Shown here piece by piece: positions 1 through 64,000 of a stretch of DNA of 64,000 nucleotides (position 1 is the first letter of the stretch; the number at the start of each line of letters is the position of its first letter). A model generated the notes under the pieces. It saw only the letters and a list, made by a program, of their open reading frames with translations. It did no database searches and was not told the origin of the DNA. Source of the DNA: an uncultured virus (IMG/VR IMGVR_UViG_3300025000_000080). Taxonomy: Duplodnaviria; Heunggongvirae; Uroviricota; Caudoviricetes. Where the stretch lies: positions 1 through 64,000 of the IMG/VR virus record IMGVR_UViG_3300025000_000080; one strand, written 5' to 3'. The translations under genes and the position numbers were made by a program.

Positions 1-227
1 CCCGCCGTAATCGTGGGGGACGACGTGATGTCACCGAGAGTCTGGGAGATCCAGAGAACCAGCCTGTAAATTGCACCATTGTTCCGCAGATTGAACATGA
101 GCCTGCTCCTTCCGTAAAAGCCACACTGGAGAAAACTGTGTGGCTTCAGAGTAGCCGAGCGGGCTCAAGTGGTCAAAACGAGCGGGGGAAACGATAAGTG
201 TAGGGAAGCGGGAGGGAAACAGCGGGA

Positions 228-800
228 TTAGTTGCAGCCGACGTCGTCTGATGCGCGTAGCACCTCCACGCTGAGGTCCATCGGGCCGACGAAATCCACC
301 CACGTCCCGTCTACCGACCTGGCCTGTAAACTCACCCAGTATTCAGCGTCGGGACTCCACTGCAACTGAATGGTGCCGTAGATGGGCACCTTACTCGACT
401 GGCTTGCCCATGTGGCGCTGTTCTGCACCATAGTGGAGTAGTGTTCATCCCCGTAGGCGGGTCCCGACACGACCACACGAAGTTGGACGCCGGCCTTGCG
501 GATTCCGGTTTCCACCCGTCGTGCTCGAGCCATCGGTGAACTCTGACCGACCACGTTGACGTGCACGTAGCCCTGAATCCTGATCATGTCGCAGGACTCC
601 AGATCATACACGAGCGTATCGGTGAGGGGCACCTTGGCCCAGTCACCGGACGTCGTGGAGTGATAGGTGGTCCAGCCCTCCACATACTCCGTATCCGACC
701 GGACCCGGGTATGGACCTCGGAGGTAATGAACTCCGACGCCAGGATGGGCGACGAGACGAAGGACAGAATAGCGATGACCAGAAGCATGAAGTGTCTCAT
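228..800 (-). CDS. Secreted/exported hypothetical protein (moron-like)
   Basis: N-terminal signal-peptide-like MRHFMLLVIAILSFVSSPILA; GGAG RBS; own AT-rich promoter upstream. Confidence 0.7.
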   Translation of the reverse strand: MRHFMLLVIAILSFVSSPILASEFITSEVHTRVRSDTEYVEGWTTYHSTTSGDWAKVPLTDTLVYDLESCDMIRIQGYVHVNVVGQSSPMARARRVETGIRKAGVQLRVVVSGPAYGDEHYSTMVQNSATWASQSSKVPIYGTIQLQWSPDAEYWVSLQARSVDGTWVDFVGPMDLSVEVLRASDDVGCN

Positions 801-854
801 AAGAATCTCTCCAAGGGTTAATTTTGATTACTGAATAATGAGACTGTTACTGAA

Positions 855-883
855 ACAGTAAAGAAGCATTTTATAAAAGTCAA
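855..883 (-). promoter_or_regulatory. sigma70-type promoter TTGACT-N17-TACTGT
   Basis: Read directly in AT-rich gap; palindrome TTACTG-AAA-CAGTAA (847-861) overlaps the -10. Confidence 0.55.
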
Positions 884-891
884 CAAAAAAA

Positions 892-2574
892 TCACAACTC
901 TGGAAGGGCCAGGGTGTGGAACGGGCGGCGATAGGCGGCAGTGGCGGCGACTCGAGTGAACCACCGTGAGACGTGAGGCAGAATCACCCGTGTTCCGACC
1001 GCACCACCGGTGACGTCGTAGGCGACGAAGAGAGCGTCTCCGTCACTGAAGACAGACCGAGTGATAACACCGTAGTCAATCCGGTCGATGACGTGGCCTG
1101 TCCGACTGACGACCACTACTTCGTTGCCTGCTGCAGCGTAGATGTAGCGGCCGTCTGAGTGTACCGAGACCACTTCAGAGCCAGGGTCGATCGTCCAGAC
1201 GACAGAGCCATCATCTGGGCTGAATGCCGTAAGATACTTCCCGGCTGCGGCTGCGTGGCCCGCTATCAGCAGATCCTGATCCAGCGCGATTGAGTTGACC
1301 GTAGCACCGACGACCACACTCCAGTCAACCGTTCCGGCAAGATAATCGAGGCGCCGAAGTTGGAATCCTCCTGCTCCAGCTACGCCACCCATGAACACGT
1401 AACGACCGTTCGAAACTACTTGATTGACCGCCGCTGAATGGTCATAGCCCCATGTTGCAGGGCCAGCCAGTGACGGCGTGAGGGCAATTACCCAGTCACC
1501 GCTGGTGAAGGAAGCGCCACCGCTACAAGCGAGGATGACCTGAGTGCTGTCTGAGTAGCCGACGTAGCCCGACCCTCCGAGCGTGTTGTTGCTGTTGGTC
1601 AGGCTCCCATCGGCGCGGGCGACTCGGTAGACACAGGGCACAGCCGGGTCAGCGTAGTAGACCGATTCGCCATCGCTATGAACGAAGGAGATTGAACCGG
1701 CTGTCGCGATCTGCCACAACTGAGAGCCATCGGTTCGTGATACGGCACGAAGATACTCGTTGCCGGCGCCGTCGTACCAGATGTAATACACCTGTTCACC
1801 GTCCGAGCAGACACGATATCCATTCGTTGCAGCAGCCGGGGAGAGATCCCAAAACGACGTATAGGGCGTGTCGATCCCCACCCACGGGCCTTTGACGAAG
1901 CCGCCAGAGTTTACGGGTAGGGTAGTGATCAGGCCCTCGAGCGTCTCGTAGTTCTTGATGTAGTTGGCGACAACGTCGTCCTCAAGGTCTTGGAAACTCG
2001 GAGAGACAATGTCGTAGTCTTCCCGGCGAGTCGTGCTTATCTGAGCGGTATCTATTCCCCCATCTGCGTTGAACCGTCTCGCATCGGCCAGAAGAGTAGC
2101 ATCGGCTCGAAGCGCCGGTTTGACCGCTGCTCCGATTGCGGCTGCCGCCTCCATCTCCACTTCGATCGTGAACGACTCTTCCGACCGGTAGTTGCCCGGG
2201 ACAGCGTTGTCGTCCACGTAGGGCTCCGACTCGACACGAGCAGCGACCAGGAAGATGGACAGCCATCGCTCCTCGCCCGGGTTGGCGACTGTAGTGGATG
2301 CGCCGTTCTTGTCCACCGAACAGTCCACCAACTGTGCCGGCGTCACTGGAACGCGGTCCCCTGTCTGGTCGTATGCCACACCGGCAGCAACCGAAACGTT
2401 TGTGGATACAGGACCTGTCGGAGCGACTGTGAGTCCCCAGGCGACACCGTGCGAGCCGGTATAGCTGACGTCCATCACGTAGTTTTTGATCGCCTCGTCG
2501 ACGTCAACGAACGCCTCATCCATGTCATCCTGCGTGACGATCTGCCCATGGTAGAAATCTGATCTGTCCATCAT
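892..2574 (-). CDS. Tail fibre/receptor-binding protein with C-terminal PQQ-like beta-propeller
   Basis: N-terminal MDRSDFYHGQIV...GVAYDQTG typical of baseplate-anchored fibre domains; repeated DGxxxW blades; last gene of baseplate operon. Confidence 0.7.
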   Translation of the reverse strand: MMDRSDFYHGQIVTQDDMDEAFVDVDEAIKNYVMDVSYTGSHGVAWGLTVAPTGPVSTNVSVAAGVAYDQTGDRVPVTPAQLVDCSVDKNGASTTVANPGEERWLSIFLVAARVESEPYVDDNAVPGNYRSEESFTIEVEMEAAAAIGAAVKPALRADATLLADARRFNADGGIDTAQISTTRREDYDIVSPSFQDLEDDVVANYIKNYETLEGLITTLPVNSGGFVKGPWVGIDTPYTSFWDLSPAAATNGYRVCSDGEQVYYIWYDGAGNEYLRAVSRTDGSQLWQIATAGSISFVHSDGESVYYADPAVPCVYRVARADGSLTNSNNTLGGSGYVGYSDSTQVILACSGGASFTSGDWVIALTPSLAGPATWGYDHSAAVNQVVSNGRYVFMGGVAGAGGFQLRRLDYLAGTVDWSVVVGATVNSIALDQDLLIAGHAAAAGKYLTAFSPDDGSVVWTIDPGSEVVSVHSDGRYIYAAAGNEVVVVSRTGHVIDRIDYGVITRSVFSDGDALFVAYDVTGGAVGTRVILPHVSRWFTRVAATAAYRRPFHTLALPEL

Positions 2575-2582
2575 TCACTCCA

Positions 2583-3449
2583 CTACACTACGATTCGGCG
2601 GAAATGCTCGTGAGATACCTTCATACGGTTGGCTATCCAGGTAATCGCCTTCTCTTCAAAGGCGGACGCCGGCGCCGGCAAGATGATGTCGAACGTATAA
2701 ATCACGTTGGCTGAACTAAGTACCGTTTCGGTACCGAGTTTGTCAGTCCCCAGTTTCCAACTACTCTTGTGAACTGGGTACACTGTAGCGTTGATGCCCA
2801 GGAAGAATCGAATCACGTTCTCGATGCCCGCCGCCGTCCCGGTCTGCCGGTAGATGGGGATGAGCGTCTGAACGAGGGCGCGCTTCTGCACTACCGTCAG
2901 AGCGAATGGGAACGGATTCCCAAGGTCGGTCAACATGTCATCAAGGAACGTCTCAGGGGCCAGGTCCGGATCGATGATGTCCGTCCATCGATCGATGTAG
3001 ACCAGTAGCTCATCCAGAATCGGCTGGAGGATGTTCTTGATGAACCGAGCCAGATCCCCCGAGTCGTCCCGTGACCAGTGCATGGAGGCGATCATCTCGT
3101 CCAGTGCGACGACTCTTCCGGATGGCTGCCCGTTGGCGACCACCGCCTTAGTGCTCCCCGTTGGAAGCGGGTCCGGGTTTGCATTGGCGTAGATCGGCGC
3201 CGTCGTGGTCAGCGTGTAGTTGCCGTTGGGGACGCCGTAGCAGTACAGGTCGATGACGGCAGCCGCCGACAGGACAGCGCTGCGAGGTATGACGGTATGC
3301 TCGTCCTCGCTTGTGCCTGTGAGCGTGTACGTCGATGCCGTGGTGCTGTTTGCCTGTGCCGGGTCCAGTGCCGCACTGAACGTGATACGAAGAATGGTTT
3401 CGGGCCAGAAGGCGACAGGGACGACGGATACGATTGTCGGAGCAGCCAT
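2583..3449 (-). CDS. Baseplate wedge / phage tail protein (P2 gpI-like)
   Basis: IDPDLAPETFLDDML and IYRQTGTAAGIENVIRFFLG motifs; follows baseplate J. Confidence 0.8.
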   Translation of the reverse strand: MAAPTIVSVVPVAFWPETILRITFSAALDPAQANSTTASTYTLTGTSEDEHTVIPRSAVLSAAAVIDLYCYGVPNGNYTLTTTAPIYANANPDPLPTGSTKAVVANGQPSGRVVALDEMIASMHWSRDDSGDLARFIKNILQPILDELLVYIDRWTDIIDPDLAPETFLDDMLTDLGNPFPFALTVVQKRALVQTLIPIYRQTGTAAGIENVIRFFLGINATVYPVHKSSWKLGTDKLGTETVLSSANVIYTFDIILPAPASAFEEKAITWIANRMKVSHEHFRRIVV

Positions 3450-3457
3450 GCTTACCT

Positions 3458-4999
3458 CTACGGGATTTCGGCCCCGGTATCACCGTTCCACACCGCTACG
3501 GTGCCGAGTTTCGGGAACTCCACCAGGTTGATGGTGTAGTCGTCAGCCGCACCATTGAGCGTCGTCGCACGACCGTCCACCGGTGTTCCGACCTTCCTTA
3601 CCCCTGCCGTGTTCTTCACGATGGCGTTGATATCCGACCATCTAATGGACGGTTCCGGATCGTCGTTCTCATCCCGCATGTAGTAGCCGAAGTTCACATT
3701 TGAATTCGGCTGCAGGTAGTCGTCAGCCGTCGCATCACTCACCACTGGCTCAAAGAACGTTGTCAGTGATGCGACGATGGCGGCCTTCACGGTGGCTGCA
3801 ACCGCGCCGGATGTCAGGTACACCCAGCAGACAATGTTGATGGTCGCGTAGGTGGGGTCCTTTACATCAACGACGTGGGTCACCATCACGGGCCGGGTCG
3901 TGCTGTACATGGTGTCGACGTTTGTCTTCAACCCTGCTGATGGCGTACCGCCCCCGGTTGGGACGATGTAGACGTAGGTGGTGTTCTCGAGACTCAGGAC
4001 TAATGGAGCTTCGTTTTTGGTGATGGCCAGGGCCCGTCCTACGCCGGTCACGAGACGCGCATTGTCCTCGAAGTCGGTGCGCGATACCGTGCGCTCGAGA
4101 GCTCGCAGGCTGGCAGGACCCGCCGTCCGAGCTGTCTCAATCGACTCCCGGTCTGTACCCAGGATGGACGCACCAGCCGCATTCGTTACGGCTACGGATA
4201 CCGGTGTCCCGCCTACGGTCGTGAGCGTCCCGGAGATGTCCTTGATTGCGGCGGCCTCGACGTTGCCAGCCACCCCGCCACCCGTCTTGTACTTCACGGT
4301 GAGCGTCCCGGATGGCGCCACACCGTTTACGCCGTCCCCGAACCGGATGTATGCACGGTCGTTCTCATCCACCGTGACAGTGTAGTGCTTGTCCGTCGAG
4401 ATCGAATCAAGGAAGTTGGAGACCTCTGAATAGTCCATTGCGTCAACCTGAACATATCCACCGTTGGCCACAGCAAGTGAGTCGTCTAGGAACGGAGTCC
4501 TACCCAACTTGATTACCTGGCCTGTAGACCCGTCCACTTGCCACGTCTCGTCATCCCAGAACTGCGAATGTTCAGCGGTACCATTCACCGATGTATTTCC
4601 CGCTGTAATCGTGACGGCCGCCAGGAGCTGAAATTCTGTTGGCGTCGACTCTCGCGTCTTTACGATCGTTCCAGCCGGGATGATGATGTCCTCACCCAGG
4701 GCAGACGCGATCGAGAATGTGACGGTGTGCTGTGCAGCAGTCGCCCCGCTCATCTCGTACTGGATGAGTTTCAACAGGCCGATCATATTCCGCCGCTGCT
4801 GGGCAGTGGTAATCCGACTTTCACCAGCCTGATTGTCCTGATAGTAGGAGAGAATGTCTCCGATAAAGGCGAACGCCTGCAGCAACTGATTGCCGAAGTT
4901 CGCCTCGTTGTAATCAGTCCATGCGGGAAACTGCTGCTGAGCGAGCGCCTGTTCCCGGACCATCAACGCTGCGTAGTCACGATCGGTATAGTCAGCCAT
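3458..4999 (-). CDS. Baseplate J/gp47-like protein
   Basis: DYTDRDY..WTDYNEANFG, IRFGDGVNG, YKTGGGVAGNV, RTVSRTDFE motifs. Confidence 0.9.
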   Translation of the reverse strand: MADYTDRDYAALMVREQALAQQQFPAWTDYNEANFGNQLLQAFAFIGDILSYYQDNQAGESRITTAQQRRNMIGLLKLIQYEMSGATAAQHTVTFSIASALGEDIIIPAGTIVKTRESTPTEFQLLAAVTITAGNTSVNGTAEHSQFWDDETWQVDGSTGQVIKLGRTPFLDDSLAVANGGYVQVDAMDYSEVSNFLDSISTDKHYTVTVDENDRAYIRFGDGVNGVAPSGTLTVKYKTGGGVAGNVEAAAIKDISGTLTTVGGTPVSVAVTNAAGASILGTDRESIETARTAGPASLRALERTVSRTDFEDNARLVTGVGRALAITKNEAPLVLSLENTTYVYIVPTGGGTPSAGLKTNVDTMYSTTRPVMVTHVVDVKDPTYATINIVCWVYLTSGAVAATVKAAIVASLTTFFEPVVSDATADDYLQPNSNVNFGYYMRDENDDPEPSIRWSDINAIVKNTAGVRKVGTPVDGRATTLNGAADDYTINLVEFPKLGTVAVWNGDTGAEIP

Positions 5000-5000
5000 G

Positions 5001-5423
5001 TCAGATCTCCACCGTCGCGGTCTGGTCCACTACGACGCGGTTTGACGGCACGTTCGCGGTAATCAGTCGGTACTGGACGTCGATACTGCGCGTATTGGTA
5101 GTGGCGTCATTCTTTACGACAACCTCAGTCACCCTTACCCGTGGTTCCCACCGGCGTAATGCTTCCTCGACGTAGAACTGAGCCAAGGCATCTGTTGTCG
5201 GTCCAAGGTTGCGGTGTCTGAGCATACCCAATCTCGAACCGAACGTGTGCTGCCATGGCAATTCGCCAGCACTCAATCCGTTGGGCATAGCTGACTGAGT
5301 GCCAAGAATGTTTTCGATGCACGATTGGACTAGGGCAGCATCACCGCCGTTCACGAAGTCTTTGCCTTCTCTTCGAAATGGTGACAGCACTCCGAAGCCG
5401 AGAATCTTGCTGGCCATAATCAC
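5001..5423 (-). CDS. Baseplate wedge protein gp25/GpW family
   Basis: IENILGT..GELPW..FGSRL..ALRRWEPRVRV signature. Confidence 0.9.
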   Translation of the reverse strand: MIMASKILGFGVLSPFRREGKDFVNGGDAALVQSCIENILGTQSAMPNGLSAGELPWQHTFGSRLGMLRHRNLGPTTDALAQFYVEEALRRWEPRVRVTEVVVKNDATTNTRSIDVQYRLITANVPSNRVVVDQTATVEI

Positions 5424-6325
5424 CCCTGCGCCCCGGTGGCATCGGTCAAGTCGACCGCCGGATCAATAACGCGCATACCGCTATCGTCGAACGCCATGAC
5501 GCGCATAACGTGTGATCCAGAAACATCATTCGCATTGTGCCAGTAGCCGTAACCGAGGGGGCCCCCTACGCCCGTAAACACCGACCCATTCCAGCCGAGC
5601 GTAGTCCACCCTGTGGTGGGGGCGGTCGCGGAATTGGCTAGACTGTACATAGCGTGAGCGCCCAGGTTACCACCAGCGGGCTGCAACGCGATAGCGAGCC
5701 AGACACCCGCCGCCAATTGCCCCGCTGTGATCACGATCCCGGCTGAGTAGGAACCGGCGTGATCGGCGTACACCTTGTACTGCCCGCCGATCCATTGGAT
5801 ATAGGCCAGACAGCGCCTATCTCTATTGGATCGGAGATGAACGTGGATTCCCGCCGCGTCAAAGTTGACCGGGAGATTACTCGTAATTCGGCTGTAAAAT
5901 ACCTGACCCTGGCATATACTGGGCGTGATGAGCTTCGACCCCATCGGCGTCGTGTTCGTCCCGGTCACCCATGACGACGTTGCTGCTCCGGCCTTGACCG
6001 TCCTGGCGTTTGCAAGGCTGGTATTGTCATTACAGTTGGGTTTATCGCTCTTTGCTGTATTCTCATACGTCCACGGAGCAACGTAGGCGTCCGCCTGATG
6101 GACCAGTCCAGATGTGTCGAACAGAGTGCCGTAAACAGTGGGCGTAGCACCAGCGACAAATGGGTCAAGGTACGAAGCAAGACCCTCACAGAACGGGTTA
6201 AGAGAATCTTCGCATTGAGCCGATGATCGTTGAGCAGCAGAAATCTGCCCCGCGGCTTCCAGTGCGTCAGCTATTTCCCCGGCCAATCCGGTCGGAGGAT
6301 TAACAGTCCCGCCATCCAGTGCCAC
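5420..6325 (-). CDS. Hypothetical virion protein (beta-rich C-terminal domain)
   Basis: Translationally coupled between spike and gp25; no family recognised. Confidence 0.55.
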   Translation of the reverse strand: MALDGGTVNPPTGLAGEIADALEAAGQISAAQRSSAQCEDSLNPFCEGLASYLDPFVAGATPTVYGTLFDTSGLVHQADAYVAPWTYENTAKSDKPNCNDNTSLANARTVKAGAATSSWVTGTNTTPMGSKLITPSICQGQVFYSRITSNLPVNFDAAGIHVHLRSNRDRRCLAYIQWIGGQYKVYADHAGSYSAGIVITAGQLAAGVWLAIALQPAGGNLGAHAMYSLANSATAPTTGWTTLGWNGSVFTGVGGPLGYGYWHNANDVSGSHVMRVMAFDDSGMRVIDPAVDLTDATGAQG

Positions 6326-6327
6326 GT

Positions 6328-7062
6328 CTACTCCGTGTTTACATTACCGCTCTTGTTGGCGGCAAGGTCTGCGGCCATACCTGCTGTTGTTACCGCTGTG
6401 ATGCCACCCGCGCCATACTTGGTAGTAAACCCTGTCACATCTGCCGAGAATGCCACTGGGATAGCAGCAAATCCAAGTGGAGCCGCCGACTTCAACAGTT
6501 GAGCAAAGCCGTTCAATAAGTCACTGACGATGTCACCCCACGCTACTGGATGACCTGCTGTATCGCTTCCCAGATACACGTTGGGCGCGTTGACGATGAC
6601 CTTACTCGAACCGCTGATAACGGTCTCACCAGACTCGAGATCCAATTCCAGATGGTCATCTGTCGTCTTCGAGCGCAACTTCAGGGACCGCTGACCGGAC
6701 CTCTCGTCAATCTCTATTATCCACGAATCGGTCTCGAGGATGGCCTTGTCGACGTGGGCATCCGTAGGTGCTTCTCCGTCGCCCCAGTGTGACGGCATGT
6801 AACGAGGGGCCTCGATATCTCCGGCGACGAAAAACACTGCCACAGACGCATTGACCTTCGGCACCCACCACAACCCGCCCTGGCCCGCGCCGCCGCCAGG
6901 AACACCCACCGGGAATGCCCAGTCACTCTCCTCGAGTATCCCCGGGACAGTAACCTTCACCCGCCCGAGTCCGTCCGGGTCGTCGCGCTCCAATACGAAG
7001 CCGTCATACAGTCCGTACAGTTTCTGTTCTGGGTATTGAGTATCCGGATCCCAGACCGACAT
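6328..7062 (-). CDS. Baseplate spike / assembly protein V (gp5-type OB fold)
   Basis: DDPDGLGRVKVTVP..SDWA..WWVPKVNASVAVFF.AGD..P motif. Confidence 0.9.
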   Translation of the reverse strand: MSVWDPDTQYPEQKLYGLYDGFVLERDDPDGLGRVKVTVPGILEESDWAFPVGVPGGGAGQGGLWWVPKVNASVAVFFVAGDIEAPRYMPSHWGDGEAPTDAHVDKAILETDSWIIEIDERSGQRSLKLRSKTTDDHLELDLESGETVISGSSKVIVNAPNVYLGSDTAGHPVAWGDIVSDLLNGFAQLLKSAAPLGFAAIPVAFSADVTGFTTKYGAGGITAVTTAGMAADLAANKSGNVNTE

Positions 7063-7068
7063 ATACTC

Positions 7069-8226
7069 CTACTTCTTTGGCAGGAAGTCCTCACGAGGTC
7101 TCTGCACCTTGGGAGTCTTCTCTCTGTTTTCTCGAGCCGCCCCTACGCTGGTGTCCTTGCGGTTACTCGGCTTCCCGATGGCGTCACGACGCAACTCAAG
7201 ATCCGTGTAGTACCCACCGCTGATCTTGTGGACCGCTCTCACCACATAGTAGTTGCCATTGAGCAGGGTTCCAAAGTTCTCCAGCCTGATCACTCTCTTG
7301 GCTGTAAGAGTCGGGTCACCAACGACCGGGAGGCGCAGTTTCAGTTGTGATTGCTGGGTGACTCGGTACTTAGCCTCAGCGGTCTCCTTCAGGTGCTGGT
7401 CGTTATGCCAGGCTTGAAGCGACAATGATCGGAGAGGCTTGGAGGAGAAGGGAACCGCCTCCTGAACGAGCGTTGCCGGGCCAAGAACGGATGTGCTGAC
7501 GTTTGATTTGCTGGCCTTGTGCTTACGCACCTTCTTTTTTTTTGGGTCGACTGCAACCGTCTCCATGGAGCCCGGCTTGTTTTTTACGCTGTGCTCAAGT
7601 TCGGGAGTAAGCACTATCTCAGATCGATCTTTCGCCCCGCGCCAGACGAACGTCCGCACTGGTGCCTGCTGATGATCTCGAGGATGGAAGTGGAACGTGT
7701 CGTCCACATCAATGAACCATTCACACCCGAGACGTGCACCCCATCGCATGAGGAATTGAGCGTAGGTCTCCTGACTTTGCTGGACCACCTGACGCTTCAC
7801 ATTTGAGGCACTGATACTGGTCTTTGTGTGGCCCATGTCCTTCGCCATCTGTGCGGCGATCTCGTCGACGGACAGTCCCTTCCACGTCTTGGTCAACTTC
7901 TCATGGTGAAAGTCGCTCTCCTTACCGTATGCCTCGACGGTCAGGCGAAGAAAGCCTTTCACCACCTTGACCTTCATCGCCCGCTTGAAGGACAGTTTCG
8001 ATGGATATCCAAAGGTGAACTCGATCTTGTTCCCAGGCAGGAGAATGGGGTCTTCAAAGAACGCTAGGTCGGAGTTGTTCACCTGCAGCGTGAGTTTGTC
8101 CACGCCAACTGACCGGTCCTCGAAGTTGAAACTCTCCACCCGTTCGGCAGGCAGATCGATCGCCTCCCCTTTTTCAGGGACGATCTTGATGAAAAATACG
8201 CCACCTTCGTTTACCCGGATGTCCAT
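7069..8226 (-). CDS. Baseplate hub / late control D family protein
   Basis: QSQETYAQFLMR and GDPTLTA..NGNYYVVRAVHKISGGYYT motifs; position upstream of spike. Confidence 0.85.
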   Translation of the reverse strand: MDIRVNEGGVFFIKIVPEKGEAIDLPAERVESFNFEDRSVGVDKLTLQVNNSDLAFFEDPILLPGNKIEFTFGYPSKLSFKRAMKVKVVKGFLRLTVEAYGKESDFHHEKLTKTWKGLSVDEIAAQMAKDMGHTKTSISASNVKRQVVQQSQETYAQFLMRWGARLGCEWFIDVDDTFHFHPRDHQQAPVRTFVWRGAKDRSEIVLTPELEHSVKNKPGSMETVAVDPKKKKVRKHKASKSNVSTSVLGPATLVQEAVPFSSKPLRSLSLQAWHNDQHLKETAEAKYRVTQQSQLKLRLPVVGDPTLTAKRVIRLENFGTLLNGNYYVVRAVHKISGGYYTDLELRRDAIGKPSNRKDTSVGAARENREKTPKVQRPREDFLPKK

Positions 8227-8228
8227 CG

Positions 8229-8552
8229 TCAGTCCTCAAACCCGAAGAGTTCTTCAGCAAGAACGCGGTTGGACGGGGCATAAAGAATGATGCCGGGTTC
8301 GAGTTCCAGGGTTGGATCTGCGATGTTGTTGTAGACCGCTATCACCCAGTACAGTTCTCCGGCTCGAGGATTGTTTGGGTAGAGTCGATGGGCAATGTGC
8401 CAGAGTCGCTCCCCCTCAAACACTGTAACCTGTAGGTTGTCCTCGCGCTCTTTGAAGCGAAACTTCTCCAGACGTGGATCCTCTGCCAACAGAGTCGTGC
8501 CATCCGTGATGGTTTCGCTGTACAGATACCGGCTGGGGAATAACGCGCTCAT
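8229..8552 (-). CDS. LysM/GpX-like baseplate protein
   Basis: GERLWHIAHRLY..YWVIAVYNNIADP..LEPG. Confidence 0.85.
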   Translation of the reverse strand: MSALFPSRYLYSETITDGTTLLAEDPRLEKFRFKEREDNLQVTVFEGERLWHIAHRLYPNNPRAGELYWVIAVYNNIADPTLELEPGIILYAPSNRVLAEELFGFED

Positions 8553-9148
8553 CGTCGCGCTCCAAAGAATCGAACATCCTGACTATAGATGGCGGTCGCT
8601 CGAGCCTCCATCACCTCAAGTTCAATTCTGCCAAGCATCGGGCGCATGTCTGCTGTCTTAAACCGGGTGATACTTTCCTTCCATCGTTGGACCACGCATG
8701 TCATACTGATCCAGTTGGGCCATACCACCAGAATAGGGGGAGGACTCGATCCAAGCCCCGACTCACTTTGTGTCGGGTAGCATAACGATTCAAAAAATCT
8801 AAGGGCGTCCGCCATCTTTTGAACGTTGTCAGAGATGGCCTGCAGGTCGAATGCCAGAGATATAGCCTGCGCATTGGTGTTGCGATACTGAAGTGGAGTG
8901 TACCCCAACCCATCAGCCTGGATGACGTTGTAGACGACTTCGAGTTGTCTGGTCACTTCTGTTGGGTTGTACTGACACTCATATTCCTCGGTAGTATCCG
9001 TATTTACGATGACCACCCTGGGTGGACGAGTCTCCCATGGGATAGATGGAGGAGGCGCAACACTGCGCTCAAGCTGAGTATACTCCACCCGCTCGAGCCT
9101 GTTATTGGGCTTGACTGGCTCGTGTTGTACCCGCTCGAGTCGTGCCAT
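8549..9148 (-). CDS. Tail tube initiator (CIS tube/GpU-like)
   Basis: CQYNPTEV and PPPILVVW motifs; follows tape measure. Confidence 0.8.
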   Translation of the reverse strand: MARLERVQHEPVKPNNRLERVEYTQLERSVAPPPSIPWETRPPRVVIVNTDTTEEYECQYNPTEVTRQLEVVYNVIQADGLGYTPLQYRNTNAQAISLAFDLQAISDNVQKMADALRFFESLCYPTQSESGLGSSPPPILVVWPNWISMTCVVQRWKESITRFKTADMRPMLGRIELEVMEARATAIYSQDVRFFGARR

Positions 9149-9156
9149 GCCGCCTC

Positions 9157-11502
9157 CTAGTACGCGTACTCCGGTTCGTCCATGAACATCTCGTCTTCGC
9201 CGTCCTTGGTGCGACGGTGAACCATTCCGGCGATTTTATCACCGTCGAGTTCCAGGGCGATGTGGGTTTCGATCGGTATATTGGCTTGTTCCCTTAGCGC
9301 GTCCCGTATCCATGCTTCGTTTTGACTGGCTTCCCATCGACGCTTTGCGTCAGATTCCAGAGCGCCTGATCGAACGACCATAGGCAGGCTTTCCATCGGG
9401 TCCTGATCGTATACGTCACCCCAATCATCCTCATTGAGTGTTGCCCTATTTCGTGGCCCGGCCCTTCTACTTGGTCCAGTTGTTAATGCAGGAGCGACCT
9501 TGTCCCATGATTCTTTTTTCTCTTGTGTCGTTTGCATCTGCGCGAGAGTCTTGATGGGGCCGACCTGGAATTTCTCGGGAATCATTCGCGCGGCTTTGAT
9601 GATCATGTCCATCACAAAACCGAGTTGTATTTTGATAAAATCAACGAATAGCGAAAAGCCCTCCTTCATGACACTAACGAGATAAATCCATTCTGTCTTG
9701 ATTCTCTTCCATCTATACGCAACCATAGCTACTACGGCGATGATGCCAGCAATCGCCAATCCTGCTGGATTAGCAACCATGGCCAAGTTCAACTGCCACT
9801 GTGCCCATCTCCACGCCACTGTGAGTGCAGTGATGATCTTGACTGCTGAACCATACGTTCCGAGAGCAGCAGCATATGCAATTACGACCATCTCAACGAC
9901 TTCTTTGTGCTCCATAAGGAATCCGGTCGTTTCCTTGATGGCGGTACGAACCGAAGCGAAGCCTTCCTGCGCTGCCAGGACAAAGGCGCGTACCCCTTGG
10001 TTCTCTGCCTTCTCGAGTTCCTGTTCCATCGCGCTACTCATCTGGCCCGTGGTCAGGATGTCGATGAAGGACTTCAACACCAACTTCACTTCAGACCAGT
10101 GGTCGCGCATCAGTAGGATGATCGGCAGTAGTGGCAGAATTGTCCCCAGACCAAGCCCAAGAAGCGATAGTTTAAACGCGGACAGAAGGGGTATCAGGAG
10201 ACCCAGGATTGCCTTGGAAGCAGCGAATGCGCTCACCAGGCCAACAAAGGCAGATGCCGCCAACACTATCTGCACGATGCCAGACTTGGTTTCGGCAGGA
10301 AGTTGATCGAACGCGTACAGGAACTTGTTGAGCGTATCGGTGACGAGTTTTACCGCGGGTCCGAATACTTTCGCCAGCGGTTCACCGAGAACGATCCCGA
10401 TTGTCTCCATCGTGCCCTGGAGAAGCACTTTCTGGCCTTCGAAGGTGTTCTGGATGTTGTCTCGGAATTGAGCCATCGTACCCGTTGAATTTTGGAGTTG
10501 CTGGCGAAGGTATGCCAGCGCATCTCCACCCTTCAGAATCTCGCCACTCGCAGTCGTGACTCCATTTTTCAACTGCTCCATCACGGCCAGAGATGCGGTC
10601 ATACCAAACGTACCAAGTGCGTCGTCCAGGGTTTTTGCTCTTTGGACATCAGACATGTGTTCTGTCTTCGCTGCCAGGTCCAAGAGGATGTCACCGAAGT
10701 CCCGGAATTGTCCCTTGTCGTTCGCAACTGCGATGCCGAGTTCGTCGAATGTGGCCTTGCCTGTCGTGCTCATTGAGAGAAGGGCACGGTTGACTGAGTT
10801 GGCCACCACGCTCATATCGAGTCCAGCGTTCTTGGCCAGACCCATGGTAACGAGCATTTCGGTCAGTCCCTGCTTACCTGCGATGGCACCCTTAGCAGAG
10901 TTGGCCAATGCCACCTGGAGATCGGTCGACTGGATTGCAGTAAGGTTTGAGATCTTGGTCAACCGGTCAAGAGCGAACCCTGCATCATCTACGCCGATGC
11001 CGTAGATCTTCATTGCAGCACCGGCGATGGTCGCGGCGTCGGCCACACTCAGTGACTGCCCCGCTGCGAAGTCCAAAGTCGGAATGAGTGTTGTAAGTTG
11101 CTCATTGACAGTGAAGCCGAGAGACGCCATGTTCTGGAGTCCTTCGACGGCCTGTGTCGGACTGAACTGGGTGGCTATGCCAGCGTCGATAGCGGCTCGA
11201 CGCAGTTTGACCAGTTCTTCTGATGTGGCGCCCGATACGTTGCGGACTTTGGCGAGCCCGAGTTCGAATTCACCAGCTCGATCTGCGAGGGATTTGAACG
11301 CCATCAGCGGAGCAGCGGCCATCCCGATACCGGCGAAGGCGATGCCCATCTTGTGCAGGGCGGAACCAACATCCATCGAACGTGTGGAGATGTTTCGGTG
11401 CAAGTTGCCGAATGCCCGATCCGTATCGAGGATTCCTTGCATGCCTCGATTGACGAAGTCGAAGACCACGCCGAGCCCGAAACTACCATTCAATGCCATC
11501 AT
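9157..11502 (-). CDS. Tape measure protein (TP901 family)
   Basis: FE..LAKVRNVSGAT..TQFSPTQAVEG..MASLGF; Ala/Gly-rich with hydrophobic segments; ANPAGL. Confidence 0.92.
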   Translation of the reverse strand: MMALNGSFGLGVVFDFVNRGMQGILDTDRAFGNLHRNISTRSMDVGSALHKMGIAFAGIGMAAAPLMAFKSLADRAGEFELGLAKVRNVSGATSEELVKLRRAAIDAGIATQFSPTQAVEGLQNMASLGFTVNEQLTTLIPTLDFAAGQSLSVADAATIAGAAMKIYGIGVDDAGFALDRLTKISNLTAIQSTDLQVALANSAKGAIAGKQGLTEMLVTMGLAKNAGLDMSVVANSVNRALLSMSTTGKATFDELGIAVANDKGQFRDFGDILLDLAAKTEHMSDVQRAKTLDDALGTFGMTASLAVMEQLKNGVTTASGEILKGGDALAYLRQQLQNSTGTMAQFRDNIQNTFEGQKVLLQGTMETIGIVLGEPLAKVFGPAVKLVTDTLNKFLYAFDQLPAETKSGIVQIVLAASAFVGLVSAFAASKAILGLLIPLLSAFKLSLLGLGLGTILPLLPIILLMRDHWSEVKLVLKSFIDILTTGQMSSAMEQELEKAENQGVRAFVLAAQEGFASVRTAIKETTGFLMEHKEVVEMVVIAYAAALGTYGSAVKIITALTVAWRWAQWQLNLAMVANPAGLAIAGIIAVVAMVAYRWKRIKTEWIYLVSVMKEGFSLFVDFIKIQLGFVMDMIIKAARMIPEKFQVGPIKTLAQMQTTQEKKESWDKVAPALTTGPSRRAGPRNRATLNEDDWGDVYDQDPMESLPMVVRSGALESDAKRRWEASQNEAWIRDALREQANIPIETHIALELDGDKIAGMVHRRTKDGEDEMFMDEPEYAY

Positions 11503-11653
11503 ACACCCTTGAGATGAGACACATCAGTGCTACTAGCCCCACTATGGCACCCGATGACATGGGCTGGCGAATCAGGGATGTGAGGGACGGAATGTGACGA
11601 CGTAACCCACCAACGTCATCTAGTGATGGATCTGATTTTTAGGCATCAGTGGG

Positions 11654-12007
11654 TCATTTTGACTGGTTCGCTTCTCGTATCGCCTTGGAATCGGCCTCGA
11701 GTTGGTCCTCCAGCATCTGAGCGTATGCTATCAGATCCGGTGCGTCGAGTTCCATGATGTCGCGGTAAGACCAGCCGAGTCCATACCCGTCCTGCCGGTA
11801 TGAGAGTTTGAAGATGAGCTTTCGAAGCGTCTCCTGTGAAGGGATAGGGAAAGGTAGCCAGAGTCGGTCAGTGCTCGTTACCGGTCGGAGACAGCCGCCT
11901 GGTGTCGGCTCCCGTCGCCATCGGTCAGAGTCCTCTTCAGTGTCTTCGCTGCACTCCAGAAGCCTTTCCCACCGAAAGGGATTTCGATCTCGGTTCTCCT
12001 CCGGCAT
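11654..12007 (-). CDS. Tail assembly chaperone, second (-1 frame) segment
   Basis: LIFKLSY..GLGWSYRDIMEL motif typical of chaperone C-terminal segments; overlaps the upstream gene in the -1 frame; true start uncertain. Confidence 0.6.
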   Translation of the reverse strand: MPEENRDRNPFRWERLLECSEDTEEDSDRWRREPTPGGCLRPVTSTDRLWLPFPIPSQETLRKLIFKLSYRQDGYGLGWSYRDIMELDAPDLIAYAQMLEDQLEADSKAIREANQSK

Positions 12008-12672
12008 TCCTCACAGACGACGGGCACGGCTGTGTCGACGCCGCAGTCGACCGTTTCCCAGTGCTTCATCAGCCAGTCCTGGTCGTAGCCCTCGATGTAC
12101 TCTCGGATCAGTGCGTCGGTGGTCATCTTCCCGTTGATGGTCGCCACCCGGTAGCCGAGAATCGCGGTCACGAGTTCGTTCTTCTTCTGCTTACGAAGCT
12201 TCGCCAGTTTCGTCTGGTCTCTGCCTCGTAGAATGTTGAACTCGACAACTGCGCCACTGTCCGGGAGCGTCGTCTTGAATAGCCGTCCCTCGGTCAGGGC
12301 TTGGATACTCTCCTCCGGGAGTGGGCGCACAATGAGTTTGCTCAGGTCGCCCTCTTCCTGGTTCGGATGCAGGCAAGTTGGATGCGGACACGTCCAGTCG
12401 TACTCGATGACGTCGCCGTAGGTCCATCGCCGTAGGTAGTACAGAAGTGCGGTGTGGTCACCCACCAGTAGTTCTGACGGACGGATGTGCTCGTCCAGGT
12501 CATAGAACGGCGGGATGTCGTAGATCCCGGTGGCGACCGACGTGAAGATCTGACCGACGATGTCAGGAGAATGTGCAGCACTGGGAGAAGCCAGGATATC
12601 GAGTTCCGGGGTTTGAAGCTTACGGATTTCACACCCCAACCCCGAAGGGAGAGTAACGCGGATGGTCTTCAT
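11878..12672 (-). CDS. Tail assembly chaperone / T4-like baseplate hub assembly protein
   Basis: VTLPSG, LLVGD..LL..LRRWTYG, two Cys pairs, GVDT; sits between tube and tape measure. Confidence 0.8.
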   Translation of the reverse strand: MKTIRVTLPSGLGCEIRKLQTPELDILASPSAAHSPDIVGQIFTSVATGIYDIPPFYDLDEHIRPSELLVGDHTALLYYLRRWTYGDVIEYDWTCPHPTCLHPNQEEGDLSKLIVRPLPEESIQALTEGRLFKTTLPDSGAVVEFNILRGRDQTKLAKLRKQKKNELVTAILGYRVATINGKMTTDALIREYIEGYDQDWLMKHWETVDCGVDTAVPVVCEECRRRTEIEIPFGGKGFWSAAKTLKRTLTDGDGSRHQAAVSDR

Positions 12673-12702
12673 TTGTCTCCTTCACATTCGCTGAATTGCA
12701 GA

Positions 12703-13164
12703 CTACTCGGCCAGAGCGAAGTAATCGTGCTCGAGCACCATCTCTTCGATGGTCGCCTCGTTCGAACTGTTGTCCCAGTCCCCGGCCGTGAACTTCTTCG
12801 GCCATGCATTCACAACGTTCCACCGTCGAAGCACGACACCGGAACGGTCTTTTTGAACGATGGAAACGTTGCGCTTCACGACCTGGCTGGGAAGGCCGAT
12901 ACCGGAGGCGCCCTCGTTGACGGCGATGGCCCAGGCATAGGTGTCCAGGTCATCGGTAGCCCCGCGCTTCAGCGTGATGGGCTCGAACTTCACACGCCCG
13001 GGGTCCTTGGCAGCGGGACGGTTCAGTCCGCCTTCGTTGATCTCGATCGTTTCAGTCTCAAATGACAGGCCCGAACAGGACATGAATCCTGCCCATGCGA
13101 TGCCGTCGATCTGGACCTCAAAGAGGTATTTCTTGTAGTAATTCCGGGGGGTCCCGAAGGCCAT
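12703..13164 (-). CDS. Tail tube protein (T4 gp19-like)
   Basis: GFMSCSGL, PGRVKFEPITLKRG, RWNVVNAWPKKF..IEEMVLEH. Confidence 0.93.
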   Translation of the reverse strand: MAFGTPRNYYKKYLFEVQIDGIAWAGFMSCSGLSFETETIEINEGGLNRPAAKDPGRVKFEPITLKRGATDDLDTYAWAIAVNEGASGIGLPSQVVKRNVSIVQKDRSGVVLRRWNVVNAWPKKFTAGDWDNSSNEATIEEMVLEHDYFALAE

Positions 13165-13192
13165 TGATACTCTCCTTATCCGCCGTCAGCCG

Positions 13193-15427
13193 TTACGCGC
13201 CCGCTGCTGCCAGTTCTGCCTGAATATCACGCATGTCCTGCTGGAACGTGACGATAATGAACTCCGCAGGCTTCTGCGTTGCGAGCCCGATCTCGCCGTT
13301 GATCCTGTTGACGAAGACCTCGGTGGGCGGATTCAGATCGTCACCGAAGTTTACCGTGTAACTGTCTGCCGGGGTGGCCCCACGGAACGCACCGGCAGTA
13401 TACTGCGTGTACAGGAAGGCCCGAATTGACTGTGCAATCTCGTTCCATAGCCGAGCGTCGTTGTTCCGGTGACGGTAGGTCTGGAGGTTGTCCTCCACGA
13501 CCTTCTCGATGTAGAGCACACCGCGCCGCTCCGACACGCTGGGGAAGTTGCCGGTTCCCTTCAATGTTCTTGCCCCATCGACGTAGTAGACGCCGTTCGC
13601 GTTCTTGGTGATGGGGTTGATCCGTTCCGGGAAGACCAGCCCGCGCGCCGCACTCTTCTGGACCTCGGTGGTCTCGAGCCCTTGGGCGCTCCTCAGCCTG
13701 CCGACTTCCTCACCAGCGGGCGGGAGGTAGACTCCACCCAGTTTGGAGCCGTCCACCCGTCCGTACAATCCGGAAATCAGTCCGGAAGGCGGAATGGTGA
13801 TGGTCTCTGCCGTACCGTGGACAGTCTTGTCAGGGTTCAGTACCTTGACCCGTGGCCAGTAATAGGCGCCGTACTCCGACAGGGCCTTGAGCCCGCGACT
13901 GGTCAGGTCGGACTTGGCTGCTGATGCGGTCAGATTGGCCGGGGGGTCGATGATAGCGAAGAGCCTGCGATCTTCGGCGTAGTTGATCATTCCCGTCGAA
14001 ACAGCGGACAGACTCGAGCGATCCGGGACGACCAGCACGGTACCATCCATGACGGTATCGAAGGCGTACAGCCCGGTTCCGCCTGCCTGCGACCCCGTGT
14101 AGTCGGTATCAGCCAGAGCCGAGATGCCGTCATTGCCACCCGTAAGCGTGTAGGTGGCGCTTCCTGGACGATCTGCTGGTGCGCTGTTGGCGCTGTCCAG
14201 ATCTGTGACCGCAATGTAGTTGGACCCCGTCGTAACGTCGTTGATCAGATCCTCAACGTACCGGTCGTCGGTGTCGCTCATCGACAGGTCTTGCCATGTC
14301 TCCTTGAGGATGCCACCCTGGTACACCTTGAGGTTGAAGTAGTACGAGGAGGCGTTCGATGCTGCTGATACGATTGCCGTGAGTCCATCGCCCCACCCGC
14401 CCGGCGTCTTGGCGTCGAACTTGAGCGTATTGACCGCCAGCGATGCGTTGGCGCCCGAATGAAGGGCATTATCGAATCCGATGATCGCATCGGCTGTGGA
14501 TGCCGCTTGGACCTGGACGGACCCGGTTGCACCTGCGGTGTCTGTCTCGAGTTTGACCCGGTCCCCTACGACCGTAGCCGTAAGCCCGGTAGTATCGGCA
14601 TTGATTCGATCCCGCACCTCGGCAGGGGTGACCGCGTCGATGTTGGCGACGTCACCCGAGCCAGTGGCCGCGCCGGCCTGGAACTCGAGTTTTCCAGCCG
14701 CGTTTGCAGTGCCACCGGTAATCTGGATGGAGGCGCCCGTTCCGCGCTGATTGGTCTCCATCGTCACGCCGGCACCGGCATTCACGTATGCTCTGCATCC
14801 CTGAGCATACTTATTGATACCGTTGGCGACCTCGAGCGCCGTCGCGGCAGTGATATCAACGAAGTCTGCCGTGGCGAAAGTAATCGTTGGCTTGGCCGTG
14901 CCTCCCACGGAGTAGGTCAGGGTCAGCCCGTCTGCGAGGACATAGGGGCCAGCTCCAGCAGTCGCACGGGTCGCCGCCGAAGCGTCGAACGTCACGGTCT
15001 CATTTCCACCGCCATTGGTGGAGATAACCAGGGTGTCAGCGGGCTCGAGGTCGTATGTGCCATCAATGCTACAGGTCGTGGTGCCCTTCGTGGCGCTGGA
15101 TGTGCTATTCGCCGCCGTTACGGTCGAAGTCGCCGCAGCGACAGACGTTGAGTCTGTGATGTCCGAGTAGTGACACGTCCGACTTACCCAGCACCGCCCG
15201 CCGCCCTCATTGAAGTGGGCCTCGATGGCAGTGCGTAGAGTCACATTGGACCGGTGTCCGCCGAAGATCTTGGTGTAGGTCGCCAGGTCAGCGATCTCGG
15301 TGGGTGTGCGGATCGGGCCGCGTTCTGTGACACCCAGGAACAGGCTGACCGCTGTGCTCGAAGTCTGAAAGATCTTGAGCGATGGGTTGGCCTCTTGAAT
15401 TTTGACCTGACTCTCGAGAAGCGACAT
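13193..15427 (-). CDS. Tail sheath protein
   Basis: FLGVTERGP, AYYWPRV, PPSG..G, RINPI, GARTL, VSERR, KPAEFI. Confidence 0.95.
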   Translation of the reverse strand: MSLLESQVKIQEANPSLKIFQTSSTAVSLFLGVTERGPIRTPTEIADLATYTKIFGGHRSNVTLRTAIEAHFNEGGGRCWVSRTCHYSDITDSTSVAAATSTVTAANSTSSATKGTTTCSIDGTYDLEPADTLVISTNGGGNETVTFDASAATRATAGAGPYVLADGLTLTYSVGGTAKPTITFATADFVDITAATALEVANGINKYAQGCRAYVNAGAGVTMETNQRGTGASIQITGGTANAAGKLEFQAGAATGSGDVANIDAVTPAEVRDRINADTTGLTATVVGDRVKLETDTAGATGSVQVQAASTADAIIGFDNALHSGANASLAVNTLKFDAKTPGGWGDGLTAIVSAASNASSYYFNLKVYQGGILKETWQDLSMSDTDDRYVEDLINDVTTGSNYIAVTDLDSANSAPADRPGSATYTLTGGNDGISALADTDYTGSQAGGTGLYAFDTVMDGTVLVVPDRSSLSAVSTGMINYAEDRRLFAIIDPPANLTASAAKSDLTSRGLKALSEYGAYYWPRVKVLNPDKTVHGTAETITIPPSGLISGLYGRVDGSKLGGVYLPPAGEEVGRLRSAQGLETTEVQKSAARGLVFPERINPITKNANGVYYVDGARTLKGTGNFPSVSERRGVLYIEKVVEDNLQTYRHRNNDARLWNEIAQSIRAFLYTQYTAGAFRGATPADSYTVNFGDDLNPPTEVFVNRINGEIGLATQKPAEFIIVTFQQDMRDIQAELAAAGA

Positions 15428-15445
15428 AACATCCTCCAGCAGCCG

Positions 15446-15694
15446 CTACAGCGTAATCATGGGTGCCGGGTCACCTGGAACCGGGCGATATCTGCGGATT
15501 TCCTTTAGAGGTCCATTCGGTTTAAGCCTGCGTGAGACGTCCTGGCAGCGAAGAACGGACGCGTCGACGGTTACGGTCTCGCCAGCCAGGATGGTCATCG
15601 TGTAGGGTATGCCATCCCTCGCAAACGGCCCATCCAGAGCGCATGTGACCATGTTTGCGCGGTCGGTATTTTTGAGTTCAACGACATCTCTCAC
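15446..15694 (-). CDS. Small hypothetical protein upstream of sheath
   Basis: GTG start at 15694 overlapping upstream TGA; fills the operon gap. Confidence 0.5.
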   Translation of the reverse strand: MRDVVELKNTDRANMVTCALDGPFARDGIPYTMTILAGETVTVDASVLRCQDVSRRLKPNGPLKEIRRYRPVPGDPAPMITL

Positions 15695-16587
15695 GACTGG
15701 CTCCCGTAACTGAGGATGATGCTGCTCGAGTCCGTCACCGGTCCCTGCTCCAGGGTCTCGCCGTCCTCGAACAGAACGCCTTGAACCACGAATCTGCATG
15801 ACGCTTCCCTTACATCCGAATCATTTGCCTTACTTGGGAGATCGAATTCTTCAATCAGATCCCAATCGTATTCCAGAGTCGTCCCTGACTGTGTAAGCAC
15901 AGCCAGTTTCGGCGTAACAGTCAGCGTCTCTGTAGTGTGATGTACCAGCGAGAAGAGCTCGACGTCAAAACGCGCCCCGATTGTAAGCTCAAAAACGAGG
16001 TTGCAACGGGTGGGAGCTCTCCGCTTTTCAAACGACACCGGGTCTCCACCAGCGTCGTAAGTGATCGACGTAGACTCCTGCGTCTCGGTCCATGCGTCCT
16101 TTGGGCCAGAGAGTGGCCCATTTAATGTGATACACGGAAGCGAGGCGTGCTGAGGAATGCTCTTGGTATCGCTGGTATTCGGATCGTATTCCGAGTGGCT
16201 AAGGCGCGACACATCCTCGATCACTTCACGCCGGAAGATCCGGACGACCGCCTCGATCACTTCTTGCAGATGAGACGGAGCCGTAAGGTTTGGGCGGCCA
16301 TAGGTGAACGCACTGGCCTTTGTCGCCGTCTGCTCGGTGTCGATGTTCTGTACCGAAACACTGACCACTCCCGGGTCATGAGACGGTGACTGGCACACGA
16401 TCCGGGTAGCACTTTGCACCTGAACGTTCAATGCTTCATCGGTGCCGAACTTGACCAGCACCTTATCCTCGTCGCCCTCGCCTACCTCCTGAACGGGGAA
16501 GTTGGTTCCGGTGATGAGCACATACGTTCGGCCTCGAGTGAGCCCAGACGACGGTGACACTGTGGAGATGGTAGGTGCAGGCATCAC
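15691..16587 (-). CDS. IPT/TIG-domain tail terminator-like protein
   Basis: PTISTVSPSSG..ITGTNF..VKFG IPT/TIG motif; position upstream of sheath. Confidence 0.7.
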   Translation of the reverse strand: MMPAPTISTVSPSSGLTRGRTYVLITGTNFPVQEVGEGDEDKVLVKFGTDEALNVQVQSATRIVCQSPSHDPGVVSVSVQNIDTEQTATKASAFTYGRPNLTAPSHLQEVIEAVVRIFRREVIEDVSRLSHSEYDPNTSDTKSIPQHASLPCITLNGPLSGPKDAWTETQESTSITYDAGGDPVSFEKRRAPTRCNLVFELTIGARFDVELFSLVHHTTETLTVTPKLAVLTQSGTTLEYDWDLIEEFDLPSKANDSDVREASCRFVVQGVLFEDGETLEQGPVTDSSSIILSYGSQS

Positions 16588-17216
16588 CGGCCTCCAAATC
16601 GACGAACAGACTGTCTAAATTCACTGAACGCTCGCTCACGGATTCGATCCGGAGACTTGCTCTTATTCGCCTCGAAGACCGGGCCGATGAAAGGGCGCGC
16701 CGGCGTTTGGAACGGTCCCAGTACAGTGGTAGAAGCCTTAAGCGGGGCAGCGACGAACCCCATCCACCAGAGTAATGCCCAGAACTTCCGAAGTTTCGGC
16801 GTGACTCGGATGTAGAACTTCTTTGTTCCTAATTCCTGAGCCATCGCTACATTGATGAGTTTGGCGCTCCACCCTTTACCGCCATGAAGATTCGTCCTGC
16901 TCTTCCGATTGACTCCGACGAAGACCTGGAATCCTTTGACTGTTGGGTTGACTGGTGTGATGGTCTTGATCGACCGCATCAGCGCACCAGTAACCGCCAA
17001 TGCTTTCGTACCTGAGTTGCGGTTGAGTTTCCGTATCGCCAATGTCAGCGGACTGAGTTCAGGCGGGACGATATCCTGCTTGACGATGCGCTCCTTCATC
17101 TCCTTCTCGTAAAGAAGCGCTTCCTGCTGTACAGCCCTATGAACGATCTGGGGAGCAACGATGTTGAGCGCCTTTAGCATCGGTCCAACAGTTCTCCAGT
17201 CACCTGTCAGCCTCAT
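16584..17216 (-). CDS. Neck / virion morphogenesis protein
   Basis: LSPLTLA..KAL..TGALMRSI..QELGT..PARPFIGP; ATGA-coupled start at 17216. Confidence 0.75.
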   Translation of the reverse strand: MRLTGDWRTVGPMLKALNIVAPQIVHRAVQQEALLYEKEMKERIVKQDIVPPELSPLTLAIRKLNRNSGTKALAVTGALMRSIKTITPVNPTVKGFQVFVGVNRKSRTNLHGGKGWSAKLINVAMAQELGTKKFYIRVTPKLRKFWALLWWMGFVAAPLKASTTVLGPFQTPARPFIGPVFEANKSKSPDRIRERAFSEFRQSVRRFGGR

Positions 17217-17722
17217 CTGGCGTACCGATCCTCTTGGCTGAATGTCACTACCCACAAGTGCTGACTGACCATGAATCCTGACGGGCGGACCTGATCGACC
17301 TTCAGTGGTGGCCGGTGGTCAGTAGCACCGGGATCGTCGTCGAACGAAATCAGAAGTACGCCGTCCTCGTCATAGACAGACACGAGCCGGTCATTCGTTC
17401 TGATCAGACATTCGCCGCCAGAACCAATCAGTGAAGCGGTTACAAGATCGTCATGGTCGAACACCAGTTCAATCTGAGTAGTCGGTGCAATACCACCTTG
17501 CACCATTCGCAACTTCTCCCATGTATCTGTTGAGATCTGAGCGTACAGAGTGACCTGTGTCTCGGCCCTGATGAGGTCGGCTATTCCATCGCCGTTGTCG
17601 TCGACCCCAACCGGTTCACGCAGTAGGTCGTTGTAGCCGGGTGCGTCGTCGCTCTCTGTGTCGAGTCTGCCGACAATCACCTGGTACTGAGTCACCAGGC
17701 CAGGGTTCAGATCGAGCATCAT
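17213..17722 (-). CDS. Head closure / head-tail joining protein (putative)
   Basis: Position and size in neck module; coupled to neighbours. Confidence 0.55.
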   Translation of the reverse strand: MMLDLNPGLVTQYQVIVGRLDTESDDAPGYNDLLREPVGVDDNGDGIADLIRAETQVTLYAQISTDTWEKLRMVQGGIAPTTQIELVFDHDDLVTASLIGSGGECLIRTNDRLVSVYDEDGVLLISFDDDPGATDHRPPLKVDQVRPSGFMVSQHLWVVTFSQEDRYAR

Positions 17723-18780
17723 GCTGACCCCACATACGAAGCACGACGATACATGGTCAAGATAGAGTCGATCTCAGGGTCGCCCGTGAACATGCCACGC
17801 CCGACCAGTTGCGCCGAAGATGTGACGCTGAAACTCTGGTCCTTTGTCTCCTGGCTCGAGATACGAAACCGGTGGCGCAAAGTGTCACGCTTATGTGTCT
17901 GCGACAACTTCGGGAGTTCGCGCACTGTGAGTAGGGCGCAGGCACGCTTGATGAGCCGTGGTGTCTTACCTCTCACGTTCGACGGATCATAGTCGGTATA
18001 GCCGAAGTAACCGGACAGTTGGACGTTGCCGCTCCCCTCGGGCCACTTGCCATCCTGGTCATCGTACAGCCGCATTTCACGGCGAGTAGTGTGCAGGAGT
18101 TCGATCCGTGGATTCTCGCGGTCATCCATCGTACCCGTCACCTGACCTCGCAGATGACGGGTGTAGACCATCACTGTGTCCAGGCCCACTTCATACAGCG
18201 TCGACCCGTCAACACGGCTGGTGACCTCAATCTTGGAGATCGAAATGATGGGTATGGGCAGTTCGAGAACGTGCGTTCCTGAGCCATCAACGATGAACGG
18301 CGATGACTCGGGGAACGCTCTGGGAGCGAACCATCGACCGGTCATTACGTCGATGTACTGGGTAGCTACGTCGATGGCATCTGCTACCTGATCGTTGGGG
18401 TAAGCCGTAACGGTGAATCCCTGATCTCGCATCTCCTGTACCGTCAGATACGAACTGACCAAAGACGTGGCAGCAACAGCCGTCTGGAGTGTGTAGACGG
18501 TCGCCGCCTCACCCTCGTTGACGACCACCGTCCATCGGTCGTAGTACGTGCCCGCCGAGTCGTAGTTGGCAGCCAGCCCGGTCACTTCGTAGATGCCGGT
18601 CTGTACCTGGACGATATTGGACCCGGTGATGGTCTGCAGGACTGTCACACCGTCCGTATCCAGAATCTGTACCGACGTGATCGAGTACGGATCGAAGTAG
18701 GTGTAGGTGGCAGTCGCTTGGAATTTGATCTGAAGGAGAAGGTCGGTACCGACCAGGGCAGTGTCACGAGTGGTGGCCAT
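17719..18780 (-). CDS. Head-tail connector protein with N-terminal Ig-like domain
   Basis: YLTVQEMR..ATQYID..TGRWF..PRLIKRACALL..GDPEIDSIL..YRR adaptor-like motifs. Confidence 0.7.
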   Translation of the reverse strand: MATTRDTALVGTDLLLQIKFQATATYTYFDPYSITSVQILDTDGVTVLQTITGSNIVQVQTGIYEVTGLAANYDSAGTYYDRWTVVVNEGEAATVYTLQTAVAATSLVSSYLTVQEMRDQGFTVTAYPNDQVADAIDVATQYIDVMTGRWFAPRAFPESSPFIVDGSGTHVLELPIPIISISKIEVTSRVDGSTLYEVGLDTVMVYTRHLRGQVTGTMDDRENPRIELLHTTRREMRLYDDQDGKWPEGSGNVQLSGYFGYTDYDPSNVRGKTPRLIKRACALLTVRELPKLSQTHKRDTLRHRFRISSQETKDQSFSVTSSAQLVGRGMFTGDPEIDSILTMYRRASYVGSA

Positions 18781-18785
18781 GAGGC

Positions 18786-19112
18786 TTACTCCTCAGTGGC
18801 GGACAGGATAATGCTGGCTTTGCCTGAAGCGTAGACGGTGGTATTCGCCCGAATCCAGCGAGCGTACTCACTGACGACCTCGAGCGATGCTTTTGGGATT
18901 TGGACACCCGTCATCCCCACCAGACCGGCATTGCCCACGTCGACGAAGTTGACCCCGTCTAGACTCACCTGCAGCGAGACGGTTCCATCCCACTGGACTG
19001 CACCATCCATCACCTGGACATGCAAAGGGGTCGCAAGCGGTGGGATGGACTGCGCCCTACCTGCGGCTACAGATTCGGGGACCGGGAGTTCTCGTTTCCA
19101 CGGTGTCGCCAT
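18786..19112 (-). CDS. Hypothetical virion protein
   Basis: GTVSLQVSLDGVNF beta-sandwich-like motif; in structural operon. Confidence 0.6.
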   Translation of the reverse strand: MATPWKRELPVPESVAAGRAQSIPPLATPLHVQVMDGAVQWDGTVSLQVSLDGVNFVDVGNAGLVGMTGVQIPKASLEVVSEYARWIRANTTVYASGKASIILSATEE

Positions 19113-19356
19113 GGCTTCTCCTGTTGTGCAGCAGGCTCTTCAGGTTCCGTACCTGCTGGTCATGCTGCGCACTTTCGCTGGTCAGGTACTCGATGGCAAG
19201 AGCGGGCCCTCGAGCGTGCGGGTCCGAGAAGACAAGACGGAACTTCCCGTCATCCAACCGTTGAGCGTCTTCCATACTCAACCTGGATTGGCCAGAGTCA
19301 TCTTGTATCAGCAGCCATCCGGCCAGTCCCAAGTCGGAAGTGATATAGAGACTCAC
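19057..19356 (-). CDS. DUF5659-like protein
   Basis: YITSDLGLAGWL N-terminal motif. Confidence 0.55.
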   Translation of the reverse strand: MSLYITSDLGLAGWLLIQDDSGQSRLSMEDAQRLDDGKFRLVFSDPHARGPALAIEYLTSESAQHDQQVRNLKSLLHNRRSHGDTVETRTPGPRICSRR

Positions 19357-19955
19357 CGCCGTTTCTCCGCACGAAGAGTTTTGCCACTCCGTCTGACGGC
19401 AGGCTCCGGGACCTTCACCAGACTCGGCCCATCGGCCCGTTTGCCAGAGTCGATGACTTCGGGCTTCTCTTCCAGTGCCGGTGCCGGCGCTTCGGCCGAG
19501 TCGTCCCAGTTGTCACTGGACGAAGGCGCCACCGGTTCCGGTTCGGGTGCGGTCACGACGGGCTCAGCCACCAGCACTTTCTCGGGTTCGACGATGGGCG
19601 ATTCACTGAGACGTCCCACCCGCTTGGTGTCCACCATCGCGTCCTTCGGAATCGCAGCGCTTACCCGTTCCCCGGTCGCCTGTCGCTGCTGTCGCTGCAG
19701 GGCGAGTCTCTTGGCCATGGCCTCGGACTGCTCGAGGTTGATGACCTGCTCGTGGGTGAACACCTCGAACACTGGCGGGCTGTTCGGGTTCAGCACATTG
19801 CTGCGCTTGTTGCGAAGCCCCTCGCCAAACACGGTGGACACCTTGTACCACCCGTCGTGGTTGTACTCGAAATTGGTACCGCCGATGGTGTAGTTGCTCG
19901 GCTTCGGTTCGTTGGGACCGACACGACGAATGCGGACATAGAGGGAATCGGACAT
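19353..19955 (-). CDS. Hypothetical protein with Pro/Glu-rich tail
   Basis: ATG at 19955 (MSDSLYVRIRRVG); collinear with operon. Confidence 0.6.
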   Translation of the reverse strand: MSDSLYVRIRRVGPNEPKPSNYTIGGTNFEYNHDGWYKVSTVFGEGLRNKRSNVLNPNSPPVFEVFTHEQVINLEQSEAMAKRLALQRQQRQATGERVSAAIPKDAMVDTKRVGRLSESPIVEPEKVLVAEPVVTAPEPEPVAPSSSDNWDDSAEAPAPALEEKPEVIDSGKRADGPSLVKVPEPAVRRSGKTLRAEKRR

Positions 19956-19992
19956 GAAGAAAATCCTTTCACATACACAGGTTGAGAGAAGG

Positions 19993-21204
19993 CTACGCGT
20001 TACCCACCAGGGACTCGTAGCCGGTGCCGGCCGTGGCCACACCACCGGTAAGATCGAGTACAGTTTCGAGCGTGCCGGAGAAGGTGTTGAGCGTCCGGGA
20101 CGCACCCTTCCGAGACGTGGTGAGCGCCACCTTCGTCCCACCGCTCACGCTCGGGACTACGCCCAGCCGGTTCAGCCCGGCCTTCTCGAGCATGGTGACC
20201 ACCTCGGCTGCGGTGGCTGCAGTGGCGTCAGTGGCGTTCGCGGTGGCGATTGCACTGGTAATGGGACAGGACATCGCCACCCCATCCAACTGGAAGGCAA
20301 ACGTCTTCCCGCCGTTCACGTTGTACGTCTGGGCGTTGTTGGACACGATCGAACGTGCCGTCGCGGTCTTTCCGGCCGCCAGGGCGTTGGTCCTGAGTTC
20401 GTTTGTAAGGGTCACCAGGCTTGCTGCCGTCGCGCGCAGGTTAGTGACGTCGGTCGCGGCCAGGTTGTGATCCGTGGCCAGCGTGTTGGTCTCGGGTGCC
20501 GAGATGTGGAAGTAGTTGCAGACGCCCTGGTTATCCGCGCTTGCCGCCGAGAACTCAATCGTCACCACCAGATCCAGTGCTCCATTGGTGGCGAAGGTGT
20601 TTGTCGGCAGCGAGACGCCGGACACTATCGGACTTCCGGCTGCGCTGGGCTCGCAGATGTAGCCGTAGCCGATGACCGGCACGGCTGCACCGGGAGCACC
20701 GGTCGCCACCATTTCGAAGTCGCCCACGACGAAGTCATTGTTGGCAACGTCGATGGCGCCGCTGTCGAGCAGGATGGTCCCGGCCACACCACCCAGTCGC
20801 AGACGTACCCGAGCGGTGTCCGCGCCATTGGTGGACGGGAAATACGCCCCGAACCGCACCTTGAAGACCTTGCCCGACGTCAACGCGTTCGTAGCGATCG
20901 TCAGCGTGCGAGACACGGTCTCAGCGACAGTGTCCGTGACCGTTGTTCCGCCCGTCACCGTGGCCAGAGGGTTCTGAGCAGCGGGAATCGACCCCTGCAC
21001 AGTCACCGCTGCCGGCGCACTCACTGCCGCCGTGGCGGGCTTGGTGTGCTGAATGCCCGAAATATCGGTCACCAGGTCCCGGATGACTGCCGCGAGCGAA
21101 GCACGATTCGGCATGTCTGCCGGCGCATCGCTCAGGTTCGCACCGCCTGCGAAGTGGCTCTTTCGAACCAGCGTGCGAACGACATCGCCAAAGAATCCCT
21201 TCAT
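19993..21204 (-). CDS. Putative head decoration / structural protein
   Basis: Ala/Thr/Gly-rich; directly after capsid gene; GGAGAG RBS. Confidence 0.6.
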   Translation of the reverse strand: MKGFFGDVVRTLVRKSHFAGGANLSDAPADMPNRASLAAVIRDLVTDISGIQHTKPATAAVSAPAAVTVQGSIPAAQNPLATVTGGTTVTDTVAETVSRTLTIATNALTSGKVFKVRFGAYFPSTNGADTARVRLRLGGVAGTILLDSGAIDVANNDFVVGDFEMVATGAPGAAVPVIGYGYICEPSAAGSPIVSGVSLPTNTFATNGALDLVVTIEFSAASADNQGVCNYFHISAPETNTLATDHNLAATDVTNLRATAASLVTLTNELRTNALAAGKTATARSIVSNNAQTYNVNGGKTFAFQLDGVAMSCPITSAIATANATDATAATAAEVVTMLEKAGLNRLGVVPSVSGGTKVALTTSRKGASRTLNTFSGTLETVLDLTGGVATAGTGYESLVGNA

Positions 21205-21230
21205 AGATCTCTCCCTGTAACTGAGGAGAA

Positions 21231-21251
21231 CGGGGGCGTGTTAAGCCCCCG
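21231..21251 (-). terminator. Hairpin after major capsid gene (weak terminator or stabiliser)
   Basis: CGGGGGC/GCCCCCG stem with only a weak U-tract. Confidence 0.4.
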
Positions 21252-21265
21252 ACCCGGTCAGCGAA

Positions 21266-22207
21266 TTACGCAGCCAGCGGCACTCGAACTTCCGTTGCCT
21301 TTGCAACGGCGTCCTCTTCCTCGTACTGCACGGCCATACGAAGGGTCACCACCACGATGATCTCATCGCTGCTGATGTCCTCGTCGGTCTTGATGCTGAC
21401 CTGGCGCCAGAAGCCGATGAGCATGTTCTGTCGCGGGGACAGGAGAACGGTGGTCTGGTCGCTGTTCGTTCCCAGCGTCTCGAGATGAACATCGACCGGC
21501 ACCAGCGGAATGCCGCTGTACTGGATGCGCTTGTTCTCCAGCAGGTAGGCGTCCATACCCACCCGCTGACCGAACGTGTTCCTATACTCGACCTCGGCAT
21601 TCCATCCGGTGAGGAAGGCCATGTCCTCGAGACTGCGCCGGTACTGAACCGGGATCTGCCTGAGCAGGAGACGCAACACATCGCCGGAGAGTTCGGCGTC
21701 GTTGGCGTCGTAGGTGTGGGACGTCGCCAACTTCACATACCCGTCCATGACGGCCAGGTAGGTATCGGAGCTGGTCGTGTCACCGTTGACCGCGAGTTCG
21801 TCGAGATCGCGGGGGACGGCGTCGAGCAGCCGGTTCATGATCGTGGTCCGGAGGTTTCCCCGCTCGATCGAGTCCTCGAGGATTGCGGTGTCCAGCCGAA
21901 CCTCGGCCTTGAGGTACTTCGAATCGAGTTCCACCTTCTCTGTAACAGGCTTGGACCGGTCGTTCACACTGAGAGCGGTTCTAGCCGTGCCGGCACGCAT
22001 GACGCGAGTGGTGAAGCCGATCTTCTCGACGAGCTGCTTCGGCGCGTTCATGGTCACGGTTCGCGCCATCGGCAGGACCACGGCCCGTCTGAGGATCTTG
22101 GCGACGAACTTTGCCGCCTGTGCGGGCTGGAGCACACCTCCATTACTGGTGAGCTCACCGAGCGCCATATCGGCTTTTTCGAACAGAGAACGGAAATCTT
22201 GTGCCAT
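21266..22207 (-). CDS. Major capsid protein (HK97-fold, XkdG-like)
   Basis: GGVLQPAQAAKF, LEDSIE, DLDELAVNGDT, YEEEDAVA. Confidence 0.9.
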   Translation of the reverse strand: MAQDFRSLFEKADMALGELTSNGGVLQPAQAAKFVAKILRRAVVLPMARTVTMNAPKQLVEKIGFTTRVMRAGTARTALSVNDRSKPVTEKVELDSKYLKAEVRLDTAILEDSIERGNLRTTIMNRLLDAVPRDLDELAVNGDTTSSDTYLAVMDGYVKLATSHTYDANDAELSGDVLRLLLRQIPVQYRRSLEDMAFLTGWNAEVEYRNTFGQRVGMDAYLLENKRIQYSGIPLVPVDVHLETLGTNSDQTTVLLSPRQNMLIGFWRQVSIKTDEDISSDEIIVVVTLRMAVQYEEEDAVAKATEVRVPLAA

Positions 22208-22269
22208 CTGAAATTCTCCCATCAGCAAGAGCGTTTAGCTCAACAGCGCAGCAATCGAAGCGGCTGCTA

Positions 22270-25200
22270 TTACCAGGAATCGTCGTCGTCCGACGCCTTC
22301 TCCACACGGGGACGGCCCGTGGCGCCCGCGACCTTGTAGGATCGGCCCACGGCGTCGACTTCGGCCCACGGATCGGACTTCTCGGTGTTCTGCTTCCCGG
22401 CGTCAGCGTCCGATGTCGTGGTGTTGCCACCCAGCCCGGCATCCTTCAGCAGCGCAGCCTTTGCAGCGGCGTCCTTCTCAGCTGTGGCCTTATCGGTCTG
22501 GGCCTTATCGGCCTGGGCCTTCAGCACGGCATTCTCGTCCTTCAGTGCCTGCTGGGCCTTGGTGAAGTCGGTCATCTGTGCCTTGAGCGCTTCCATCTCG
22601 GCCTTCAGGGCAACGGACGGGTCGACTGCCGCGTTCTCGGTCTTCTCCTTGAGCGCGTCCGCGTTCTCGGTCTTCTCGGCCTTCGGCTTCATGGAGCCAC
22701 CGCACGAACTGCAGAACTTGGCTTCCTTGGTGTTCATGGCCTTGCAGGACGGGCACGCCATGTCAGCCTTTTCCGTGGTCTTGTCGGCTTCGGTCTTCTC
22801 GGTCTCGGTCGGCTTCGTGGTGGTCTTCTCGATCTCGCTGATGAGCAGACCGACGCCGCCGTGAACGTCCTTCAGCGCCTGGACGGTTGCCGTGGGGTCC
22901 TTCTGGTGGTTCTCGCGCACGAACTGGGCGATACCCTTGAGTACATCCTTCATGTCACTCTCCCGGATGGTCGATTCAAACTCTTTGAGGAAGCTGTCAG
23001 TCTCACTCTGTGCCGGACCACCAACGATCCAGTCCCAAACGCGCTTCCACATACTCTGCTTTGAAGTTGACACGTCACTTGACTGACTGTCAAAAATGCG
23101 AGTCAATGCTTCAGACTCGAAGTCATCGCCCGACTTGAAGACACTGAACGACTTCACACCCTGGCCTGAATTGGCACCTCGATTGACGAAGGATACTTTC
23201 CAGACCTCCATCTCTTGGAGTTCTGCGTTCTGCTTCATTTTCATGGCTGGAGGTTCACTCCCCTGGACAGGCTTTGCCGTCCCTGCGATGGACACATAGC
23301 CGTATTCACCTGCCTCAATGGACTTCCAGAGGCTGTCATCCATGATCTTGGCAGACTGCATCCATGTGCCTTCGGGTGCCGTGGTATCACCCGACTTCAC
23401 CTGCCAGTTCTCAACGACTCGCGCGTCTCGCTTGGCATAGTCGTGGTCGGCATCGAATTCCTGACTTTTCTCCATCCAGAAGGTCATGGCGTTGTAGATC
23501 GTCTCAGGGGACATCCAGTCCCCGTGAGTGTCCTTCTCGTATGGCCGATAGACCTCGTAGGAAACAATTCGATTGGGTGCGTCGATCTTCAGGATGGGGA
23601 CGAGTCGCACCGTGTTCCCATCTGCGCCCTTGTAGGTCTGTGTTCGGTTTGGAATAGGTAGTGCGTCGATCTTCGCTTCGAAGTCCGCGACCGCTTTGAG
23701 TACGGACGCCTGCGTCATCTCGGCAGGCAAATGTTTCCAGTCGGCCAGGACATCATCCAGATCGGTCTTGTTGAACTGCTTTGCCACCGGCTTGAACGAG
23801 ACGACCGCCTCCACCTGGGTTACGTTCGAGAAGGTGATTGAGCCATCTGCGGACTTGGTCCAGTCGGTCTGGTAGAAGCCATCATTGCGATAGTTGTAAA
23901 CGATAATGTATGTCTCGTAGACACCGTCCAAACTGGCCGGGCAGTAGTCATGATCCGTGGGTCCGAAGATGCCTGTAAGTCCTGCCTTCTTCACCGCATC
24001 GTACATGTCACGCCGGAATACTTCGACCGATTGTCCGGCCAGATCGATCTTCTCTGTCTGTACGGTGACGGACTCAGGAGGCTTCGGCGGCTCCACCGAA
24101 ATGAATGACGTGACCGCCTTGACTTCCTGGACGTCGCTGAACGTGATCGTGTCGCCGTTCCGTGCCCAGCCTGCACGGTAGTACATCACATCGCGGTAGT
24201 TGTAGACGATGACCTCCGTCTCCATGACCGCGTGGATGTAGCCGGGATAGTAGTGGTCGCTGTGATTATAGGTTCCCCACAACCCATCTTTGGCAGCGCT
24301 CGTAACGGCCCGCTCGAGTAGCGCCATGAAGTCCTGAATGGTTCCGCCACCCAGATCCAGTTTCGCGACCATCTCCTTGGCGGTTTCCTGTACCTGCTCA
24401 TCCACGCGCCGCTTCAGATCAGGGGCCAGAAGAGTCTTCACCAGGGTGCTATCAGGGTCGACCGTGACACCTTCCTGGAGTGCCCTTAACACGATACGGC
24501 TGAACACGATCTTCCGGGAGCGAGGCTTGGTATACTCCTCGTAATTGGCGGTGAATCGGGACAGGGCGTTCCGCAGTCGCCCCTTCGGTATGAGCGGATA
24601 CTTGAGATTGACAGGATCCCCGTAGTCCTCGAGGCTTATGGGGAACCCTTTGGGAAATCGAAGGTTGGTACTTTCGAGAATCTCGATGGCGAACCGTCCG
24701 GCTCGGGCCTGCTGTGCGGCTTTCGCCTCGTCATCGGTCATGTCGGCTGTCGGCTCATCGGCCTTCAGTGTCGGCTCGGTCTTGACCTCACCACCCGAGG
24801 CCAGCGACTCGACATCCACGATCTCAGGAACAATGGGACCACCTTCCACCGGCTTATTGGTCTTACGCGGAGGCTTAGCCTGCTTGGGCAGCGGGACGCC
24901 GATGTAGGCGGTCACGCCATCACCGAGTGGAAGCGGATGAAAGCGGGGATTGCCTGACTGGAACTTGCTCTCGGCACGGATGGTAGCGACCCAGCGGTTC
25001 CCCGTCTTGGTGATAGCCTCGTCATCTTCGATGGCGTAGAAGTTGGCAGCAAGCCACTTCTCGACGTCCTCCACCGACAGATAGGTGTCGTCGGAGAAGT
25101 CGAGCCGATGGAGTCCGCCGACAGAGTAGGTGTCCTTGATAACGATCGCAATGGCGTCTTTCATCGTTTCTGCGAGCTCCTGTGCCTGGTTGTCCCACCA

Positions 25201-25488
25201 CTTTGCATCCGATGGCCCCAGTATTCCCCAGAGTGCCGTTGCCACATCAAGCGGGACTGGGTCTGCCTTCCTTGCGTCGATCTTGCTGACACCATTGGAG
25301 TGGTGCCGGGAATGCCATGCGGAGGCTTCCTTAACCCAGTCATCAGACGGAGTCGTGTCCCCGTCGACTACTCCCTGAGCACGACGCACCGTTTCAGGCT
25401 TCAGCCCGTCGCCGCTAAAGCCCTCGCTATGCCACTTCAGACCGACTTTGAAGGCACGAATCATTCGGGCGGGAAATTTGTCTGCCAT
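22270..25488 (-). CDS. XkdF-like prohead protease / scaffold polyprotein
   Basis: VYRPYEKDTHGDWM..DH..VVENW..GTWM..GEYGYVSIAG XkdF-type core; Ala/Lys/Glu-rich coiled C-terminus; directly upstream of capsid gene. Confidence 0.82.
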   Translation of the reverse strand: MADKFPARMIRAFKVGLKWHSEGFSGDGLKPETVRRAQGVVDGDTTPSDDWVKEASAWHSRHHSNGVSKIDARKADPVPLDVATALWGILGPSDAKWWDNQAQELAETMKDAIAIVIKDTYSVGGLHRLDFSDDTYLSVEDVEKWLAANFYAIEDDEAITKTGNRWVATIRAESKFQSGNPRFHPLPLGDGVTAYIGVPLPKQAKPPRKTNKPVEGGPIVPEIVDVESLASGGEVKTEPTLKADEPTADMTDDEAKAAQQARAGRFAIEILESTNLRFPKGFPISLEDYGDPVNLKYPLIPKGRLRNALSRFTANYEEYTKPRSRKIVFSRIVLRALQEGVTVDPDSTLVKTLLAPDLKRRVDEQVQETAKEMVAKLDLGGGTIQDFMALLERAVTSAAKDGLWGTYNHSDHYYPGYIHAVMETEVIVYNYRDVMYYRAGWARNGDTITFSDVQEVKAVTSFISVEPPKPPESVTVQTEKIDLAGQSVEVFRRDMYDAVKKAGLTGIFGPTDHDYCPASLDGVYETYIIVYNYRNDGFYQTDWTKSADGSITFSNVTQVEAVVSFKPVAKQFNKTDLDDVLADWKHLPAEMTQASVLKAVADFEAKIDALPIPNRTQTYKGADGNTVRLVPILKIDAPNRIVSYEVYRPYEKDTHGDWMSPETIYNAMTFWMEKSQEFDADHDYAKRDARVVENWQVKSGDTTAPEGTWMQSAKIMDDSLWKSIEAGEYGYVSIAGTAKPVQGSEPPAMKMKQNAELQEMEVWKVSFVNRGANSGQGVKSFSVFKSGDDFESEALTRIFDSQSSDVSTSKQSMWKRVWDWIVGGPAQSETDSFLKEFESTIRESDMKDVLKGIAQFVRENHQKDPTATVQALKDVHGGVGLLISEIEKTTTKPTETEKTEADKTTEKADMACPSCKAMNTKEAKFCSSCGGSMKPKAEKTENADALKEKTENAAVDPSVALKAEMEALKAQMTDFTKAQQALKDENAVLKAQADKAQTDKATAEKDAAAKAALLKDAGLGGNTTTSDADAGKQNTEKSDPWAEVDAVGRSYKVAGATGRPRVEKASDDDDSW

Positions 25489-25513
25489 GAATCACCAAAT
25501 AGGTTTTGAGTCC

Positions 25514-25543
25514 ACGGTAGCAGGTAGGCAGGAAGGGCGTCAA
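25514..25543 (-). promoter_or_regulatory. Candidate promoter TTGACG-N18-(TGC)TACCGT for head-tail operon
   Basis: Read directly in the intergenic gap. Confidence 0.4.
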
Positions 25544-25556
25544 AATCGGGCAGGAA

Positions 25557-26969
25557 TCAGACGATCACAGGCTGGAGTGTAGACCGACACAACCCGTGCA
25601 GTGGAGGGGGCCCTATGCTTTGGGAGAGGATATCGTTGACCTTATCCGTGTACTCTCCCCGGTCGTCCCTGTTCCCCATCCCTGACCGGGAGATCTCAGC
25701 GAGAACGGTGTCTGTCCCGTCCTTGCCACGGACGAATATCTCCTTCTTGCCGTCGTCGAGTTGTCTCTCTCTGACCCATGGATTCTCGTACTTGACGTCC
25801 ATCGGATCATCGAGGGACTCGAGCCCTTTGAGTAAATCAAGCGCGCGTCCAACATTAACAAACTTGCCGTCAGCCCATCTACACTGATCGCTGGTCCTCT
25901 CGTCCAGTATAGCTGTAAAAATTGCCGTCTCAATTCCAGCTTTACTGTAAGTGCTCAGGTGTCCATAGGCTTCAGCCCTCACCGTGTAGGCATTGGCCAC
26001 AACGCGATAGTAGTTTGGATTGCCTCCCCGGACCTCGAGCCATCTGGACAGGTCCTTACCGATCTCGTCACCCGATAGCCCCTGTTCGAAGCCCCGAGCG
26101 GTAATGGAGCGTGCGGCTTCACTCCATTGGGCTGAACGCTGTTTAAACTGGTCGGTCACGAAGTTGACGGTGGACTTTCGAAGGAAGTTCACCGATGCTT
26201 TGTCCACAGCGTCGAACGTGGCTGTGATGGGACCGTTCGAGGGGACCTTGCTCCCACCTGGCCCCCATTCATACTTCTTCGCGTCCCAGGCTCGTACAGC
26301 CTTGACCACGCGCATTCCGTGCTGCAGGAGTGGAGAGGCGAGTAACCCAGCGAAGGCGCCTCCTGCCTTGGTGAACCCATCGGCGATGGCTGTGATCTGC
26401 TTCCCGAGTTCGACTTCGCCCAGCGCTACCCAGTCAGTAGACTCCGCAATCTCCACGAGTTCAGCCACGGTGGCGTCTACCGTGCCCTTCGCCAACTTCG
26501 CCAGTTTCGCCACAAGCCGCTCGGTTTGCTCGTCCTGGGGGAAGATGTCATCCGCCTTCTGAATCGACGTGGTGAACCCCGCAGCGGCCATCATGACGTC
26601 GATATCAGCGATACCCGAGTTCAACCTTGCAAGGATGTCGGTGTAGTCGAGCGTGACCGCACGCTTGTAGATCGTCCCCTTGCCGTTACCCTCTACGGCG
26701 TAGGCCAGGGTAACAGCGGAATCGGGCGCAACGGCTTTCTCAGCCAGCAACTCTGCATCGACGTAGGATAGACCGGCCGCAAGACGCTCCACAGACACGA
26801 CGTCACCGTCTCGCTCTGTAACCAGCACCCATCCTTGCCGGCCCACCGTTCGCCCACCCAATGCTTCCCTGGCGTCCTTCAACGTGGCGACACATCGGAC
26901 AGGCGAAGCGACCAGATAATCTGCGTCAATTACCCGTGGTGCTGACTTGCTCAATCTGTGCATGCACAT
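25557..26969 (-). CDS. Head morphogenesis protein (SPP1 gp7/Mu gpF family)
   Basis: AILDERTSDQCRWADGK and PPLHGLCRSTL motifs; GGAGG RBS before ATG 26969. Confidence 0.85.
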   Translation of the reverse strand: MCMHRLSKSAPRVIDADYLVASPVRCVATLKDAREALGGRTVGRQGWVLVTERDGDVVSVERLAAGLSYVDAELLAEKAVAPDSAVTLAYAVEGNGKGTIYKRAVTLDYTDILARLNSGIADIDVMMAAAGFTTSIQKADDIFPQDEQTERLVAKLAKLAKGTVDATVAELVEIAESTDWVALGEVELGKQITAIADGFTKAGGAFAGLLASPLLQHGMRVVKAVRAWDAKKYEWGPGGSKVPSNGPITATFDAVDKASVNFLRKSTVNFVTDQFKQRSAQWSEAARSITARGFEQGLSGDEIGKDLSRWLEVRGGNPNYYRVVANAYTVRAEAYGHLSTYSKAGIETAIFTAILDERTSDQCRWADGKFVNVGRALDLLKGLESLDDPMDVKYENPWVRERQLDDGKKEIFVRGKDGTDTVLAEISRSGMGNRDDRGEYTDKVNDILSQSIGPPPLHGLCRSTLQPVIV

Positions 26970-27031
26970 ATCACGCCTCCTACGACCTATCGTACCGGCA
27001 GGACTTTTTTCCCGCAAACCGTAGTAAGGTG

Positions 27032-27060
27032 TTGAAACTTTAAAATAGCCGTTGTATACT
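27032..27060 (+). promoter_or_regulatory. Promoter TTGAAA-N17-(TG)TATACT for helicase
   Basis: Direct reading; spacer contains the TAAAATA box seen at other phage promoters. Confidence 0.6.
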
Positions 27061-27086
27061 CGTATCTGACCACTACGGAGGAGCGG

Positions 27087-28724
27087 ATGCCGAGCGATTG
27101 GACGCCGAGTAAACACCAGCGAGCGCTGTATGATTGGATTGACAACGGCATGGGGCATGCTGTTGTGAAAGCGGTCGCAGGATCAGGGAAGACCTCAAGC
27201 ATCGTCCGTGCGCTCGAGCGTATCCCGTCTCGGTGCAGCGTCCTTTTCGTCGCGTTCAACAAGGACATCGCTGACGAACTGGCGCGACGTGTCCCTGCCC
27301 ATTGTCAGGCGAGAACGCTCAATTCGTTCGGCGTCAAGGCTTGGTTCTCGTGGGCCAGGTCGTACCCGGAGGTCAACAAGCACAAGACTAGTAACCTACT
27401 CCGGTCCATTCTTTCTTACGCTGAAGGTGATGCCTACGGAGCGGAGATTGAGACCTTGGTAGCACTGGCTAAGAGTCATGGTGTCGTGCCTGCCGGCGCT
27501 TCTCACTTTCAAGGGCTCATGCCCGACTGTCCCGAGACGTGGAAGTATTTCATCGAACGGTACGGGATCGCCATCAAGGCGCAGGACCGCGACCGGGCGA
27601 TGATCCGTGTGAGCCAGGTATTGAAGGAGGGGATCAAGACATCCCGGTCGGTCATCGACTACGACGATCAGCTTTATATGCCCGTCATCGCCGGCGCAGA
27701 TTTCCCGCAGTTCGATTTCGTCTTCGGGGATGAGGTTCAAGACTGGTCGCCTGTTCAGCGAACGATGATCAAGCGTGCGCTCAAACCTACTGGTCGCTTC
27801 ATTGGAGTAGGTGACGAAAATCAGGCCATCTATGGCTTCAGGGGCGCTGCTTCAGACTCCATCGACAAGATCATTGAGGAGTTCAGAGCCACCGTTCTAC
27901 CGCTCAGTGTGACATACCGCTGTCCCCGTTCGGTTGTCGCTCTGGCTCAGAAACTTGTGCCGGAGATCGAAGCGGCTGCAAACGCAGTAGAAGGTGTTGT
28001 CGAGTCGCCATCGTCATACCGAGTGAGCGACTTCACGCCTGCTGATCTCGTGGTCTGCCGCTGCACAGCGCCGCTGGTGTCACTCGCCTATCGAATCATC
28101 GGTCAAGGTGTCCCTTGTCGCGTACTTGGCAAGGACATCGGTCAGGGACTCATCACCCTGATCGACAAACTCGATGTCAGAACCATCGACGGCCCAGATG
28201 GGCTGTACATCCGCCTTGGTAAGTGGGAGGACAAGGAATCCTTGAGTTTCGCACTGGCTGACAGACCGGGGCTTGCCCAGTCCGTTCACGACAAGGCTGA
28301 CTCCCTACGCGCCATTATGGACAGCCGTCATGACCTTGAGACGGCGGCCAACCTCAAGGATGCCATAAGGACGACGTTCGCCCCCGAGAACTCAAAGGCG
28401 AACGTTCTGACCCTGGCCACCATCCACAAGGCCAAGGGGCTCGATGCTGATAACGTTTGGCTGCTCAATCCCGACTTGCTGCCGGGCCGATGGGCGACAC
28501 AAGACTGGGAACTCCAGCAGGAGAGAAACCTCGAGTACGTCGCATACACCCGGGCAAAGCAGGCTCTACGGCTCATCAGTGACACCGGACTGTGCGGGCA
28601 GGATGGACGCCCGCTAACGGTTAAGAAGCGGCCCAGTAAGGAACCTAAGCCGCTTACGCCGTCACAGAAGGCAAGAATCGAGAACGAGATATTCGGTGCG
28701 CTCAAGGTGGGCGCCCGACGCTGA
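27087..28724 (+). CDS. UvrD/Rep-family SF1 helicase
   Basis: AVAGSGKT Walker A, DEVQD, VGDENQAIYGFRGA, TYRCP, TIHKAKGL, YVAYTRA. Confidence 0.95.
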   Translation: MPSDWTPSKHQRALYDWIDNGMGHAVVKAVAGSGKTSSIVRALERIPSRCSVLFVAFNKDIADELARRVPAHCQARTLNSFGVKAWFSWARSYPEVNKHKTSNLLRSILSYAEGDAYGAEIETLVALAKSHGVVPAGASHFQGLMPDCPETWKYFIERYGIAIKAQDRDRAMIRVSQVLKEGIKTSRSVIDYDDQLYMPVIAGADFPQFDFVFGDEVQDWSPVQRTMIKRALKPTGRFIGVGDENQAIYGFRGAASDSIDKIIEEFRATVLPLSVTYRCPRSVVALAQKLVPEIEAAANAVEGVVESPSSYRVSDFTPADLVVCRCTAPLVSLAYRIIGQGVPCRVLGKDIGQGLITLIDKLDVRTIDGPDGLYIRLGKWEDKESLSFALADRPGLAQSVHDKADSLRAIMDSRHDLETAANLKDAIRTTFAPENSKANVLTLATIHKAKGLDADNVWLLNPDLLPGRWATQDWELQQERNLEYVAYTRAKQALRLISDTGLCGQDGRPLTVKKRPSKEPKPLTPSQKARIENEIFGALKVGARR

Positions 28725-29718
28725 ACATGTGGAGGAAGTTGAAGTGATAGCGGAAAGCCCTTACAAAATTCTGAGAATCAAAGAAGACGAGACGCGAGAC
28801 AAGGTGGATGAAGCCTGGCTCCGACTCGTCACCGATTACCACCCCGGCCGTCCAGTGGAGGACTTGGACGAATACCAGAAGGTGATGAAAGCCTATCTGG
28901 AGATCACAGATCAGACCGCCGACTACATCACCGTAGACGGCGTGTGTGACTGGGCGCCGGTTCACATTAGAAACGAGATGTGGCGTGCGGAGGACATCCG
29001 GGAGGGAAAGGATATCCAGGCAGGCTCCATCGACGTAATGAGGGAGTGGATCACAGCCCTGCCGGACTACATGCCGAATGAACGGCTCGAGAAACTCCCC
29101 GGCTTCGACGTGCGGTCCATCATCGACCGGCTGCTCATTCAGCCGGAGTTCAAGGACGCCGGACTTCCAGAAGACCCTCGGGCGTTCCGCATTCTCTGGC
29201 GGAACAGCAAGTGGGTATCCAAGGGTGCGGTGGTGTTCGGGAGCCTGAGCACGGTCAGCAAGAAGGACCGGAACCTCTGGAAGGAGGGCTACGTCCCCTT
29301 GTGGACGATGACGCTCAGCCTTCCCGCCTGGCTGCTGATGGAGGAGTGGGAGAAAGAGCGACTGGTTCATCACGAGATGGGGCACGCGGACTTCGACGTG
29401 GACGCGGCCAAGGCGAAGACTAAGGGCCACGACATGGAAGAGAACCTGGCCACCATCGCCCGGTATGGTGCCAGGGACAAGGGGCATGCCTGTGTGATCG
29501 CTCACGCCAATGCCCATCCGAGGACCATAGAACTCATCCAGGCGGCGGGATGGGCGGATGGGCAGGGACTTCTATTCAAGCCGCTCAAGCGTGACGAGCG
29601 AGGCGCCGAACGGGCGATGATGGGCAGTGCCACGATTTTGACCGGCTCGAAGTCGGTGACCCTGACCAGTAAGCAACTCGACATGGTGGACCAAGCCATC
29701 TCGGCCCGTCACCTGTAG
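28696..29718 (+). CDS. Degenerate J-domain fused to phage putative metallopeptidase
   Basis: PYKILRI..YHPG..KAYLEI (J-like); LVHHEMGH..GHDMEE (HExxH); start may be GTG 28729 or 28744. Confidence 0.7.
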   Translation: MRSRWAPDAEHVEEVEVIAESPYKILRIKEDETRDKVDEAWLRLVTDYHPGRPVEDLDEYQKVMKAYLEITDQTADYITVDGVCDWAPVHIRNEMWRAEDIREGKDIQAGSIDVMREWITALPDYMPNERLEKLPGFDVRSIIDRLLIQPEFKDAGLPEDPRAFRILWRNSKWVSKGAVVFGSLSTVSKKDRNLWKEGYVPLWTMTLSLPAWLLMEEWEKERLVHHEMGHADFDVDAAKAKTKGHDMEENLATIARYGARDKGHACVIAHANAHPRTIELIQAAGWADGQGLLFKPLKRDERGAERAMMGSATILTGSKSVTLTSKQLDMVDQAISARHL

Positions 29719-29773
29719 CCTACCCACAGCGGCATGGTTCTCTGGTCACGGCAATCTGGGCCATGCCGCTGGT

Positions 29774-30199
29774 TTATTTTCTTGCCCGGTGTTCATCCTC
29801 GTGACACTTCGCACACAGCGCCTCAAGGTTCTCCCAGGCGTCACTCCCACCTTGTGACCGATAGATCCGATGATGAGTGTGATTCGTCCACATGTTGCAG
29901 CGCTGACAGCGAGGGAAGGCGTTTTGGAAGGCTTTTGAGTGCTGTGACCATGCCTTTTTCCAGGCGAGCCCGGCGCGTTCCGATCCATCGCCCCATGACG
30001 GATCAGGTATCCAGCGACGACAGACGAAGGAACCATCCGGCTGAGTAAGAGGGTTGTCGCAGCGATGGCCCGGGACGGAAGCGACAACATAGTCCATAGG
30101 TGTCTCGCCATGAACGCGATCCCCGAACGTCACCACAAGGTCACGTTTCTCAGGTGTAATCCACCCGAGTTTACACAGCGGACACCGCCTGCCTTTCAA
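29774..30199 (-). CDS. HNH endonuclease with N-terminal Zn finger
   Basis: CQRC..HHRIYRSQGG..NLEALCAKCH. Confidence 0.85.
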   Translation of the reverse strand: MKGRRCPLCKLGWITPEKRDLVVTFGDRVHGETPMDYVVASVPGHRCDNPLTQPDGSFVCRRWIPDPSWGDGSERAGLAWKKAWSQHSKAFQNAFPRCQRCNMWTNHTHHRIYRSQGGSDAWENLEALCAKCHEDEHRARK

Positions 30200-30657
30200 T
30201 GGAGTATTCTGCCGGCGGCATCCGTGAGTACGACCAGACGTTCATCGGCGTTGACCCGGTTCTTCTCCACTGGGATGGTGCCCATCGACGGGTCGGCCAT
30301 TGCAACTCGTGTGACACGCCCCTTATTGCGAGGATGGACAGCGCTGTCCGTGCGCTTCCCGCCCTTGAACGTCTGGACCACCGGCTCAGGTAGCCCGAGG
30401 ACCTTGTGAGCGAGCATGGCTCGAGCGGTCTCGAATGCCTGTTCGAAGCCCTGGCCACAGTCGTACAGGTACTCGAGCATGTAGGTCAGAAGATCCGCCG
30501 TTCGATCCACGAGTTGCTTCTCGGTGTAGACCGGGGGCTTACCGGTCAACTGTCCTTCCAACTGGAACGTTTCGAGCACAGCCGCCACAAGCCGCTGCTC
30601 CCCGATCTTCTGATACACTCGTGTGACCGCGTCTTCTCTATTCGGCCGTTGTCCCAT
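30196..30657 (-). CDS. Hypothetical protein
   Basis: AAGGAG RBS; coupled to neighbours. Confidence 0.6.
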   Translation of the reverse strand: MGQRPNREDAVTRVYQKIGEQRLVAAVLETFQLEGQLTGKPPVYTEKQLVDRTADLLTYMLEYLYDCGQGFEQAFETARAMLAHKVLGLPEPVVQTFKGGKRTDSAVHPRNKGRVTRVAMADPSMGTIPVEKNRVNADERLVVLTDAAGRILH

Positions 30658-31090
30658 GATTCTCCTTCACTTCCGTGTAGATACGGATCAATGTTTCCTC
30701 GTAGACGAGCCTGCCATCCGATAGCCGAGCACCCCGCCTGCCGTCCGGGAGTTTGAAAATCTCATCTACTGTCACAATCCGGCTCGGGTTATTCTTCGCC
30801 GCCCATGTCGTACCCGCCTTGACCTTGCAAGCCTTCTTAACCTGCTCAATCGTGACCACATCCAACTTCACCCGCTTGGAGGCGATGGCGAAGATGATCG
30901 GCTGACGGCCTCGACTGAAGGTGGCAGCGTTCCCCACCCGCTTGACGACACCCTGCTTCTCGAGCCGCCTTACACGACGGTTCATCACCTGGCGTGAGAT
31001 GGGCGTGCTCCAGCGCTCGCACAACTGGCCAATGGTCTGCGGCCCGTGAAGTTTCAGCAGTTCTACGACTTGAGCGGATCGATCTTGCAT
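30638..31090 (-). CDS. Winged-HTH DNA-binding protein
   Basis: VVELLKLHGPQTIGQL..VRRLEKQGVVKR..GRQP. Confidence 0.7.
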   Translation of the reverse strand: MQDRSAQVVELLKLHGPQTIGQLCERWSTPISRQVMNRRVRRLEKQGVVKRVGNAATFSRGRQPIIFAIASKRVKLDVVTIEQVKKACKVKAGTTWAAKNNPSRIVTVDEIFKLPDGRRGARLSDGRLVYEETLIRIYTEVKENHGTTAE

Positions 31091-31097
31091 GCCGCAC

Positions 31098-31165
31098 TAT
31101 AAAATAGTAGTTGAATCTTACGCCACTAATGGGTACAGTATGTAAGACCCCCTTTAATAAGTCAA
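31098..31165. promoter_or_regulatory. Overlapping opposed promoters (+ TTGAAT-N17-TACAGT; - TTGACT-N17-CATACT)
   Basis: Both read directly in the short gap between divergent genes. Confidence 0.55.
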
Positions 31166-31185
31166 CAACTACTGCTGAGGCGGAC

Positions 31186-31347
31186 ATGCGGAGCGAGTAC
31201 AGGCATTTGTTGCGGCCGGTGCAGATCGTGTTTGTGACGGACGAGACGCCGTCACCGTTCGTGAGCACATGGAAACTGGTGCTGATGGTCGGTCTGATTG
31301 CGATGACCGGCGTGATGTGCGGTCTGGGCCTGGTGTCGGTGCTGTGA
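31186..31347 (+). CDS. Small membrane protein
   Basis: GAGG RBS; C-terminal hydrophobic helix. Confidence 0.5.
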   Translation: MRSEYRHLLRPVQIVFVTDETPSPFVSTWKLVLMVGLIAMTGVMCGLGLVSVL

Positions 31348-31357
31348 AGGGAAACGA

Positions 31358-31603
31358 GTGATGGAGAAGCGTGAGATCCGCTGGCGACAGGCAAACCATC
31401 TCCCCTTGGCGATCACTCGGCTTATGCCGGGTGTCATCAACTACAAGGGTGTCCACCTCCCGCCCTCAACCGTGACACTCCCGGCTGACCTTCTCGAGCC
31501 GACACAGGAGGGGGACACCCTCCACTTCGATATCGAGACCTATCGTCGGGCGGTATCGACGCCAGAAGACACGGCTACTCATCTGCGGGAAGAGTCGGTT
31601 TGA
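31358..31603 (+). CDS. Hypothetical protein
   Basis: ORF in tightly packed operon. Confidence 0.5.
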   Translation: MMEKREIRWRQANHLPLAITRLMPGVINYKGVHLPPSTVTLPADLLEPTQEGDTLHFDIETYRRAVSTPEDTATHLREESV

Positions 31604-31620
31604 TGGTATAGGAGAAAGCG

Positions 31621-31818
31621 ATGAAGCACCAAGGCTTAAAATGCCGCACTTGTCGGGGGCGTGGCACGGTAAAAACCCGGCGACTCTGCACGATCGTCAC
31701 CGAGCGGGATTGCCCTGACTGCGAGGGCACAGGACGGGCGGACGCTGATGAGGATGCGGCGTGGCTTCCTCCAGAGTTTAGAGGCACAGAAGAGGAACTA
31801 AGGGAGACTGAGACGTGA
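31621..31818 (+). CDS. Small DnaJ-type zinc-finger protein
   Basis: CRTCRGRG and CPDCEGTG (two CxxCxGxG); AGGAG RBS. Confidence 0.65.
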   Translation: MKHQGLKCRTCRGRGTVKTRRLCTIVTERDCPDCEGTGRADADEDAAWLPPEFRGTEEELRETET

Positions 31819-32336
31819 ACCACATGAAGGATCTGACCAGTGATGACTTGACGGCACTCGCCACGTTCGACCCGGAGACACCGGAAGGGCGAACGGAGTT
31901 CAACCGCCTGGCGCATGAGATGATGCGCAGGGATGGGGATGTACCGATAGAGGAGGCGATCAAGCATGTCAACGCAGGACTCATGGATGAGTCAGAGGCG
32001 CTTGACATGGTCCGCCGAGGCGCCCCTGAGTACGACGGTACTGCCACCCGATATGTCTATGAGGTAAGGCACTACCGCCGCCCGATCGCGGACCTCTGCC
32101 GTCCCGGAGCCTTCGACCCGGAACCGATCGTCAAAGCCGTAAGAGAATGGACCGGGCGTCACCTGACGTTGGCAGTCGAATACGACGGTTCTGTGTGGTC
32201 TGCAATGTTTCACACTGGGCTAACAGGCGATCCGTGTGTGTGCGAGGAAAGCCCGTTTATGGCCCACGCGGTGATAGTCGCCGCCGTTGTGGCGTGCGTT
32301 GTGTACGGACGAGATTATGCCGCCGTAACGCCCTGA
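31815..32336 (+). CDS. Hypothetical protein
   Basis: GTGA coupling; GGGAG RBS. Confidence 0.55.
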   Translation: MNHMKDLTSDDLTALATFDPETPEGRTEFNRLAHEMMRRDGDVPIEEAIKHVNAGLMDESEALDMVRRGAPEYDGTATRYVYEVRHYRRPIADLCRPGAFDPEPIVKAVREWTGRHLTLAVEYDGSVWSAMFHTGLTGDPCVCEESPFMAHAVIVAAVVACVVYGRDYAAVTP

Positions 32337-32402
32337 TAGCCTTCTTCCTCCCTCCTACTCTTATTCCCTTAAAAATAATTTGAAGCATTGTCATTTCTAC
32401 TA

Positions 32403-32431
32403 TTGACAGTAATCAAAGCCTGCCTTATATT
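32403..32431 (+). promoter_or_regulatory. Strong promoter TTGACA-N17-TATATT
   Basis: Near-consensus hexamers with AT-rich upstream tract. Confidence 0.8.
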
Positions 32432-32475
32432 AGGTACATAGACGCTGGCAAAAACAAATCACGGGAGAGTAGGAC

Positions 32476-32919
32476 ATGGCGACCATCATCAACATGAGCA
32501 CCAGGCGACAGATGGAGACAATCTACGAGACACCCGCTGAGACGGCCAAGAAAATCCGGTCAGCGCTGAAGGTCGCATTCCCTGGTATCAAGTTCAGCGT
32601 CCGGTCGCGGTCATACTCCATGGGCTCGACTGTTGATGTCGCTTGGACGGATGGCCCGCGGACAAAGGACGTGGAGGCGGTAGCAGGGCAATTCGAGTCC
32701 ACATCGTTCGACGGGATGGACGACAGTACGCACCACCACGGCTACATCCTTGACGGCGTGCGATATAGCGGCGCTGGTTACGTCTCTTGCCAGCGCGAGT
32801 ATTCGTCCGAATGGGCGGCGCTCCTGCTGGCTTATGCCAATGATAACGGCTCGTTTGAGTCGTACCAGGACGAGTGGGAGCGGATGGCCTGGGCCGAACA
32901 GGACCTGACGCTCGAGTAG
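32476..32919 (+). CDS. LPD29-domain protein
   Basis: AKKIRSALKVAFPGIKFSVRS..S.G....V.WTDGP..FDGMDD signature. Confidence 0.8.
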   Translation: MATIINMSTRRQMETIYETPAETAKKIRSALKVAFPGIKFSVRSRSYSMGSTVDVAWTDGPRTKDVEAVAGQFESTSFDGMDDSTHHHGYILDGVRYSGAGYVSCQREYSSEWAALLLAYANDNGSFESYQDEWERMAWAEQDLTLE

Positions 32920-32964
32920 TTCCACACCCCGAGCCCGGCGGGCAATCCGGGCAGGGAGAGAGAG

Positions 32965-33546
32965 ATGATGACATGCTCTTGTGGACAGTCCGACGCGCAT
33001 GAGATCGCCCGGTCTCACACCTATGATGGCATCGCCGTCTGCCTGTGGTCAGATGGCATGGTGTCCGGTCTCATGGGCTTCCGATTGCGCGGTGTCCCTT
33101 CACGGCGTCCCAGGACCCCGGAAGCACGCGAGAATGCACTGACCGCCGGACATCTCCTTCTGGGTGATGCGGGCATCTACGATGCCGACGAACTGCCGGA
33201 CCTGTACCGGGCTGCTGAAACCGCCGCACGGGAGGACGCACTTCCGGGCACGATGCGTGATGAGTATGCACGGATTCAGAAGCCTGCAACGCCCACGCTG
33301 ATATGGGTGGTCCTGGCCACGGATCGCGACGGCAAGCCGACAGAGCGGTATGCCAAACTGCCGCGACTGTCGAAATGGCCTGGCTTGGTCATCTGGGATT
33401 TCTGTAACGGTCCCGGGAGTGCCCGGGGTCGGTATCACGTCATGCGTGAGGAGCATCCAGCGGGTTACGCGGACAAGGTCTGTTATAGGACCGGGTGTGC
33501 GTTTGCTCGGTTGACTGATCTGTGGAAGCACTTAGAGGAATCATGA
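32965..33546 (+). CDS. Hypothetical protein
   Basis: GGGAG RBS; in operon. Confidence 0.6.
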   Translation: MMTCSCGQSDAHEIARSHTYDGIAVCLWSDGMVSGLMGFRLRGVPSRRPRTPEARENALTAGHLLLGDAGIYDADELPDLYRAAETAAREDALPGTMRDEYARIQKPATPTLIWVVLATDRDGKPTERYAKLPRLSKWPGLVIWDFCNGPGSARGRYHVMREEHPAGYADKVCYRTGCAFARLTDLWKHLEES

Positions 33547-34121
33547 GACGCAAACGCCGAAATCCTGAAGCAGAACGTGCGGAAGCGCTCCGCGAGACTG
33601 AGCGGCGGGTGAAAGAGCGGGAAGCCCTCGATCGGGAGTGGGCACCCTTCGACGCTCTGGCTGCGCGTATCTGCCTCGAGCAGACATTGCCCCTTATCGG
33701 CGTGGACGTGCCCGCATGGGGGCAGTGCGCGGAGGAGATGACGCTTGAGGGGGCAGAGCGGCGACACGAGACGATCGCCATCCTGGCGCGGTCGGGCGTC
33801 TCCGATGTGTGCCTTCGGGACCTTGTGAGCGGGTCGGACCTGTACGCCTCCGATCGGCTCACCGCGATATGGTGGGCGCGGCTCCGGATACCTCCGGTGA
33901 CGGACATCAGCAATGTGGCGGACAAGGATGCCTTCGTTCGGACACTGCTTATCCGTGACCTCGATGAGATGGTGGCGGCAGGCACGATCCACTCGGATGC
34001 TCGGGCTATACTCCGGGGCACCGAGGACATCTTTCAGCACAACCGGCAGCGAGCACGGCGGGAACTGCAGGAGTTCAACGCCCGCCTTCAGTCGATGGTG
34101 GGGAAGGATGACCATGCTTGA
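33543..34121 (+). CDS. Hypothetical protein
   Basis: ATGA coupling. Confidence 0.55.
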   Translation: MRRKRRNPEAERAEALRETERRVKEREALDREWAPFDALAARICLEQTLPLIGVDVPAWGQCAEEMTLEGAERRHETIAILARSGVSDVCLRDLVSGSDLYASDRLTAIWWARLRIPPVTDISNVADKDAFVRTLLIRDLDEMVAAGTIHSDARAILRGTEDIFQHNRQRARRELQEFNARLQSMVGKDDHA

Positions 34122-34512
34122 GCACATCACCGCTTCTGTCTCCGCTCTCGAGGAGTTATGGTCACCGTTTGATCATGGGCTGTGGTGTGAGGCTATGCGC
34201 CGCGAGGATGTGGCGTTCTGCATCGCAAAGAAGTGGAGTTTGTCCCCGTCCGAAGGGGAGAATATCCCGTTCGATACTCGCTACTACCTCGCACATGCGG
34301 CACGGATTGCGTGGTTCGTCGAGAACGGATACCAAGGCAGCGTCGAGATAGATGTGCCGATCAAACGGTCACCGACATGGTATCCAGTGCGAGACGGAAA
34401 CCACCGGCTCGCTGCCGCCATAATCCGTGGCGACAAGACCATCCCTGCCGTGTGGTGGGGAGGTCCGCAAGACGTACTCGAGAAGATCAGGATGCCGCCG
34501 TCATGCCCCTAA
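34114..34512 (+). CDS. ParB/sulfiredoxin N-terminal-like domain protein
   Basis: VRDGNHRLAAAIIRGDKTIPA motif. Confidence 0.7.
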   Translation: MLEHITASVSALEELWSPFDHGLWCEAMRREDVAFCIAKKWSLSPSEGENIPFDTRYYLAHAARIAWFVENGYQGSVEIDVPIKRSPTWYPVRDGNHRLAAAIIRGDKTIPAVWWGGPQDVLEKIRMPPSCP

Positions 34513-34724
34513 TCAAGCCGCGCGGTCGCAACGGTAGACGCCCGCCAGGTCATCACACGCCCATCAAGGAAGCCGTCTCGCGTTCGGTAGGTGTATCCTT
34601 CATGACCACGGTGGAGCGCCGGGCATGGATTGACGCTGAAGTAAAGCGGCGCGGCGTTAAGTCTCTTGGAGATGTGCTGAACGAGTTGATTCAGCAGGCG
34701 ATGTCAGCGAAGACTGCCCAGTGA
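34503..34724 (+). CDS. Ribbon-helix-helix-like protein
   Basis: SVGVSF..RAWIDAEVKRRGVKSLGDVLNELI. Confidence 0.55.
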   Translation: MPLIKPRGRNGRRPPGHHTPIKEAVSRSVGVSFMTTVERRAWIDAEVKRRGVKSLGDVLNELIQQAMSAKTAQ

Positions 34725-36887
34725 AGGCATGGCGCGCCCACCCAGCATGACCCATTCCTTCAACACGTTCGCATCCACTTCGATCTTCTCACCATCGCCC
34801 CGCTCGAGCCTGCCCAGTGAATCCCTGAGTATGTGCTCATCGATCCCCATCAAGGTCGCCTGCTTCGTCAGACTGTTCATCTGCTCCAGCATATCGGAAC
34901 GAAGATCAGACAGGAACCCCAGCACATCCTCACGAGAGACGCCGCCAGACGCCCGCTTCTGAGCGAGGAAGTCGATAGCCTTACCAACCCCTTCAGGAGA
35001 CGTACCCATCGCCCCAGGCGCCCCTGTGACGCCCTTCATCTGTGCCAGGTATACTGGCAGCGGCAACTTCGACCATTCGCTATCGTATGGCGGCAGGGAG
35101 TGATTCAGAGCATCGGCGGCGATGAGCCGGGCCTCGTCCAGCGTGAGGAACCCGGCGCGCACTGCCACGTCTGCGAGCTCGATCAGTTCTCTCGAGTCCC
35201 GGTTGATGGGCGCGTTGCTTCGATAGTCCCAGTAGCGGGCACCGAAGATCGGGAGCAGGCGAATGTTGATGACGTCGTCGATATCCTTCCTCTCCGGCTC
35301 ATAGGTGTGCTTCTCGACGTGATCGGCCATGACTGTGGCCGTCGCTCGATTCATGCCCATGAACTTACCCACGGACATGGGCGGGTTGCCGAAGGCGCTG
35401 TCGATCTTATCCCCTTCGTCCTTCCGGTATCGGACATAGAGCGCATCGTCGCGCTGGTACTGGGTGAGGGGGATGACGTGGATCTTTGGGATTGGCGCGT
35501 CACCGACAACGGGCGAGCCTCTACCAACACCAGACGGCGCGGCCTCGAGCGTCAGGATACCGCTGGTGCGGTTGTGGCCCTTCAACTTCGTCTTCAGGTG
35601 CTTCTCGATCTTCTCGACAGCTCCTGCTGCAAACCTCCCACCCTCTACCAGAATCATCAGGTCCGGGATCGCGTCGTTACGCAGTGTCATCAGGTTGACC
35701 TGCTCGGCCTCGATCTCTCCCAGAGCTCCCACGACAAGACCCTGCCAGCGAGGGACGCCGTAAACGTCATGCTCAGTATTGATCAGCGTGAAATGGATCA
35801 TCTCAAGGGCGGGCCCGGTCTCGGTCCCCATCTTGATCGCCTTGTCCAGTTCAGCCTTCGTCTTGTACGTCTGGCCGGTGCGATTGCCGATCAGCCGTGG
35901 GTCGCCTATCTCCTTGAAGAAGATCATGCCGCCGCCGTACACATTCGGCACGGCCGGTGTGTCTCCTTCACCGATGCCCTGGACGTATCGCCGGAACGAC
36001 CGGATTACCTTCACCTTGTCGTAAGAAACCGGGCTGATCTTCACGCGGTCGCTGACCTCGACGTTCATGTCCTCGGGAGACAACTTCACGGCTCGAGTCG
36101 TGCGAGCGGGAACCCACCACAGAGAAAGCGGCTCACCCCATGGATTACGATTGATGGCCAGGAAGCCGTTGCCGTAGGTCTCCAGGTCCCAGCGAAGGCG
36201 CCGGCGAATCCGGATCAGGGTCTCCTTGGGATTCGGATTGTCGAAGAACAGCCGCAACCGTGCCTGCTCGGCCGCCATCTCGAGTTTGAGCCGCTTCTTC
36301 CTGGCGTCTACCTCAGAGTCGTCGATCTCCAACTGCACTTCGGGCGGGTCTCCCCCATCCGTCCAGTGCTTCACCCGTGCCTCGTGAAGTCGCTCCATGT
36401 AGATGACGGCGCGGATCTCGTCGTCCACCTTTTCAGATGCCAGATCCACCCGTGGCATGAGCTGGTATCCGTGCGCGTCGATACCGTGATTGTACGCCTC
36501 GATGTTCTGACGGATGGATGGGGAGTTGCGAACGATGAAGCCCAGCCAGGCAAAACTGATCGCTGGCGGGATGACGCCCACACCGGAGAAGAGCGTGTTG
36601 AGCTTGTTCTCATCCACCCGAATGATGTCGGGCTCGATACGGCCCAGGTCCTGCGGCCCGCCGTCGTCACTTTTCTGGATGCTTGACTTCTGGACGCTGG
36701 CTCGAGCCGGTGCATGCCGGTCGATCCACGCGTCCCCAGTGGCGTTTCCCGCATCTTTCGCGGTGATCTCCCGATCAGCATTGTCGATCGCGTCTTCCCA
36801 TCGCTCTTGCGGTTGGTCCTCTGCCCCACCCAGACTGCACACCTTGATTTCCCAGCCGCTATATCCCTGCTCTTCCATTACATCCAC
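34704..36887 (-). CDS. Portal protein (PBSX XkdE-like)
   Basis: DLETYGNGFL, EMIHF..YGVPRW, AFGNPP..G..NRATA; follows TerL. Confidence 0.9.
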   Translation of the reverse strand: MDVMEEQGYSGWEIKVCSLGGAEDQPQERWEDAIDNADREITAKDAGNATGDAWIDRHAPARASVQKSSIQKSDDGGPQDLGRIEPDIIRVDENKLNTLFSGVGVIPPAISFAWLGFIVRNSPSIRQNIEAYNHGIDAHGYQLMPRVDLASEKVDDEIRAVIYMERLHEARVKHWTDGGDPPEVQLEIDDSEVDARKKRLKLEMAAEQARLRLFFDNPNPKETLIRIRRRLRWDLETYGNGFLAINRNPWGEPLSLWWVPARTTRAVKLSPEDMNVEVSDRVKISPVSYDKVKVIRSFRRYVQGIGEGDTPAVPNVYGGGMIFFKEIGDPRLIGNRTGQTYKTKAELDKAIKMGTETGPALEMIHFTLINTEHDVYGVPRWQGLVVGALGEIEAEQVNLMTLRNDAIPDLMILVEGGRFAAGAVEKIEKHLKTKLKGHNRTSGILTLEAAPSGVGRGSPVVGDAPIPKIHVIPLTQYQRDDALYVRYRKDEGDKIDSAFGNPPMSVGKFMGMNRATATVMADHVEKHTYEPERKDIDDVINIRLLPIFGARYWDYRSNAPINRDSRELIELADVAVRAGFLTLDEARLIAADALNHSLPPYDSEWSKLPLPVYLAQMKGVTGAPGAMGTSPEGVGKAIDFLAQKRASGGVSREDVLGFLSDLRSDMLEQMNSLTKQATLMGIDEHILRDSLGRLERGDGEKIEVDANVLKEWVMLGGRAMPSLGSLR

Positions 36888-38674
36888 CTCACCTGATCGA
36901 AAACGCTCACTGGTCGCTCGTACTCCACATCCACATCATCGCTGTCTGTCGTCATCTGTAAGCCCATGCTTCGGACTCGTAGCGCCCCGTCGTCATACGT
37001 GTCATGTGATCGTACACCTTCCTCGAGCATGTCCTCGTTCATCAGGTAGTATTCGATGAGTAGGATGATGCAGTAGACGAAGGCGTCAACGAGGTCGTCA
37101 TGGACACCGAACGGGAAGTCCCCCATCTCGGCCTGTAGATCTTCTGTCCCGGGAAGAAAGTAGACTCGGCACTGGTCCACGTATGGCTGAGTGCGGATGG
37201 CTCGGCTGATCTTGTCCCCACCCACCTTCTGGGGACGGAGCGGACGGAGCGGCAGCAGCGCCATCTCTTTCACGTACTGGCGCATCCATGTCTGGGCCGC
37301 CACCTCCTCCATACCGACGTGTTGGAGTTGATCGCGGATGGCCCAGTCGACAATCGCCCTGGCCGTCTTCTGGAGCCCTCCACGGAAGGCTGAAGACCTG
37401 AAGACGTAGATATTCAGATCTTCGCCCAGAGCCACCGATACATAGCCGTTACGGTCGTTCCGGCTCTTCTCTGTGAAGGCGAAGTCCCACGCTCCGACCG
37501 CCCCCGCCATCTCCACGTTTTCGATAACTTCCCATGTCGTAAACTGGAATTTCGTTGTATCCCAGATCCGATCATCGTCAGACATCGGCTGAAGCAAGTA
37601 GGCTCGAGCGAAGTGGATGCGAGGGAGGCGCGCGAAGCGTTTCTGAAGCCGTACTCGTCCCCATTGTTCAGGCCACACCGGACTGAACTCATCAGCGACC
37701 TCGCCGCGTGCTTCTGCCTGCTGCCTGGCCCACTCGCCACCCACCGGACGACTGAACAGAAACCAGCCCATCTCAGGGGCCTTGGCCTTCAACTCGCTAT
37801 GGAGGTCCGCTTTGTGCCATGGCGTCCCGATCCAGACGACTTTGGCCCCGTCTGCGCATTCTCGTTCAGGTAACTCGGCCAGTTGTCCGCCTCGAGCGCG
37901 TCTGTCCGGTAGCGTGTCGGGAAGAGAGTTGAAGTCGGTCTCCTCCCCGTCGTCGTTGACTGGTGAGCCCGCTGCTTCCCCGTCGTCGTCCTCTTCGACC
38001 ATCGGGAGCCAGACACCGAAGAAGGTCTCCTTTGTCGCCTCACGCATAGCCTCGGAGCGGACGGATTTGGGATTGACCACGTCATCGAATAGCAGTCGTG
38101 TGGCACGACCACCAATACCAGAGCTGTCCAGGCCGTAAGCTTCGACGCTGGCGTCCTTCGAGATGATCTTACGCTGGCAATAGATTGCGTGTTGAGTCCA
38201 CCCTGCCATGTTCGCTGGCTTCAGGTGGGGGAAGACTTCATGCACTCGTGGGTTGTGCAGAATGTGCTCTGTGATCTCGCGGACACGCTTCTTGGCTTCC
38301 GCATCACTCACGCAGATGATCTTGATGAGTTCATCCGGGTTATTGCCCAGCCAGAACAACACTCTGGCCACACACTGTGTCGTCTTGCCGGTGTCTCGAG
38401 GAAGTTCGCCAAAGATGTATTCCTGGGTATCTATGGCGGACTGGAAATCGCGATGAACTTGCGACTGGCGGACCTGATGCGGGGTTCCGTCCGGGTTCTT
38501 GCGCCGGGAGTCGGAAAAGCAATACTCGACGAAGACGTTGGTGTCATGTCGCGCCTGCTTGACCTTTCTGGCCCGCGCGACTGCGCTGATCTTCTCGAGT
38601 TCCTGAAGCTTTGCTATCTTTTCCCAACGTGTTTCCATTCCGCTTTCTGCGCCGGGGCATCCGCGATCGTGCAT
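36878..38674 (-). CDS. Terminase large subunit
   Basis: PRDTGKT, GGRATRLLFDDVV, IGTPWH..DL, WDFA, FPFGVHDDLVDA. Confidence 0.93.
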   Translation of the reverse strand: MHDRGCPGAESGMETRWEKIAKLQELEKISAVARARKVKQARHDTNVFVEYCFSDSRRKNPDGTPHQVRQSQVHRDFQSAIDTQEYIFGELPRDTGKTTQCVARVLFWLGNNPDELIKIICVSDAEAKKRVREITEHILHNPRVHEVFPHLKPANMAGWTQHAIYCQRKIISKDASVEAYGLDSSGIGGRATRLLFDDVVNPKSVRSEAMREATKETFFGVWLPMVEEDDDGEAAGSPVNDDGEETDFNSLPDTLPDRRARGGQLAELPERECADGAKVVWIGTPWHKADLHSELKAKAPEMGWFLFSRPVGGEWARQQAEARGEVADEFSPVWPEQWGRVRLQKRFARLPRIHFARAYLLQPMSDDDRIWDTTKFQFTTWEVIENVEMAGAVGAWDFAFTEKSRNDRNGYVSVALGEDLNIYVFRSSAFRGGLQKTARAIVDWAIRDQLQHVGMEEVAAQTWMRQYVKEMALLPLRPLRPQKVGGDKISRAIRTQPYVDQCRVYFLPGTEDLQAEMGDFPFGVHDDLVDAFVYCIILLIEYYLMNEDMLEEGVRSHDTYDDGALRVRSMGLQMTTDSDDVDVEYERPVSVFDQVRWM

Positions 38675-38889
38675 GTGGTAAGCATCGCCCCCATGCCTAC
38701 CATCAGTGAATAACTCAGAACCGACCCCCGCAAGACATTGATAGCCAGGTACAGTCCGGCAATCTTGGCATACCGCTTGATCGCCCGACTGTGACGGTGC
38801 CGGTGGATCTCGAATGCAACATCACTCGCTGTCGTCGGATCCCCGGGGTCCTGATACGCGCCCACCACGCTTGCGAGTTGATTTCTCAC
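38614..38889 (-). CDS. Small membrane protein (possible lysis accessory)
   Basis: Hydrophobic segments; lies between holin-like gene and TerL. Confidence 0.4.
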   Translation of the reverse strand: MRNQLASVVGAYQDPGDPTTASDVAFEIHRHRHSRAIKRYAKIAGLYLAINVLRGSVLSYSLMVGMGAMLTTCTIADAPAQKAEWKHVGKR

Positions 38890-39133
38890 GACGGATCTCC
38901 TCTTTCACCTCCTGAAGCAGTCTCCTTTCCTCCATGCCCATCTGCAGGGAGTGCTCAAGGGATCTGTTCAAGAGTTCCATTGTCTTTGAGATATGCGGGG
39001 CAAACCGTGCCCAGACTGCCCGCACCCCCAGGATGATGGAGATCAGAATCACGATGTAGGGGATGTAGTTTGGACTCGAGTTTGCAAAGGTCTTGATGAC
39101 CTCACCCAAGCCCACCGTGGTTCCCGGTGTCAT
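38822..39133 (-). CDS. Holin-like membrane protein
   Basis: One TM helix (YIPYIVILISIILGV), coiled charged tail; AGGAG RBS. Confidence 0.5.
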   Translation of the reverse strand: MTPGTTVGLGEVIKTFANSSPNYIPYIVILISIILGVRAVWARFAPHISKTMELLNRSLEHSLQMGMEERRLLQEVKEEIRREKSTRKRGGRVSGPRGSDDSE

Positions 39134-39297
39134 GTCCCGTCTCCTGTCTCAACAGTATCCCAAATGCGGCGTGTTGACAAAAATCAACACGCGTCGTGAG
39201 TGCCTAACTCTATTATCCCCAGCGTGTGGGCATGCGCAAATCTGATGCCATCGGGCAGCGTTCAGGGGTCAAATGGATGAGTTTGGTAGAAGAAAAG

Positions 39298-39334
39298 AAA
39301 AAGGGGCGACTCTGCGATAGAATCGCCCCTTTTT
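39298..39334. terminator. Bidirectional intrinsic terminator after tmRNA
   Basis: AAAAAGGGGCGA...TCGCCCCTTTTT. Confidence 0.75.
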
Positions 39335-39355
39335 GTCAACTGGGCTTGCCAGAAA

Positions 39356-39711
39356 TGGTGGAGGCGCCGATGTACCGCCCATCGGGTCCGAAAGAACTCG
39401 ACTCAAGGTGTCTACGTGCGTAGTGCTCTGATCAGTTTCGCCCTAGATCTGCAGGCACACAGTCTGCCGGGCTAGCAGGTGATATTCCCTCGTTTAGTCC
39501 TGCGCTCCACGAGGGTTTTGACTGCTGGCATTATGCCCACCTGGCCCCGCAGTCTGAACCAGGCGAACAGCCCACTAAGCGGCCTGACGGTCGTAGTCGG
39601 CGTAGTAGTCGGTGTTGTTTGCGACTATGGTTTTGAGCCTGTTTAACGAGGCGACCCACCTCTGCACGCTGCCCTGATCTACCGTTCCCCCGTCGAATCT
39701 ATTTCGCCCCC
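39356..39711 (-). ncRNA. ssrA: tmRNA, tag ANNTDYYADYDRQAA*
   Basis: 5' GGGGGCGAAATAGATTCGACGGGG; 3' CGCCTCCACCA; G3-U70 pair; ATAGTC-GCA resume context; tag at 39575-39622 ends AA-stop. Confidence 0.95.
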
Positions 39712-39728
39712 GAAACTGTAAAATGGAA

Positions 39729-39800
39729 TGCCCCCAGTAGGATTTGAACCTACGACCTGCCGGTTAAAAGCCGGCTGCTCTACCACTGAGCTATGGAAGC
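39729..39800 (-). tRNA. tRNA-Lys(UUU), CCA not encoded
   Basis: Full cloverleaf; anticodon arm GCCGG-CTTTTAA-CCGGC; GGTTCAAATCC. Confidence 0.9.
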
Positions 39801-39801
39801 G

Positions 39802-39993
39802 TTAGACCTCTTCGACCTTGATGGAGTATTTCCACCGCTCCATCTTGTCGTCAGACTCGGTTGTGATCTCGAGATGGTCAAGACCTGCCTCTTTGCCTCT
39901 CACATCCGTGACATGGAGTGCCTTACCAGACTCGGGACTGGTCAACAGAATGGACTTGAGGAAGTCGCTTTCTTTATCCACGTCGATCTCCAT
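39802..39993 (-). CDS. Small hypothetical protein between tRNAs
   Basis: 63-aa ORF exactly filling the tRNA-Glu/tRNA-Lys spacer; no clear RBS. Confidence 0.45.
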   Translation of the reverse strand: MEIDVDKESDFLKSILLTSPESGKALHVTDVRGKEAGLDHLEITTESDDKMERWKYSIKVEEV

Positions 39994-39998
39994 GTGAA

Positions 39999-40069
39999 TG
40001 ATCCCACAGGGAATTGAACCCTGGCTTCCGCCGTGAAAGAGCGGTGTCTTGCCACTAGACTATGGGACC
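39999..40069 (-). tRNA. tRNA-Glu(UUC), CCA not encoded
   Basis: GGTCCCA/TGGGATC acceptor; CCGCT-CTTTCAC-GGCGG anticodon arm; GGTTCAATTCC. Confidence 0.9.
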
Positions 40070-40157
40070 AAAGGTAGCGCCGTCGTGTTCAACGGCACTG
40101 AACTTCCGGACTCTTACCGGCTGCATGTGCAGGACTCGTGTAGCCAATCGAACAGGA

Positions 40158-40676
40158 TCACATCGAGTAACTGACCTGACATCCGCGCCGACAGTACAGA
40201 CGCGGCTTGCGGTGCAACGAGGGGATCTCGATGAAGACATCGCCCTCGGAATTCGTGTTGAAACAGATCCGGTGAGTGCGGGCGAATTGGTACGCGGCAG
40301 TCTCAGCGCTCACACCGCTGGTCAACACGGTTCCGGTCATTCGCTTCTTGCTGCCGGACTTGTGCTTGAACGTGGCCAGGGTCACTGAGTCAACGTCCGA
40401 CTCGTCATCAACATCTTCCTCAACCGACAACTCCGGACGACTCACGAGAGACAGTGCCGACACTCGAGGCCAGTAAAGCTTCGGGCGCGCCTTGCCCGGT
40501 ATCTCGCTGGTATGTTGACCATCCGCCAATATCGGCTTGACGACCTTATGGACAGCGACCTTGGCGGGCAGGACTGCTAGAGCTTCACCGGTCTTTACCT
40601 TCACATGACCGGCAGCCTGACTACTCCACTGGACCATGTCACCAAGTTGATACTGCATTTCAGCCTCCATGTTCAC
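40158..40676 (-). CDS. Hypothetical protein
   Basis: ORF with GGAGG before internal ATG; YWPRVSAL motif. Confidence 0.55.
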   Translation of the reverse strand: MNMEAEMQYQLGDMVQWSSQAAGHVKVKTGEALAVLPAKVAVHKVVKPILADGQHTSEIPGKARPKLYWPRVSALSLVSRPELSVEEDVDDESDVDSVTLATFKHKSGSKKRMTGTVLTSGVSAETAAYQFARTHRICFNTNSEGDVFIEIPSLHRKPRLYCRRGCQVSYSM

Positions 40677-40682
40677 GTTAAC

Positions 40683-40755
40683 GACCGCCGCTGAGAATCA
40701 AACCCAGGCTTCCGGTTGCGCGTCCCGGCGTGCGATCCAGCCACGCTGCAGCGGT
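40683..40755 (-). ncRNA. Degenerate tRNA-like element
   Basis: ACCGCTG/CGGCGGT acceptor and CTGGG-TTTGATT-CTCAG T arm; non-canonical anticodon loop. Confidence 0.5.
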
Positions 40756-41042
40756 GAAAGATAAGGCGGCGCTGTTCAACAAGCAGCGCCATTAAGCCCG
40801 TAGTATGGGCGCCTCATGAAAGACTCCCGGTTAACGTGCCGGGTCACGCCCTACACAGATAAGGCAGTTTCAGACACCTTACATCGGCGCTCGGATCGAA
40901 CGAGCAGCTTCCCCTGTCCGTCCCCTTCGGGCTGCGCTAATACTTCAGGTTCGGGATTCCTGAAGGCATGCCCGTAAATGCCTCACGCACATGCCGAAGA
41001 CTCCAAGTATTTAACGACGTGGGAGTCTTGGATGACCGTCTC

Positions 41043-41126
41043 TGGTGGAATCGGCCAGGATCGAACTGGCACTTGCTACACCTTGGCGCGCCGTGTAGTT
41101 GCTCTATCCGATTGAGCTACGATCCC
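41043..41126 (-). ncRNA. tRNA-like RNA with Ala identity and enlarged anticodon arm
   Basis: Acceptor GGGATCG/CGATTCC + ACCA, normal D and T arms; anticodon arm CTACAC-11nt-GTGTAG. Confidence 0.8.
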
Positions 41127-41330
41127 ATAACGCGGGCCTTTTCCAGCCCGCCAGGCTAACATTCAACACAAGGAGGCCAGTCCATAGTGCCTATCTGCGG
41201 TAATTTGCAGACATGCGGCCGCACGCAGCCTTAAGCCTAGTGCATGTCTCCGTTGGTCAAGCCAACGGCACTGACGAAGGGCGGAAAGCCGAGCCAGTGA
41301 GGATTCAAATGGAGTCGGCGCCATTTTGGA

Positions 41331-41864
41331 CTAGCGGTCGTGAACTGGCGTCTTTCTCGTTTTTAAAGCATGGCACCAGACGCATAATACTTGCAGATTT
41401 TCCAGTGAATTATGTTCACGGTTATTATCGATATGATCAACGTCTAACATTGCAGAATACTTGTCGTATCCACATTGACAACATTTCTGCCCGTATTCCC
41501 GGAGTGCACGTTCCCTGTAATAACTCTTTCCGTTTTTGTATTGTCCTGGCCGTATTTCCTCAATCCCGCCAATTCTCTGAGCCAAATCCTTGCATGCTCT
41601 GGTACAAAAGTAAAAACCATGTCTTGAATTCTTTTTCTTGCCTGTTAGTTTGACGAATTGCTTTCCACATTGTGAGCATGTGAGAGTCTCGCGGCGTTGC
41701 TTCGTCTTAGCATGGCACTTTTTGCTACAAAACTTTGCACCATTAAGTATGTGCCTTGGCAAATAAAACGTTGCTCCACATTGAGCACACACCTTAGCAT
41801 ACAGTTTCCTGAAGTAGCCATCATAGCTATCAGATGTGATGTACTCTGACTCTTCTTGCGCCAC
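41331..41864 (-). CDS. HNH endonuclease with multiple Zn-finger repeats
   Basis: CxxC..FCSxxC repeats; LDVDHIDNNREHNSLENLQVLCVWCH; visibly AT-richer than flanks. Confidence 0.9.
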   Translation of the reverse strand: MAQEESEYITSDSYDGYFRKLYAKVCAQCGATFYLPRHILNGAKFCSKKCHAKTKQRRETLTCSQCGKQFVKLTGKKKNSRHGFYFCTRACKDLAQRIGGIEEIRPGQYKNGKSYYRERALREYGQKCCQCGYDKYSAMLDVDHIDNNREHNSLENLQVLCVWCHALKTRKTPVHDR

Positions 41865-41879
41865 TGAAGTACTTTTCTG

Positions 41880-41986
41880 CTTGAACCGCTATCCTCTGGT
41901 GCCAATCTCTGTCAGGCTATGTGCGCTCCACATACAAACGTCTTGTATACTGCAGGCCAGACGTTCCCCCACTGAACTACAGCCCC
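41880..41986 (-). pseudogene. Interrupted tRNA-Ala(UGC)-like gene, 5' portion
   Basis: GGGGCTGTAGTTCAGTGGGGGAACGTCTGGCC-TGC-A, 50-nt insert, CCAGAGGATAGCGGTTCAAG, then breaks off. Confidence 0.65.
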
Positions 41987-42197
41987 GTATGCTCGTCTTT
42001 CCCGGCTGCCTGGCTCTGTCTCGTCGAGCCTTCACGCCCGCATGGGCTCAGAGAGTGCGCCACCACTCAATCTGAGGTCGGTTGCTTTGCCCCGGAGGTT
42101 ACAGGGCGCCGGTTACCATACCGCCTCCCGATGACTCATGCACAGAGAGTCGGGAGCGCTACTCTGCCGGGAGTTTCACCCGGGTGCCGAAAGAATA

Positions 42198-42311
42198 AAA
42201 GACTGGGCTGACGGTACTGGTTCCACTCAGGACAGCGCTGCTTCCACTCCGGATGTACAACTCAGCAGGAACGCCACTCAACTCAGTCACTGGATCAACC
42301 GCCCAGTCTTT
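42198..42311 (-). ncRNA. Rod-shaped ncRNA candidate
   Basis: 11-bp terminal stem AAAGACTGGGC/GCCCAGTCTTT starting at the predicted TSS. Confidence 0.55.
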
Positions 42312-42316
42312 ACCAG

Positions 42317-42360
42317 ACTGTACCATGACCCTAGATATACAGTCAACAACTATTTTAATG
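42317..42360 (-). promoter_or_regulatory. Promoter of ncRNA island: ATTAAAATA-N4-TTGACT-N18-(TGG)TACAGT
   Basis: Direct reading; shared upstream box. Confidence 0.7.
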
Positions 42361-42367
42361 ATTCGTC

Positions 42368-42841
42368 TTAAAGGTTCGGTCGACCGAACCCGAGGCAGAG
42401 CGCTCTCTTGCGGAGACGACGCGCGACATGCGAAGATTTACCACCGCTGGGAGGCGCGGTGTTGCCCTCCACCGTGACGACACAGCATGAGTTGGACATC
42501 TCGACGATACCCACATGATTGGGCTTGCCATTCCCCCGGACATCCATGAAGGCGATGTATCCGGGTTCCGGGTCGTCGACCAACCACCCGCGCTGGCGAA
42601 ACGCCTCGAGGCCGATGGCGACGGAAGCAAAGCCGTTATATCCAGGGGCTTGAAGTTCAGGAAGGGGTGTGCCCGCCTCGTCAAAACACCACGAGACGAA
42701 CATGCCGCACCAGGGCTGGCCATCCCAGTTCTGCCCAGCAGTCTCCCCGTACCATTCTCCGTACTTGGTACGATTTGAGCCGTCCGGAGCCTCCTGCATT
42801 CCGATCTCAGATATAGCTATTTCCAAAGGCGTGTTGCTCAT
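42368..42841 (-). CDS. CHAP-domain endolysin
   Basis: PWCGMFVSWC, HVGIVE, VEGNT; GGAG RBS before ATG 42841. Confidence 0.9.
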   Translation of the reverse strand: MSNTPLEIAISEIGMQEAPDGSNRTKYGEWYGETAGQNWDGQPWCGMFVSWCFDEAGTPLPELQAPGYNGFASVAIGLEAFRQRGWLVDDPEPGYIAFMDVRGNGKPNHVGIVEMSNSCCVVTVEGNTAPPSGGKSSHVARRLRKRALCLGFGRPNL

Positions 42842-42902
42842 ACGATCTCCATCATTGAAGGGTATGAGCAAAGGATAGCCTGTAAGGGCGGGAATCACAA
42901 AA

Positions 42903-43184
42903 TCAGGAGAGAGCGGGAATCAGGGCAGCAGCGATCGTGTGGAGTGCGACGGACAGGCGCTCGGACAGACTCGACCCAGCCGGGGGGAAGTGCCTGCTGA
43001 AGTTGTCCAGAGAGATGGTCCCCTTGACGTCGTCGTCGGTGACGACGCGCACGATGGGGCGAACGCACTGGGCAACCTCAACGACGTGAACGGACATGGC
43101 GCCATGAATCCAGGTGGAACCAACGACGGGAAGACCGGATTGAGTCAACATGATGTTTGCTCCTAGTGTGTGATGAACATTCAA
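42903..43184 (-). CDS. Hypothetical protein
   Basis: AGGAG RBS before internal ATG; promoter at 43193-43234. Confidence 0.5.
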   Translation of the reverse strand: MNVHHTLGANIMLTQSGLPVVGSTWIHGAMSVHVVEVAQCVRPIVRVVTDDDVKGTISLDNFSRHFPPAGSSLSERLSVALHTIAAALIPALS

Positions 43185-43249
43185 TGACTCAATTTATAAT
43201 GTTCGTTAGCGTAGCTGTCAACTATTATTTTAATGTTTCTGTGTTTAGG

Positions 43250-44161
43250 TCAATAATTCCTGATCAGGACTTCGTCGACGGCTCCACGCCCGGTGCCCTT
43301 GCAGTTGACGGAACGGATGGCGCGGACGTGGGAGATCTCAAAGCCCTTGTACAACTCGAGCACGGCAGGGTGAGCGCTGTTGCATAGGAGGAAGTTGATA
43401 GAGCGCTTCGCCAGGTCTTGGCATGCTTCAGCCAGACTTGCCTGGTGATCCATTCCGAATCCATCAGCCGTGTACTGGTCGAACGAGGCGGTCACAGAGA
43501 CAGGAACGTAGGGTGGGTCGAAGAAGATGAAGTCACCGGCTCGGGCCAGAGATGTACTGGAAAGGAAGTCGGCCTCGAGTATTTCAGCACCCTGGAGCGA
43601 CGATGACGCGGCCAGGAGGACATCTCCACGCACCACATCAGCCGTCACCTTGGATGGATCGAAGCTGACGTTGAACTCTCCCTTCTGGTTCTCCCGGAAC
43701 AGCCCGTTGAAGCATATCCGGTTCAGGAAGACGAACAGGGCCGCAAGCCTTATCGGGCTGGGTGGCGTTGAGTCGGTGAACAGCCCAAACACACCTGACC
43801 GTCTCTCGCGTACTCCACGATTGAACTCTGTACGAGCTCGCAGATAGCCCTCCAGCGTTCGCTCCTGCATGAGTCGCTCGAGTTCATCGATCACATCTTG
43901 TGGTCGGCTACGGACCATTCGATAGCAGGTGACCAGCCTATGGTTCAGGTCGGACAGATAAGCAGCTCCTTTGATCCGTCTCTCCCGGACCATGGCGAAG
44001 TAGACAGCACCTCCACCGATGAATGGCTCATGGTAGGCGTTGAACCGCTTCGGGACGAGACTCAGGATCGGCTCGAGTAGTTGGTCCTTACCACCCGCCC
44101 ACCGAAGGAACGGCCGCGGCTCAAGCCCATTTTTGCCACTAACCGTAATCGCTGCTACCAT
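43250..44161 (-). CDS. dam: Dam-family DNA adenine methyltransferase
   Basis: PFLRWAGGK, EPFIGGGAV, FNGLFRENQKGEFN, FDPPY, EVLIRNY. Confidence 0.92.
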   Translation of the reverse strand: MVAAITVSGKNGLEPRPFLRWAGGKDQLLEPILSLVPKRFNAYHEPFIGGGAVYFAMVRERRIKGAAYLSDLNHRLVTCYRMVRSRPQDVIDELERLMQERTLEGYLRARTEFNRGVRERRSGVFGLFTDSTPPSPIRLAALFVFLNRICFNGLFRENQKGEFNVSFDPSKVTADVVRGDVLLAASSSLQGAEILEADFLSSTSLARAGDFIFFDPPYVPVSVTASFDQYTADGFGMDHQASLAEACQDLAKRSINFLLCNSAHPAVLELYKGFEISHVRAIRSVNCKGTGRGAVDEVLIRNY

Positions 44162-44185
44162 GCCACCAAATCCTTGGAGGAGACT

Positions 44186-44488
44186 ATGCGTCCCAGTGAA
44201 GTGAAGATTGAACTCGTGTCCGTTACCTGCCCTTGTGGCTTGTCCCTGGCCGAATGTGCCGAGCACCGCCCACTGTTTTTCGATCTGCTGAAGGAGCGCG
44301 TTCCTGAAGCACAGAAGAACCTGATCGGGCCGGCGCTGTTCAGTTTGTTCGTCGATCCGGTCAAAGCAGCCGGATACGTGCTTCAGGCGTTGAGCACGCT
44401 GGCTGTGTTCGGCGTCGTCTGGTATCTGATCGCGAACGATTATCGGCTGGGTGTGTCGGTAAGTCGCCGGGAGCGAAGTTCATCGTGA
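44186..44488 (+). CDS. Small membrane protein on the opposite strand
   Basis: GGAGGAG RBS; TM-like segment; overlaps 3' end of convergent MTase ORF. Confidence 0.5.
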   Translation: MRPSEVKIELVSVTCPCGLSLAECAEHRPLFFDLLKERVPEAQKNLIGPALFSLFVDPVKAAGYVLQALSTLAVFGVVWYLIANDYRLGVSVSRRERSSS

Positions 44489-45368
44489 GCCATTCACGGC
44501 AGCCGTTTGTCCGCCCTCTGCCCTTCAGGTATTGAGTGATCTCGACATACTGCCAGCCAGTCCCCATGGTGATCGGTTCAGCCTCGCAGATGACGACTCG
44601 AGCGCCAGTAGTGGCCCAGACTCGAGCCACCCTGACGACGTCCGCCCGCGAGAAGACGTACTCTCCATAGCCCTCAGTCCCCTCGTAGGGTGGGTCAATC
44701 AGGACCAGCACACCGGGCCCGCCCCACACGGTAGGATCTACTTCCAGCGCTGAGCAATGGAGTACAGTCAGTGATGACAGTTCCGGAAGTGCTTCAATGC
44801 GCTCGATCAGATCTGGAAGACGGACGTTGCGCCGGCCTACCCCTTCACCGCGTTTCTCCCGGTATTCCCGGTTGTAGGGCGCCGTCTGATCCATGCCGTG
44901 CGTCTTCCAGCGCCGGGCGTGTCCAGTATGTGTCTGGATAAGGCCATCTCGAGCAGTGCCTGCGACACACACGGGATAAATGATTTTCCGACCGTAGCCC
45001 CAGAATTGCAGTGTGGACCAGTGGCAGACACGTCCGAGAATCCCATCTGGAACGGGCGACTTTGCAATTCTCTCCCATAGAGTAGAAGGATCGGTGTCCT
45101 GCCACGACTTGAGGCACGATACCAGTGCTGCCCTGTCGTCGTGGTTTTTTACAACCTGCCAGAACTCGCCATACGGTCCCGGTTCAACGGCCAGATAAGA
45201 GTCAGCGCCCATCCCCGGCGTAACCCGCATAGCAGGAAGAAGCGCGTCCAAGAAGTTGAACTTACTCCCCCACATCGGAATGGTGATCTTGTGGACCTCC
45301 CATCCCAACCGGAGAGTTGTGCAGAGAGAGGCCCCACAGAGTTCAATGAAGCGAGTAGGGCGTGTCAT
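44361..45368 (-). CDS. Divergent DNA amino-methyltransferase (DPPY)
   Basis: MWGSK, LIDPPYEGTEGY, REWLTMN; ATGA-coupled start at 45368. Confidence 0.7.
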   Translation of the reverse strand: MTRPTRFIELCGASLCTTLRLGWEVHKITIPMWGSKFNFLDALLPAMRVTPGMGADSYLAVEPGPYGEFWQVVKNHDDRAALVSCLKSWQDTDPSTLWERIAKSPVPDGILGRVCHWSTLQFWGYGRKIIYPVCVAGTARDGLIQTHTGHARRWKTHGMDQTAPYNREYREKRGEGVGRRNVRLPDLIERIEALPELSSLTVLHCSALEVDPTVWGGPGVLVLIDPPYEGTEGYGEYVFSRADVVRVARVWATTGARVVICEAEPITMGTGWQYVEITQYLKGRGRTNGCREWLTMNFAPGDLPTHPADNRSRSDTRRRRTQPACSTPEARIRLL

Positions 45369-45748
45369 ATTCCAGCACCGATCCGAAAGTCGCTGCCAAC
45401 CGGCTGCCCGTCCAACTCCACATCGACACCATGACGCACCAGAAATGCCGCGAGAATCCTCCGATGGCAGAACTCGACAGGCTTTTCCCAGCAGAACAGC
45501 GTGCAGTCGTCGGGCAATTCCAGTGACATGCCGCCGAACGCATAGAGCGCATTCAACTGCGCCCAATACCGACGCGTGAACTCGTGTATTGTCATACGTC
45601 CAGACTTCGCCGCTTCAACGTCCGACCACTCAGGCGCAAGGTCCCTGCGGTGTTCGTCTACGTCGATCCATTTCGGAACGCCGTTCGAGATGGCGATCCA
45701 TGGGCGAGAATACTGCTTCGCTACTGCATAGTGAGCAAGACGAATCAT
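45365..45748 (-). CDS. DUF488-like protein
   Basis: LAP.W..FTRRYWAQL..LFCWEKPVEFCHRRILA. Confidence 0.75.
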   Translation of the reverse strand: MIRLAHYAVAKQYSRPWIAISNGVPKWIDVDEHRRDLAPEWSDVEAAKSGRMTIHEFTRRYWAQLNALYAFGGMSLELPDDCTLFCWEKPVEFCHRRILAAFLVRHGVDVELDGQPVGSDFRIGAGI

Positions 45749-46212
45749 GGTTCACGCTCCAGTGCTAGACGCTTCGCCTTTACCTTTGCGTATGCCTTGT
45801 TATTGTTCGCCTTCAACCTGCACTTCGATGTGCAGTACACTCGACGTCCGCGCCCGTTCGATCGTGGGTCCACCACATACGATTCATTGCAGGTCGGGCA
45901 TGTACGACGCTCGACGCCCCGCTCAGCCACTACCTGACTCTGCTTGTCACGATGTCGCCGTCTGGAATCGGCCTTGTGAGCCTCCCACTTGACGGAGTCC
46001 GTTTTCCTGGCTTGACACATGGTCTGATTGTGGATAGACGTAGCCAGGACCTCTCTCGGCTCTCTAGAGTGAAGCCAATACCATCGGCGAAATTGCTCTC
46101 GTCTTGCCTCTCGACGTGCCTGGACATAGACCTCGTACTGTTCATCAGCACGACCAGAGAGTGAACGGAACATGGCCTGTACTTCAAGGCTTAGATGCGG
46201 ATGCCAGGCCAC
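45745..46212 (-). CDS. Hypothetical Zn-finger protein
   Basis: CPTC..YCTSKC; coupled. Confidence 0.55.
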   Translation of the reverse strand: MAWHPHLSLEVQAMFRSLSGRADEQYEVYVQARREARREQFRRWYWLHSREPREVLATSIHNQTMCQARKTDSVKWEAHKADSRRRHRDKQSQVVAERGVERRTCPTCNESYVVDPRSNGRGRRVYCTSKCRLKANNNKAYAKVKAKRLALEREP

Positions 46213-46550
46213 TATGCACCCATATCTTTGAAGCCGTATCGGTCACGAAGTTGTCTCTGGAACTCGGCCATCTCACAACTCCACGCCTTCATACCTTCCG
46301 GGTCCTCGAGCCAGACCCCGCATCCCCGCCAGAGCCAGCAAAGATGGACGGAAGGCGTCCGCACAAGTCGTGTCTTGTTCTCCACCCAGAAGCCACCGGG
46401 TGACCACATCAGAGCAGGAAAGACTGGGCGTGCGTTCGATGCTTTCCACACGTTCATCGTGTAGAAACGAGGTCGCCATTTGAACAGTCGTTTGAACATC
46501 ATCACTCCCACCCGCAGACAGCCAGCGCACCAGCCGCTCTTCGTACCCAC
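46212..46550 (-). CDS. Hypothetical protein
   Basis: Fills operon; start uncertain (about 46502). Confidence 0.4.
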   Translation of the reverse strand: MGTKSGWCAGCLRVGVMMFKRLFKWRPRFYTMNVWKASNARPVFPALMWSPGGFWVENKTRLVRTPSVHLCWLWRGCGVWLEDPEGMKAWSCEMAEFQRQLRDRYGFKDMGA

Positions 46551-46816
46551 TCAGGCCATGGCGGATACGCCAATTCCCAGAGGAATACTCGCCCAAGGTA
46601 TTCCTTCCCGTCGTCAAGAACCAGATCCACCCAGACATCCATCTCGATCTCACCATCCGTGTTAAGTTGCGCAGAGATGTGATCATAGAATGTCGAGCCC
46701 GACTCAAAACGATTGTGCTCGTAGATGACAACGTATCCTAGAGCGCCATGGTGCTCCAGAACGAACCCGGCCGCCCGTAGTCGGTGAAGCATGTTCTCTA
46801 TCTTTGCACCACTCAA
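46502..46816 (-). CDS. Hypothetical protein
   Basis: GGAGG RBS; coupled. Confidence 0.5.
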   Translation of the reverse strand: MSGAKIENMLHRLRAAGFVLEHHGALGYVVIYEHNRFESGSTFYDHISAQLNTDGEIEMDVWVDLVLDDGKEYLGRVFLWELAYPPWPEWVRRAAGALAVCGWE

Positions 46817-47121
46817 CTCAGATCCTCCAGCACCAGGCCGTATGCACCCGCCTTAATTGCTTCACGTCGCGCCTCGTACACAGAGAAGTCCGAATGGTCC
46901 CGAGCATAGTAGCTAAGCTTTCGCGCCTCAAGCCACTCTTCATACCGTGCCTGACGTTCTGCCATCTCCTCTTTCGGACACGAGTAGCCTTCTGGTTCTC
47001 CCATGGCTCGAGCCACATCCGAACCGGCATTGATCTCGATCCATGTCTCAGGAGCGGTGCAGGCCCTGTCCACCATGAAGGGGCAGACGAGGCAGAAGGA
47101 ATGTTGACAGTCGAAGGCCAT
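46813..47121 (-). CDS. Hypothetical Cys-rich protein
   Basis: GAGGTG RBS. Confidence 0.55.
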   Translation of the reverse strand: MAFDCQHSFCLVCPFMVDRACTAPETWIEINAGSDVARAMGEPEGYSCPKEEMAERQARYEEWLEARKLSYYARDHSDFSVYEARREAIKAGAYGLVLEDLS

Positions 47122-47131
47122 GAGTCACCTC

Positions 47132-47512
47132 TCAATCGTCGTCTTCTTCGTCTTCCCACAACTCTTCGATCTGAGCGCAGACACGCTCGCGAGCAGGAAT
47201 GGAAAGCCCGCCAATGTCAGACCACGGTATGGACGATGGATTCTCGATCCAGTGGTTCATAAGAGTTTCCCACATCTCCGTGTAAATCCAGGTACAGAGC
47301 AGTGTATCTCTGATCTCACGACAGACAAGGCACGTCCGGTGATAGTCTGGACTTCCACCCCATATGCCGAACACATACTCGTACTGGTCACCGGGATTGA
47401 TCGTCCCGCCACACTCACCACAGCGATACTGCTTCTTGGCGCAACGGAATGAGACACGATGGACCGTAGGTGAACAGTTATCTGTGTCTACATAGATACA
47501 CGCGCATGCCAT
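47132..47512 (-). CDS. Hypothetical Zn-finger phage protein
   Basis: CAKKQYRCGECGGTINPGDQYE..TCLVC. Confidence 0.65.
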   Translation of the reverse strand: MACACIYVDTDNCSPTVHRVSFRCAKKQYRCGECGGTINPGDQYEYVFGIWGGSPDYHRTCLVCREIRDTLLCTWIYTEMWETLMNHWIENPSSIPWSDIGGLSIPARERVCAQIEELWEDEEDDD

Positions 47513-47520
47513 GAGTCACC

Positions 47521-48516
47521 TCACCACAGCCATTCACGACAGTTCTGAAGGTCATCGGGCCACTCGGACATGTCGCCGCCGGCGGGGTCATTCAGGAATC
47601 GGTAGAAGCCGTTGGGCTTCCCTTTGGGCAGCGTGACGCCCTGCGCTGATATCCGGTCTGCAACACTGAACGGCTTACTCCCCACCTGCTTCAGCCGGAA
47701 CCCGATGCCCAACTCCCGGCACTGGTCCCGGAGCGACCGGACCCACGACAGATCCGTGGGCCATGCCCCGCGTCCGTTCGAGCCGTCGAAGATGACAAGG
47801 TTGGGCTTTTTGAAGCCATAGCAACCTCTCGCCCACGGGAAATCCTTCGGTGTCGGTATCTCATAGCGACATACCGACAGATCTAACCCCTCCTTCGGAG
47901 TCAGGCTGACGACGCGCCACCGAGCCGGGATCTGTGCGAGGTCCTGCCATCGTCGCTCGAGCAGATCCTGCGTCGATGCACTGGCGCCGAGGATGAGGTT
48001 GGGCAGGGGCCATCGTGGATTGTCAGGGAATGTGGCTGCTATCCCATGGTTGTCGAGATGACGAAAGCAGTCCGCCAGAGGTACGCCGATTTGTGCTATC
48101 CACTCGAACCGCTCCCGGAGCACATCCGGCCACTTGGTCAGCATCAGGCACATGTGCTGAGGCGTGGCGGCGATGACTCCCATGACGGCGGCGAAGTATT
48201 CAGGCGGCGCCAGACTGATGTCACCCATGAACTGCACCGCGATCATGCGCGGATCTCGCCAGCACAAGGGTTGTTGGAGTCGTTCGGGAAGACTCAGCCA
48301 TTCTCCGGTCCATGTAATCCGGTTTGCGCCGTCCGGTGCCCATGTTTCCCGGGAGCCCGGGGTGTTCTTCGCTTGCCTCGGAATCTGCCCCAGCGCCCAG
48401 CAGTTCCGACCCTGTTCGCATCCCCTGCATCCATACCCGACGTTCCATGTCTCGCCTTTGAGTACGGCGCCGGTGTCGGGGTGAGTCTGATGGTTCAAAT
48501 ACTCGATGCCGTGCAT
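47521..48516 (-). CDS. DUF5131 (gp37/gp68) family protein
   Basis: IEY..TWN..GC..C..NCWA, MGD, TPQH..LTKWP, LPNLILG, WVRSLRDQC..KQVG. Confidence 0.85.
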   Translation of the reverse strand: MHGIEYLNHQTHPDTGAVLKGETWNVGYGCRGCEQGRNCWALGQIPRQAKNTPGSRETWAPDGANRITWTGEWLSLPERLQQPLCWRDPRMIAVQFMGDISLAPPEYFAAVMGVIAATPQHMCLMLTKWPDVLRERFEWIAQIGVPLADCFRHLDNHGIAATFPDNPRWPLPNLILGASASTQDLLERRWQDLAQIPARWRVVSLTPKEGLDLSVCRYEIPTPKDFPWARGCYGFKKPNLVIFDGSNGRGAWPTDLSWVRSLRDQCRELGIGFRLKQVGSKPFSVADRISAQGVTLPKGKPNGFYRFLNDPAGGDMSEWPDDLQNCREWLW

Positions 48517-48527
48517 AGTTATGCTCC

Positions 48528-48860
48528 TCAGTTGCCAGTGTCGGCTTTCAGTCCGCCATCACTGCGTTTCCCGTTGCACTCGTCGCAATACCAAGCGGGT
48601 CGGAGTTGAGCGCCACCGGTCTCGTCAGATTCAAAACAGAGCCAGCCACCATCGTTTTCGGCCCACGTCTTCGAGCATCCGCCGAAGCATGAATACTTAG
48701 AAACGACGTCGACAACGGCTCCATCACGTATCGGATTCGTCCCCAGATCAAGCCGCTTCACCACCACCTCCGGACCCGCATCCATAGCGCTCGAGCCATG
48801 AGAACCACCGTCCCGATGTACGGAAGCAGGACAAGAATCGGCTGAATCTCGAGCCAGCAC
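48528..48860 (-). CDS. Hypothetical protein
   Basis: Cys-containing ORF; start uncertain. Confidence 0.35.
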   Translation of the reverse strand: MLARDSADSCPASVHRDGGSHGSSAMDAGPEVVVKRLDLGTNPIRDGAVVDVVSKYSCFGGCSKTWAENDGGWLCFESDETGGAQLRPAWYCDECNGKRSDGGLKADTGN

Positions 48861-48891
48861 GGAAACAGCCCGTGTAGTAACAACAGCGACG

Positions 48892-49647
48892 TCATACTTC
48901 CCTCATCATCTGGTGAAATTTGGCGACTCGTTTTTTAAACAGGTCCCAGTAGTGTTTCATCTCCCAGGGAGCCAACCGGATGATCTGGGCTTCCTGGCCA
49001 GGGACGGCGATCACGATCATGCCGTGTTTGATACCACCGTATGGATGACCGTATAACCGGTTCACAGCCGCACAGTAGCCCGCCGTCTGACACCGATAGT
49101 CATCCAGGAAGCCTTCCTTCTTCACCTTGTCCGACGTCTTCCAGTCGAGCACAACTGGCACACCGCCGACAATCCCGGGCCACTCGACATGAGCAACAAG
49201 GTCGGTGCTACCGGCAAACCCGTAAGGGTGCCAGACGACGCCCTCGACAAGGTAGGGACGAATAATCATCGGGAAGACGTGTTGGATCGACTCCCAGTAG
49301 GGAGCAGCCACGTCAGCGATGACGACGGGTTGAGTTGTGAGTCTCGCCTCAGCAGCGGCATGCATCCCCGTCCCGCGATCAGTCGCCCGGTGGCTGATAA
49401 GGTTGGCTTCGAACTCGCCAACACGCTTACGCCACTCATCGAGTTTTGCTTTGTCCCGAGGAGTCTTTGTTGCGGCCAGGATGGTAGTCACGCCTGCGAA
49501 CTGGTGACCATCAGGTAAGGAGTAGTAGCGGAACATGTCACGCCAGACATGTTGGCCTGAGAATGGCGTGAGGGGAGCGCCCACGGGCGGACCTTGTATC
49601 AACTCAGCTTTTTCGTTCCACCGCCCTACCTGCTTCCGCATGCACAC
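48892..49647 (-). CDS. PD-(D/E)XK exonuclease
   Basis: GVTTIL, WRKRVG, RGTGMH, FAGSTD, LDWKTS, QTAGY. Confidence 0.88.
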   Translation of the reverse strand: MCMRKQVGRWNEKAELIQGPPVGAPLTPFSGQHVWRDMFRYYSLPDGHQFAGVTTILAATKTPRDKAKLDEWRKRVGEFEANLISHRATDRGTGMHAAAEARLTTQPVVIADVAAPYWESIQHVFPMIIRPYLVEGVVWHPYGFAGSTDLVAHVEWPGIVGGVPVVLDWKTSDKVKKEGFLDDYRCQTAGYCAAVNRLYGHPYGGIKHGMIVIAVPGQEAQIIRLAPWEMKHYWDLFKKRVAKFHQMMREV

Positions 49648-49775
49648 TCCGAAAAAGACCCGTCAAGACATCACCACACAAGGAGATACTGAGAACGTCA
49701 TTACGTCTTGACGGTATGTAATAGAATGTCATGCGGAATAGAAAGAGTCAACTGGTATTTTAATGAAGGGCAGGT

Positions 49776-50027
49776 TTAAGCGGCAGAAGCTTCGGGAATG
49801 GCTACGTGCAGATGAGCAGCGCACTTGCTGCACACATCTCCGGCCCACCAGCAAGGACTGAATCCGGCCGGCGCGTGGTCGAACGCGACACGGATATGCC
49901 GCTCCGTCTCCACGGGACTGATGTTCAACCCGGAGCAGAACTCTCTCATCTCCTCCCGGGTGTCAAACTCCATGGTGCACGGATCGTCATCCGTGCACCC
50001 GCAATGTTTACAGCAAACGTGTCCCAT
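49776..50027 (-). CDS. Small Cys-rich protein
   Basis: CKHCGCTDDDPC..CWW..CSKC; AGGAGG RBS. Confidence 0.6.
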   Translation of the reverse strand: MGHVCCKHCGCTDDDPCTMEFDTREEMREFCSGLNISPVETERHIRVAFDHAPAGFSPCWWAGDVCSKCAAHLHVAIPEASAA

Positions 50028-50029
50028 GT

Positions 50030-50281
50030 TCAATCCTCCTTGATTACTTCGGCATCCAACAGTCGTCGCAGCAGCACAACACATCTGTATTTATCGTTGC
50101 CCGGTGGCACGTCGAGTAACACACCGAGACTGGTTTTCAACTCGCCGCGCAGCCAGTCAATGAAGTCCCCGAGAGGCATTGTCGGGAGGTCCGACCGCGT
50201 GAACATCGTGTCACGCATCTGGGACACGATGTCGATAGGGGAGCCTTGAAAGGAAACACCGTCAGCAAATAAAATCTGCAT
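50030..50281 (-). CDS. Hypothetical protein
   Basis: ATG at 50281; first gene after divergent promoter. Confidence 0.5.
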   Translation of the reverse strand: MQILFADGVSFQGSPIDIVSQMRDTMFTRSDLPTMPLGDFIDWLRGELKTSLGVLLDVPPGNDKYRCVVLLRRLLDAEVIKED

Positions 50282-50354
50282 TTGTCGCCTACTGGGAAAG
50301 CTGCTATACTGCTGTAAACGATTTACTATAGTAAACAAGCAAGCTGTTGAGTTC

Positions 50355-50383
50355 ACTCTAGTCGCAGCGGACAACCCTGTCAA
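50355..50383 (-). promoter_or_regulatory. Promoter TTGACA-N17-TAGAGT, divergent from repressor
   Basis: Direct reading. Confidence 0.6.
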
Positions 50384-50401
50384 TGTATTTTTGAGGGCGG
50401 C

Positions 50402-51148
50402 ATGAAGTTTAAGGAAGTTCTGGCGCAACTACTTAAAGAGAAAGGGCTTTCGTCGCGTGATCTCGCCAGGTCAGTGCATATCAGCCCATCTGCACTGACG
50501 AAATATTCCCAAGGGGCAACTCCGGGACTGGATGTCGCACTCAGGATTGCCGATGCGTTGGATGTGTCACTAGACTACCTGACAACGGGAGTCGAGCCAA
50601 GGAAGAAATGCCCGGATGTTGATCATCACGCAATTATCGAGGAATTCGGTCTTGGCGAACTGGCACTACTCGCGAGTCTGGGCACGCAGGCTCCTATCTG
50701 GCAGATTACCAAGGTGCTGCTCGAGTACATTCCCCGGGCGGTCACTTTTGACGAACTACGAGCGGCACTTCCGGCGCTGAGCGAGCAGACCTTACATGCC
50801 GCACTACTGGCCATGCGGATCAAGTCCGTCGTGGTCGAGTCGAATGGTGGCTACCGCCTGGGTGACAACGTCCCCGAGTACGAAGCTCGACAGTTGGGCG
50901 ACATCGGCCAGCATGTCAAGGTGGCGCTCGATGCCTTGTTTGGCCATGTAATCCCAGCTATTGAACGCCAGGACAGCACCGGGCACCTGTTGACGATGAC
51001 AGCAGAGGTCCCCGACGATGTAGGGCGCGATCTGATTCATCGGCTTCGCGTTGAGACCCGACGTTACAGCAAGGCAGCAATGGCTAACCATGGCAACACA
51101 ACCGTGTCGGTTGTGTTAGGACTTGCAGTAGACAAGAAAAGCGACTAG
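50402..51148 (+). CDS. XRE-family HTH repressor with C-terminal wHTH-like domain
   Basis: LKEKGLSSRDLA..SALTKY..PGLDVALRIADALDVSLDYL. Confidence 0.88.
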   Translation: MKFKEVLAQLLKEKGLSSRDLARSVHISPSALTKYSQGATPGLDVALRIADALDVSLDYLTTGVEPRKKCPDVDHHAIIEEFGLGELALLASLGTQAPIWQITKVLLEYIPRAVTFDELRAALPALSEQTLHAALLAMRIKSVVVESNGGYRLGDNVPEYEARQLGDIGQHVKVALDALFGHVIPAIERQDSTGHLLTMTAEVPDDVGRDLIHRLRVETRRYSKAAMANHGNTTVSVVLGLAVDKKSD

Positions 51149-51218
51149 TATCTCCACTGCGGAGCTGGGCGAGTATTGCTGAGTGGGGCTGTATAAAACC
51201 CCAACTACCGAGGTCGTA

Positions 51219-51440
51219 ATGAAAAGAATCGCTGTGTCCGTAATTCTGGCAGGATGTTTGGTTTCTCAGGAGGCTTATGCTGGTGGCATGATCATTGAGT
51301 CGATCAAGGCCGCCATTCAGCAGCACTGGCAGATGCAGAAGGGTAAGGGAGAGAAGGTTCAGAAGCAGATCCAGCCACCACAAACGCTACTAGAACAGAT
51401 CGTCGATGCGCTGATGGAGAAGACCCCTCACAAGAAGTAG
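51219..51440 (+). CDS. Small secreted protein
   Basis: MKRIAVSVILAGCLVSQEAYA signal-peptide-like; GAGG RBS. Confidence 0.55.
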   Translation: MKRIAVSVILAGCLVSQEAYAGGMIIESIKAAIQQHWQMQKGKGEKVQKQIQPPQTLLEQIVDALMEKTPHKK

Positions 51441-51444
51441 GCGC

Positions 51445-51843
51445 TCACCACACTCCGGTGGCTGTTGCGATGGCAATCACAGCAGCCACCGCTGATACAG
51501 CACCAAGGACAGTGGCAAGAACCGTCCTGGGGAGGCGCCTCACCGGGGGAACTGTACGCCCAGGAAGTGGGTTGGGAGTGCCGCGCATGGGGAGTGGGGG
51601 CGGCGGGCACAGCGCTGGTAGACAGTTGTACCGGTTGAACGTCGGTTCCAACTTCACGACGCTCGCATGTTCCTCGATTATAACGAAATCCGGCGAGTGT
51701 TTCGACTGGATGGCCACTTCGGCGCGGCCCTGAGTCCCATACCTGAGTTGAGCGTACTTATCAGCCCGTTCCTTGGAGCCGAAATCCAACGAGCGAACGT
51801 ACATCGTGTCGCGATAGAGATCAAACCGCATAAGCACCTCCAC
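51445..51843 (-). CDS. Hypothetical protein with C-terminal TM helix
   Basis: Pro-rich linker then TM; own promoter at 51895-51936. Confidence 0.55.
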   Translation of the reverse strand: MEVLMRFDLYRDTMYVRSLDFGSKERADKYAQLRYGTQGRAEVAIQSKHSPDFVIIEEHASVVKLEPTFNRYNCLPALCPPPPLPMRGTPNPLPGRTVPPVRRLPRTVLATVLGAVSAVAAVIAIATATGVW

Positions 51844-51997
51844 GTCTGCTTCGATCTCCGTAGCCGCCCGGACAGCCCGGCCACCACATGATCAACTATG
51901 CGCGGGAGATGCACGACAGTCAAATACTATTTTAATCATTCACTAAAGTAAACAGAAGGGCAGGTATGTTGGCGAGGTTGTGAACGGTATTCTGTTG

Positions 51998-52387
51998 CTA
52001 CTCCTGCCCCCATCTTGGCGGGGCGACCTGACCTCGAGCGGGTTGGGAGAGCATACCCAGATAGACGGCCCGCTTCACGACATTGCCAACCTGGCCTGAT
52101 TTGATGCCTAAAGCGTCCGCTACCTCCGATATCGTGAGAACAGCATTGCGCTCGATTACGTATGCTACCACTCTGCCACGGGTGGGACTGTCGGTTCCAG
52201 ATCGTTTCGAGATCTTGCGAACAGCACCAGTCTCGGCAATGGGCTGTCCGAGGTAAACCTCTCGAGCACTACGCAACAAGTTGGCCTTTTTAATGAGTTC
52301 TTGCCCCTCCTTGATTATCTCCTCTGCTTTTTTTCGCAACTCTTGTTCATCTGCTTCCAACTGTTCGACTACCTTGTCCTTTTGCAC
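51998..52387 (-). CDS. Coiled-coil + HTH protein
   Basis: LTISEVADALGIKSGQVGNVVKR; AGGAGG RBS. Confidence 0.65.
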   Translation of the reverse strand: MQKDKVVEQLEADEQELRKKAEEIIKEGQELIKKANLLRSAREVYLGQPIAETGAVRKISKRSGTDSPTRGRVVAYVIERNAVLTISEVADALGIKSGQVGNVVKRAVYLGMLSQPARGQVAPPRWGQE

Positions 52388-52572
52388 GATTGACCTCCTT
52401 GTGTGGATTGGGGCCAGTATATGCCCGCAGTTTTGATATTATCAAGGATTATTTAATGTATCGGCATCTGGATCGGCGGCAGCGGCTATGGAAGATGAAC
52501 AGCGGAAAAGAGCAGGAGCAGCAAAATCGCAAGAAAAGACGAATCGATCAGAATCTGACGCTCCGTCCGGTG

Positions 52573-52887
52573 TCACACCCACTGGGCGAAGTGGAGATTG
52601 AGCCGGGCTCGCCCCGGCGTGCGCCACTCCGGTAACTCGGTTCTACCATTCCGGACGTATCTGGTGAACCGAAGACTACGGAGTGGCCGGGCTCGCCCCG
52701 GCACGGCTGGACAGTCATAATTCGGTGGCTCCCAGATCGCCAGCTCCGGGAACGCGCCCTCGAGCGCTAGAATGCCCGCCATTACGCCGCGGGTCTGGCG
52801 GGTCCACTCTCGTGCGACGGGCTCCTGGTGTGACAGGAATACGGCGACACTGACGAGTGCGACCATCAGGATGAGGAGGAAAAGCAT
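52573..52887 (-). CDS. Membrane-anchored hypothetical protein
   Basis: N-terminal TM; GGGGAG RBS. Confidence 0.5.
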   Translation of the reverse strand: MLFLLILMVALVSVAVFLSHQEPVAREWTRQTRGVMAGILALEGAFPELAIWEPPNYDCPAVPGRARPLRSLRFTRYVRNGRTELPEWRTPGRARLNLHFAQWV

Positions 52888-52975
52888 TGACTCCCCGTTG
52901 TTTGGGTTATGGTCCCGGTCACCCGGTACAAGACAGAGCGTATCACACGTAACACTAAAATACTACTTAAAAGTA

Positions 52976-53380
52976 TCAACGGTGCTTGATAGTCTTGCGC
53001 TGTGGACGCGCAGCGGGTTTGGCTGCCGCTGGAATGTCAACCCGGCCATTGGACGCTATCCACTCGCCAAACGCCTTTTTTGAGATGAGGATTCGATTCC
53101 CCACCTTACTGAAAACACGGTTGAATCCGTTGTGCTCAGCGTTGAACACCCACCATCGAAGTTGACTTTCCTTTTCGGGCCATGGCATGCGCTGGCACCA
53201 TTCCTTCAGCGGAATCCAGTCGTCAAGGCCATTCTCCGTCTGAATGATAGGAGGCTGACGAGCGCCCTGCGAGCGCTGTACCTGCTCCAACTGCGCCTGA
53301 AGTTGAGGCGCCATCACCGCTAATTGCCCCAGTAGATCTATCAATTCGCCTATCGTCAGGTCACGCACGTTCATATTCAC
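52976..53380 (-). CDS. Excisionase-like DNA-binding protein
   Basis: LRWWVFN..NGF..KVGNRILISKKAFGEWI; divergent from integrase across att site. Confidence 0.65.
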   Translation of the reverse strand: MNMNVRDLTIGELIDLLGQLAVMAPQLQAQLEQVQRSQGARQPPIIQTENGLDDWIPLKEWCQRMPWPEKESQLRWWVFNAEHNGFNRVFSKVGNRILISKKAFGEWIASNGRVDIPAAAKPAARPQRKTIKHR

Positions 53381-53737
53381 TCCAGCAAGGCACTGCTAGG
53401 AGTATGGACGAGGCGCAACCGGTCGTCAAGGACTTTTAAAATACTCTTTTACTTTTAAGCAGAGAATTATCTACCAACTGGGTGGAGATATTCGAGATAG
53501 CGAAATCTAATGGACAGCCAGATACCACTATGGCATGATCAAACGCAGTAGCCATTTCCTGCAGACGCTGCCGCTCATGCCGCTCTAGCACCAACAATAC
53601 TCGCCCGCACCCGTAGCATTTCCCGTAGCAGTGACACCTGATTCGGGACAGTAATCAGTAGCAATACGCTAACGCGACTCACTTGTAAGCCTGCGAAAGA
53701 TCGAAACAAGTGCTGTAATAGTCCAGTGTGCTTTCCC

Positions 53738-53782
53738 GATTCGTAATCAGCAGGTCGCCGGTTCGAATCCGGCCTTCGGCTT
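53738..53782 (+). other. attP core: 3' half of tRNA-Thr(CGU)
   Basis: GATTCGTAATCAGCAGGTCGCCGGTTCGAATCCGGCCTTCGGCT with no 5' half; next to integrase; CCGTAGCA repeats on both sides. Confidence 0.85.
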
Positions 53783-53793
53783 TCAACGAAATC

Positions 53794-53828
53794 AAGGGGT
53801 TGTGCCTGACTGGTGCAGCCCCTTTTTT
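53794..53828 (+). terminator. Intrinsic terminator after attP tRNA fragment
   Basis: AAGGGGTTGTGC...GTGCAGCCCCTTTTTT. Confidence 0.75.
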
Positions 53829-53871
53829 CGTTCCGGTCGCGAATCCGTAGCAGTCGCATCGGGAGGTATCC

Positions 53872-54972
53872 ATGGGCACTACCAAGCAGGGTAAGCGACT
53901 CCCACCGGGGATAATCGAGCGAGTCTACCCTACCGGACGGAAGGTCTACCGGGTCGAAGTCCGGATCAAGGGGTATGCACCCCAGGTGAAAACCTTCGAC
54001 CGCCTCCAGGACGCTAAATACTGGCAGGACACGACCAAGGCGGTCATTAGAGAAGAGAGGCTCAGACCCGATGTTGTGGCCCAGAGTCGCACCGTGGCAG
54101 ACCTGATCGACCGGTATATAGACGAGGTGCTTCCCAATAGGCCGAAGAGCGCCCGGGACACTGAGCGAGAGCTCTTCTGGTGGAAGGCGCAACTGGGAGA
54201 TGTAGCGTTGCCAGATGTCGCTGCCACCATGCTTACCCAGGCTCGAGACGATCTTGCACGAGGACTGACTCCCCGCGGTCAGGTCCGGACACCTGCCACG
54301 GTCAACCGGTACCTGGCTGCACTCAGTACCGCGTTCACCGCTGCAGTCAAGGACTGGGGATGGATGGATGCCAACCCGATGGTCAAGGTCCGAAAGCAGC
54401 GTGAACCTCGAGGCCGAACCCGGTTTTTGACCGACTCCGAGCGGGCACAGTTACTCGAGGCGGCGAAGCGTCAGAACCCGGCTATGTACCCGGTAGCAGT
54501 CCTGCTCATCTACACCGGTTGCCGGCTGTCCGAGATCATGGGCCTGCGCTGGGAACAGGTGGATATCGAGCACCGTCACCTGGTACTGCGCGAGGGGACG
54601 ACTAAGAACAGCGAACCTCGCTACGTCCCCCTAGCTGCACCTGCGCTGGGCGCAATCCGAGACTGGACGAACCATCACCGGCTACTCGGTGTGGATCTGC
54701 TCTTCCCTAGTACGATCGACACCTGTAAACCCCTGGACCTAAAGCGAGCTTGGGACGCATGCATCCGCGAGACTGGGTTACAGGGCGTCACCCGGCACAC
54801 GCTCAGACACACAGCCGCCAGCTACCTGATCATGTCCGGCGCCAGCCTCGCCGACGTGGCTGCTATTCTGGGTCACAAGTCCCTCCAGATGACCATGCGC
54901 TACTCCCATCTGTTAAACGCGCACAAGCAGGAGATCGTGGACCGCATGGCTGAGAAGTTCCCCTCCAAGTAA
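53872..54972 (+). CDS. int: Tyrosine integrase
   Basis: TGCRLSEI (R), TKN (K), HTLRH, LGHK..MTMRY. Confidence 0.95.
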   Translation: MGTTKQGKRLPPGIIERVYPTGRKVYRVEVRIKGYAPQVKTFDRLQDAKYWQDTTKAVIREERLRPDVVAQSRTVADLIDRYIDEVLPNRPKSARDTERELFWWKAQLGDVALPDVAATMLTQARDDLARGLTPRGQVRTPATVNRYLAALSTAFTAAVKDWGWMDANPMVKVRKQREPRGRTRFLTDSERAQLLEAAKRQNPAMYPVAVLLIYTGCRLSEIMGLRWEQVDIEHRHLVLREGTTKNSEPRYVPLAAPALGAIRDWTNHHRLLGVDLLFPSTIDTCKPLDLKRAWDACIRETGLQGVTRHTLRHTAASYLIMSGASLADVAAILGHKSLQMTMRYSHLLNAHKQEIVDRMAEKFPSK

Positions 54973-54979
54973 TCTCCTC

Positions 54980-55008
54980 TTGCATTACGTCCCGGCTGGT
55001 CGTATAAT
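54980..55008 (+). promoter_or_regulatory. Promoter TTGCAT-N17-TATAAT with operator in spacer
   Basis: Spacer GTCCCGGCTGGTC recurs inverted at 55321. Confidence 0.75.
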
Positions 55009-55035
55009 ACAGCGTACCCTTTTGCCGAGGACAAC

Positions 55036-55284
55036 ATGAACTATCTTACTCAAGACGAGATTGCTGAGCGATATGGCCGTAGTACACGGGCGGTGCGTCG
55101 ATGGCTCAGTGACGGGTTGCTCGCCGGTGATGCACTTACCGATGAGCAGGGGTGGGTACCCGCTGACCAGGCTAAAGATCTAACCGTCCGCCGTTACCGT
55201 ATTCCCCACGATGCGGTAGACGGGTTCATCTTGCCGAAAAAGCGGAATCCGAACCCGATTCCGCCGTCTCGAAAAAAATCGTGA
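55036..55284 (+). CDS. Small MerR/Xis-like HTH protein
   Basis: YLTQDEIAERYGRSTRAVRRWLSDG. Confidence 0.75.
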   Translation: MNYLTQDEIAERYGRSTRAVRRWLSDGLLAGDALTDEQGWVPADQAKDLTVRRYRIPHDAVDGFILPKKRNPNPIPPSRKKS

Positions 55285-55311
55285 TTTTTTTACGAAAGTG
55301 AATTTTACCTG

Positions 55312-55340
55312 TTGACATATGTCCAGCCGGGACATATAAT
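55312..55340 (+). promoter_or_regulatory. Perfect consensus promoter TTGACA-N17-TATAAT
   Basis: Exact consensus; palindrome ATATGTCC-AGCCG-GGACATAT spans the spacer. Confidence 0.9.
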
Positions 55341-55374
55341 CCTAATCAGATAATCGAGGTTGGGAGGACAACTA

Positions 55375-55623
55375 ATGACAGCAGCCCAGATCAGGACAAG
55401 GCGAAATTCAGAGAAGGCCGAGCAGATCGAGCGGCAGACTCAGCGGAACACCGCCAGCAGTCGCAAGATGATGGAGGCGCTTCAAGCGTTGGATATGGAG
55501 TCGAAGTCTGATGAGTGGATGCTGGCATTCGAGCAGTACGACATCCGGGAGTTGGCCCGGGGTACTGACGCAGTGGGGCAGCCAATAAAGCCGCCCTACA
55601 AGTATCGAAATGTGAAGTTGTAG
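55375..55623 (+). CDS. Hypothetical early protein
   Basis: GGGAGG RBS after consensus promoter. Confidence 0.65.
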   Translation: MTAAQIRTRRNSEKAEQIERQTQRNTASSRKMMEALQALDMESKSDEWMLAFEQYDIRELARGTDAVGQPIKPPYKYRNVKL

Positions 55624-55735
55624 TTTTCAGCGGGCGCCCTCAGCCCGACCCCGGCATTGTGCCGGAGTCCAACCCTGGCCCCGATACCGAGACGGTGGGG
55701 CCGAGAGCGGCGGGAAGCCGCAAGGGAGATGGGAG

Positions 55736-55951
55736 ATGGACGAGACACGGATCGAGTGGGCGGCGGTGGTGGACGCGAGTGGGGGTGTCGGTCGGTCCCT
55801 GCCCGTCCCGGTTGGCGGAACCGCAGGGGACGAACGCGATTCCGAACTCGGCAGGTACGCCACCGAGGCCGAGGCGGATGCTGCGCTCGAGGCTGCGTAT
55901 CCTGGTTGGGAGTGGCGCCGAGGGCACGTGTACGCTCACCCCGACTACTGA
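55736..55951 (+). CDS. Hypothetical early protein
   Basis: GGGAG RBS. Confidence 0.5.
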   Translation: MDETRIEWAAVVDASGGVGRSLPVPVGGTAGDERDSELGRYATEAEADAALEAAYPGWEWRRGHVYAHPDY

Positions 55952-56084
55952 CCCCGAGCCCGCCGGGAGCCTATCCCGGCTCGCTCCTCCGTGTCCCCGA
56001 TGACCGGGGGCAGAGAGGAACGACCCTTGACTTCCCTCTCCCCGCCGGGTATATCTCCAGAGGGGGATAACCGGAGGATACACG

Positions 56085-56285
56085 ATGAAATGGTACTCAG
56101 TTCGTGCGGCGGCCCGAGAACTCGGGTTCGCCGACAAAAACTCAATCCGCCAATTGGCGGACCGGAAACGGGCGCCGCTGCAACTGGACTATGCCCGGGA
56201 CCCAGAGGGCCAGCCCCTGGAGCCCAGGCAGCCCCTGGTTTCGGAGGCGGAGATTGCCCGGATTCGGGCGGAGCGGGCGAAGTAA
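56085..56285 (+). CDS. Small HTH protein
   Basis: WYSVRAAARELG..NSIRQLA; GGAGG RBS. Confidence 0.65.
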   Translation: MKWYSVRAAARELGFADKNSIRQLADRKRAPLQLDYARDPEGQPLEPRQPLVSEAEIARIRAERAK

Positions 56286-56313
56286 AATAATCCCCAATGG
56301 GTATCTTTTTCTG

Positions 56314-56342
56314 TTGACACGCATACCCGCTGGGGATATACT
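56314..56342 (+). promoter_or_regulatory. Promoter TTGACA-N17-TATACT with ATCCCC-N3-GGGTAT operator
   Basis: Direct reading; operator occurs three times locally. Confidence 0.85.
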
Positions 56343-56400
56343 TATATCATCAACGGTCGCAATGAGGCGGCCGGAGATTAAGACGAGAAGGAGAATAGAA

Positions 56401-56595
56401 ATGAAATCGTACCAACTCATCCAGAACACCGGCGTATACACCCCTGGCGTCCACGCCTTCGAGCCCGACGAGGAGATCCCCGCCGGCAACTGGTCGGGTG
56501 TGGTTGAGACCATCGACCAGCAGGAGGGCGAGTCCAATACCGACTTCGAGGCACGGGTGACCGCCCGCTGCCGGAAATTGGACGCTTCGCTATAG
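56401..56595 (+). CDS. Hypothetical early protein
   Basis: AAGGAG RBS. Confidence 0.6.
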   Translation: MKSYQLIQNTGVYTPGVHAFEPDEEIPAGNWSGVVETIDQQEGESNTDFEARVTARCRKLDASL

Positions 56596-56602
56596 CCTCC
56601 GC

Positions 56603-56645
56603 CCCTTGATCGATCGCCCGACTGCCAGACGGACGATCGGATGAA
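56603..56645 (+). repeat. 43-bp intergenic repeat, copy 1
   Basis: Identical to 57488-57530. Confidence 0.9.
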
Positions 56646-56689
56646 CGGACGACAACAGCCCGGGAGACCGGGCACAGCAAGGAGATGAA

Positions 56690-57022
56690 GTGAGTTACTT
56701 TTTCGATAGCCATGGGCAGTTATGGCAGGCTCTGTGGGGCCGGCATAAATATCAGGACCGTAACGGGCAGGAAGTTGAGCCGTTCGGTCCGACCGGGGCG
56801 GCCGTCCCGGTCCGTAGATTGTCGGCGGCGGGTATCGCTCCCCGTCCAGGTCAGACGGCCCACGCGGCGGCACACGGCCGCGTAACGGTATCGGAGGATG
56901 GGTGGTCCCTGCTGGATGCGGAGCGGGACTGGCCGCCCACCGACGAGGCGTGGGATACGCGCCACCGGCTGCACTCCAGGTGGGACGAGGCGGCTATCGT
57001 GCTACCGCCTCAGACCACCTGA
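56690..57022 (+). CDS. Hypothetical early protein
   Basis: AAGGAG RBS, GTG start. Confidence 0.55.
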   Translation: MSYFFDSHGQLWQALWGRHKYQDRNGQEVEPFGPTGAAVPVRRLSAAGIAPRPGQTAHAAAHGRVTVSEDGWSLLDAERDWPPTDEAWDTRHRLHSRWDEAAIVLPPQTT

Positions 57023-57069
57023 TTTGCCCGTCCTCCCCGTCGTCTGGGGGGGGACGACGAATAGCACCG

Positions 57070-57094
57070 GGCCCGCTTCGGCGGGCCGTTTTCT
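57070..57094 (+). terminator. Terminator-like hairpin GGCCCGC-TTCG-GCGGGCC-GTTTTCT
   Basis: UUCG hairpin with short U-tract. Confidence 0.55.
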
Positions 57095-57159
57095 CCTGCC
57101 CCCGACGATCGGAGGCAGAGGAAAACGGACGAAACAGCCCGAGAGGGCAGGAGGACGAG

Positions 57160-57423
57160 ATGAAGCACCGATACACTCTCCACGCCACTGACTACCAACT
57201 CAAGCCCAAGGTAGTCATAGCAAGCCCCTGCGGCTGGCATGTCCGGCCGGTCACGCCCGGCGAACGTGTATTCTCCCGGCAGGGCACAGCGTCCGCCGTC
57301 GTGCCGGACGGCATCGACGGTGCCGTACTCGCCGAGCACATCCTGTGGCTCAAGGATGGCGAGGTCGTTTCCGGGGCGATATTGTGGAGGGCGGGCGGTG
57401 CATCCGCCGCTCGCGTGGAATAA
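57160..57423 (+). CDS. Hypothetical early protein, possibly frameshifted (ancestral end 57467)
   Basis: AGGAGG RBS; -1 frame ends in FRQLVAASWPL*. Confidence 0.55.
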   Translation: MKHRYTLHATDYQLKPKVVIASPCGWHVRPVTPGERVFSRQGTASAVVPDGIDGAVLAEHILWLKDGEVVSGAILWRAGGASAARVE

Positions 57424-57487
57424 ACGCGCAGTTCAGACAGTTGGTCGCGGCTAGCTGGCCGCTGTAATCGATTTGGACGCCCACCGT

Positions 57488-57530
57488 CCCTTGATCGATC
57501 GCCCGACTGCCAGACGGACGATCGGATGAA
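57488..57530 (+). repeat. 43-bp intergenic repeat, copy 2
   Basis: Identical to 56603-56645. Confidence 0.9.
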
Positions 57531-57575
57531 GTGGCGAAACAACAGCCCGGCAAGACCGGGCAGAAGGAGAACGAG

Positions 57576-57773
57576 ATGGATCTGAAAAACGTAGTGGTTC
57601 CACCTGGATACGCCGTCCGCCCGGACGGTTGTATCTACCCGCGAAGCAGTGTAACGGACATGGCAGCCGCACTGGAGTTGCGGAGGAGGCGGGAGGCAGC
57701 GAGAGAATACTCCCGTGTTCACCCCGAAGAGGTGTGCGACGTAACCGCCTGGAAAGAGACTGATGAGGGTTGA
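57576..57773 (+). CDS. Hypothetical early protein
   Basis: AAGGAG RBS. Confidence 0.55.
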   Translation: MDLKNVVVPPGYAVRPDGCIYPRSSVTDMAAALELRRRREAAREYSRVHPEEVCDVTAWKETDEG

Positions 57774-57837
57774 CCCCGTCCTTTCGGAGACGTGAGACGC
57801 CCGGAATACCGGGCAAAGGAGACGAAGGAGAACGATC

Positions 57838-58584
57838 ATGCTGAATCTGTGTCATTTCGCCGTCGCCGTCGCGGGTGTCACGTACCCCGCGGCGGTCCCT
57901 GCTCCGCTCGTTTTCACTCCGGTCACCGCGCCGGGCAGTCATCCGGCGTTCCCGGTGCTGTTGGGGTTTAACGGCCCCGATGTGCGCTTATGGAGGTCGA
58001 CGGACGGCTCTTCCGTCGGACTCGACGGCGGTGTTGAGAGTCACGATGGCGTAGTCATCGTGCCCCGATTTGCCCCTGCGGTCCGGTGGGTTCGCGCTGC
58101 CGGGCTCATCCCGTTCTGCGTCCCGCTTTCCGGCCAGCGGCAGCAGAACGGGTCGTTTGTCTGCGACGTCCTTGAGCCTGCTCCGGAGGGGCTCGAGGTG
58201 GAATTCCTCGACCCGGGCGAGTGGCCCGAGGACTCGGAAGACGAGTGTATGGACGACACTCCGACGTGGCAGGCGGCGGGGTTTATCAAGTGTCCCACCC
58301 TCCCGCTCATGGCCTACCACCTTCACCGGGCGATCCCCGGGTCGTTCGCGGTGGAGGTCGCCGACGGTCCGGATCTGGCGCAGGTCCCCGTCGAGTTACA
58401 GACACTCCGGTTGCCGGGCGGGACGGTGCAGGTGCCCCCCGGGTGCGAGGGGTACGACGCGATCCTGGTGCCGCAGGACGGGCGGATCATCGATGCCGTC
58501 CATGTCACATATCCCGGGGTCGCGATTCTTGTCACCGACGTCACGAGGTCGGGACAGCGGACCGGGCTGTTTCAGGTCCGGTGA
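57838..58584 (+). CDS. Hypothetical early protein
   Basis: AAGGAG RBS. Confidence 0.6.
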   Translation: MLNLCHFAVAVAGVTYPAAVPAPLVFTPVTAPGSHPAFPVLLGFNGPDVRLWRSTDGSSVGLDGGVESHDGVVIVPRFAPAVRWVRAAGLIPFCVPLSGQRQQNGSFVCDVLEPAPEGLEVEFLDPGEWPEDSEDECMDDTPTWQAAGFIKCPTLPLMAYHLHRAIPGSFAVEVADGPDLAQVPVELQTLRLPGGTVQVPPGCEGYDAILVPQDGRIIDAVHVTYPGVAILVTDVTRSGQRTGLFQVR

Positions 58585-58648
58585 TGCCGTTTTCTCCTGC
58601 CCCCGATGTCCGGAGGCAGAGGAGAACGAAGTTGCAAAGGAGTATGAG

Positions 58649-58948
58649 ATGCAGGTTCAGTGGAAAGCCGGGTGTGGTTATGGCCGCAATCCGATCCAGG
58701 GGCGGCGGATAGTCGTATCGTGGGACCCCTCCACCGAAAAGGTGGGGGAACTGGTGAAGGTGGTAAGCCCGGGACACGGATACATCCCTTTGGAGTATCG
58801 GCACGTAGATGTGACCGTTGAGCAGGCGGAGCACCTCGCCCGGTTCGGCACCCACGCCGACCGGATCGCGATGGAAAACCAGGAGGCGGAAGGGCGCCGC
58901 CGCTACCGTGAGGAATGGGCGCAGATTCTCGGTGTCACTGCGCTCTGA
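58649..58948 (+). CDS. Hypothetical early protein
   Basis: AAGGAG RBS before ATG 58649. Confidence 0.6.
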   Translation: MQVQWKAGCGYGRNPIQGRRIVVSWDPSTEKVGELVKVVSPGHGYIPLEYRHVDVTVEQAEHLARFGTHADRIAMENQEAEGRRRYREEWAQILGVTAL

Positions 58949-59028
58949 CTACGCCTGACACCGATGCCCGATGTGAGGCGGGCATCGTGGACAACAACGA
59001 AAACGAAAACGAAGAAGGGGAGAGTGGA

Positions 59029-59829
59029 ATGGAAGCAATCCTGAAGCAGCTCGGTATCGCCCTGACCACAACGGAAATCTGGCGTAAGTGGACGCGGCAG
59101 ATTTCATTTTACGACAATAGCCACTGCCCCAACGGCAGACTGAATCAGACAATCCAGACTGATGGGCGCATTGCCTACAGCGCCCGGGAATACACTCACC
59201 AGCCGAATGACCACTTTACCGGCGGCGGGCACAAGACCGTCACCGTGACATCGTGGACGTGGCTTCTCGTCCTCGCGGACGGGAAGCACCTGAACGGCTC
59301 GCAGTGGCGGCACATCTCAGAGGTGATTGTGACCGCCGAAGCGGACCCTGAAAAGGTTCTGACCGTCGTCGCCCTCGAGTTGTACGGCGGCCCTGCCGAC
59401 GCCGGTTATCTCCATATCCAGACCGCCCAGCAGGCGCGGACGTGGATCGAGACACACTACCTTATCGGGACCCGGGCATCGGACGGTGCCATACTCTTCC
59501 GTCGCCGCACCGAGTGGGCGGAGTGGAAGACCCGCCCGCCCGTCGTTGCCCGGCTCGTCGAGCAGTTCGGATCGAGCGTTGTCGTCGCGCCGCCGCCGGT
59601 ACCGATGGAGCATACCGATGAGACTCGGGCGATGTTTCCCGGGAGTCGCCAGACCGTACCCGAGGACCTGCTTGACGCGGGACCTACGGTGATGACCCGG
59701 CCCAATGTCCGGGCGTATCTACGGAGCGTGCGACCTGATGCGGTGGCGGCATATGACGCGCATGACGGCGTGTCCCACTACGGGCACGGGCCGTTCCGGC
59801 AACTGGTGGCGGCCATCTGGCCGCTGTAA
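59029..59829 (+). CDS. Hypothetical early protein
   Basis: GGGGAG RBS before ATG 59029. Confidence 0.6.
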   Translation: MEAILKQLGIALTTTEIWRKWTRQISFYDNSHCPNGRLNQTIQTDGRIAYSAREYTHQPNDHFTGGGHKTVTVTSWTWLLVLADGKHLNGSQWRHISEVIVTAEADPEKVLTVVALELYGGPADAGYLHIQTAQQARTWIETHYLIGTRASDGAILFRRRTEWAEWKTRPPVVARLVEQFGSSVVVAPPPVPMEHTDETRAMFPGSRQTVPEDLLDAGPTVMTRPNVRAYLRSVRPDAVAAYDAHDGVSHYGHGPFRQLVAAIWPL

Positions 59830-59967
59830 TCGGTTGGGGGCCGCCTCTTGATCCCCCGGCAAAACTGGGCATGGGGATGCACCAATTTCCGGTAACCGCC
59901 CTTCGAATCGCCGCCCGGCACTGTCGGACGGCGGGACGAATGACGGAGAGTAACAACAGGAGGTTTT

Positions 59968-60180
59968 ATGGACGACGTGAAACATTTTCTCAGCGACTAC
60001 GCACGCCATATCAGAGAGGCACAGCGAAACCTCCCTGAAACACTGTACAAGCAGCACCCTCTTTCCAACGACTGGTGCGACGACACCGGCAATGTGGTCT
60101 ATCGGGGACCGACGCCGGACGGATACCGGCGAGTGAGCGACATCCCACTGAAATGGGAGATGGAGGATGCCAATGATTAA
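59968..60180 (+). CDS. Hypothetical early protein
   Basis: AGGAGG RBS. Confidence 0.6.
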   Translation: MDDVKHFLSDYARHIREAQRNLPETLYKQHPLSNDWCDDTGNVVYRGPTPDGYRRVSDIPLKWEMEDAND

Positions 60181-60400
60181 GAACGTGGCTGACTTGAGAT
60201 CCCATGTGGACGCAGCAATCGCCACAGGCGACAAGCGTCACCTGGAAGCGCTGGTTTACCAATCCCGGACGATGGCGTGGTCACCCCATGCAAAGTATGC
60301 GGTTCGGGAGATCCGGGAACGCGCCGAATCCGCTCTGGGATATCGCGTCCATGACGAGACGATGGCGACGGATGGACGGCGCATGATTGCACGCTGGTAA
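60173..60400 (+). CDS. Hypothetical early protein
   Basis: GGAGG RBS; coupled. Confidence 0.55.
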   Translation: MIKNVADLRSHVDAAIATGDKRHLEALVYQSRTMAWSPHAKYAVREIRERAESALGYRVHDETMATDGRRMIARW

Positions 60401-60441
60401 CACACTAGACACCCACCTGACGGTGGGTAAACGGAGGTATC

Positions 60442-60924
60442 ATGTTCAAGCCAGGTTCGCTCGAGGTCCCTTCCCCTACTGCCACCAGCCACACCTTCGA
60501 ATGTGGTCATCATGTCGAGTTCACCAGCAATAGCGCCCGTCGTTCGTTCGAGGACTCGCCCAGATGTCCCCGGTGCTGGTCGTCACGTCCGACCGTACAC
60601 CTGAAACTGACGACGACTCACCGGCATTACTCGTTTGAGCATCGCTGGTGGACCACTGTCGAGGCGGACGTGTTGCACACCTGTAAGCAGGGCTTCGCGA
60701 CCGAGGATGCTACGGTAGAAGCCGTTAACGACTCCGTGCAGGCCATCCTGACCGATCTTCACCTTTTGGTCCCTGAGCCTGGTATACGTGACTTCCTAGC
60801 CGATCCCACGCTACTACAGCGCTTCCAGGCCGCAATCGACCGCATCTTTTCGCTGGACGTCCATCTATGGGTGGGCGGAAAGTGGCTGGAGCGGGTAGGT
60901 ATGCAAGCGGGGTGGCGGTCGTAG
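60442..60924 (+). CDS. Hypothetical protein with Zn-ribbon
   Basis: GGAGGT RBS; ECGH..CPRC. Confidence 0.6.
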   Translation: MFKPGSLEVPSPTATSHTFECGHHVEFTSNSARRSFEDSPRCPRCWSSRPTVHLKLTTTHRHYSFEHRWWTTVEADVLHTCKQGFATEDATVEAVNDSVQAILTDLHLLVPEPGIRDFLADPTLLQRFQAAIDRIFSLDVHLWVGGKWLERVGMQAGWRS

Positions 60925-60926
60925 GT

Positions 60927-61997
60927 CTACCAGCGGGCCAAGATCTCGTTGTCCGGGTGCCATCGCTTCAAAATGGCAATGGTTTCCGGCATGTGATTCT
61001 TGAGCAGCCACAGCGCCGGGTCCGGCTCGACGGGCACGTTCATTTCCAGACACCAGCCCAGCCGCCCGAGTTGAACACCCGCCGTCAGGATATGAACCTC
61101 GTGCAGCAGTTCGGCACGATGGAGTGCTCGAGTGACGAACTGCTCCGTCAGAACGGATAATTCTCTCAGAACGGGTACATTCAGATCATGCACGTTGACC
61201 GGCTTATTGGGGACGGCGACCACCGGGGAGTCTTGGACCGGCGTCAACTCCACATACTCTGGTTCGGACTGAATTATCGACATGTCGGGCTCGAGTTCAG
61301 CCACAGCGTTGATTACGCCGGTCGACGTCGGCAGATCTTGACCATCGGGCGTGTACATGTGGGGCCAGAGGTACTGGGGCTGCTCACCGAGGAATTCGGC
61401 CACCTTCCGACGTGCGGTACGAAGGCTCCGGCTTGTGTTCATCCCGGACAGTGTTTTGATCGGGATATCGAGACACTCCGAGAGTCCTCGCCATGTCGCG
61501 ATACCGTGTTCCTTCATCGCCTGTGTCACTTTGGGATTTCCTGCCATCACTACTCTCCTTTTCTGCTTCTGCTCATCACGTTCACGCTTGAATGCCAGCC
61601 GCGTGGGTTCACACTCGGCTTTGCACTCCTCCACATCAAGAATCTTCACCTTCTTGTCGAGCTCGGCGCGCTTTTTTGCTACACCAGCCCGAAGTTTTTC
61701 GGCTACAGTTGTATCAGGCTGCTCTCGTTCTTCCTGGGGAATTTTGTCCAGAGGATCGGGCTCAGCGAACACCGGGTTTCTGACCGCCCTGGCGTCCTCA
61801 TGAGACTGCACTTCTTCAACCCATTCGCGGACGATAGAGAGGGCAGCAGCAGGCGAGTCAACCGAAGTGCTGACAGGAGAGCCATCTATCCGACAGACCC
61901 GCATATCACCCCGTCTGCGCTCGATAAAAGCCACCTTCCGCGATCCGTAGTAGTAGACTCCGTCTGACTCCACAATAAGCCTTGCCACATCTCCCAT
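60927..61997 (-). CDS. Hypothetical protein with central Cro/Ner-like HTH
   Basis: AMKEHGIATWRGLSECLDIPIKTLS..VAEFLGE..YLWP. Confidence 0.65.
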   Translation of the reverse strand: MGDVARLIVESDGVYYYGSRKVAFIERRRGDMRVCRIDGSPVSTSVDSPAAALSIVREWVEEVQSHEDARAVRNPVFAEPDPLDKIPQEEREQPDTTVAEKLRAGVAKKRAELDKKVKILDVEECKAECEPTRLAFKRERDEQKQKRRVVMAGNPKVTQAMKEHGIATWRGLSECLDIPIKTLSGMNTSRSLRTARRKVAEFLGEQPQYLWPHMYTPDGQDLPTSTGVINAVAELEPDMSIIQSEPEYVELTPVQDSPVVAVPNKPVNVHDLNVPVLRELSVLTEQFVTRALHRAELLHEVHILTAGVQLGRLGWCLEMNVPVEPDPALWLLKNHMPETIAILKRWHPDNEILARW

Positions 61998-62944
61998 TAG
62001 AACAGCCCCATCTGAACCTGGCTCTCACCATGCTCAATTGAATCCAGCACATACCGCCGCCACATCAGCGCCCACTCAAGACAATTCGCGCAGTTCTGAT
62101 GAGTGGCTATTGGGTCATGGCACAGCCGATGAGTAAACGCCTGTCCGTTGGCGATAGCTGCCCGTCGAGCTTCGAACGACCACGCCAGACTGTCGGCACT
62201 AGTCATAGAAGCCGCTGCCATCTTCAAGCCCAGTTGCTTGAAGCCGAAGCCGTGAAGACGTATGCCTTCTCGAGCAAGGGACTCCATAATCCCGGCTGCT
62301 TCATACGTTCCCTGGCGCCGGCAAACACTTCCCACACCCACCACTTTGAACTTCCTCAGATCGATTCCAGCCTTGTCGTACATCTCAAGATGTCGGAAAT
62401 ACGACCAGAGGGACCACCCTTGGATGACCGGTGCCCACGGCAGATCTGGTGCCATGGAGGAAAGTTCAAGGTACGATGCAATCGTCCGCTTCTGGTGTTC
62501 TTCCGTGGACAGACCTGTCTTCTCTCTGATTCGAGGCTCACACATCCAGTCCTGAATAGCAGCCCAGTCAAGACCGCCAATCTCCTCTGCACAGATCCGG
62601 ACTTCTTCCACGTACTGTCGAGCGGGTACCGTCCATTTACCGTGCAGATCAAGTTCCTGAAATCCACCAGAGTCCAGCGCCCAGCGAGTGACAGCACGCC
62701 GCCACGGCTTGCGACTTTTGACCGGCAAGACGCACCCGTCCCCATCTACTGCAACGGGAACCCATCGCCCCGATGCGTCGAGGCGCATATCAATACGGAT
62801 GACTCGGGAGTCAGGTGCTTGTGGGCCTTTTAATTTAGAAAGTCGCAACGGATTCAGTGTTCTCCGGCTGACGAACAAGGGAACACCAATCAGTCGTTGG
62901 TCGAACAGCCATCCCGTCTGATGAGTCCCCAGGTAAAACCTCAT
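61997..62944 (-). CDS. DpdA-like / TGT-fold deazaguanine DNA insertion protein
   Basis: WALDSGGF, QDWMCEP, PVIQGW, VGVGSVCRR, LHGFG, SADSLAWS. Confidence 0.8.
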   Translation of the reverse strand: MRFYLGTHQTGWLFDQRLIGVPLFVSRRTLNPLRLSKLKGPQAPDSRVIRIDMRLDASGRWVPVAVDGDGCVLPVKSRKPWRRAVTRWALDSGGFQELDLHGKWTVPARQYVEEVRICAEEIGGLDWAAIQDWMCEPRIREKTGLSTEEHQKRTIASYLELSSMAPDLPWAPVIQGWSLWSYFRHLEMYDKAGIDLRKFKVVGVGSVCRRQGTYEAAGIMESLAREGIRLHGFGFKQLGLKMAAASMTSADSLAWSFEARRAAIANGQAFTHRLCHDPIATHQNCANCLEWALMWRRYVLDSIEHGESQVQMGLF

Positions 62945-63085
62945 CCCTCACCACCTTCCGCGCCAAGTCCGCTATCCTGATCAGCCGCCAGTCGGGTGAC
63001 ATCCTGCCGTCACCTGCGATCATCTCTATCGACACAAGTAGCGCCAGCACCCGCTGCAACTCGTCCACAATCGCTTGCATATCCA

Positions 63086-63475
63086 TCAATAGTCAGCCTT
63101 GTAGATGAACCCGGTGGGAAGCAGTTCAGCCCACACACGAGCCTCGGCGCGGGCCAGAAACACTGGAGGTTCCAATCCTTCAGTAACGGTGCCCGACACG
63201 CGCACATGCGACGACGGAAGTTCATATTCCACCAGTTCCACATACTCGCACGGATCGACGGCAGCCAGATACTCTCGAGCGTTGACACTCTGATACAATG
63301 GCCAGAGATCCTGACGATCAGTGTAGTAGTGTTCAGCGACTTCCTCCATCGAATGGAACCCGCCTTTCACATCAGGTTCATCGACGAATTGTTCCTGAAG
63401 GCCCTGCCACGCCGCGTCAATCGACGGCGCAACGATGTAGTTACCGAACCATTTGAACAGCCTGTCACCCTTCAA
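63086..63475 (-). CDS. Hypothetical protein
   Basis: GGGAGG RBS before TTG 63475. Confidence 0.5.
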   Translation of the reverse strand: MKGDRLFKWFGNYIVAPSIDAAWQGLQEQFVDEPDVKGGFHSMEEVAEHYYTDRQDLWPLYQSVNAREYLAAVDPCEYVELVEYELPSSHVRVSGTVTEGLEPPVFLARAEARVWAELLPTGFIYKADY

Positions 63476-63507
63476 TTGTTGCCTCCCTTCATGTGGCGTG
63501 CATAGAC

Positions 63508-63957
63508 CTATTGATGATGACCACACCTCTTGATACGGTTGTGAAGGCGTGTGGAGATCGGATAGCGCCGCTGCCCTTTTAGAAGGCTTTCCTGGTCCTT
63601 ACTCTCCTGCAACGCCTTCAGGTATTGTGCAGAAAGATCGTCCCACGCGGCGACGAGCTTGCCCCACACCGGATGATCGGCCAGTCTGGCAAAAGCGAGT
63701 TCCTTTACTTTTGGAATCTGCTCCACCAGTCGATAACATCGCCCGAAGTCGCTGGCATCGTGAGGCCATGGCGCACTCAGGCGAAGTCTCGCAACCCACG
63801 CCGTATCGTCCAGTGCAGTGGCAGCCAGATACTCAGAGGAGATGCCGTGATCACCACTGCGATACCAGGATAAAACCTTTGTGCCCAACTCGCTGTTGGG
63901 AATGCCGGCCAGCGTGGTTTTCTCATGGTCGATCTGCATATGGGTTGTCCAAAGCAC
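63508..63957 (-). CDS. Hypothetical phage protein
   Basis: W..GDHGISS..PHDASDFGRCYRL motif. Confidence 0.6.
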   Translation of the reverse strand: MLWTTHMQIDHEKTTLAGIPNSELGTKVLSWYRSGDHGISSEYLAATALDDTAWVARLRLSAPWPHDASDFGRCYRLVEQIPKVKELAFARLADHPVWGKLVAAWDDLSAQYLKALQESKDQESLLKGQRRYPISTRLHNRIKRCGHHQ

Positions 63958-64000
63958 TCGCCCATTGAGTTGGATTCTGATCCATCCGCATCGCCGTAAA

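What the first reader, a model, noticed from the sequence alone, without database searches (positions are those of the whole stretch)
39356..42346. 3-kb ncRNA island mixing tmRNA, tRNAs, tRNA mimics and unknown structured RNAs
Seen: one promoter (42317-42346) and one terminator (39298-39334) bracket these elements, in order: a 114-nt rod, a ~170-nt multibranch fold, a split tRNA-Ala-like gene with HNH, a second multibranch fold, an Ala-identity tRNA-like RNA, a T-arm-bearing mimic, a degenerate tRNA, tRNA-Glu, tRNA-Lys and tmRNA. Almost all non-coding bases form hairpins. Established: phage tRNA clusters can neighbour large structured RNAs (GOLLD, ROOL), and tRNA-Lys(UUU)/Glu(UUC) are targets of anticodon nucleases (PrrC, RloC, PARIS AriB). 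Inference: this may be a polycistronic translation-rescue or decoy RNA system with undescribed RNA classes. Best candidate for a new system in the window.
Basis: partly seen in the sequence, partly recalled or inferred. Interest (0 to 1): 0.8.

Follow-up and report, generated by a model that had tools for sequence, protein, structure and literature searches.

The report
Phage tRNA-tmRNA cluster with homing endonuclease
This stretch of an uncultured groundwater phage is an ordinary kind of phage tRNA/tmRNA gene cluster that a selfish HNH nuclease gene has invaded, and the supposed tRNA mimics are most likely broken or duplicated leftovers of tRNA-Ala and tRNA-Glu genes rather than new RNA classes.

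Summary
Confirmed on the minus strand: tmRNA (39356-39711, Rfam 132 bits), tRNA-Lys(UUU), tRNA-Glu(UUC), and a tRNA-like gene (41046-41126, Rfam tRNA 46 bits) with G3:U70, A73 and an encoded CCA, but 15 nt where a 7-nt anticodon loop belongs. A promoter-like site and a strong terminator bracket the region.

Not confirmed:
- The island is not all non-coding. 35% is two protein genes: an HNH endonuclease and a 172-aa PHROG protein.
- The non-coding segments fold no better than shuffles (z -0.15 to -1.9).
- No Rfam family other than tRNA and tmRNA matches.

Nine of the 10 closest HNH relatives lie within 65 nt of a tRNA-Ala gene inside phage tRNA arrays. The HNH gene has 43% GC against 58% for the phage.

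The "mimics" resolve as follows:
- a 5' tRNA-Ala(UGC) fragment with a 50-nt insertion;
- an Ala-type tRNA with a wrecked anticodon loop;
- a weaker T-arm piece like that tRNA's 3' part;
- a decayed duplicate of leader plus tRNA-Glu.

About 850 nt stay unassigned. No homologous island could be fetched, so covariation is untested.

Verdict: a new member of a known kind, resembling the T4 tRNA cluster with segB. Interest is low to moderate.

The parts
42317..42346 (-). Sigma-70-like promoter candidate (TTGACT, 18-nt spacer, TG-TACAGT), 22 nt after the endolysin stop.
   Evidence: 9 of 12 consensus matches, with TG before the -10 hexamer. Promoter-like sites are not enriched in the region (5 found against 2.9 +/- 1.6 in shuffles).
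42198..42311 (-). 114-nt element closed by an 11-bp perfect stem and followed by a U-rich tail. It contains a 21-nt tandem duplication. Unassigned; it could be a terminator or attenuator for the endolysin transcript, or a small RNA.
   Evidence: inverted repeat I11, direct repeat D4. (z -1.56 against shuffles). No Rfam hit. No paralogue in the 137-kb genome.
41987..42197 (-).
   Evidence: MFE -81.7 against -79.1 +/- 4.7 in shuffles (z -0.56). No Rfam hit. No PHROG hit at E < 0.1 for the ORFs tested in this part.
41877..41986 (-). tRNA-Ala(UGC)-derived 5' pseudogene. Positions 1-38 lie at 41986-41950, a 50-nt insertion at 41949-41900, then the 3' strand of the anticodon stem, the variable region and the first half of the T arm at 41899-41877. 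It is truncated in the T-loop. A second short D-arm-like fragment overlaps the HNH start (about 41885-41845).
   Evidence: nhmmer tRNA profile: 41985-41951, positions 2-37, E 0.18, 4th best in the window. BLAST to tRNA-Ala of L080 and L078, E 0.004. Alignment A3 with 9 tRNA-Ala genes. Second fragment against the first: 2 of 500 shuffles reach the score. The Rfam tRNA model gave no hit here.
41331..41864 (-). Free-standing HNH homing endonuclease gene (177 aa), compositionally foreign.
   Evidence: phrog_1271, E 6e-21; Pfam HNH 19.8 bits, below its cut-off of 21.4. GC 43.1% against 57.7% for the window. Relatives sit in phage tRNA arrays, 9 of 10 within 65 nt of a tRNA-Ala gene.
41127..41330 (-). 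It ends in a hairpin 5 nt before the next tRNA-like gene and shares a 12-nt word with the tRNA-Glu leader.
   Evidence: z -1.25. (direct repeat D10). No Rfam hit. No paralogue elsewhere in the genome.
41043..41126 (-). Ala-type tRNA-like gene with G3:U70, A73 and an encoded CCA. The acceptor, D and T arms are intact, but 15 nt (including GGCGCGCC) stand where a 7-nt anticodon loop belongs. It is probably a non-decoding derivative of the tRNA-Ala gene that normally follows this HNH family.
   Evidence: Rfam tRNA 46.1 bits, E 7.7e-8. ARAGORN reports it only in intron mode, as Leu(caa) with a 6-nt intron. Acceptor end matches the tRNA-Ala genes next to HNH relatives. Ancestry is not proven: its D-arm 23-mer is common in viral tRNA-Arg(UCU), 72 of 80 loci.
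40883..40910 (-). It resembles the variable region, T arm and start of the 3' acceptor strand of the tRNA-like gene at 41046-41126.
   Evidence: Local alignment score 20 against 14.1 +/- 2.1 in shuffles; 10 of 500 shuffles reach it. Controls against tRNA-Glu and tRNA-Lys are not significant. Direct repeat D9. The tRNA profile did not find it.
40677..40810 (-). Decayed duplicate of the unit leader hairpin + tRNA-Glu + trailer. The tRNA-like part is 40683-40755 (ARAGORN 'Arg(gcg)', non-canonical loops).
   Evidence: Direct repeats D2, D3 and D6. Alignment A4. Local score 25 against 15.1 +/- 2.1; 0 of 500 shuffles reach it. Controls against tRNA-Lys and the Ala-type tRNA-like gene are not significant. 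ARAGORN -ps90. Rfam mascRNA-like match at 21 bits, E 0.62.
40158..40676 (-). Protein gene of 172 aa, function unknown.
   Evidence: phrog_11941, E 7.4e-11 over residues 7-76. A 40% identical relative lies in another tmRNA- and tRNA-rich phage (L004/G002).
39998..40070 (-). tRNA-Glu(UUC).
   Evidence: ARAGORN. Rfam 67.2 bits.
39802..39993 (-). 63-aa acidic ORF that exactly fills the spacer between tRNA-Glu and tRNA-Lys. Possible small protein gene, unverified.
   Evidence: No Pfam or PHROG hit.
39729..39800 (-). tRNA-Lys(UUU).
   Evidence: ARAGORN. Rfam 74.7 bits.
39356..39711 (-). tmRNA in one piece, with G3:U70 and an encoded CCA. Tag reading frame: ANNTDYYADYDRQAA*.
   Evidence: Rfam RF00023, 132.3 bits, model positions 1-374. 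Tag read from the ORF listing and the sequence. ARAGORN did not report it.
39298..39334 (-). Intrinsic terminator: 16-pair stem, 5-nt loop, U tract.
   Evidence: inverted repeat I2.

Best explanation
The region is a phage tRNA/tmRNA gene cluster lying between the endolysin gene and the holin-like and large-terminase genes. It is probably transcribed from one promoter to one terminator as a precursor and then cut up by host RNases; both steps are inferred.

Three products are intact translation RNAs: tRNA-Glu(UUC), tRNA-Lys(UUU) and a tmRNA. The tmRNA must rely on host SmpB and AlaRS.

The cluster has been colonised by a free-standing HNH homing endonuclease gene. This HNH family lives in phage tRNA arrays, and its closer members lie next to tRNA-Ala genes. 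By analogy with T4 SegB, the enzyme is inferred to cut tRNA gene DNA in phages that lack it. Repair would then copy the gene and its flanks across.

The 'tRNA mimics' are debris and duplicates of that kind of turnover:
- a truncated tRNA-Ala(UGC) 5' part with a 50-nt insertion after the anticodon loop;
- an Ala-type tRNA whose anticodon loop is replaced by 15 nt;
- a weaker T-arm fragment like that gene's 3' part;
- a decayed copy of leader plus tRNA-Glu.

The remaining roughly 850 nt of spacers (42316-41987, 41330-41127 and parts of 41045-40756) are unassigned. They may hold processing hairpins, and nothing marks them as a new RNA class.
For: Intact genes.

The HNH family is tRNA-array resident.
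- I examined 10 non-self relatives with at least 36% identity over at least 119 residues: L075, L078, L079, L080, L085, L087, L088, L089, L090, L091.
- 10 of 10 have at least one tRNA in the fetched locus.
- 9 of 10 have a tRNA-Ala gene within 65 nt of the match (8 with anticodon UGC, 1 with CGC). The exception, L079, sits between tRNA-Gly and tRNA-Thr.
- In L075, L078, L080, L087 and L089 the ORF abuts or overlaps a tRNA.
- Of 4 more distant cultured-phage relatives checked, 3 are annotated next to tRNA genes.

The HNH gene has 43.1% GC against 57.7% for the window.

L080 also carries a tRNA-Ala 5' fragment ending just after the anticodon loop directly upstream of its HNH gene, and a duplicated T-arm piece after the next tRNA. 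I read both by eye from the sequence. Partial tRNA-profile hits outside called tRNAs occur in all four arrays scanned.

Window relics:
- 5' Ala fragment.
- Leader + tRNA-Glu duplicate: 0 of 500 shuffles reach the score, and both controls are flat.
- T-arm fragment against the Ala-type tRNA-like gene: 10 of 500 shuffles.

The folds are not exceptional and only tRNA and tmRNA match Rfam.

The island is not conserved upstream of TerL in the one relative where that DNA is available. L071 has 54% TerL identity over the part of the gene it holds, and its 4.5 kb upstream contain no tRNA or tmRNA.

[quoted passage not shown] SegB recognises the T-loop motif of tRNA genes. T5 endonuclease ORFs also lie in its tRNA cluster. 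From section 10 of PMC13096335: segB homologues co-localise with tRNAs.
Against: - No HNH-less allele, cleavage site or homing event is shown. Contigs of 4 DNA runs from one study all carry the same form.
- The Ala-type tRNA-like gene keeps flawless acceptor, D and T arms, G3:U70, A73 and CCA. That is more order than expected of an old pseudogene, so it may be maintained for a function.
- The ancestry of that gene is not proven. Its D-arm 23-mer is typical of viral tRNA-Arg(UCU).
- The 5' Ala fragment has only marginal statistics on its own (E 0.18; E 0.004), and the Rfam tRNA model does not report it.
- About 850 nt remain unexplained, and weak fold z-scores do not exclude structured RNA. The tRNA-like gene itself has z -1.5.
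- The 10 HNH loci are not independent if the gene and its flanks travel together.
- Transcription as one unit is inferred from consensus motifs only.
Confidence: 0.7

Rival explanations
1. The tRNA-like gene at 41046-41126 is a functional, non-decoding tRNA-like RNA. AlaRS would charge it through G3:U70 and A73. It would serve as a decoy or sponge (for a tRNA-targeting defence nuclease, EF-Tu or SmpB), as an alanine donor, or as a form of tRNA-Ala gene that the resident HNH enzyme cannot cut.
For: - Rfam tRNA 46.1 bits, with perfect acceptor, D and T arms, G3:U70, A73 and an encoded CCA.
- Only the anticodon loop is aberrant.
- Both Ala-type copies flanking the HNH gene are altered at the anticodon loop.
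- It sits in the same putative operon as a tmRNA, which also depends on AlaRS.
Against: - No second example was found. The tRNA-Ala genes next to all 9 Ala-associated HNH relatives have normal 7-nt loops.
- No expression or charging data exist.
- A single recent insertion in a tRNA gene would look the same.
- The anticodon nucleases named in the passages I read from PMC10264068 act on other tRNAs, not on tRNA-Ala.
Confidence: 0.12
2. The unassigned segments (the rod at 42311-42198, then 42197-41987 and 41330-41127) encode new stable structured RNAs co-processed with the tRNAs. They would be comparable to T4 species I and II RNAs, or to large phage RNAs such as GOLLD and ROOL.
For: - They lie inside a putative tRNA operon.
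- An 11-bp perfect stem closes the 114-nt element.
- Hairpins directly precede each tRNA or tRNA-like gene.
- No protein family matches the nine small ORFs tested across the island, four of which lie in these segments.
- T4 has unexplained stable RNAs in its tRNA cluster (passage read in PMC2330249).
Against: - Fold energies are indistinguishable from shuffles: z -1.56, -0.56 and -1.25.
- No Rfam family matches at E <= 10 apart from chance-level miRNA and sRNA matches.
- No paralogues exist in the genome.
- No similarity to the 11 other phage tRNA and HNH loci compared.
- The region is absent upstream of TerL in the one related phage where that DNA is available.
Confidence: 0.1
3. The HNH gene sits in a self-splicing group I intron (or another intron) that interrupts a functional tRNA-Ala(UGC) gene, so a working tRNA-Ala is made after splicing.
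For: - A tRNA-Ala 5' part lies upstream of the HNH ORF.
- After the ORF a 14-nt stretch could be read as the second half of a T arm plus an acceptor strand pairing 6 of 7 with the 5' end. This is my hand reading of the sequence.
- From my own knowledge, group I introns with HNH genes occur in phages, and group I introns occur in bacterial tRNA anticodon loops.
Against: - No group I or other intron family matches at E <= 10.
- Only 17 nt lie between the tRNA part and the ORF start, and none lie after the stop, so there is no room for a ribozyme core.
- The supposed 3' piece encodes the conserved C-terminus of the protein (alignment A2), so the resemblance is probably accidental.
- ARAGORN in intron mode finds no split tRNA-Ala.
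- Relatives are free-standing between intact tRNAs.
- The 5' part carries a second, 50-nt insertion.
Confidence: 0.03

Closest known systems
Phage T4 tRNA gene cluster with the free-standing homing endonuclease segB and the species I and II RNAs (PMC2330249, passages read; PMC13096335, abstract and section 10 read).
   Same: - A compact one-strand cluster of tRNA genes, possibly read from one promoter to one terminator.
- A homing endonuclease ORF lies among the tRNAs.
- Extra RNA-coding or unexplained sequence lies in the cluster.
- The endonuclease is tied to tRNA gene DNA.
- Duplication of tRNA segments occurs.
   Different: - The enzyme here is HNH, not GIY-YIG.
- Its closer relatives prefer one isotype (tRNA-Ala), whereas segB homologues showed no isotype preference (PMC13096335, section 10).
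- This cluster also holds a tmRNA and only two intact tRNAs.
- Neither cleavage nor homing was tested here.
[quoted passage not shown]
   Same: Site-specific endonuclease ORFs located inside a phage tRNA gene cluster.
   Different: No sequence comparison with the T5 proteins was made here. That they belong to the HNH family is my recollection and comes from no call.
tmRNA plus tRNA arrays of large and huge phages (PMC7162821, passages read).
   Same: - A phage-encoded tmRNA lies next to tRNA genes.
- No SmpB was found in either phage checked.
- The same HNH family lies in the tRNA array of LR756511.1.
   Different: This phage is at least 137 kb and 87% complete, and keeps only two intact tRNAs plus relics. 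Its terminase is unrelated to that of G002.
Phage tRNAs as replacements for host tRNAs cut by anticodon nucleases (PMC10264068, abstract and passages read).
   Same: The two tRNAs kept are Lys(UUU) and Glu(UUC). The paper names Lys(UUU) as a PrrC target. The phage itself prefers AAG (31.5 per 1000 codons) over AAA (9.4 per 1000), so supplementation of the AAA codon is not an obvious reason to keep tRNA-Lys(UUU).
   Different: The host is unknown, no nuclease is known, and host codon usage is unavailable. The anticodon loop of the tRNA-Lys reads CUUUUAA. That this is the ordinary form is my recollection. Nothing here tests resistance to cleavage.

Membership tests
tmRNA (Rfam RF00023) | Covariance-model score at or above the gathering score, over the full length. 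| tested here: met
   132.3 bits against 47, model positions 1-374.
tmRNA (Rfam RF00023) | tRNA-Ala-like domain with G3:U70 and a 3' CCA, and a tag reading frame with an alanine resume codon and a stop. | tested here: met
   Read from the alignment and the sequence. The 5' end GGGGGCG pairs with CGCCUCC, followed by ACCA. The tag is GCA... = ANNTDYYADYDRQAA, then a stop.
tmRNA (Rfam RF00023) | Detection by ARAGORN's tmRNA search. | tested here: not met
   Not reported, nor with -m. G002's tmRNA was reported by the same program.
tmRNA (Rfam RF00023) | SmpB partner available. | tested here: inconclusive
   No PF01668 match in the 137-kb, 87%-complete record. Host SmpB is presumed, but the host is unknown.
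tRNA (Rfam RF00005): gene at 41046-41126 | Cloverleaf scoring at or above the gathering score. | tested here: met
   46.1 bits against 29, E 7.7e-8. It was missed by the filters of the 64-kb gathering run.
tRNA (Rfam RF00005): gene at 41046-41126 | Seven-nucleotide anticodon loop with U33 and a readable anticodon. | tested here: not met
   15 nt stand where the model has 7. ARAGORN accepts it only as Leu(caa) with a 6-nt 'intron'.
tRNA-Ala identity set | G3:U70 pair and A73 discriminator. That these define alanine identity is my own knowledge. | tested here: met
   Present in the gene at 41046-41126, read. The 5' fragment at 41986 has no verified 3' acceptor strand, so it cannot be judged.
Free-standing homing endonuclease of phage tRNA clusters (SegB-like in behaviour) | Nuclease family signature. 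| tested here: met
   phrog_1271 'HNH endonuclease', E 6e-21, and 20 further HNH PHROGs among the 25 families shown. Pfam HNH 19.8 bits is below its cut-off of 21.4. The motif is conserved in alignment A2.
Free-standing homing endonuclease of phage tRNA clusters (SegB-like in behaviour) | Relatives located in or next to tRNA genes in other phages. | tested here: met
   - 10 of 10 close relatives have a tRNA in the locus.
- 9 of 10 lie within 65 nt of a tRNA-Ala gene.
- 3 of 4 distant cultured relatives lie next to tRNAs.
- Dropped before the count: L081 and L082 (26-29% identity; one tRNA-Met and none).
- Not examined: the 45 loci L094-L138.
Free-standing homing endonuclease of phage tRNA clusters (SegB-like in behaviour) | [quoted passage not shown] | tested here: inconclusive
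   No close relative with this locus was retrievable. The 4 DNA runs laid show one form only. Foreign composition (43% against 58% GC) is indirect support.
Free-standing homing endonuclease of phage tRNA clusters (SegB-like in behaviour) | Site-specific cleavage of the endonuclease-less allele, and gene conversion. | not testable with these tools
   Needs purified protein and substrate DNA, or mixed infections.
Group I intron (Rfam RF00028 and subtype models) | Ribozyme core detectable around the ORF, with both exons reconstituting the tRNA. | tested here: not met
   No intron family matches at E <= 10 in 38800-42900 or in 41860-42000. No split tRNA in ARAGORN intron mode.
GOLLD, ROOL and other large phage-associated RNAs | Match to the Rfam model. 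| tested here: not met
   No such match at E <= 10.

The most novel reading that the evidence does not exclude
The promoter-to-terminator unit makes, besides tmRNA and two tRNAs, a stable anticodon-less tRNA-like RNA (41046-41126) that AlaRS charges with alanine. Together with RNAs from the unassigned spacers, it would act in ribosome rescue or as a sponge or decoy during infection. Its anticodon-loop replacement would be selected rather than accidental, for instance because it also makes the gene immune to the neighbouring HNH enzyme.
Probability: 0.1. Interest if true: 0.6.

Novelty: new member of a known kind. Interest (0 to 1): 0.3.

Why it matters
The finding shows how a cluster that looks like a set of exotic tRNA mimics can arise. 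A homing endonuclease living in a phage tRNA array can leave truncated, duplicated and loop-damaged tRNA genes behind it. This is a caution for anyone mining phage genomes for new structured RNAs.

Two modest points are worth keeping:
- An HNH subfamily is tied to tRNA-Ala genes in 9 of its 10 closest members. I found no paper on this: one full-text search returned a single unrelated paper. It gives a testable target for a new tRNA-gene-specific endonuclease.
- One tRNA-like gene keeps every alanine-acceptor feature but has lost its anticodon loop. It would be an easy object for a charging assay.

Tried and rejected
HOMOLOGOUS ISLANDS FOR COVARIATION
- TerL, the 172-aa protein and the tmRNA tag pattern found only the same phage in IMG/VR at 99-100% identity.
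- The TerL alignment A1 found truncated contigs L064, L070 and L072, plus L071. The 4.5 kb upstream of TerL in L071 holds other genes and no tRNA or tmRNA.
- Nothing was found in genome contigs.
- TerL relatives at 48-63% identity exist in the protein collection (P0002-P0005, one on a 136,986-bp contig).

OTHER SEARCHES THAT LED NOWHERE
- 58 endolysin-related loci: one tRNA in all, and no island.
- blastn of the island against 50,697 phage records: only generic tRNA-Lys matches.
- Sequencing runs: no RNA holder is listed. Contigs of 4 DNA runs from one study, possibly the source of this DNA, carry the identical form with no joint skipping the HNH gene.
- Earlier findings of this scan: none for this genome.

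HOST FROM THE tmRNA
- Likeness is only about 70-75% over the first ~100 nt, and the tags differ (for example ADDYNYAVAA).
- I make no host claim.

ANCESTRY OF THE tRNA-LIKE GENE
- Its D-arm 23-mer is common in viral tRNA-Arg(UCU), so it is uninformative.

IDEAS CONSIDERED AND DROPPED
- HNH inserted in the T-loop of one tRNA-Ala gene, with the 3' end of the tRNA after the stop codon. Those bases encode the conserved C-terminus of the protein.
- An archaeal-type bulge-helix-bulge intron for the 50-nt insertion. No convincing helix appears by hand, and the tmRNA and CHAP endolysin indicate a bacterial host.
- I planned an in-silico excision of the insertions followed by a tRNA search, but did not run it.

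Full report
WHAT THE WINDOW IS

The window is part of an IMG/VR virus record (73 kb, estimated 54% complete). The same phage occurs at 99.99% identity over the 10 kb compared, on a 137.6-kb contig estimated 87% complete. DNA runs that hold the stretch are labelled groundwater metagenome. The large terminase has no close cultured relative: 22-33% identity at best.

The finding lies on the minus strand. It sits between a CHAP endolysin gene (42368-42898) and a holin-like gene (38822-39133) followed by the large terminase gene.

CHECKING THE OBSERVATION

Three genes are solid:
- tmRNA 39356-39711: Rfam 132.3 bits, full length. ARAGORN did not report it.
- tRNA-Lys(UUU) 39729-39800.
- tRNA-Glu(UUC) 39998-40070.

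A fourth, at 41046-41126, passes the Rfam tRNA gathering score (46.1 bits against 29) in the focused search. It has 15 nt where the 7-nt anticodon loop should be. Its acceptor stem has G3:U70, the discriminator is A, and CCA is encoded.

Promoter-like sites are not enriched in the region, however. The 114-nt 'rod' is real as an 11-bp perfect inverted repeat enclosing 92 nt.

- The island is not purely non-coding. It holds an HNH endonuclease gene (41331-41864; phrog_1271, E 6e-21) and a 172-aa gene (40158-40676; phrog_11941, E 7e-11). Together they take 1053 of 2991 nt. A 63-aa ORF also fills the tRNA-Glu/tRNA-Lys spacer exactly.
- The non-coding segments do not fold better than chance. For the nine segments folded, the minimum free energy lies within z = -0.15 to -1.93 of 100 dinucleotide shuffles.

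No Rfam family other than tRNA and tmRNA gives a credible match at E <= 10. In particular there is no group I intron, GOLLD or ROOL.

THE HNH GENE IS THE KEY

Its relatives were collected from GenBank phages and IMG/VR. Ten non-self relatives share at least 36% identity over at least 119 residues.
- All ten lie in loci with tRNA genes.
- Nine lie within 65 nt of a tRNA-Ala gene: eight with anticodon UGC and one with CGC.
- The tenth lies between tRNA-Gly and tRNA-Thr.
- In several the ORF abuts or overlaps the neighbouring tRNA.

I dropped two weaker partial matches from this count: L081 has one tRNA-Met in the locus and L082 has no tRNA. I did not examine the 45 loci L094-L138.

Of four more distant cultured-phage relatives, one sits in a tRNA cluster, two sit just after tRNA-Thr, and one has no annotated tRNA nearby.

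In the window the gene has 43.1% GC against 57.7% for the phage.

This is the behaviour of a free-standing homing endonuclease of tRNA clusters.
- The experimentally studied example is T4 SegB. It lies in the T4 tRNA cluster, recognises the T-loop motif of tRNA genes, and is transcribed within one ~1.75-kb precursor together with eight tRNAs and the species I and II RNAs.
- T5 endonuclease ORFs also lie in its tRNA cluster. Both points are from passages read in PMC2330249.
- SegB homologues co-localise with tRNAs, without isotype preference (PMC13096335, section 10), and drive segmental amplification of tRNA loci (PMC13096335, abstract).

THE 'MIMICS' RESOLVED

(a) The sequence from 41986 aligns with tRNA-Ala(UGC) genes from position 1 through the anticodon loop (alignment A3).
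- After a 50-nt insertion it resumes with the 3' strand of the anticodon stem, the variable region and the first half of the T arm. It stops 17 nt before the HNH start.
- A sequence profile built from 76 phage tRNAs ranks 41985-41951 as the fourth-best hit in the whole 64-kb window, at profile positions 2-37 with E 0.18.
- BLAST links it to tRNA-Ala genes of L080 and L078, E 0.004.
- A second short D-arm-like piece overlaps the HNH start: 2 of 500 shuffles reach the score.
- L080 shows the same arrangement. A tRNA-Ala 5' fragment ends just after the anticodon loop directly upstream of its degraded HNH gene, and a duplicated T-arm piece follows the next tRNA. I read this by eye; the profile did not pick up the 5' fragment.

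(b) The tRNA-like gene at 41046-41126 stands on the side where five of the relatives have a tRNA-Ala(UGC) gene. It shares their acceptor end. Its ancestry cannot be proven from so short a sequence, because its D-arm 23-mer is common in viral tRNA-Arg(UCU).

(c) The 'T-arm-bearing mimic' (40910-40883) resembles the variable region, T arm and start of the acceptor strand of that gene. 10 of 500 shuffles reach the score, and controls against tRNA-Glu and tRNA-Lys are flat.

(d) The 'degenerate tRNA' (40683-40755) with its leader and trailer is a decayed duplicate of the unit leader hairpin + tRNA-Glu + trailer.
- Evidence: direct repeats D2, D3 and D6, alignment A4, and a local score of 25 against 15.1 +/- 2.1 that 0 of 500 shuffles reach.
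- Controls against tRNA-Lys and the Ala-type gene are flat.

Partial tRNA-profile hits outside called tRNAs are also found in all four HNH-bearing arrays scanned.

WHAT REMAINS UNEXPLAINED

About 850 nt are unassigned: 42316-41987, 41330-41127 and parts of 41045-40756.
- No family matches them.
- The nine small ORFs tested across the island, four of them in these stretches, have no protein-family hit.
- They have no paralogue in the 137-kb genome.
- They have no similarity to the other tRNA and HNH loci.
- Their fold energies are unexceptional.

Hairpins sit just upstream of tRNA-Glu, of its decayed copy and of the Ala-type gene. They may be processing or 3'-end structures. Weak z-scores do not exclude function, since true tRNAs score weakly too.

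The decisive covariation test could not be run. The only contig with DNA upstream of a related terminase (L071, 54% identity over the part it holds) has other genes there and no tRNA or tmRNA. Closer relatives are known only as proteins.

HOW IT MOST LIKELY WORKS

Shown: the gene content and the family associations.

Inferred:
- One transcript runs from the promoter-like site to the terminator, as in T4.
- Host RNases release tRNA-Glu, tRNA-Lys and tmRNA.
- The tmRNA works with host SmpB, since none is found in the phage.
- The HNH enzyme cuts tRNA(-Ala) gene DNA in phages that lack it, and spreads with its flanks.
- Repeated cutting, repair and duplication left the fragments.

Why Lys(UUU) and Glu(UUC) are the two tRNAs kept is open. 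The phage prefers AAG to AAA (31.5 against 9.4 per 1000 codons) and GAG to GAA (34.7 against 21.4). Supply of rare codons is therefore not an obvious reason. Replacement of tRNAs cut by host anticodon nucleases, as proposed in general in PMC10264068, is possible but untested without a host.

RIVALS

- A functional, alanine-charged, non-decoding tRNA-like RNA: 0.12. Its intact arms and identity set speak for it. The lack of any second example and the normal loops in all relatives speak against it.
- New structured RNAs in the spacers: 0.10.
- A self-splicing intron carrying the HNH gene: 0.03. There is no ribozyme core or space for one, and the relatives are free-standing.

VERDICT

This is a phage tRNA/tmRNA cluster invaded by a tRNA-array homing endonuclease, with tRNA-derived debris. 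It is a new member of a known kind.

The association of this HNH subfamily with tRNA-Ala genes is a small new observation. One full-text search returned only a single unrelated paper. The anticodon-less Ala-type tRNA is a cheap experimental target.

Noticed in passing
window 53712-53781 (+): A tRNA-Thr(CGU)-like sequence that ARAGORN calls at its default threshold. It scores only 22 bits on Rfam tRNA (gathering 29) and has mismatches in the acceptor and anticodon stems. It is another sub-threshold tRNA relic, on the opposite strand and 11 kb from the cluster.
   Followed up: partly
window 38822-39133 and 42368-42898 (-): The CHAP endolysin gene and the holin-like gene are separated by the whole 3-kb RNA cluster. 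The cluster therefore appears to sit inside the lysis cassette, directly upstream of the large terminase. Related terminase contigs (L070, L071) lack both the lysis genes and the cluster at this place.
   Followed up: partly
window 39356-39711 (-); loci L139-L218: A 24-nt pattern from the tmRNA 5' end occurs mainly in Desulfobulbales genomes, some from groundwater. Similarity is only about 70-75% over the first ~100 nt and the host tags (for example ADDYNYAVAA) differ from the phage tag ANNTDYYADYDRQAA. This is a weak host lead only.
   Followed up: partly
L078 3053-3067; L075 4532-4534; L080 3002-3004: In several relatives the HNH reading frame ends inside or exactly at the 5' end of the next tRNA gene. 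In L078 the stop codon lies in the D-loop. Maturation of the tRNA would therefore cut the mRNA at or before its stop codon. That could hold down expression of the endonuclease, as was proposed for T4 segB.
   Followed up: no
L076 (G002:C1:93000-112000): An unrelated 198-kb phage carries a tmRNA (tag ADQNRKANDNIVRQPLRAAA), 38 tRNA genes within 7 kb, and a 40% identical relative of the N-terminal part of the window's 172-aa protein about 8 kb upstream of its tmRNA. This hints that phrog_11941 proteins accompany phage tRNA/tmRNA regions.
   Followed up: no
window 43250-44266 (-): A D12-class N6-adenine DNA methyltransferase gene (Pfam E 4.9e-46) lies just upstream of the endolysin.
   Followed up: no
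window 42210-42251: A tandem 21-nt duplication (76% identical) lies inside the 114-nt hairpin element.
   Followed up: no

Follow-up and report, generated by a model that had tools for sequence, protein, structure and literature searches.

A tRNA-shaped gene carrying a palindromic arm in place of an anticodon arm in a groundwater phage

In phages, tRNA genes are commonly interpreted as codon supplements or as substitutes for tRNAs that host defences cut, and a gene with the body of a tRNA and no readable anticodon raises the question of what else it may be: a decoder of an unusual type, a dead gene, a DNA site, or an RNA with another role. In the present study, we analyzed such a gene, referred to as TL1, which is 84 nt in length and located at 41126..41043 on the minus strand of the window, i.e., the whole 64,000-nt stretch of DNA under analysis, from a groundwater temperate myovirus of approximately 137 kb. 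The features of the gene are as follows.

41043..41126, minus strand: tRNA-shaped gene TL1 (Rfam tRNA 46.1 bits, sequence reading and cloverleaf energy)
41076..41098, minus strand: remodelled anticodon arm, with a 6-bp stem (41098-41093 / 41081-41076) and an 11-nt loop (41092-41082)
41085..41092, no strand: perfect 8-nt palindrome GGCGCGCC, which abuts the 5' stem strand and is followed by AAG

The tRNA body and its remodelled arm

Assembly error, which the first-pass annotation had raised, was ruled out as the origin of TL1 by a second IMG/VR contig with an identical TL1 stretch and by identical contigs from four runs of three samples in one study (depth 10-13, no variants), a set of samples that may contain the source sample itself. 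Read on the minus strand, the perfect acceptor stem GGGATCG/CGATTCC was found as previously described at 41126-41120 and 41053-41047, with seven of seven pairs including G3:U70, as were A73 (41046), the encoded CCA (41045-41043), the D arm GCTC/GAGC, and the T arm GCCAG-TTCGATC-CTGGC. The nucleotides for tertiary contacts were all present by eye (U8, A14, A15:U48, G18 G19, A21, G46, U54 U55 C56, and A58), and all 22 stem pairs were formed, six of them in the remodelled arm. The gene scored 46.1 bits with the Rfam tRNA model (RF00005), for which the gathering score is 29, with E values of 7e-8 when 3.7 kb was searched and 3e-10 per record; the model placed 15 nt where seven are expected, and neither the default Rfam gathering run nor default ARAGORN called it. 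The cloverleaf (-27.0 kcal/mol) and the minimum-energy fold (-27.1 kcal/mol) were energetically equal; fold z-scores were not significant for TL1 (-1.59) or for the 654-nt intergenic stretch (-1.58).

A pseudogene is marked by disruptive changes scattered over its stems and conserved loops; outside the anticodon arm, there were none. The earlier statement that everything except the loop is conserved was borne out in that the body is intact, but not as regards conservation, because the collections searched contained no homologue of TL1. The only other copy found belonged to a phage that is 99.9% identical. Scans of viral contigs with the exact 23-nt arm, D-arm/T-loop, and acceptor patterns returned the same phage and one ordinary tRNA-Arg; the 1-kb TL1 region had no match among GenBank phages, and TL1 alone gave half-tRNA matches (coverage of 36% or less) to tRNAs of many isotypes, none of which was full-length. 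A TerL search yielded one near-identical contig and further relatives at 48-63% identity in Logan/ENA assemblies (P0002-P0005). The one relative that was readable upstream of terL (54% TerL identity) had no tRNA, no tmRNA, and no shared genes there. The JGI relatives L011, L012, and L005 had portal and TerL as their only common genes and carried neither tRNA nor tmRNA, while TerL matched only two of 401 Myxococcota genomes, at 36-41% identity in the N-terminal third. Since TL1 is a singleton and the one relative has no RNA genes upstream of terL, conservation and covariation are not demonstrable for this gene; a single-copy TL1 could be a recent relic, and a very recent single event could have disabled it.

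The 6-bp stem CTACAC/GTGTAG and the 11-nt loop GGCGCGCCAAG of the first-pass annotation were also confirmed on the minus strand. The stem amounts to 7 bp when an A.C pair is counted, and the loop contains no U, so there is no U33. AAG alone keeps the stem, the palindrome, and the second stem strand from forming a perfect 20-nt palindrome. No further copy of the arm was present in the 137-kb genome, and an inverted-repeat scan of 40600-42400 returned nothing at the settings used. An 11-nt complement of the loop elsewhere in the phage (L030:1829-1839) was dropped as a candidate, with an estimated chance of approximately 0.2 given seven palindrome sites. The predicted homodimer gain of the TL1 arm was -19.5 kcal/mol, which exceeded that of all 105 normal control arms (minimum -14.2, mean -7.5) and of the tRNA-Lys and tRNA-Glu arms of the same phage (-3.2 and -3.4), in a minimum-energy prediction that leaves out 3-D constraints.

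With a remodelled stem, a palindrome, and a purine tail in place of an anticodon arm, TL1 has no anticodon and does not become a decoder by excision: contiguous excisions at every position and of every length gave no solution with the canonical 5-bp stem and 7-nt loop. The further features of a functional decoder, i.e., U33, an anticodon at 34-36, and a purine at 37, were likewise not found together in this arm. When introns were allowed, ARAGORN reported a 'tRNA-Leu(caa) with a 6-nt intron', and phage tRNAs with 'enigmatic introns' have been published for Lak megaphages (PMC6784885); TL1 might thus decode through an unconventional short intron, or through an enlarged loop with the alanine anticodon CGC at its center (loop positions 5-7 of 11). 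However, the loop spliced by ARAGORN is CCCAAGG and lacks U33, a scan of 147 of the 175 ORFs detected no domain of a splicing endonuclease, RtcB, or an RNA ligase, and the arm exceeds that of any decoding tRNA by 2 bp. The excerpted part of a review on natural non-canonical tRNAs gives stems of at most 6 bp with 7-nt loops (PMC7609411). We consider a working decoder to be very unlikely, and the first-pass view of TL1 as a complete tRNA body that is unable to decode was upheld.

Regarding amino acid identity, TL1 carries the tRNA-Ala identity set, which consists of G3:U70, A73, and G2:C71 and was reportedly described by Hou and Schimmel and by McClain and Foss. AlaRS recognizes G3:U70 and A73 and disregards the anticodon, and TL1 RNA would therefore probably be alanylated. 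A prokaryote-wide scan with the acceptor stem and A73 gave eight matches, five of which were tRNA-Ala at the matched place (ARAGORN), one had a GGC anticodon loop by eye, and two were not tRNAs; the tRNA-Ala(UGC/GGC) genes with the identical acceptor stem were mostly from Myxococcota MAGs. The alanine identity proposed earlier is credible by descent, the acceptor stem being found in tRNA genes only of the alanine type, but G3:U70 is not kept in the look-alike family. We regard the alanine charging of TL1 as plausible, although it may be irrelevant, since neither G3:U70 nor CCA is conserved in the homologous actinophages described below. The EF-Tu-related, decoy, and alanine-donor roles suggested in the first-pass annotation are hypothetical: a search for RNA runs containing the TL1 locus gave none, and the contigs with an identical stretch all came from DNA. 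Pfam searches of 147 of the 175 ORFs of the whole phage and 14 more ORFs revealed no aminoacyl-tRNA-dependent transferase, AlaRS, or RNA ligase and no Fem, MprF-type, L/F-transferase, SmpB, RtcB, or reverse transcriptase domain; a borderline match to the PolyA_pol head domain (23 bits) was present among the scanned ORFs.

RNA genes, tRNA remnants, and an HNH gene around TL1

The neighborhood of TL1 contains both working RNA genes and tRNA fragments, which are listed below.

41950..41986, minus strand: orphan 5' half of a tRNA-Ala(UGC)-like gene, by eye
41331..41864, minus strand: HNH endonuclease gene (phrog_1271, E 6e-21; Pfam HNH 19.8 bits, slightly under the cut-off)
40889..40905, minus strand: TL3, an isolated canonical T arm with a 5-bp stem and a TTCGATC loop
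40683..40755, minus strand: TL2, a degenerate tRNA-like element (ARAGORN at a relaxed threshold; Rfam mascRNA (tRNA-like) 21.3 bits, E 0.058)
39998..40070, minus strand: tRNA-Glu(UUC) without an encoded CCA (ARAGORN/Rfam)
39729..39800, minus strand: tRNA-Lys(UUU) without an encoded CCA (ARAGORN/Rfam)
39356..39711, minus strand: complete one-piece tmRNA with G3:U70 and an encoded CCA (Rfam tmRNA 132.3 bits)
39298..39334, minus strand: strong intrinsic-terminator-like hairpin with 16 pairs and a T run, which closes the RNA gene block

The tRNA-Glu and tRNA-Lys genes are each followed by TTC, and thus lack CCA as had been noted. No terminator was found between TL1 and the hairpin at 39334-39298, a consensus scan beside TL1 detected neither a promoter nor a terminator, and other RNA families in its flanks gave sub-threshold noise only. 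The first-pass annotation did not include the palindrome in the loop, the HNH gene and broken tRNA-Ala next to TL1, the nearby tRNA remnants, or the tmRNA.

The orphan half lies upstream of the HNH gene and retains the acceptor 5' strand, U8 A9, the D arm, the 5' anticodon stem strand, and the UGC loop, after which it ends. Its first 16 nt are identical at 15 positions to the 5' ends of nine viral U70-CCA tRNAs; no matching 3' acceptor strand was found in 38600-43500, and the Rfam model reported nothing at this place. TL3 is likely a remnant of another tRNA and was seen by ARAGORN only as a weak class-II model at a relaxed threshold; the 9-mer GTTCGATCC has four occurrences in the 137-kb genome when both strands are counted, two of which are in TL1 and TL3, 165 nt apart. 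TL2 retains a 7-bp acceptor and the T arm, with a decayed D arm, the T loop TTTGATT, C33, and no CCA, and was not matched by the Rfam tRNA model. These three elements, all within 900 nt of TL1, display what decay looks like in this genome.

The tRNA debris beside an HNH gene fits gene death as well. The main rival to the reading that we prefer is that TL1 is a pseudo-tRNA, i.e., a recently disabled tRNA-Ala with an arm rewritten by one complex mutation. The naturally quasi-palindromic anticodon stem-loop may have undergone, e.g., a template switch within one strand, or repair of a break that the HNH endonuclease had provoked, with the rest of the gene not yet decayed, and any transcription, processing, or alanylation would then be functionless. 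The lack of a diverged homologue, the three remnants, the HNH gene 204 nt upstream of TL1, and the absence of the RNA island upstream of terL in the one readable relative are all consistent with this explanation. Moreover, the loops of normal tRNA-Ala(UGC) are already palindromic (among 73 controls, four contained CTTGCAAG and 27 contained a 6-nt palindrome), so alanine anticodon arms are plausible hot spots for errors that extend a palindrome. However, neither a single excision nor a simple inverted duplication restores a canonical arm, the rewritten arm forms a perfect helix of 6 bp in its own right, and TL1 retains an encoded CCA that is absent from the working tRNAs of the phage.

The same neighborhood also suggests that the palindrome may matter as DNA and not as RNA. 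It may be a site of recognition, immunity, or control that belongs to the HNH homing endonuclease or to a different symmetric DNA-binding protein, situated by chance in a tRNA-Ala copy that was brought or altered by a nuclease cassette. The order of an HNH gene, a broken tRNA-Ala 5' half, and a complete tRNA-Ala-type gene resembles nuclease cassettes in phage tRNA genes, of which T4 SegB is an example, and a perfect palindrome without a spacer suits a dimeric DNA-binding protein. On the other hand, GGCGCGCC occurs four times in the window against 2.03 expected, and is thus neither enriched nor avoided across it.

Palindromic arms in other phages

A search of phage genomes for tRNA-like genes with an expanded arm, as the first-pass annotation had proposed, returned palindrome-bearing genes both from viral contigs that are unrelated and from actinophages in culture, the arms of the latter not being homologous in sequence to that of TL1. 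In the viral contigs, a narrow and exact pattern that forces U70 and CCA (class-I body, 4-11 extra nt, and U70-C71-C72-A73-CCA) matched 24 loci with 15 distinct sequences, 12 of which reached 35-57 bits with the Rfam tRNA model, which placed their insertion in the anticodon loop, as it does in TL1. Perfect palindromes of at least 8 nt were present in five of these 12 and of at least 10 nt in three, and the other seven had none of 8 nt or longer. The shuffle expectations were 1.34 and 0.35, and the observed counts were reached by 0.5 and 0.4% of 5000 shuffles, respectively, for a signal that was noticed post hoc in a set chosen by the pattern. Among normal-length controls, palindromes of at least 8 nt occurred in four of 73 and of at least 10 nt in none. 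Excision left ten of 11 other elements without a canonical arm, the exception being L056, and neither L056 nor L041 matched any GenBank phage. The dimer energies of four of the 11 palindromic elements were inside the control range. Expanded forms are a minority (18 tRNA-like loci against at least 121 of normal length for the same pattern), which again fits a disabled gene.

With the class defined here as palindromic-arm tRNA look-alikes of phages, TL1 shares the tRNA body with its insertion in the anticodon loop and a perfect palindrome of at least 8 nt that abuts the 5' stem strand and precedes an unpaired purine-rich tail, with GGCGCGCC and AAG in these places; its tail is much shorter than those of the actinophages. 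A homologous subfamily with this design comprised two viral contigs, Microbacterium phage PrincePhergus, and the Gordonia phages CherryTomatoes, Miskis, WilliamBoone, PhinkBoden, Smoothie, and BrutonGaster, and 21 Gordonia records matched it. The TL1 arm, which has no tail of the AAAACAGG type, did not align with this family. A perfect palindrome of 8-10 nt was located at the same place in all nine aligned members, in six different sequences, and the differences included a symmetric 2-nt central deletion and a CG-to-GC central swap. In the Gordonia phages, the element and the adjoining tRNA-Trp were alignable and the 5' flanks were not. Judging from these alignments, the palindromic-arm design appears to be under purifying selection in the actinophages. 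The acceptor varies, with G3:C70 in CherryTomatoes and C3:G70 without an encoded CCA in the Gordonia CQ-cluster elements. GenBank gives these elements five different labels (Ala, Leu, Val, Pro, and OTHER) or none, and a literature search found no published description of them.

These findings bear on both rival explanations. The homologous actinophages keep the same design under apparent selection, which argues that palindromic arms are not generally a mark of dead genes; we hold the disabling of TL1 to be possible, and somewhat less probable than the reading that we prefer. As for a DNA site, the family varies the sequence of the palindrome and keeps its symmetry, which is more consistent with base pairing than with a fixed site for a protein. 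None of the ten other viral loci scanned (58 ORFs, Pfam) had an HNH, GIY-YIG, or other nuclease domain within 2.2 kb of the element, and no such nuclease was present among the annotated neighbors in PrincePhergus, CherryTomatoes, and the Gordonia CQ phages. This explanation appears to be improbable.

A candidate scaffold RNA and its comparison with known systems

Taken together, we suggest that TL1 is a non-decoding, tRNA-Ala-derived scaffold RNA and one case of a recurrent phage design, a reading to which we give a probability of approximately 0.45. TL1 would be transcribed in the minus-strand block HNH - TL1 - ORF172 - tRNA-Glu - tRNA-Lys - tmRNA, which ends at 39334-39298, and would be released by RNase P and 3' processing, the latter eased by the encoded CCA. 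The released RNA may fold into the ordinary L shape and would probably be alanylated, either incidentally or because its function involves it, with the palindromic arm as its putative active part. In one conceivable route, two copies of TL1 pair to form an extended duplex of approximately 20 bp with two AAG bulges; in the other, the arm binds a symmetric partner, and a tRNA-binding factor may be caught by TL1 as a stable decoy or sponge.

The recurrence of similar genes in other phages points to an unrecognized kind of small phage RNA. In a broader and rather unlikely version, unrelated phage lineages would encode tRNA-scaffold RNAs with a self-complementary arm that pair head to head into dimers of tRNA bodies, the alanine-type members being aminoacylated, and act as decoys or sponges for symmetric host factors, such as the dimeric anticodon nucleases of anti-phage defence. 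If this is true, tRNA-scaffold dimers represent an RNA class not yet described. Non-decoding tRNA bodies, if recurrent, would add a third phage use of the tRNA fold, as a stable and processing-competent scaffold that displays another RNA module. Since the design is present in cultured, genetically tractable actinophages, it is directly testable. If the palindromes instead mark a way in which tRNA genes die, they will provide annotators with a signature to distinguish dead from live viral tRNA genes.

Among known systems, canonical bacterial and phage tRNA-Ala shares with TL1 the class-I cloverleaf, G1:C72, G2:C71, G3:U70, and A73, whereas TL1 lacks the 7-nt loop, U33, and a readable NGC anticodon, has an arm that is 2 bp longer, and is missed by default tRNA finders. 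The tRNA-like domain of tmRNA, a copy of which lies 1.3 kb downstream in the same block, also combines G3:U70 and an encoded CCA with the lack of an anticodon. However, tmRNA has pseudoknots and a tag reading frame and requires SmpB in the place of the anticodon arm; in contrast, TL1 is 84 nt in length, has a complete D arm and a hairpin that is closed, and contains no coding part. The retroviral dimerization initiation site is a GC-rich palindrome in a hairpin loop flanked by purines. TL1 resembles it in the loop palindrome, the purines, and the predicted extended duplex, but its dimerization is a thermodynamic prediction, and its palindrome is set in a tRNA body that a DNA phage encodes.

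The pseudo-tRNA 'tRNA-Other' of Bacillus cereus is tRNA-shaped, inactive in translation, and has a cellular effect; unlike TL1, it is chromosomal and located beside a genomic island, and the excerpted text of its description reports no palindromic arm (PMC3399842). The tRNA genes of Lak megaphages, as excerpted from Devoto et al. (2019; PMC6784885), resemble TL1 in having an enlarged anticodon region that is unclassifiable with standard bacterial settings; their inserts are interpreted as introns, and an anticodon that can be assigned is left, whereas TL1 leaves none. A further likeness in design is to the actinophage elements that are labelled 'tRNA-OTHER / Undet' or miscalled as tRNAs (Smoothie, ClubL, Bachita, Cucurbita, Miskis, WilliamBoone, BrutonGaster, CherryTomatoes, and PrincePhergus). 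Similar to TL1, they have a tRNA body with an expanded arm, in which a perfect 8-10-nt palindrome abuts the 5' stem strand and the 3' tail is purine-rich and unpaired, and are not spliceable to a canonical loop. They differ in their stem of 2-3 bp and tail of 11-13 nt with a AAAACAGG-like motif, as compared with 6 bp and AAG in TL1, and several of them lack G3:U70 and CCA, both of which are present in TL1.

Structure and descent of TL1

TL1, the 84-nt tRNA-shaped gene on the minus strand at 41043-41126, shows the complete hallmarks of a class-I tRNA except in the anticodon arm, and is a tRNA-Ala-type body unable to decode. The Rfam tRNA model scored it at 46.1 bits against a gathering score of 29 (E 3e-10 per record); its alignment of the acceptor, D and T arms contained A27.C43 as the sole non-standard pair and placed 15 nt where a 7-nt loop is expected. 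TL1 was missed by the default runs of Rfam and ARAGORN. When introns were allowed, ARAGORN proposed a tRNA-Leu(CAA) with a 6-nt intron, which was rejected due to a spliced loop without U33. The cloverleaf (-27.0 kcal/mol) carries no energy cost relative to the minimum-energy fold (-27.1 kcal/mol).

The first-pass annotation described an acceptor with G3-U70, A73 and CCA, intact D and T arms, and a 6-bp anticodon stem with an 11-nt loop, all of which were confirmed, together with G2:C71; the helix is formed by 41098-93 and 41081-76, and the loop lacks any U. Its remark that the normal tRNAs lack CCA also holds because tRNA-Glu(UUC) and tRNA-Lys(UUU), approximately 1 kb downstream of TL1, each end before TTC, while the tmRNA adjoining them encodes CCA. 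All contiguous excisions between the D and T arms were tested, and none yielded a canonical anticodon arm, defined as a 7-nt loop with U33 and purine 37 on a 5-bp stem with 4 or more pairs; we regard it as very improbable that TL1 decodes.

The loop begins directly 3' of the 5' stem strand with the perfect palindrome GGCGCGCC, followed by AAG, and the arm without AAG is a perfect 20-nt palindrome. A role of this palindrome at the DNA level appears unlikely. With 4 sites versus 2.03 expected, GGCGCGCC shows no enrichment in the window, and no further copy of the arm was found in the phage genome. A perfect 11-nt complement of the loop lies beyond the window at 61829-61839 of the sister contig G001 (L030:1829-1839), at the start of two overlapping divergent ORFs that include an HTH_3 regulator. 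With seven palindrome copies in the genome, a complement of this kind was estimated to arise by chance with a probability of approximately 0.2.

A scan for the TL1 acceptor stem with A73, using one genome per prokaryote species, returned eight places in Polyangiaceae and Labilithrix MAGs and one MAG labelled Thermoplasmata. Five were tRNA-Ala(UGC or GGC) by ARAGORN, a sixth had a GGC loop (by eye) and a degenerate T loop, and two were not tRNAs. Since the stem is matched in tRNA-Ala genes, the alanine identity of TL1 is, judging from sequence, inherited rather than a chance G.U. A canonical tRNA-Ala was not found in the phage.

The RNA gene block and the phage genome

The window belongs to a 73-kb IMG/VR record, and a second record, G001 (137,577 bp), represents this phage as well, with 99.9% identity. 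Both G001 and contigs from four runs (three samples, one study; depth 10-13, no variant) carry TL1 and its flanks unchanged, which excludes the assembly error considered in the first-pass annotation, but does not establish independent lineages because these runs may include the source sample. Compared with the window, G001 is circularly permuted, with ends that overlap there by approximately 120 bp (26241-26366), which suggests that the genome is probably complete at approximately 137.4 kb; the G001 record lists it as linear and 87% complete.

Features on the window (coordinates, strand, description)
53712-54972, +, tRNA-Thr(CGT)-like stretch (Rfam 22 bits; ARAGORN 70-nt gene) and tyrosine integrase
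50402-51148, CI-type repressor
41986-41950, -, 5' half of a broken tRNA-Ala-like gene upstream of the HNH gene, ending after a loop with UGC
41864-41331, -, HNH endonuclease
40905-40889, -, perfect isolated T arm downstream of TL1
40755-40683, -, 73-nt element; acceptor and T stems kept, D arm and canonical loops lost
39356-39711, -, complete one-piece tmRNA (132 bits)
39334-39298, -, strong terminator 3' of the tmRNA

The phage, a myovirus, encodes sheath, tape measure, baseplate, portal and TerL proteins. Its gene content indicates that it is temperate, since an integrase lies beside a tRNA-Thr-like attP stretch and a CI-type repressor is present. This stretch immediately precedes the integrase gene, from which a terminator-like hairpin separates it, and is likely an attP overlapping a host tRNA-Thr. 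TnpB is encoded beyond the window. A large DNA-modification set (61997-62944 (-) and G001 L030-L031) comprises DpdA (232 bits), Mom, Dam, Dcm, N4/N6 methylases, three PAPS-reductase/DUF3440 proteins, a radical-SAM-like protein and two small GNATs. A 197-aa protein beyond the window (G001, L029:17567-18160 (+)) showed a borderline match at the cut-off to the PolyA_pol head domain (23 bits) and is possibly a small nucleotidyltransferase or a CCA-adding enzyme, the latter of which would suit a phage with tRNAs lacking CCA.

The minus-strand order is endolysin, orphan tRNA half, HNH endonuclease, 204 nt, TL1, 366 nt, ORF172, tRNA-Glu, ORF63, tRNA-Lys, tmRNA, terminator, ORF103 and TerL, and no promoter-like or terminator-like site parting TL1 from the block was found. 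The tmRNA received no ARAGORN call; its tag, as deduced by eye from the alignment to the Rfam model, would be ANNTDYYADYDRQAA, ending in QAA instead of the usual LAA. ORF63 (63 codons; 39802-39993 (-)) exactly fills the tRNA-Glu/tRNA-Lys gap, starting 5 nt past tRNA-Glu and stopping one base ahead of tRNA-Lys.

The tRNA 5' half retains the acceptor strand, U8 A9, the D arm and the 5' anticodon-stem strand, and its first 16 nt match the 5' ends of nine viral Ala-type tRNAs at 15/16 positions; no matching 3' acceptor strand was found within 38600-43500. This half, the isolated T arm and the 73-nt element are each weak alone and were not reported by the Rfam tRNA model, while their sequences together show a rearranged tRNA cluster, in which the HNH gene probably assisted. 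The flawless body of TL1 stands out from this debris.

Recurrence of palindromic arms

A scan of viral contigs for tRNA bodies lengthened by 4-11 nt between A14 and G53 and carrying U70-C71-C72-A73-CCA gave 24 loci with 15 distinct sequences. Two sequences (five loci) were tmRNA 3' ends and one was not tRNA-like by Rfam. The remaining 12 (18 loci) scored 35-57 bits, with the insertion placed in the anticodon loop; six have G3:U70 and five A3:U70, U70 being imposed by the pattern. The expanded arm contains a palindrome of at least 8 nt in 5/12 and of at least 10 nt in 3/12. Dinucleotide shuffles gave means of 1.34 and 0.35, and reached the observed counts in 0.5% and 0.4% of 5000, P values that are indicative only because the palindromes had been seen before the test and the pattern is narrow.

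Control tRNAs with the same pattern at normal length (at least 121 loci) included 73 distinct sequences among the matches listed (L091-L170), with palindromes of at least 8 nt in four and of at least 10 nt in none; 6-nt palindromes occurred in 27 of these 73. All four were the natural CTTGCAAG of tRNA-Ala(UGC) anticodon loops, a self-complementarity that may bear on the origin of palindromic arms. Such an arm could, therefore, conceivably arise from a live tRNA-Ala by an error-prone path, and TL1 is a singleton, with an arm analogous rather than homologous to that of the actinophage family described below, adjoining an HNH gene amid broken tRNAs. For these reasons, a recently disabled gene stays a serious rival, albeit one that we consider less probable than not being so.

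L056, a 77-kb IMG/VR contig, carries the sole expanded element spliceable to a canonical loop: excising 13 nt including the palindrome would leave a G3:U70 body with a GUA (Tyr) anticodon loop. Another contig (L059, 103 kb) has a GOLLD RNA (1194-1601 (+), 314 bits) and a tmRNA (5001-5398 (-), 82 bits) 3.4 kb apart in a stretch near-identical in four more contigs. The viral tRNA array of L068 contains a TnpB gene (3538-4656 (-)) and a CUA-anticodon tRNA (5162-5237 (-); tRNA-Pyl by ARAGORN), a possible amber suppressor.

The design recurs in viral contigs and cultured phages. The viral element L054 is homologous over its full length (75-81% identity) to genes labelled 'tRNA-Pro' in Microbacterium phage PrincePhergus and 'tRNA-Val' in Gordonia phage CherryTomatoes, and members of the family occur in 21 Gordonia phage records, labelled 'tRNA-Ala' (Miskis, WilliamBoone), 'tRNA-Leu' (BrutonGaster), 'tRNA-OTHER, Undet, score 32.86' (Smoothie and others) or unlabelled. 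Nine of nine aligned members are palindromic, with six different sequences; the centre comprises a 2-3-bp stem, a perfect 8-10-nt palindrome and an unpaired 11-13-nt tail, which in most members contains AAAACAGG.

Palindromes of the aligned members
GGTGCGCACC: Miskis, WilliamBoone, L046 (viral contig)
GGTGCACC: PhinkBoden, Smoothie
GGGATCCC: BrutonGaster
GTGCGCAC: CherryTomatoes
GTCGGCCGAC: PrincePhergus
GTCGCGCGAC: L054

The differences between members are symmetric, as predicted by a constraint for self-complementarity. Among the Gordonia phages, the element can be aligned together with the neighbouring tRNA-Trp, but the 5' flanks cannot be aligned at all, a pattern that argues for purifying selection on the element. 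No family member was spliceable to a canonical arm in the excision test. L054, L046 and PrincePhergus have both G3:U70 and CCA, which CherryTomatoes (G3:C70) and the Gordonia CQ-cluster phages (C3:G70) lack; in Finny, which is syntenic with PrincePhergus, the arm is truncated. No nuclease domain was found within 2.2 kb of the element at 10 viral loci (58 ORFs). Just upstream of the palindromic element of Miskis, another tRNA-shaped sequence (L084:40-125), whose central region is over-long, is without annotation in the stretch examined.

Proposed working and known systems

The arm of TL1 displays a self-complementary sequence, a design that is found again elsewhere and, in one family, conserved. 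TL1 may be co-transcribed with the RNA block and processed by RNase P and 3' processing. Since AlaRS reads G3:U70 and disregards the anticodon, it would then be alanylated, and may act through its arm. We favor pairing between two TL1 copies or with a symmetric partner because the spacer-free palindrome exceeds the needs of a hairpin, the central four loop bases of which require no self-complementarity. According to RNAcofold, two arms would form an intermolecular helix of 20 bp interrupted by two AAG bulges, for a predicted gain of -19.3 to -19.5 kcal/mol. Across the class, the result was mixed: 7/11 palindromic elements were beyond the control extreme and 4/11 were not.

Predicted dimer gain (kcal/mol)
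TL1 arm: -19.5
tRNA-Lys and tRNA-Glu arms of the phage: -3.2 and -3.4
105 normal viral tRNAs: mean -7.5, minimum -14.2

Our best guess is that TL1 may serve as a decoy or sponge for a symmetric tRNA-binding factor.

We found no description of palindrome-bearing anticodon arms in the openly available full-text articles searched. Non-decoding tRNA look-alikes are already known, tmRNA being one, as are enlarged phage tRNA genes. The accessible part of a review on non-canonical tRNAs has no entry resembling the 11-nt U-less loop (PMC7609411), and that of a Gordonia phage paper contains no discussion of the 'tRNA-OTHER' genes (PMC5559632). Enlarged phage tRNA genes have been published as 'enigmatic introns' (PMC6784885), and the known look-alikes that do not decode include tRNA-Other of B. 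cereus (PMC3399842) and the Y RNAs (PMC4201824).

Follow-up and report, generated by a model that had tools for sequence, protein, structure and literature searches.

Introns of tRNA genes are known as group I introns in bacterial anticodon loops and as archaeal introns with a bulge-helix-bulge at their borders, and some of the archaeal ones carry endonuclease ORFs. Phage T4 encodes a free-standing GIY-YIG homing endonuclease, SegB, within its tRNA gene cluster. In the available part of the published account, the 27-bp site recognised by SegB includes a T-loop motif conserved in tRNA genes, the enzyme drives the inheritance of the tRNA region, segB is passed on jointly with the tRNA genes next to it, and the stop codon of segB meets a tRNA-Arg gene (PMC2330249). 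The same part of that account names the HNH enzymes F-TflI, II and IV of phage T5, whose genes lie in tRNA arrays. HNH genes are described, in the available text of two further reports, as the most widespread coding genes in the tRNA arrays of mycobacteriophages and mycobacterial plasmids, and they are thought to reshape tRNA repertoires (PMC5966550, PMC6409571).

The window analysed here is a stretch of 64,000 nucleotides, positions 1 to 64,000 of the IMG/VR virus record IMGVR_UViG_3300025000_000080. The record has 73,187 bases, is approximately 54% complete, and contains contractile-tail genes, a portal gene, an integrase gene, and a gene for a CI-like repressor. The phage is a groundwater phage. 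On the minus strand of the window, from 42367 to 39356, lies a region of RNA genes that includes tRNA-Lys(UUU) and tRNA-Glu(UUC) (called by ARAGORN/Rfam), a tmRNA (39356-39711), and the locus of interest, in which an HNH endonuclease ORF follows the 5' part of a tRNA-Ala gene. Because of the tmRNA, the setting is bacterial. The only close relative of this phage was a 137-kb contig, identical at 5,629 of 5,630 compared bases and unchanged in arrangement.

The locus resembles that of SegB in that a free-standing nuclease ORF lies among phage tRNA genes of the same strand. The stop codon of segB, in the part of the T4 account available, meets the next tRNA gene, which is also the case in 8 of 14 HNH relatives, and SegB reads a T-loop motif, the element in which the tRNA of the window breaks off (PMC2330249). 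There are also clear differences. The T4 enzyme has a GIY-YIG fold and the window encodes an HNH protein; SegB cuts many tRNA genes according to the same partial account, whereas the HNH family is tied to one isotype (tRNA-Ala(UGC) in 9 of 14 relatives); cleavage and homing have been demonstrated for SegB (PMC2330249), and for the HNH family they are only inferred. Furthermore, the neighbouring tRNAs of T4 are intact, in contrast to the broken tRNA of the window. The HNH family is not close to the HNH genes of cultured phages: a tblastn search of 50,697 phage records yielded a single match, in an uncultured 595-kb phage. Linkage to a single isotype and tRNA stubs are not described for HNH genes of tRNA arrays in the available text of PMC5966550 and PMC6409571, and a non-exhaustive literature search yielded no account of HNH families that favour one tRNA isotype, and none of the arrangement of stubs. 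It is an ordinary habit of selfish nuclease genes to lie among phage tRNA genes beside a dead tRNA.

The tRNA-Ala-like sequence and its anticodon-loop insert

Reading of the minus strand confirmed the positions of the tRNA elements, the HNH ORF, and a 12-nt piece after the ORF, all of which had been described in an earlier note on this DNA. The 5' half of the tRNA (41951-41986) consists of the acceptor strand GGGGCTG (41986-41980), a D arm (GTTC/AGTGGGG/GAAC), the 5' strand of the anticodon stem (TCTGG, 41961-41957), and an anticodon loop beginning CCTGCA, with C at position 33 and TGC as the anticodon. The tRNA continues at 41880-41900 with the last loop base, the second strand of the anticodon stem (CCAGA, 41899-41895), a variable region GGAT, the 5' strand of the T stem (AGCGG), and the T-loop bases TTCAAG. 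Likeness to a tRNA ends at 41880, inside the T loop and 15 nt ahead of the HNH start codon.

When Rfam was run on 41880-41990 alone, with a match cut at its 3' end allowed, the tRNA family was found at 21.9 bits (E 0.0092). The match covers positions 1-57 of the 71 in the model, and 55 nt stand where the model has 5 loop positions; this 3'-cut match falls below the family's gathering score of 29 bits. Both pieces aligned colinearly with tRNA-Ala genes of other phages in MAFFT, and among 97 distinct tRNAs from all fetched loci, 15 of which are tRNA-Ala, the eight best matches were all tRNA-Ala. Because of this match, the colinear alignment, and the identity of the eight best matches, we read 41986-41880 as what is left of a real tRNA-Ala(UGC) gene whose anticodon loop has taken up 50 nt, and the earlier description of the 5' part as tRNA-Ala-like is thereby upheld.

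The interrupted tRNA-Ala(UGC) gene is a pseudogene and yields no working tRNA. Neither ARAGORN nor Rfam called a tRNA at the relic at default settings, no complete cloverleaf reaches the family score, and the T loop is broken at 41880. In place of a 7-nt anticodon loop with U33 there are 57 nt between the stem strands and a C at position 33. The acceptor strand contains G3; against the candidate 3' strand TAGTCC it gives either a G4:U pair with a slip of one base or a G3:U pair with a bulge, a match at chance level, and no CCA is encoded with the interrupted tRNA in the minus-strand reading. Any one of C33, the broken T loop, and the slipped acceptor would be enough to disable a tRNA, which also argues against any reading in which the transcript still gives rise to one. 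In the surviving part every stem is perfectly paired, however, and an old pseudogene would not be expected to show this.

The 50 extra nucleotides between the anticodon stem strands (41901-41950) were located by sequence reading and Rfam, and their boundary is ambiguous by 3 nt, GCA being present on either side. The insert has a GC content of 48%. It had been described as rich in hairpins; its presence was confirmed, but its predicted fold was no better than those of shuffled sequences (z -0.64). No RNA family match (Rfam) or promoter-like site was found in the insert, and there was no second copy of it within the 137-kb relative.

The HNH gene and its relatives

The ORF at 41331-41864, on the minus strand, starts with GTG and encodes 177 aa without internal stops. 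It matched PHROG 1271, 'HNH endonuclease', at E 6.1e-21, and the Pfam HNH family at 19.8 bits, which is under the cut-off of 21.4. Three Cys-rich modules resembling DNA-binding modules precede the HNH core. Across nine aligned rows H144, N156, and H165 were invariant, and the core DHID...N...CVWCH was invariant or nearly so. A profile search of solved structures gave only a zinc-ribbon match to Rpb12 (E 0.0056). The ORF is AT-richer than its surroundings, as noted earlier: its GC content is 43.1%, compared with 57.7% for the window and 56% for both of its flanks, and the HNH ORF therefore came from elsewhere. The low-GC block covers the ORF and its leader and ends approximately at the end of the ORF. 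The foreign GC content points to mobility, and so does the variety of genes that relatives have at the far end of the ORF; hence we infer that the HNH gene is mobile.

Non-coding flank around the ORF amounts to 15 nt upstream and 0 nt downstream. With matches up to E 10 admitted, Rfam searches of 39000-43000 and 41880-41990 returned neither an intron nor a ribozyme family, and the ORF does not lie in a self-splicing intron or an intein. With an unbroken reading frame, an HNH core, and a position outside any intron or intein, the gene has these features of a free-standing homing endonuclease gene.

We compared 14 full-length relatives, a count that leaves out the near-identical 137-kb contig. 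Nine came from IMG/VR, one from the uncultured 595-kb phage, and four from MAG contigs of Chloroflexota and Armatimonadota, one of the latter four (L213) being a weak relative at 28% identity. A tRNA-Ala(UGC) gene directly adjoined the HNH gene in 9 of the 14, some tRNA-Ala in 11, and any tRNA in 13. The tRNA-Ala(UGC) immediately followed the HNH gene, in the same orientation, in L062, L153, L155, L157, and L158; it immediately preceded the gene in L156, L207, and L211, and lay beside the HNH start on the opposite strand in L159. The neighbour was tRNA-Ala(CGC) in L064 and L212 and another tRNA in L063 and L210; L213 had no tRNA neighbour. If each tRNA species is assumed to have a 1-in-10 chance of being the neighbour, the probability of at least 9 of 14 is approximately 1e-6. 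The HNH family is tightly linked to tRNA-Ala, above all to tRNA-Ala(UGC). This tie to one tRNA species makes the family a candidate for a nuclease that reads an isotype-specific tRNA gene sequence, and the tRNA stubs of L064 and L159, together with the linkage in 11 of 14, hint at what the enzyme targets.

The relatives also differ in the state of the two genes. A complete tRNA-Ala(UGC) ends 8 to 40 nt before the HNH start in the three with the tRNA upstream (L156, L207, and L211), and in the 8 of 14 mentioned above the stop of the ORF is either inside the following tRNA gene or in contact with it. Some HNH copies are damaged: that of L064 is frameshifted and represents a decaying copy, that of L211 has an in-frame stop and no start codon, and that of L158 has lost a Cys of the core. 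A tree of the HNH proteins had support at none of its ten inner branches, and the window was not tied to the relatives with the tRNA upstream.

The searched collections yielded no allele without the HNH gene, either for this phage or for its relatives. Protein-anchored scans of viral contigs with the CHAP gene, a 172-aa gene, the HNH gene, and a 598-aa gene recovered the 137-kb contig as the only close relative, and that contig carries the HNH gene. Scanning metagenome contigs with the CHAP gene gave no close relative besides this contig. A locus with 55% CHAP identity (L072) had no RNA cluster, and another (L070) had no tRNA. Viral contigs were also scanned for exact copies of the first 24 nt of the tRNA, of a 19-nt piece from its middle, and of the unusual loop in the window's second tRNA, and only the 137-kb contig was found. 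By blastn, 39300-43300 gave tRNA-level matches only against the 50,697 phage records, and the arrays of L157 and L158 gave no HNH-less relative among phages. Contigs from four DNA runs of one study, a possible source of this DNA, contained a single haplotype, the same as in the window, and no joint. Among public runs, no RNA run with this sequence was listed.

Proposed homing and the broken end of the tRNA gene

On the observed anatomy, foreign composition, and family linkage, the locus is probably best described as a tRNA-Ala(UGC) pseudogene, broken in its T loop, with a free-standing homing endonuclease gene of the HNH class at the broken end; the family of the latter is linked to tRNA-Ala. 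The linkage of the relatives to tRNA-Ala, together with the intact tRNA-Ala(UGC) lying wholly upstream of the gene in three of them, is what leads to this reading. In substance it agrees with one of the two proposals of the earlier note, a homing endonuclease that disrupted a tRNA: the HNH gene is intact and foreign, and 11 of the 14 relatives carry theirs next to a tRNA-Ala gene. By analogy with T4 SegB, the HNH enzyme would cut HNH-less tRNA-Ala loci of co-infecting relatives, and repair would then copy the HNH gene into the cut locus. Such homing events would leave tRNA stubs.

The tRNA could have been broken by three routes. The T arm may have received the HNH gene by insertion; SegB-type enzymes read the motif in which the break is located, and the low-GC block begins at this point. 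Alternatively, some 13-19 bp, including the 3' end of the tRNA, may have been lost from a module of tRNA-Ala followed by HNH such as that of L211, L156, or L207. From T-loop position 59 to the shared codons GAA GAG there are 25 nt in the window versus 38 in L211. Finally, a cassette with a spare tRNA, as in L159, may have been inserted, in which case the tRNA at 41126-41046 would be the spare. We make no choice among the three routes because the HNH tree lacks supported inner branches and because the searched collections held no HNH-less allele.

The 12-nt piece ACCGCTAGTCCA (41327-41338, minus strand), which contains the stop codon TAG of the ORF, had been claimed as the 3' end of the tRNA. 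It complements the T stem and most of the acceptor strand, and if it were a tRNA remainder the HNH gene would have been inserted precisely in the T loop, splitting at the DNA level a gene that is now dead, with 41338-41327 as its slightly decayed remainder, made up of the 3' strands of the T stem and the acceptor plus the discriminator A. CCGC(T) complements (A)GCGG and TAGTCC pairs with GGGCTG, the low-GC block of ORF and leader ends near the end of the ORF, the T-loop motif of tRNA genes is recognised by T4 SegB in the available account (PMC2330249), and a 3' stub in L064 likewise begins at the T loop. The piece also lies exactly at the end of the ORF, and its final TCCA is common to tRNA-Ala genes, including those aligned here. 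Coincidence of placement was estimated at about 3% (7-10 positions times 0.34%, for a search space of a few bases).

The complementarity itself is at chance level. A complete T stem with at least 10 pairs in total was found at 436 of 127,972 window positions on both strands, and 2 of these equally good positions lie within 70 nt downstream. The edit distance from the piece to the expected Watson-Crick 12-mer is 3, which 435 of 127,970 positions equal; with wobble allowed it is 2, and 2,122 of 127,970 positions are equally good. A call of tRNA-Ala by ARAGORN on the pieces joined in silico was likewise rejected as having no force, since with the insert removed in silico the program accepted 5,429 of 127,940 arbitrary 3' pieces (4.2%). 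The register of pairing is off by one, MAFFT placed the piece at a tRNA 5' start and not at a 3' end, and none of the 14 relatives has an HNH gene inside a T loop with a remainder after the ORF.

The bases GAC CGC are the codons of the last two HNH residues, and the window protein ends in HDR. The tail His, five residues after a conserved KTR and followed by x-(Trp/Arg), is shared by the window and 5 of the 13 relatives with the tail read (HKW in L062, HER in L155, HEW in L064, HSW in L210, and HAW in L212); L211 (HSC) and L156 (HLQ) kept the His only. The earlier note had named membership of the piece in the HNH coding consensus as a test of its own reading, and the outcome goes partly against that reading: GAC CGC belongs to the coding sequence, with a tail like that of these five relatives. 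To judge from the sequence, 41338-41327 most likely comprises the tail codons GAC CGC, the stop codon TAG, and four flanking bases. A true 3' relic of the tRNA at this position is doubtful, and the insertion of the HNH gene precisely into the T loop with a surviving remainder is correspondingly unlikely. The earlier proposal of an ORF looped out from the T loop was based on this 12-nt piece and is not sustained.

We also considered whether a downstream tRNA has been lost and TAG TCC AAAATGG is its 5' start in decayed form, a reading suggested by the MAFFT placement and by relatives in which the stop codon lies inside the next tRNA. The acceptor strand is missing, Rfam detected nothing at this position, and we regard this origin as improbable.

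A tRNA gene with a 15-nt anticodon loop lies further downstream at 41046-41126 on the minus strand. Rfam detected it at 46.1 bits, the loop having 15 nt where 7 nt are normal, and default ARAGORN did not call it. It bears identity marks of alanine (G3:U70, A73, and an encoded CCA), and it is possible that it is the partner tRNA of the HNH gene. On this basis a nuclease gene with its own tRNA-Ala could have landed in a resident tRNA-Ala gene, with 41986-41880 as the resident stub and 41126-41046 as the spare whose loop was later damaged. Two relatives provide precedents. On the minus strand of L159, a 26-nt 5' stub is followed by the antisense HNH gene and an intact tRNA-Ala(UGC); a further 50 nt lead to a 3' stub whose acceptor strand pairs perfectly with the 5' stub, G3:U70 included. 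L064 has, in order, a 5' stub broken just past the anticodon loop, the decayed HNH gene, an intact tRNA-Ala(CGC), and the 3' stub from the T loop. These two loci show how such nuclease genes break and replace tRNA genes.

The window contains a stub and a nuclease gene, but no intact tRNA-Ala abuts the ORF. The second tRNA is separated from the HNH ORF by 204 nt, whereas in the relatives the tRNA abuts or overlaps the HNH gene. It has no clear Ala anticodon in its 15-nt loop and is no more similar to tRNA-Ala than to tRNA-Lys. No 3' stub that pairs with GGGGCTG was found, and the window stub keeps 59 positions, far more than the stubs of L159 or L064. Arrival of the nuclease gene together with the tRNA at 41126-41046 is thus a minority reading to which we give a rather small chance.

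For the family as a whole we tentatively propose, as an idea that may well be wrong, a homing element that is specific for tRNA-Ala, carries its own tRNA-Ala, and lands inside resident tRNA-Ala genes. The window would then represent such an element in decay, cutting and rejoining would have left their marks in the T loop and after position 37, and the tRNA at 41126-41046 would be a worn-out spare. L159 is the cleanest case for such a self-replacing element. If this were true, a tRNA-Ala-specific element would replace the gene that it destroys and would need no intron.

Improbability of RNA processing, and the leader of the HNH gene

Like tRNA introns, the locus is interrupted in the anticodon loop, next to position 37/38, and a nuclease ORF falls within the span of the tRNA gene. 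Unlike them, it has no group I or other ribozyme match, at 50 nt its insert could not accommodate a group I intron, its ORF has no structured flanks, a second interruption lies in the T loop, and there is no archaeal splicing setting. Neither a ribozyme core nor a bulge-helix-bulge, the latter sought by eye, was found at the borders. Folds of the flanking non-coding stretches gave z values of -1.2, -0.18, and -2.08, with nothing compelling. ARAGORN in intron mode joined the 5' half of the relic to the 3' half of the next tRNA over 861 nt; the acceptor of this product is mismatched and we rejected it as an artefact.

The other proposal of the earlier note, that the RNA still folds or is spliced around the ORF into a working tRNA-Ala, or acts as a tRNA-like processing signal for the HNH message, has in its favour the perfect surviving stems and the tRNA processing beside a nuclease ORF that is discussed for segB in the available part of PMC2330249, and we dismiss it as very improbable given the absence of intron and ribozyme families at E up to 10, an insert fold no better than shuffles, flanks of 15 and 0 nt that leave no space for a ribozyme beside the ORF, and the lack of a visible bulge-helix-bulge in a bacterial setting.

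Loci such as L159 and L064 help to explain the abundant stubs and odd tRNAs in phage tRNA arrays that gene finders miss or miscall. Annotators should avoid mistaking such stubs for introns or for split tRNAs.

In the minus-strand reading the T-loop break is followed by an AT-rich leader of 15 nt with 33% GC (41865-41879), which runs up to the GTG start of the HNH gene. No run resembling a Shine-Dalgarno sequence was seen in it by eye, and the GTG start has no evident ribosome-binding site. The leader and the first HNH codons resemble the D arm 108 nt upstream, with 14 of 17 positions alike (repeat D7).

Alanine tRNA genes at loci carrying related HNH genes

Three of the loci carrying relatives of the window's HNH endonuclease ORF (41331-41864, minus strand) hold tRNA-Ala genes as follows. 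At locus L159 (1270-2012) the resident tRNA-Ala is in two pieces. Its 5' and 3' stubs, whose acceptor strands are complementary, enclose an antisense HNH gene together with an intact tRNA-Ala(UGC). The HNH ORF ends within the antisense of the 5' stub. In locus L064 (1857-2603), tRNA-Ala(GGC) comes first, followed by a tRNA-Ala(CGC) 5' stub that breaks off behind the anticodon loop and by an HNH gene with a frameshift. Next come an intact tRNA-Ala(CGC) and, last, a duplicate of the 3' end that begins with the T loop; here the stubs pair poorly with each other. At locus L211 (1410-2040), on a contig of a Chloroflexia MAG, an HNH relative lies 17 nt past an intact tRNA-Ala(UGC). Having an in-frame stop and lacking a start codon, it is a dead HNH copy adjoining a living tRNA.

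A Y RNA-like (YrlA) match was also seen at locus L062, another locus with an HNH relative (1-130; 47.9 bits, short of the 69-bit gathering score). This match is cut by the 5' end of the locus and adjoins a phage tRNA array.

tRNAs and tRNA-like fragments in the RNA-gene region

In the window itself, a phage-encoded tmRNA (39356-39711, minus strand, 132 bits) adjoins tRNA-Lys(UUU) (39729-39800, minus strand) and tRNA-Glu(UUC) (39998-40070, minus strand). Host anticodon nucleases often target these two tRNA species.

At 41046-41126 (minus strand) lies a well-formed tRNA, scored at 46.1 bits by Rfam. It has G3:U70, A73 and an encoded CCA, and its anticodon loop, enlarged to 15 nt, contains the palindrome GGCGCGCC. 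ARAGORN made no call here at default settings; with introns allowed it returned a tRNA-Leu(CAA) that has C33 and an intron of 6 nt. Among the viral contigs scanned for the loop pattern, this tRNA occurred solely in the window and in the 137-kb relative, a near-identical viral contig with the same arrangement.

Smaller tRNA-like pieces lie nearby. The segment at 40683-40780 (minus strand) is a paralogue, in rearranged form, of tRNA-Glu(UUC) together with the flank upstream of that gene; it shares repeats D2, D3 and D6 with 39998-40093 at 71-82% identity. A cloverleaf whose acceptor stem has 7 bp can be drawn for it, and its sole Rfam match is weak and mascRNA-like (E 0.6). At 40889-40905 (minus strand) an orphan T arm, with a 5-bp stem and the loop TTCGATC, stands without a surrounding tRNA and is probably another tRNA stub. 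Finally, the HNH leader and first codons (41856-41872) match 14 of 17 positions (repeat D7) in the D arm (41964-41980) of the broken tRNA-Ala(UGC)-like gene, 108 nt upstream. This likeness may be due to chance, or the junction may hold a second fragment of a tRNA.

Probable attachment site, DNA modification genes and a second HNH gene

Immediately before a tyrosine integrase gene (53872-54972, plus strand), ARAGORN calls a tRNA-Thr(CGU)-like sequence (53712-53781, plus strand) that is weak, scoring 22 bits in the relative, under the Rfam cut-off. A CI-like repressor is encoded close by (50402-51148, plus strand). The tRNA-Thr(CGU)-like site is probably an attachment site. Given this site, the integrase and the nearby repressor, the phage looks temperate. 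The window also encodes, all on the minus strand, a DpdA-like protein of 7-deazapurine DNA modification (61997-62944, E 1e-68), a D12-class adenine methyltransferase (43250-44266) and a second HNH protein (29774-30199), unrelated to that at 41331-41864.
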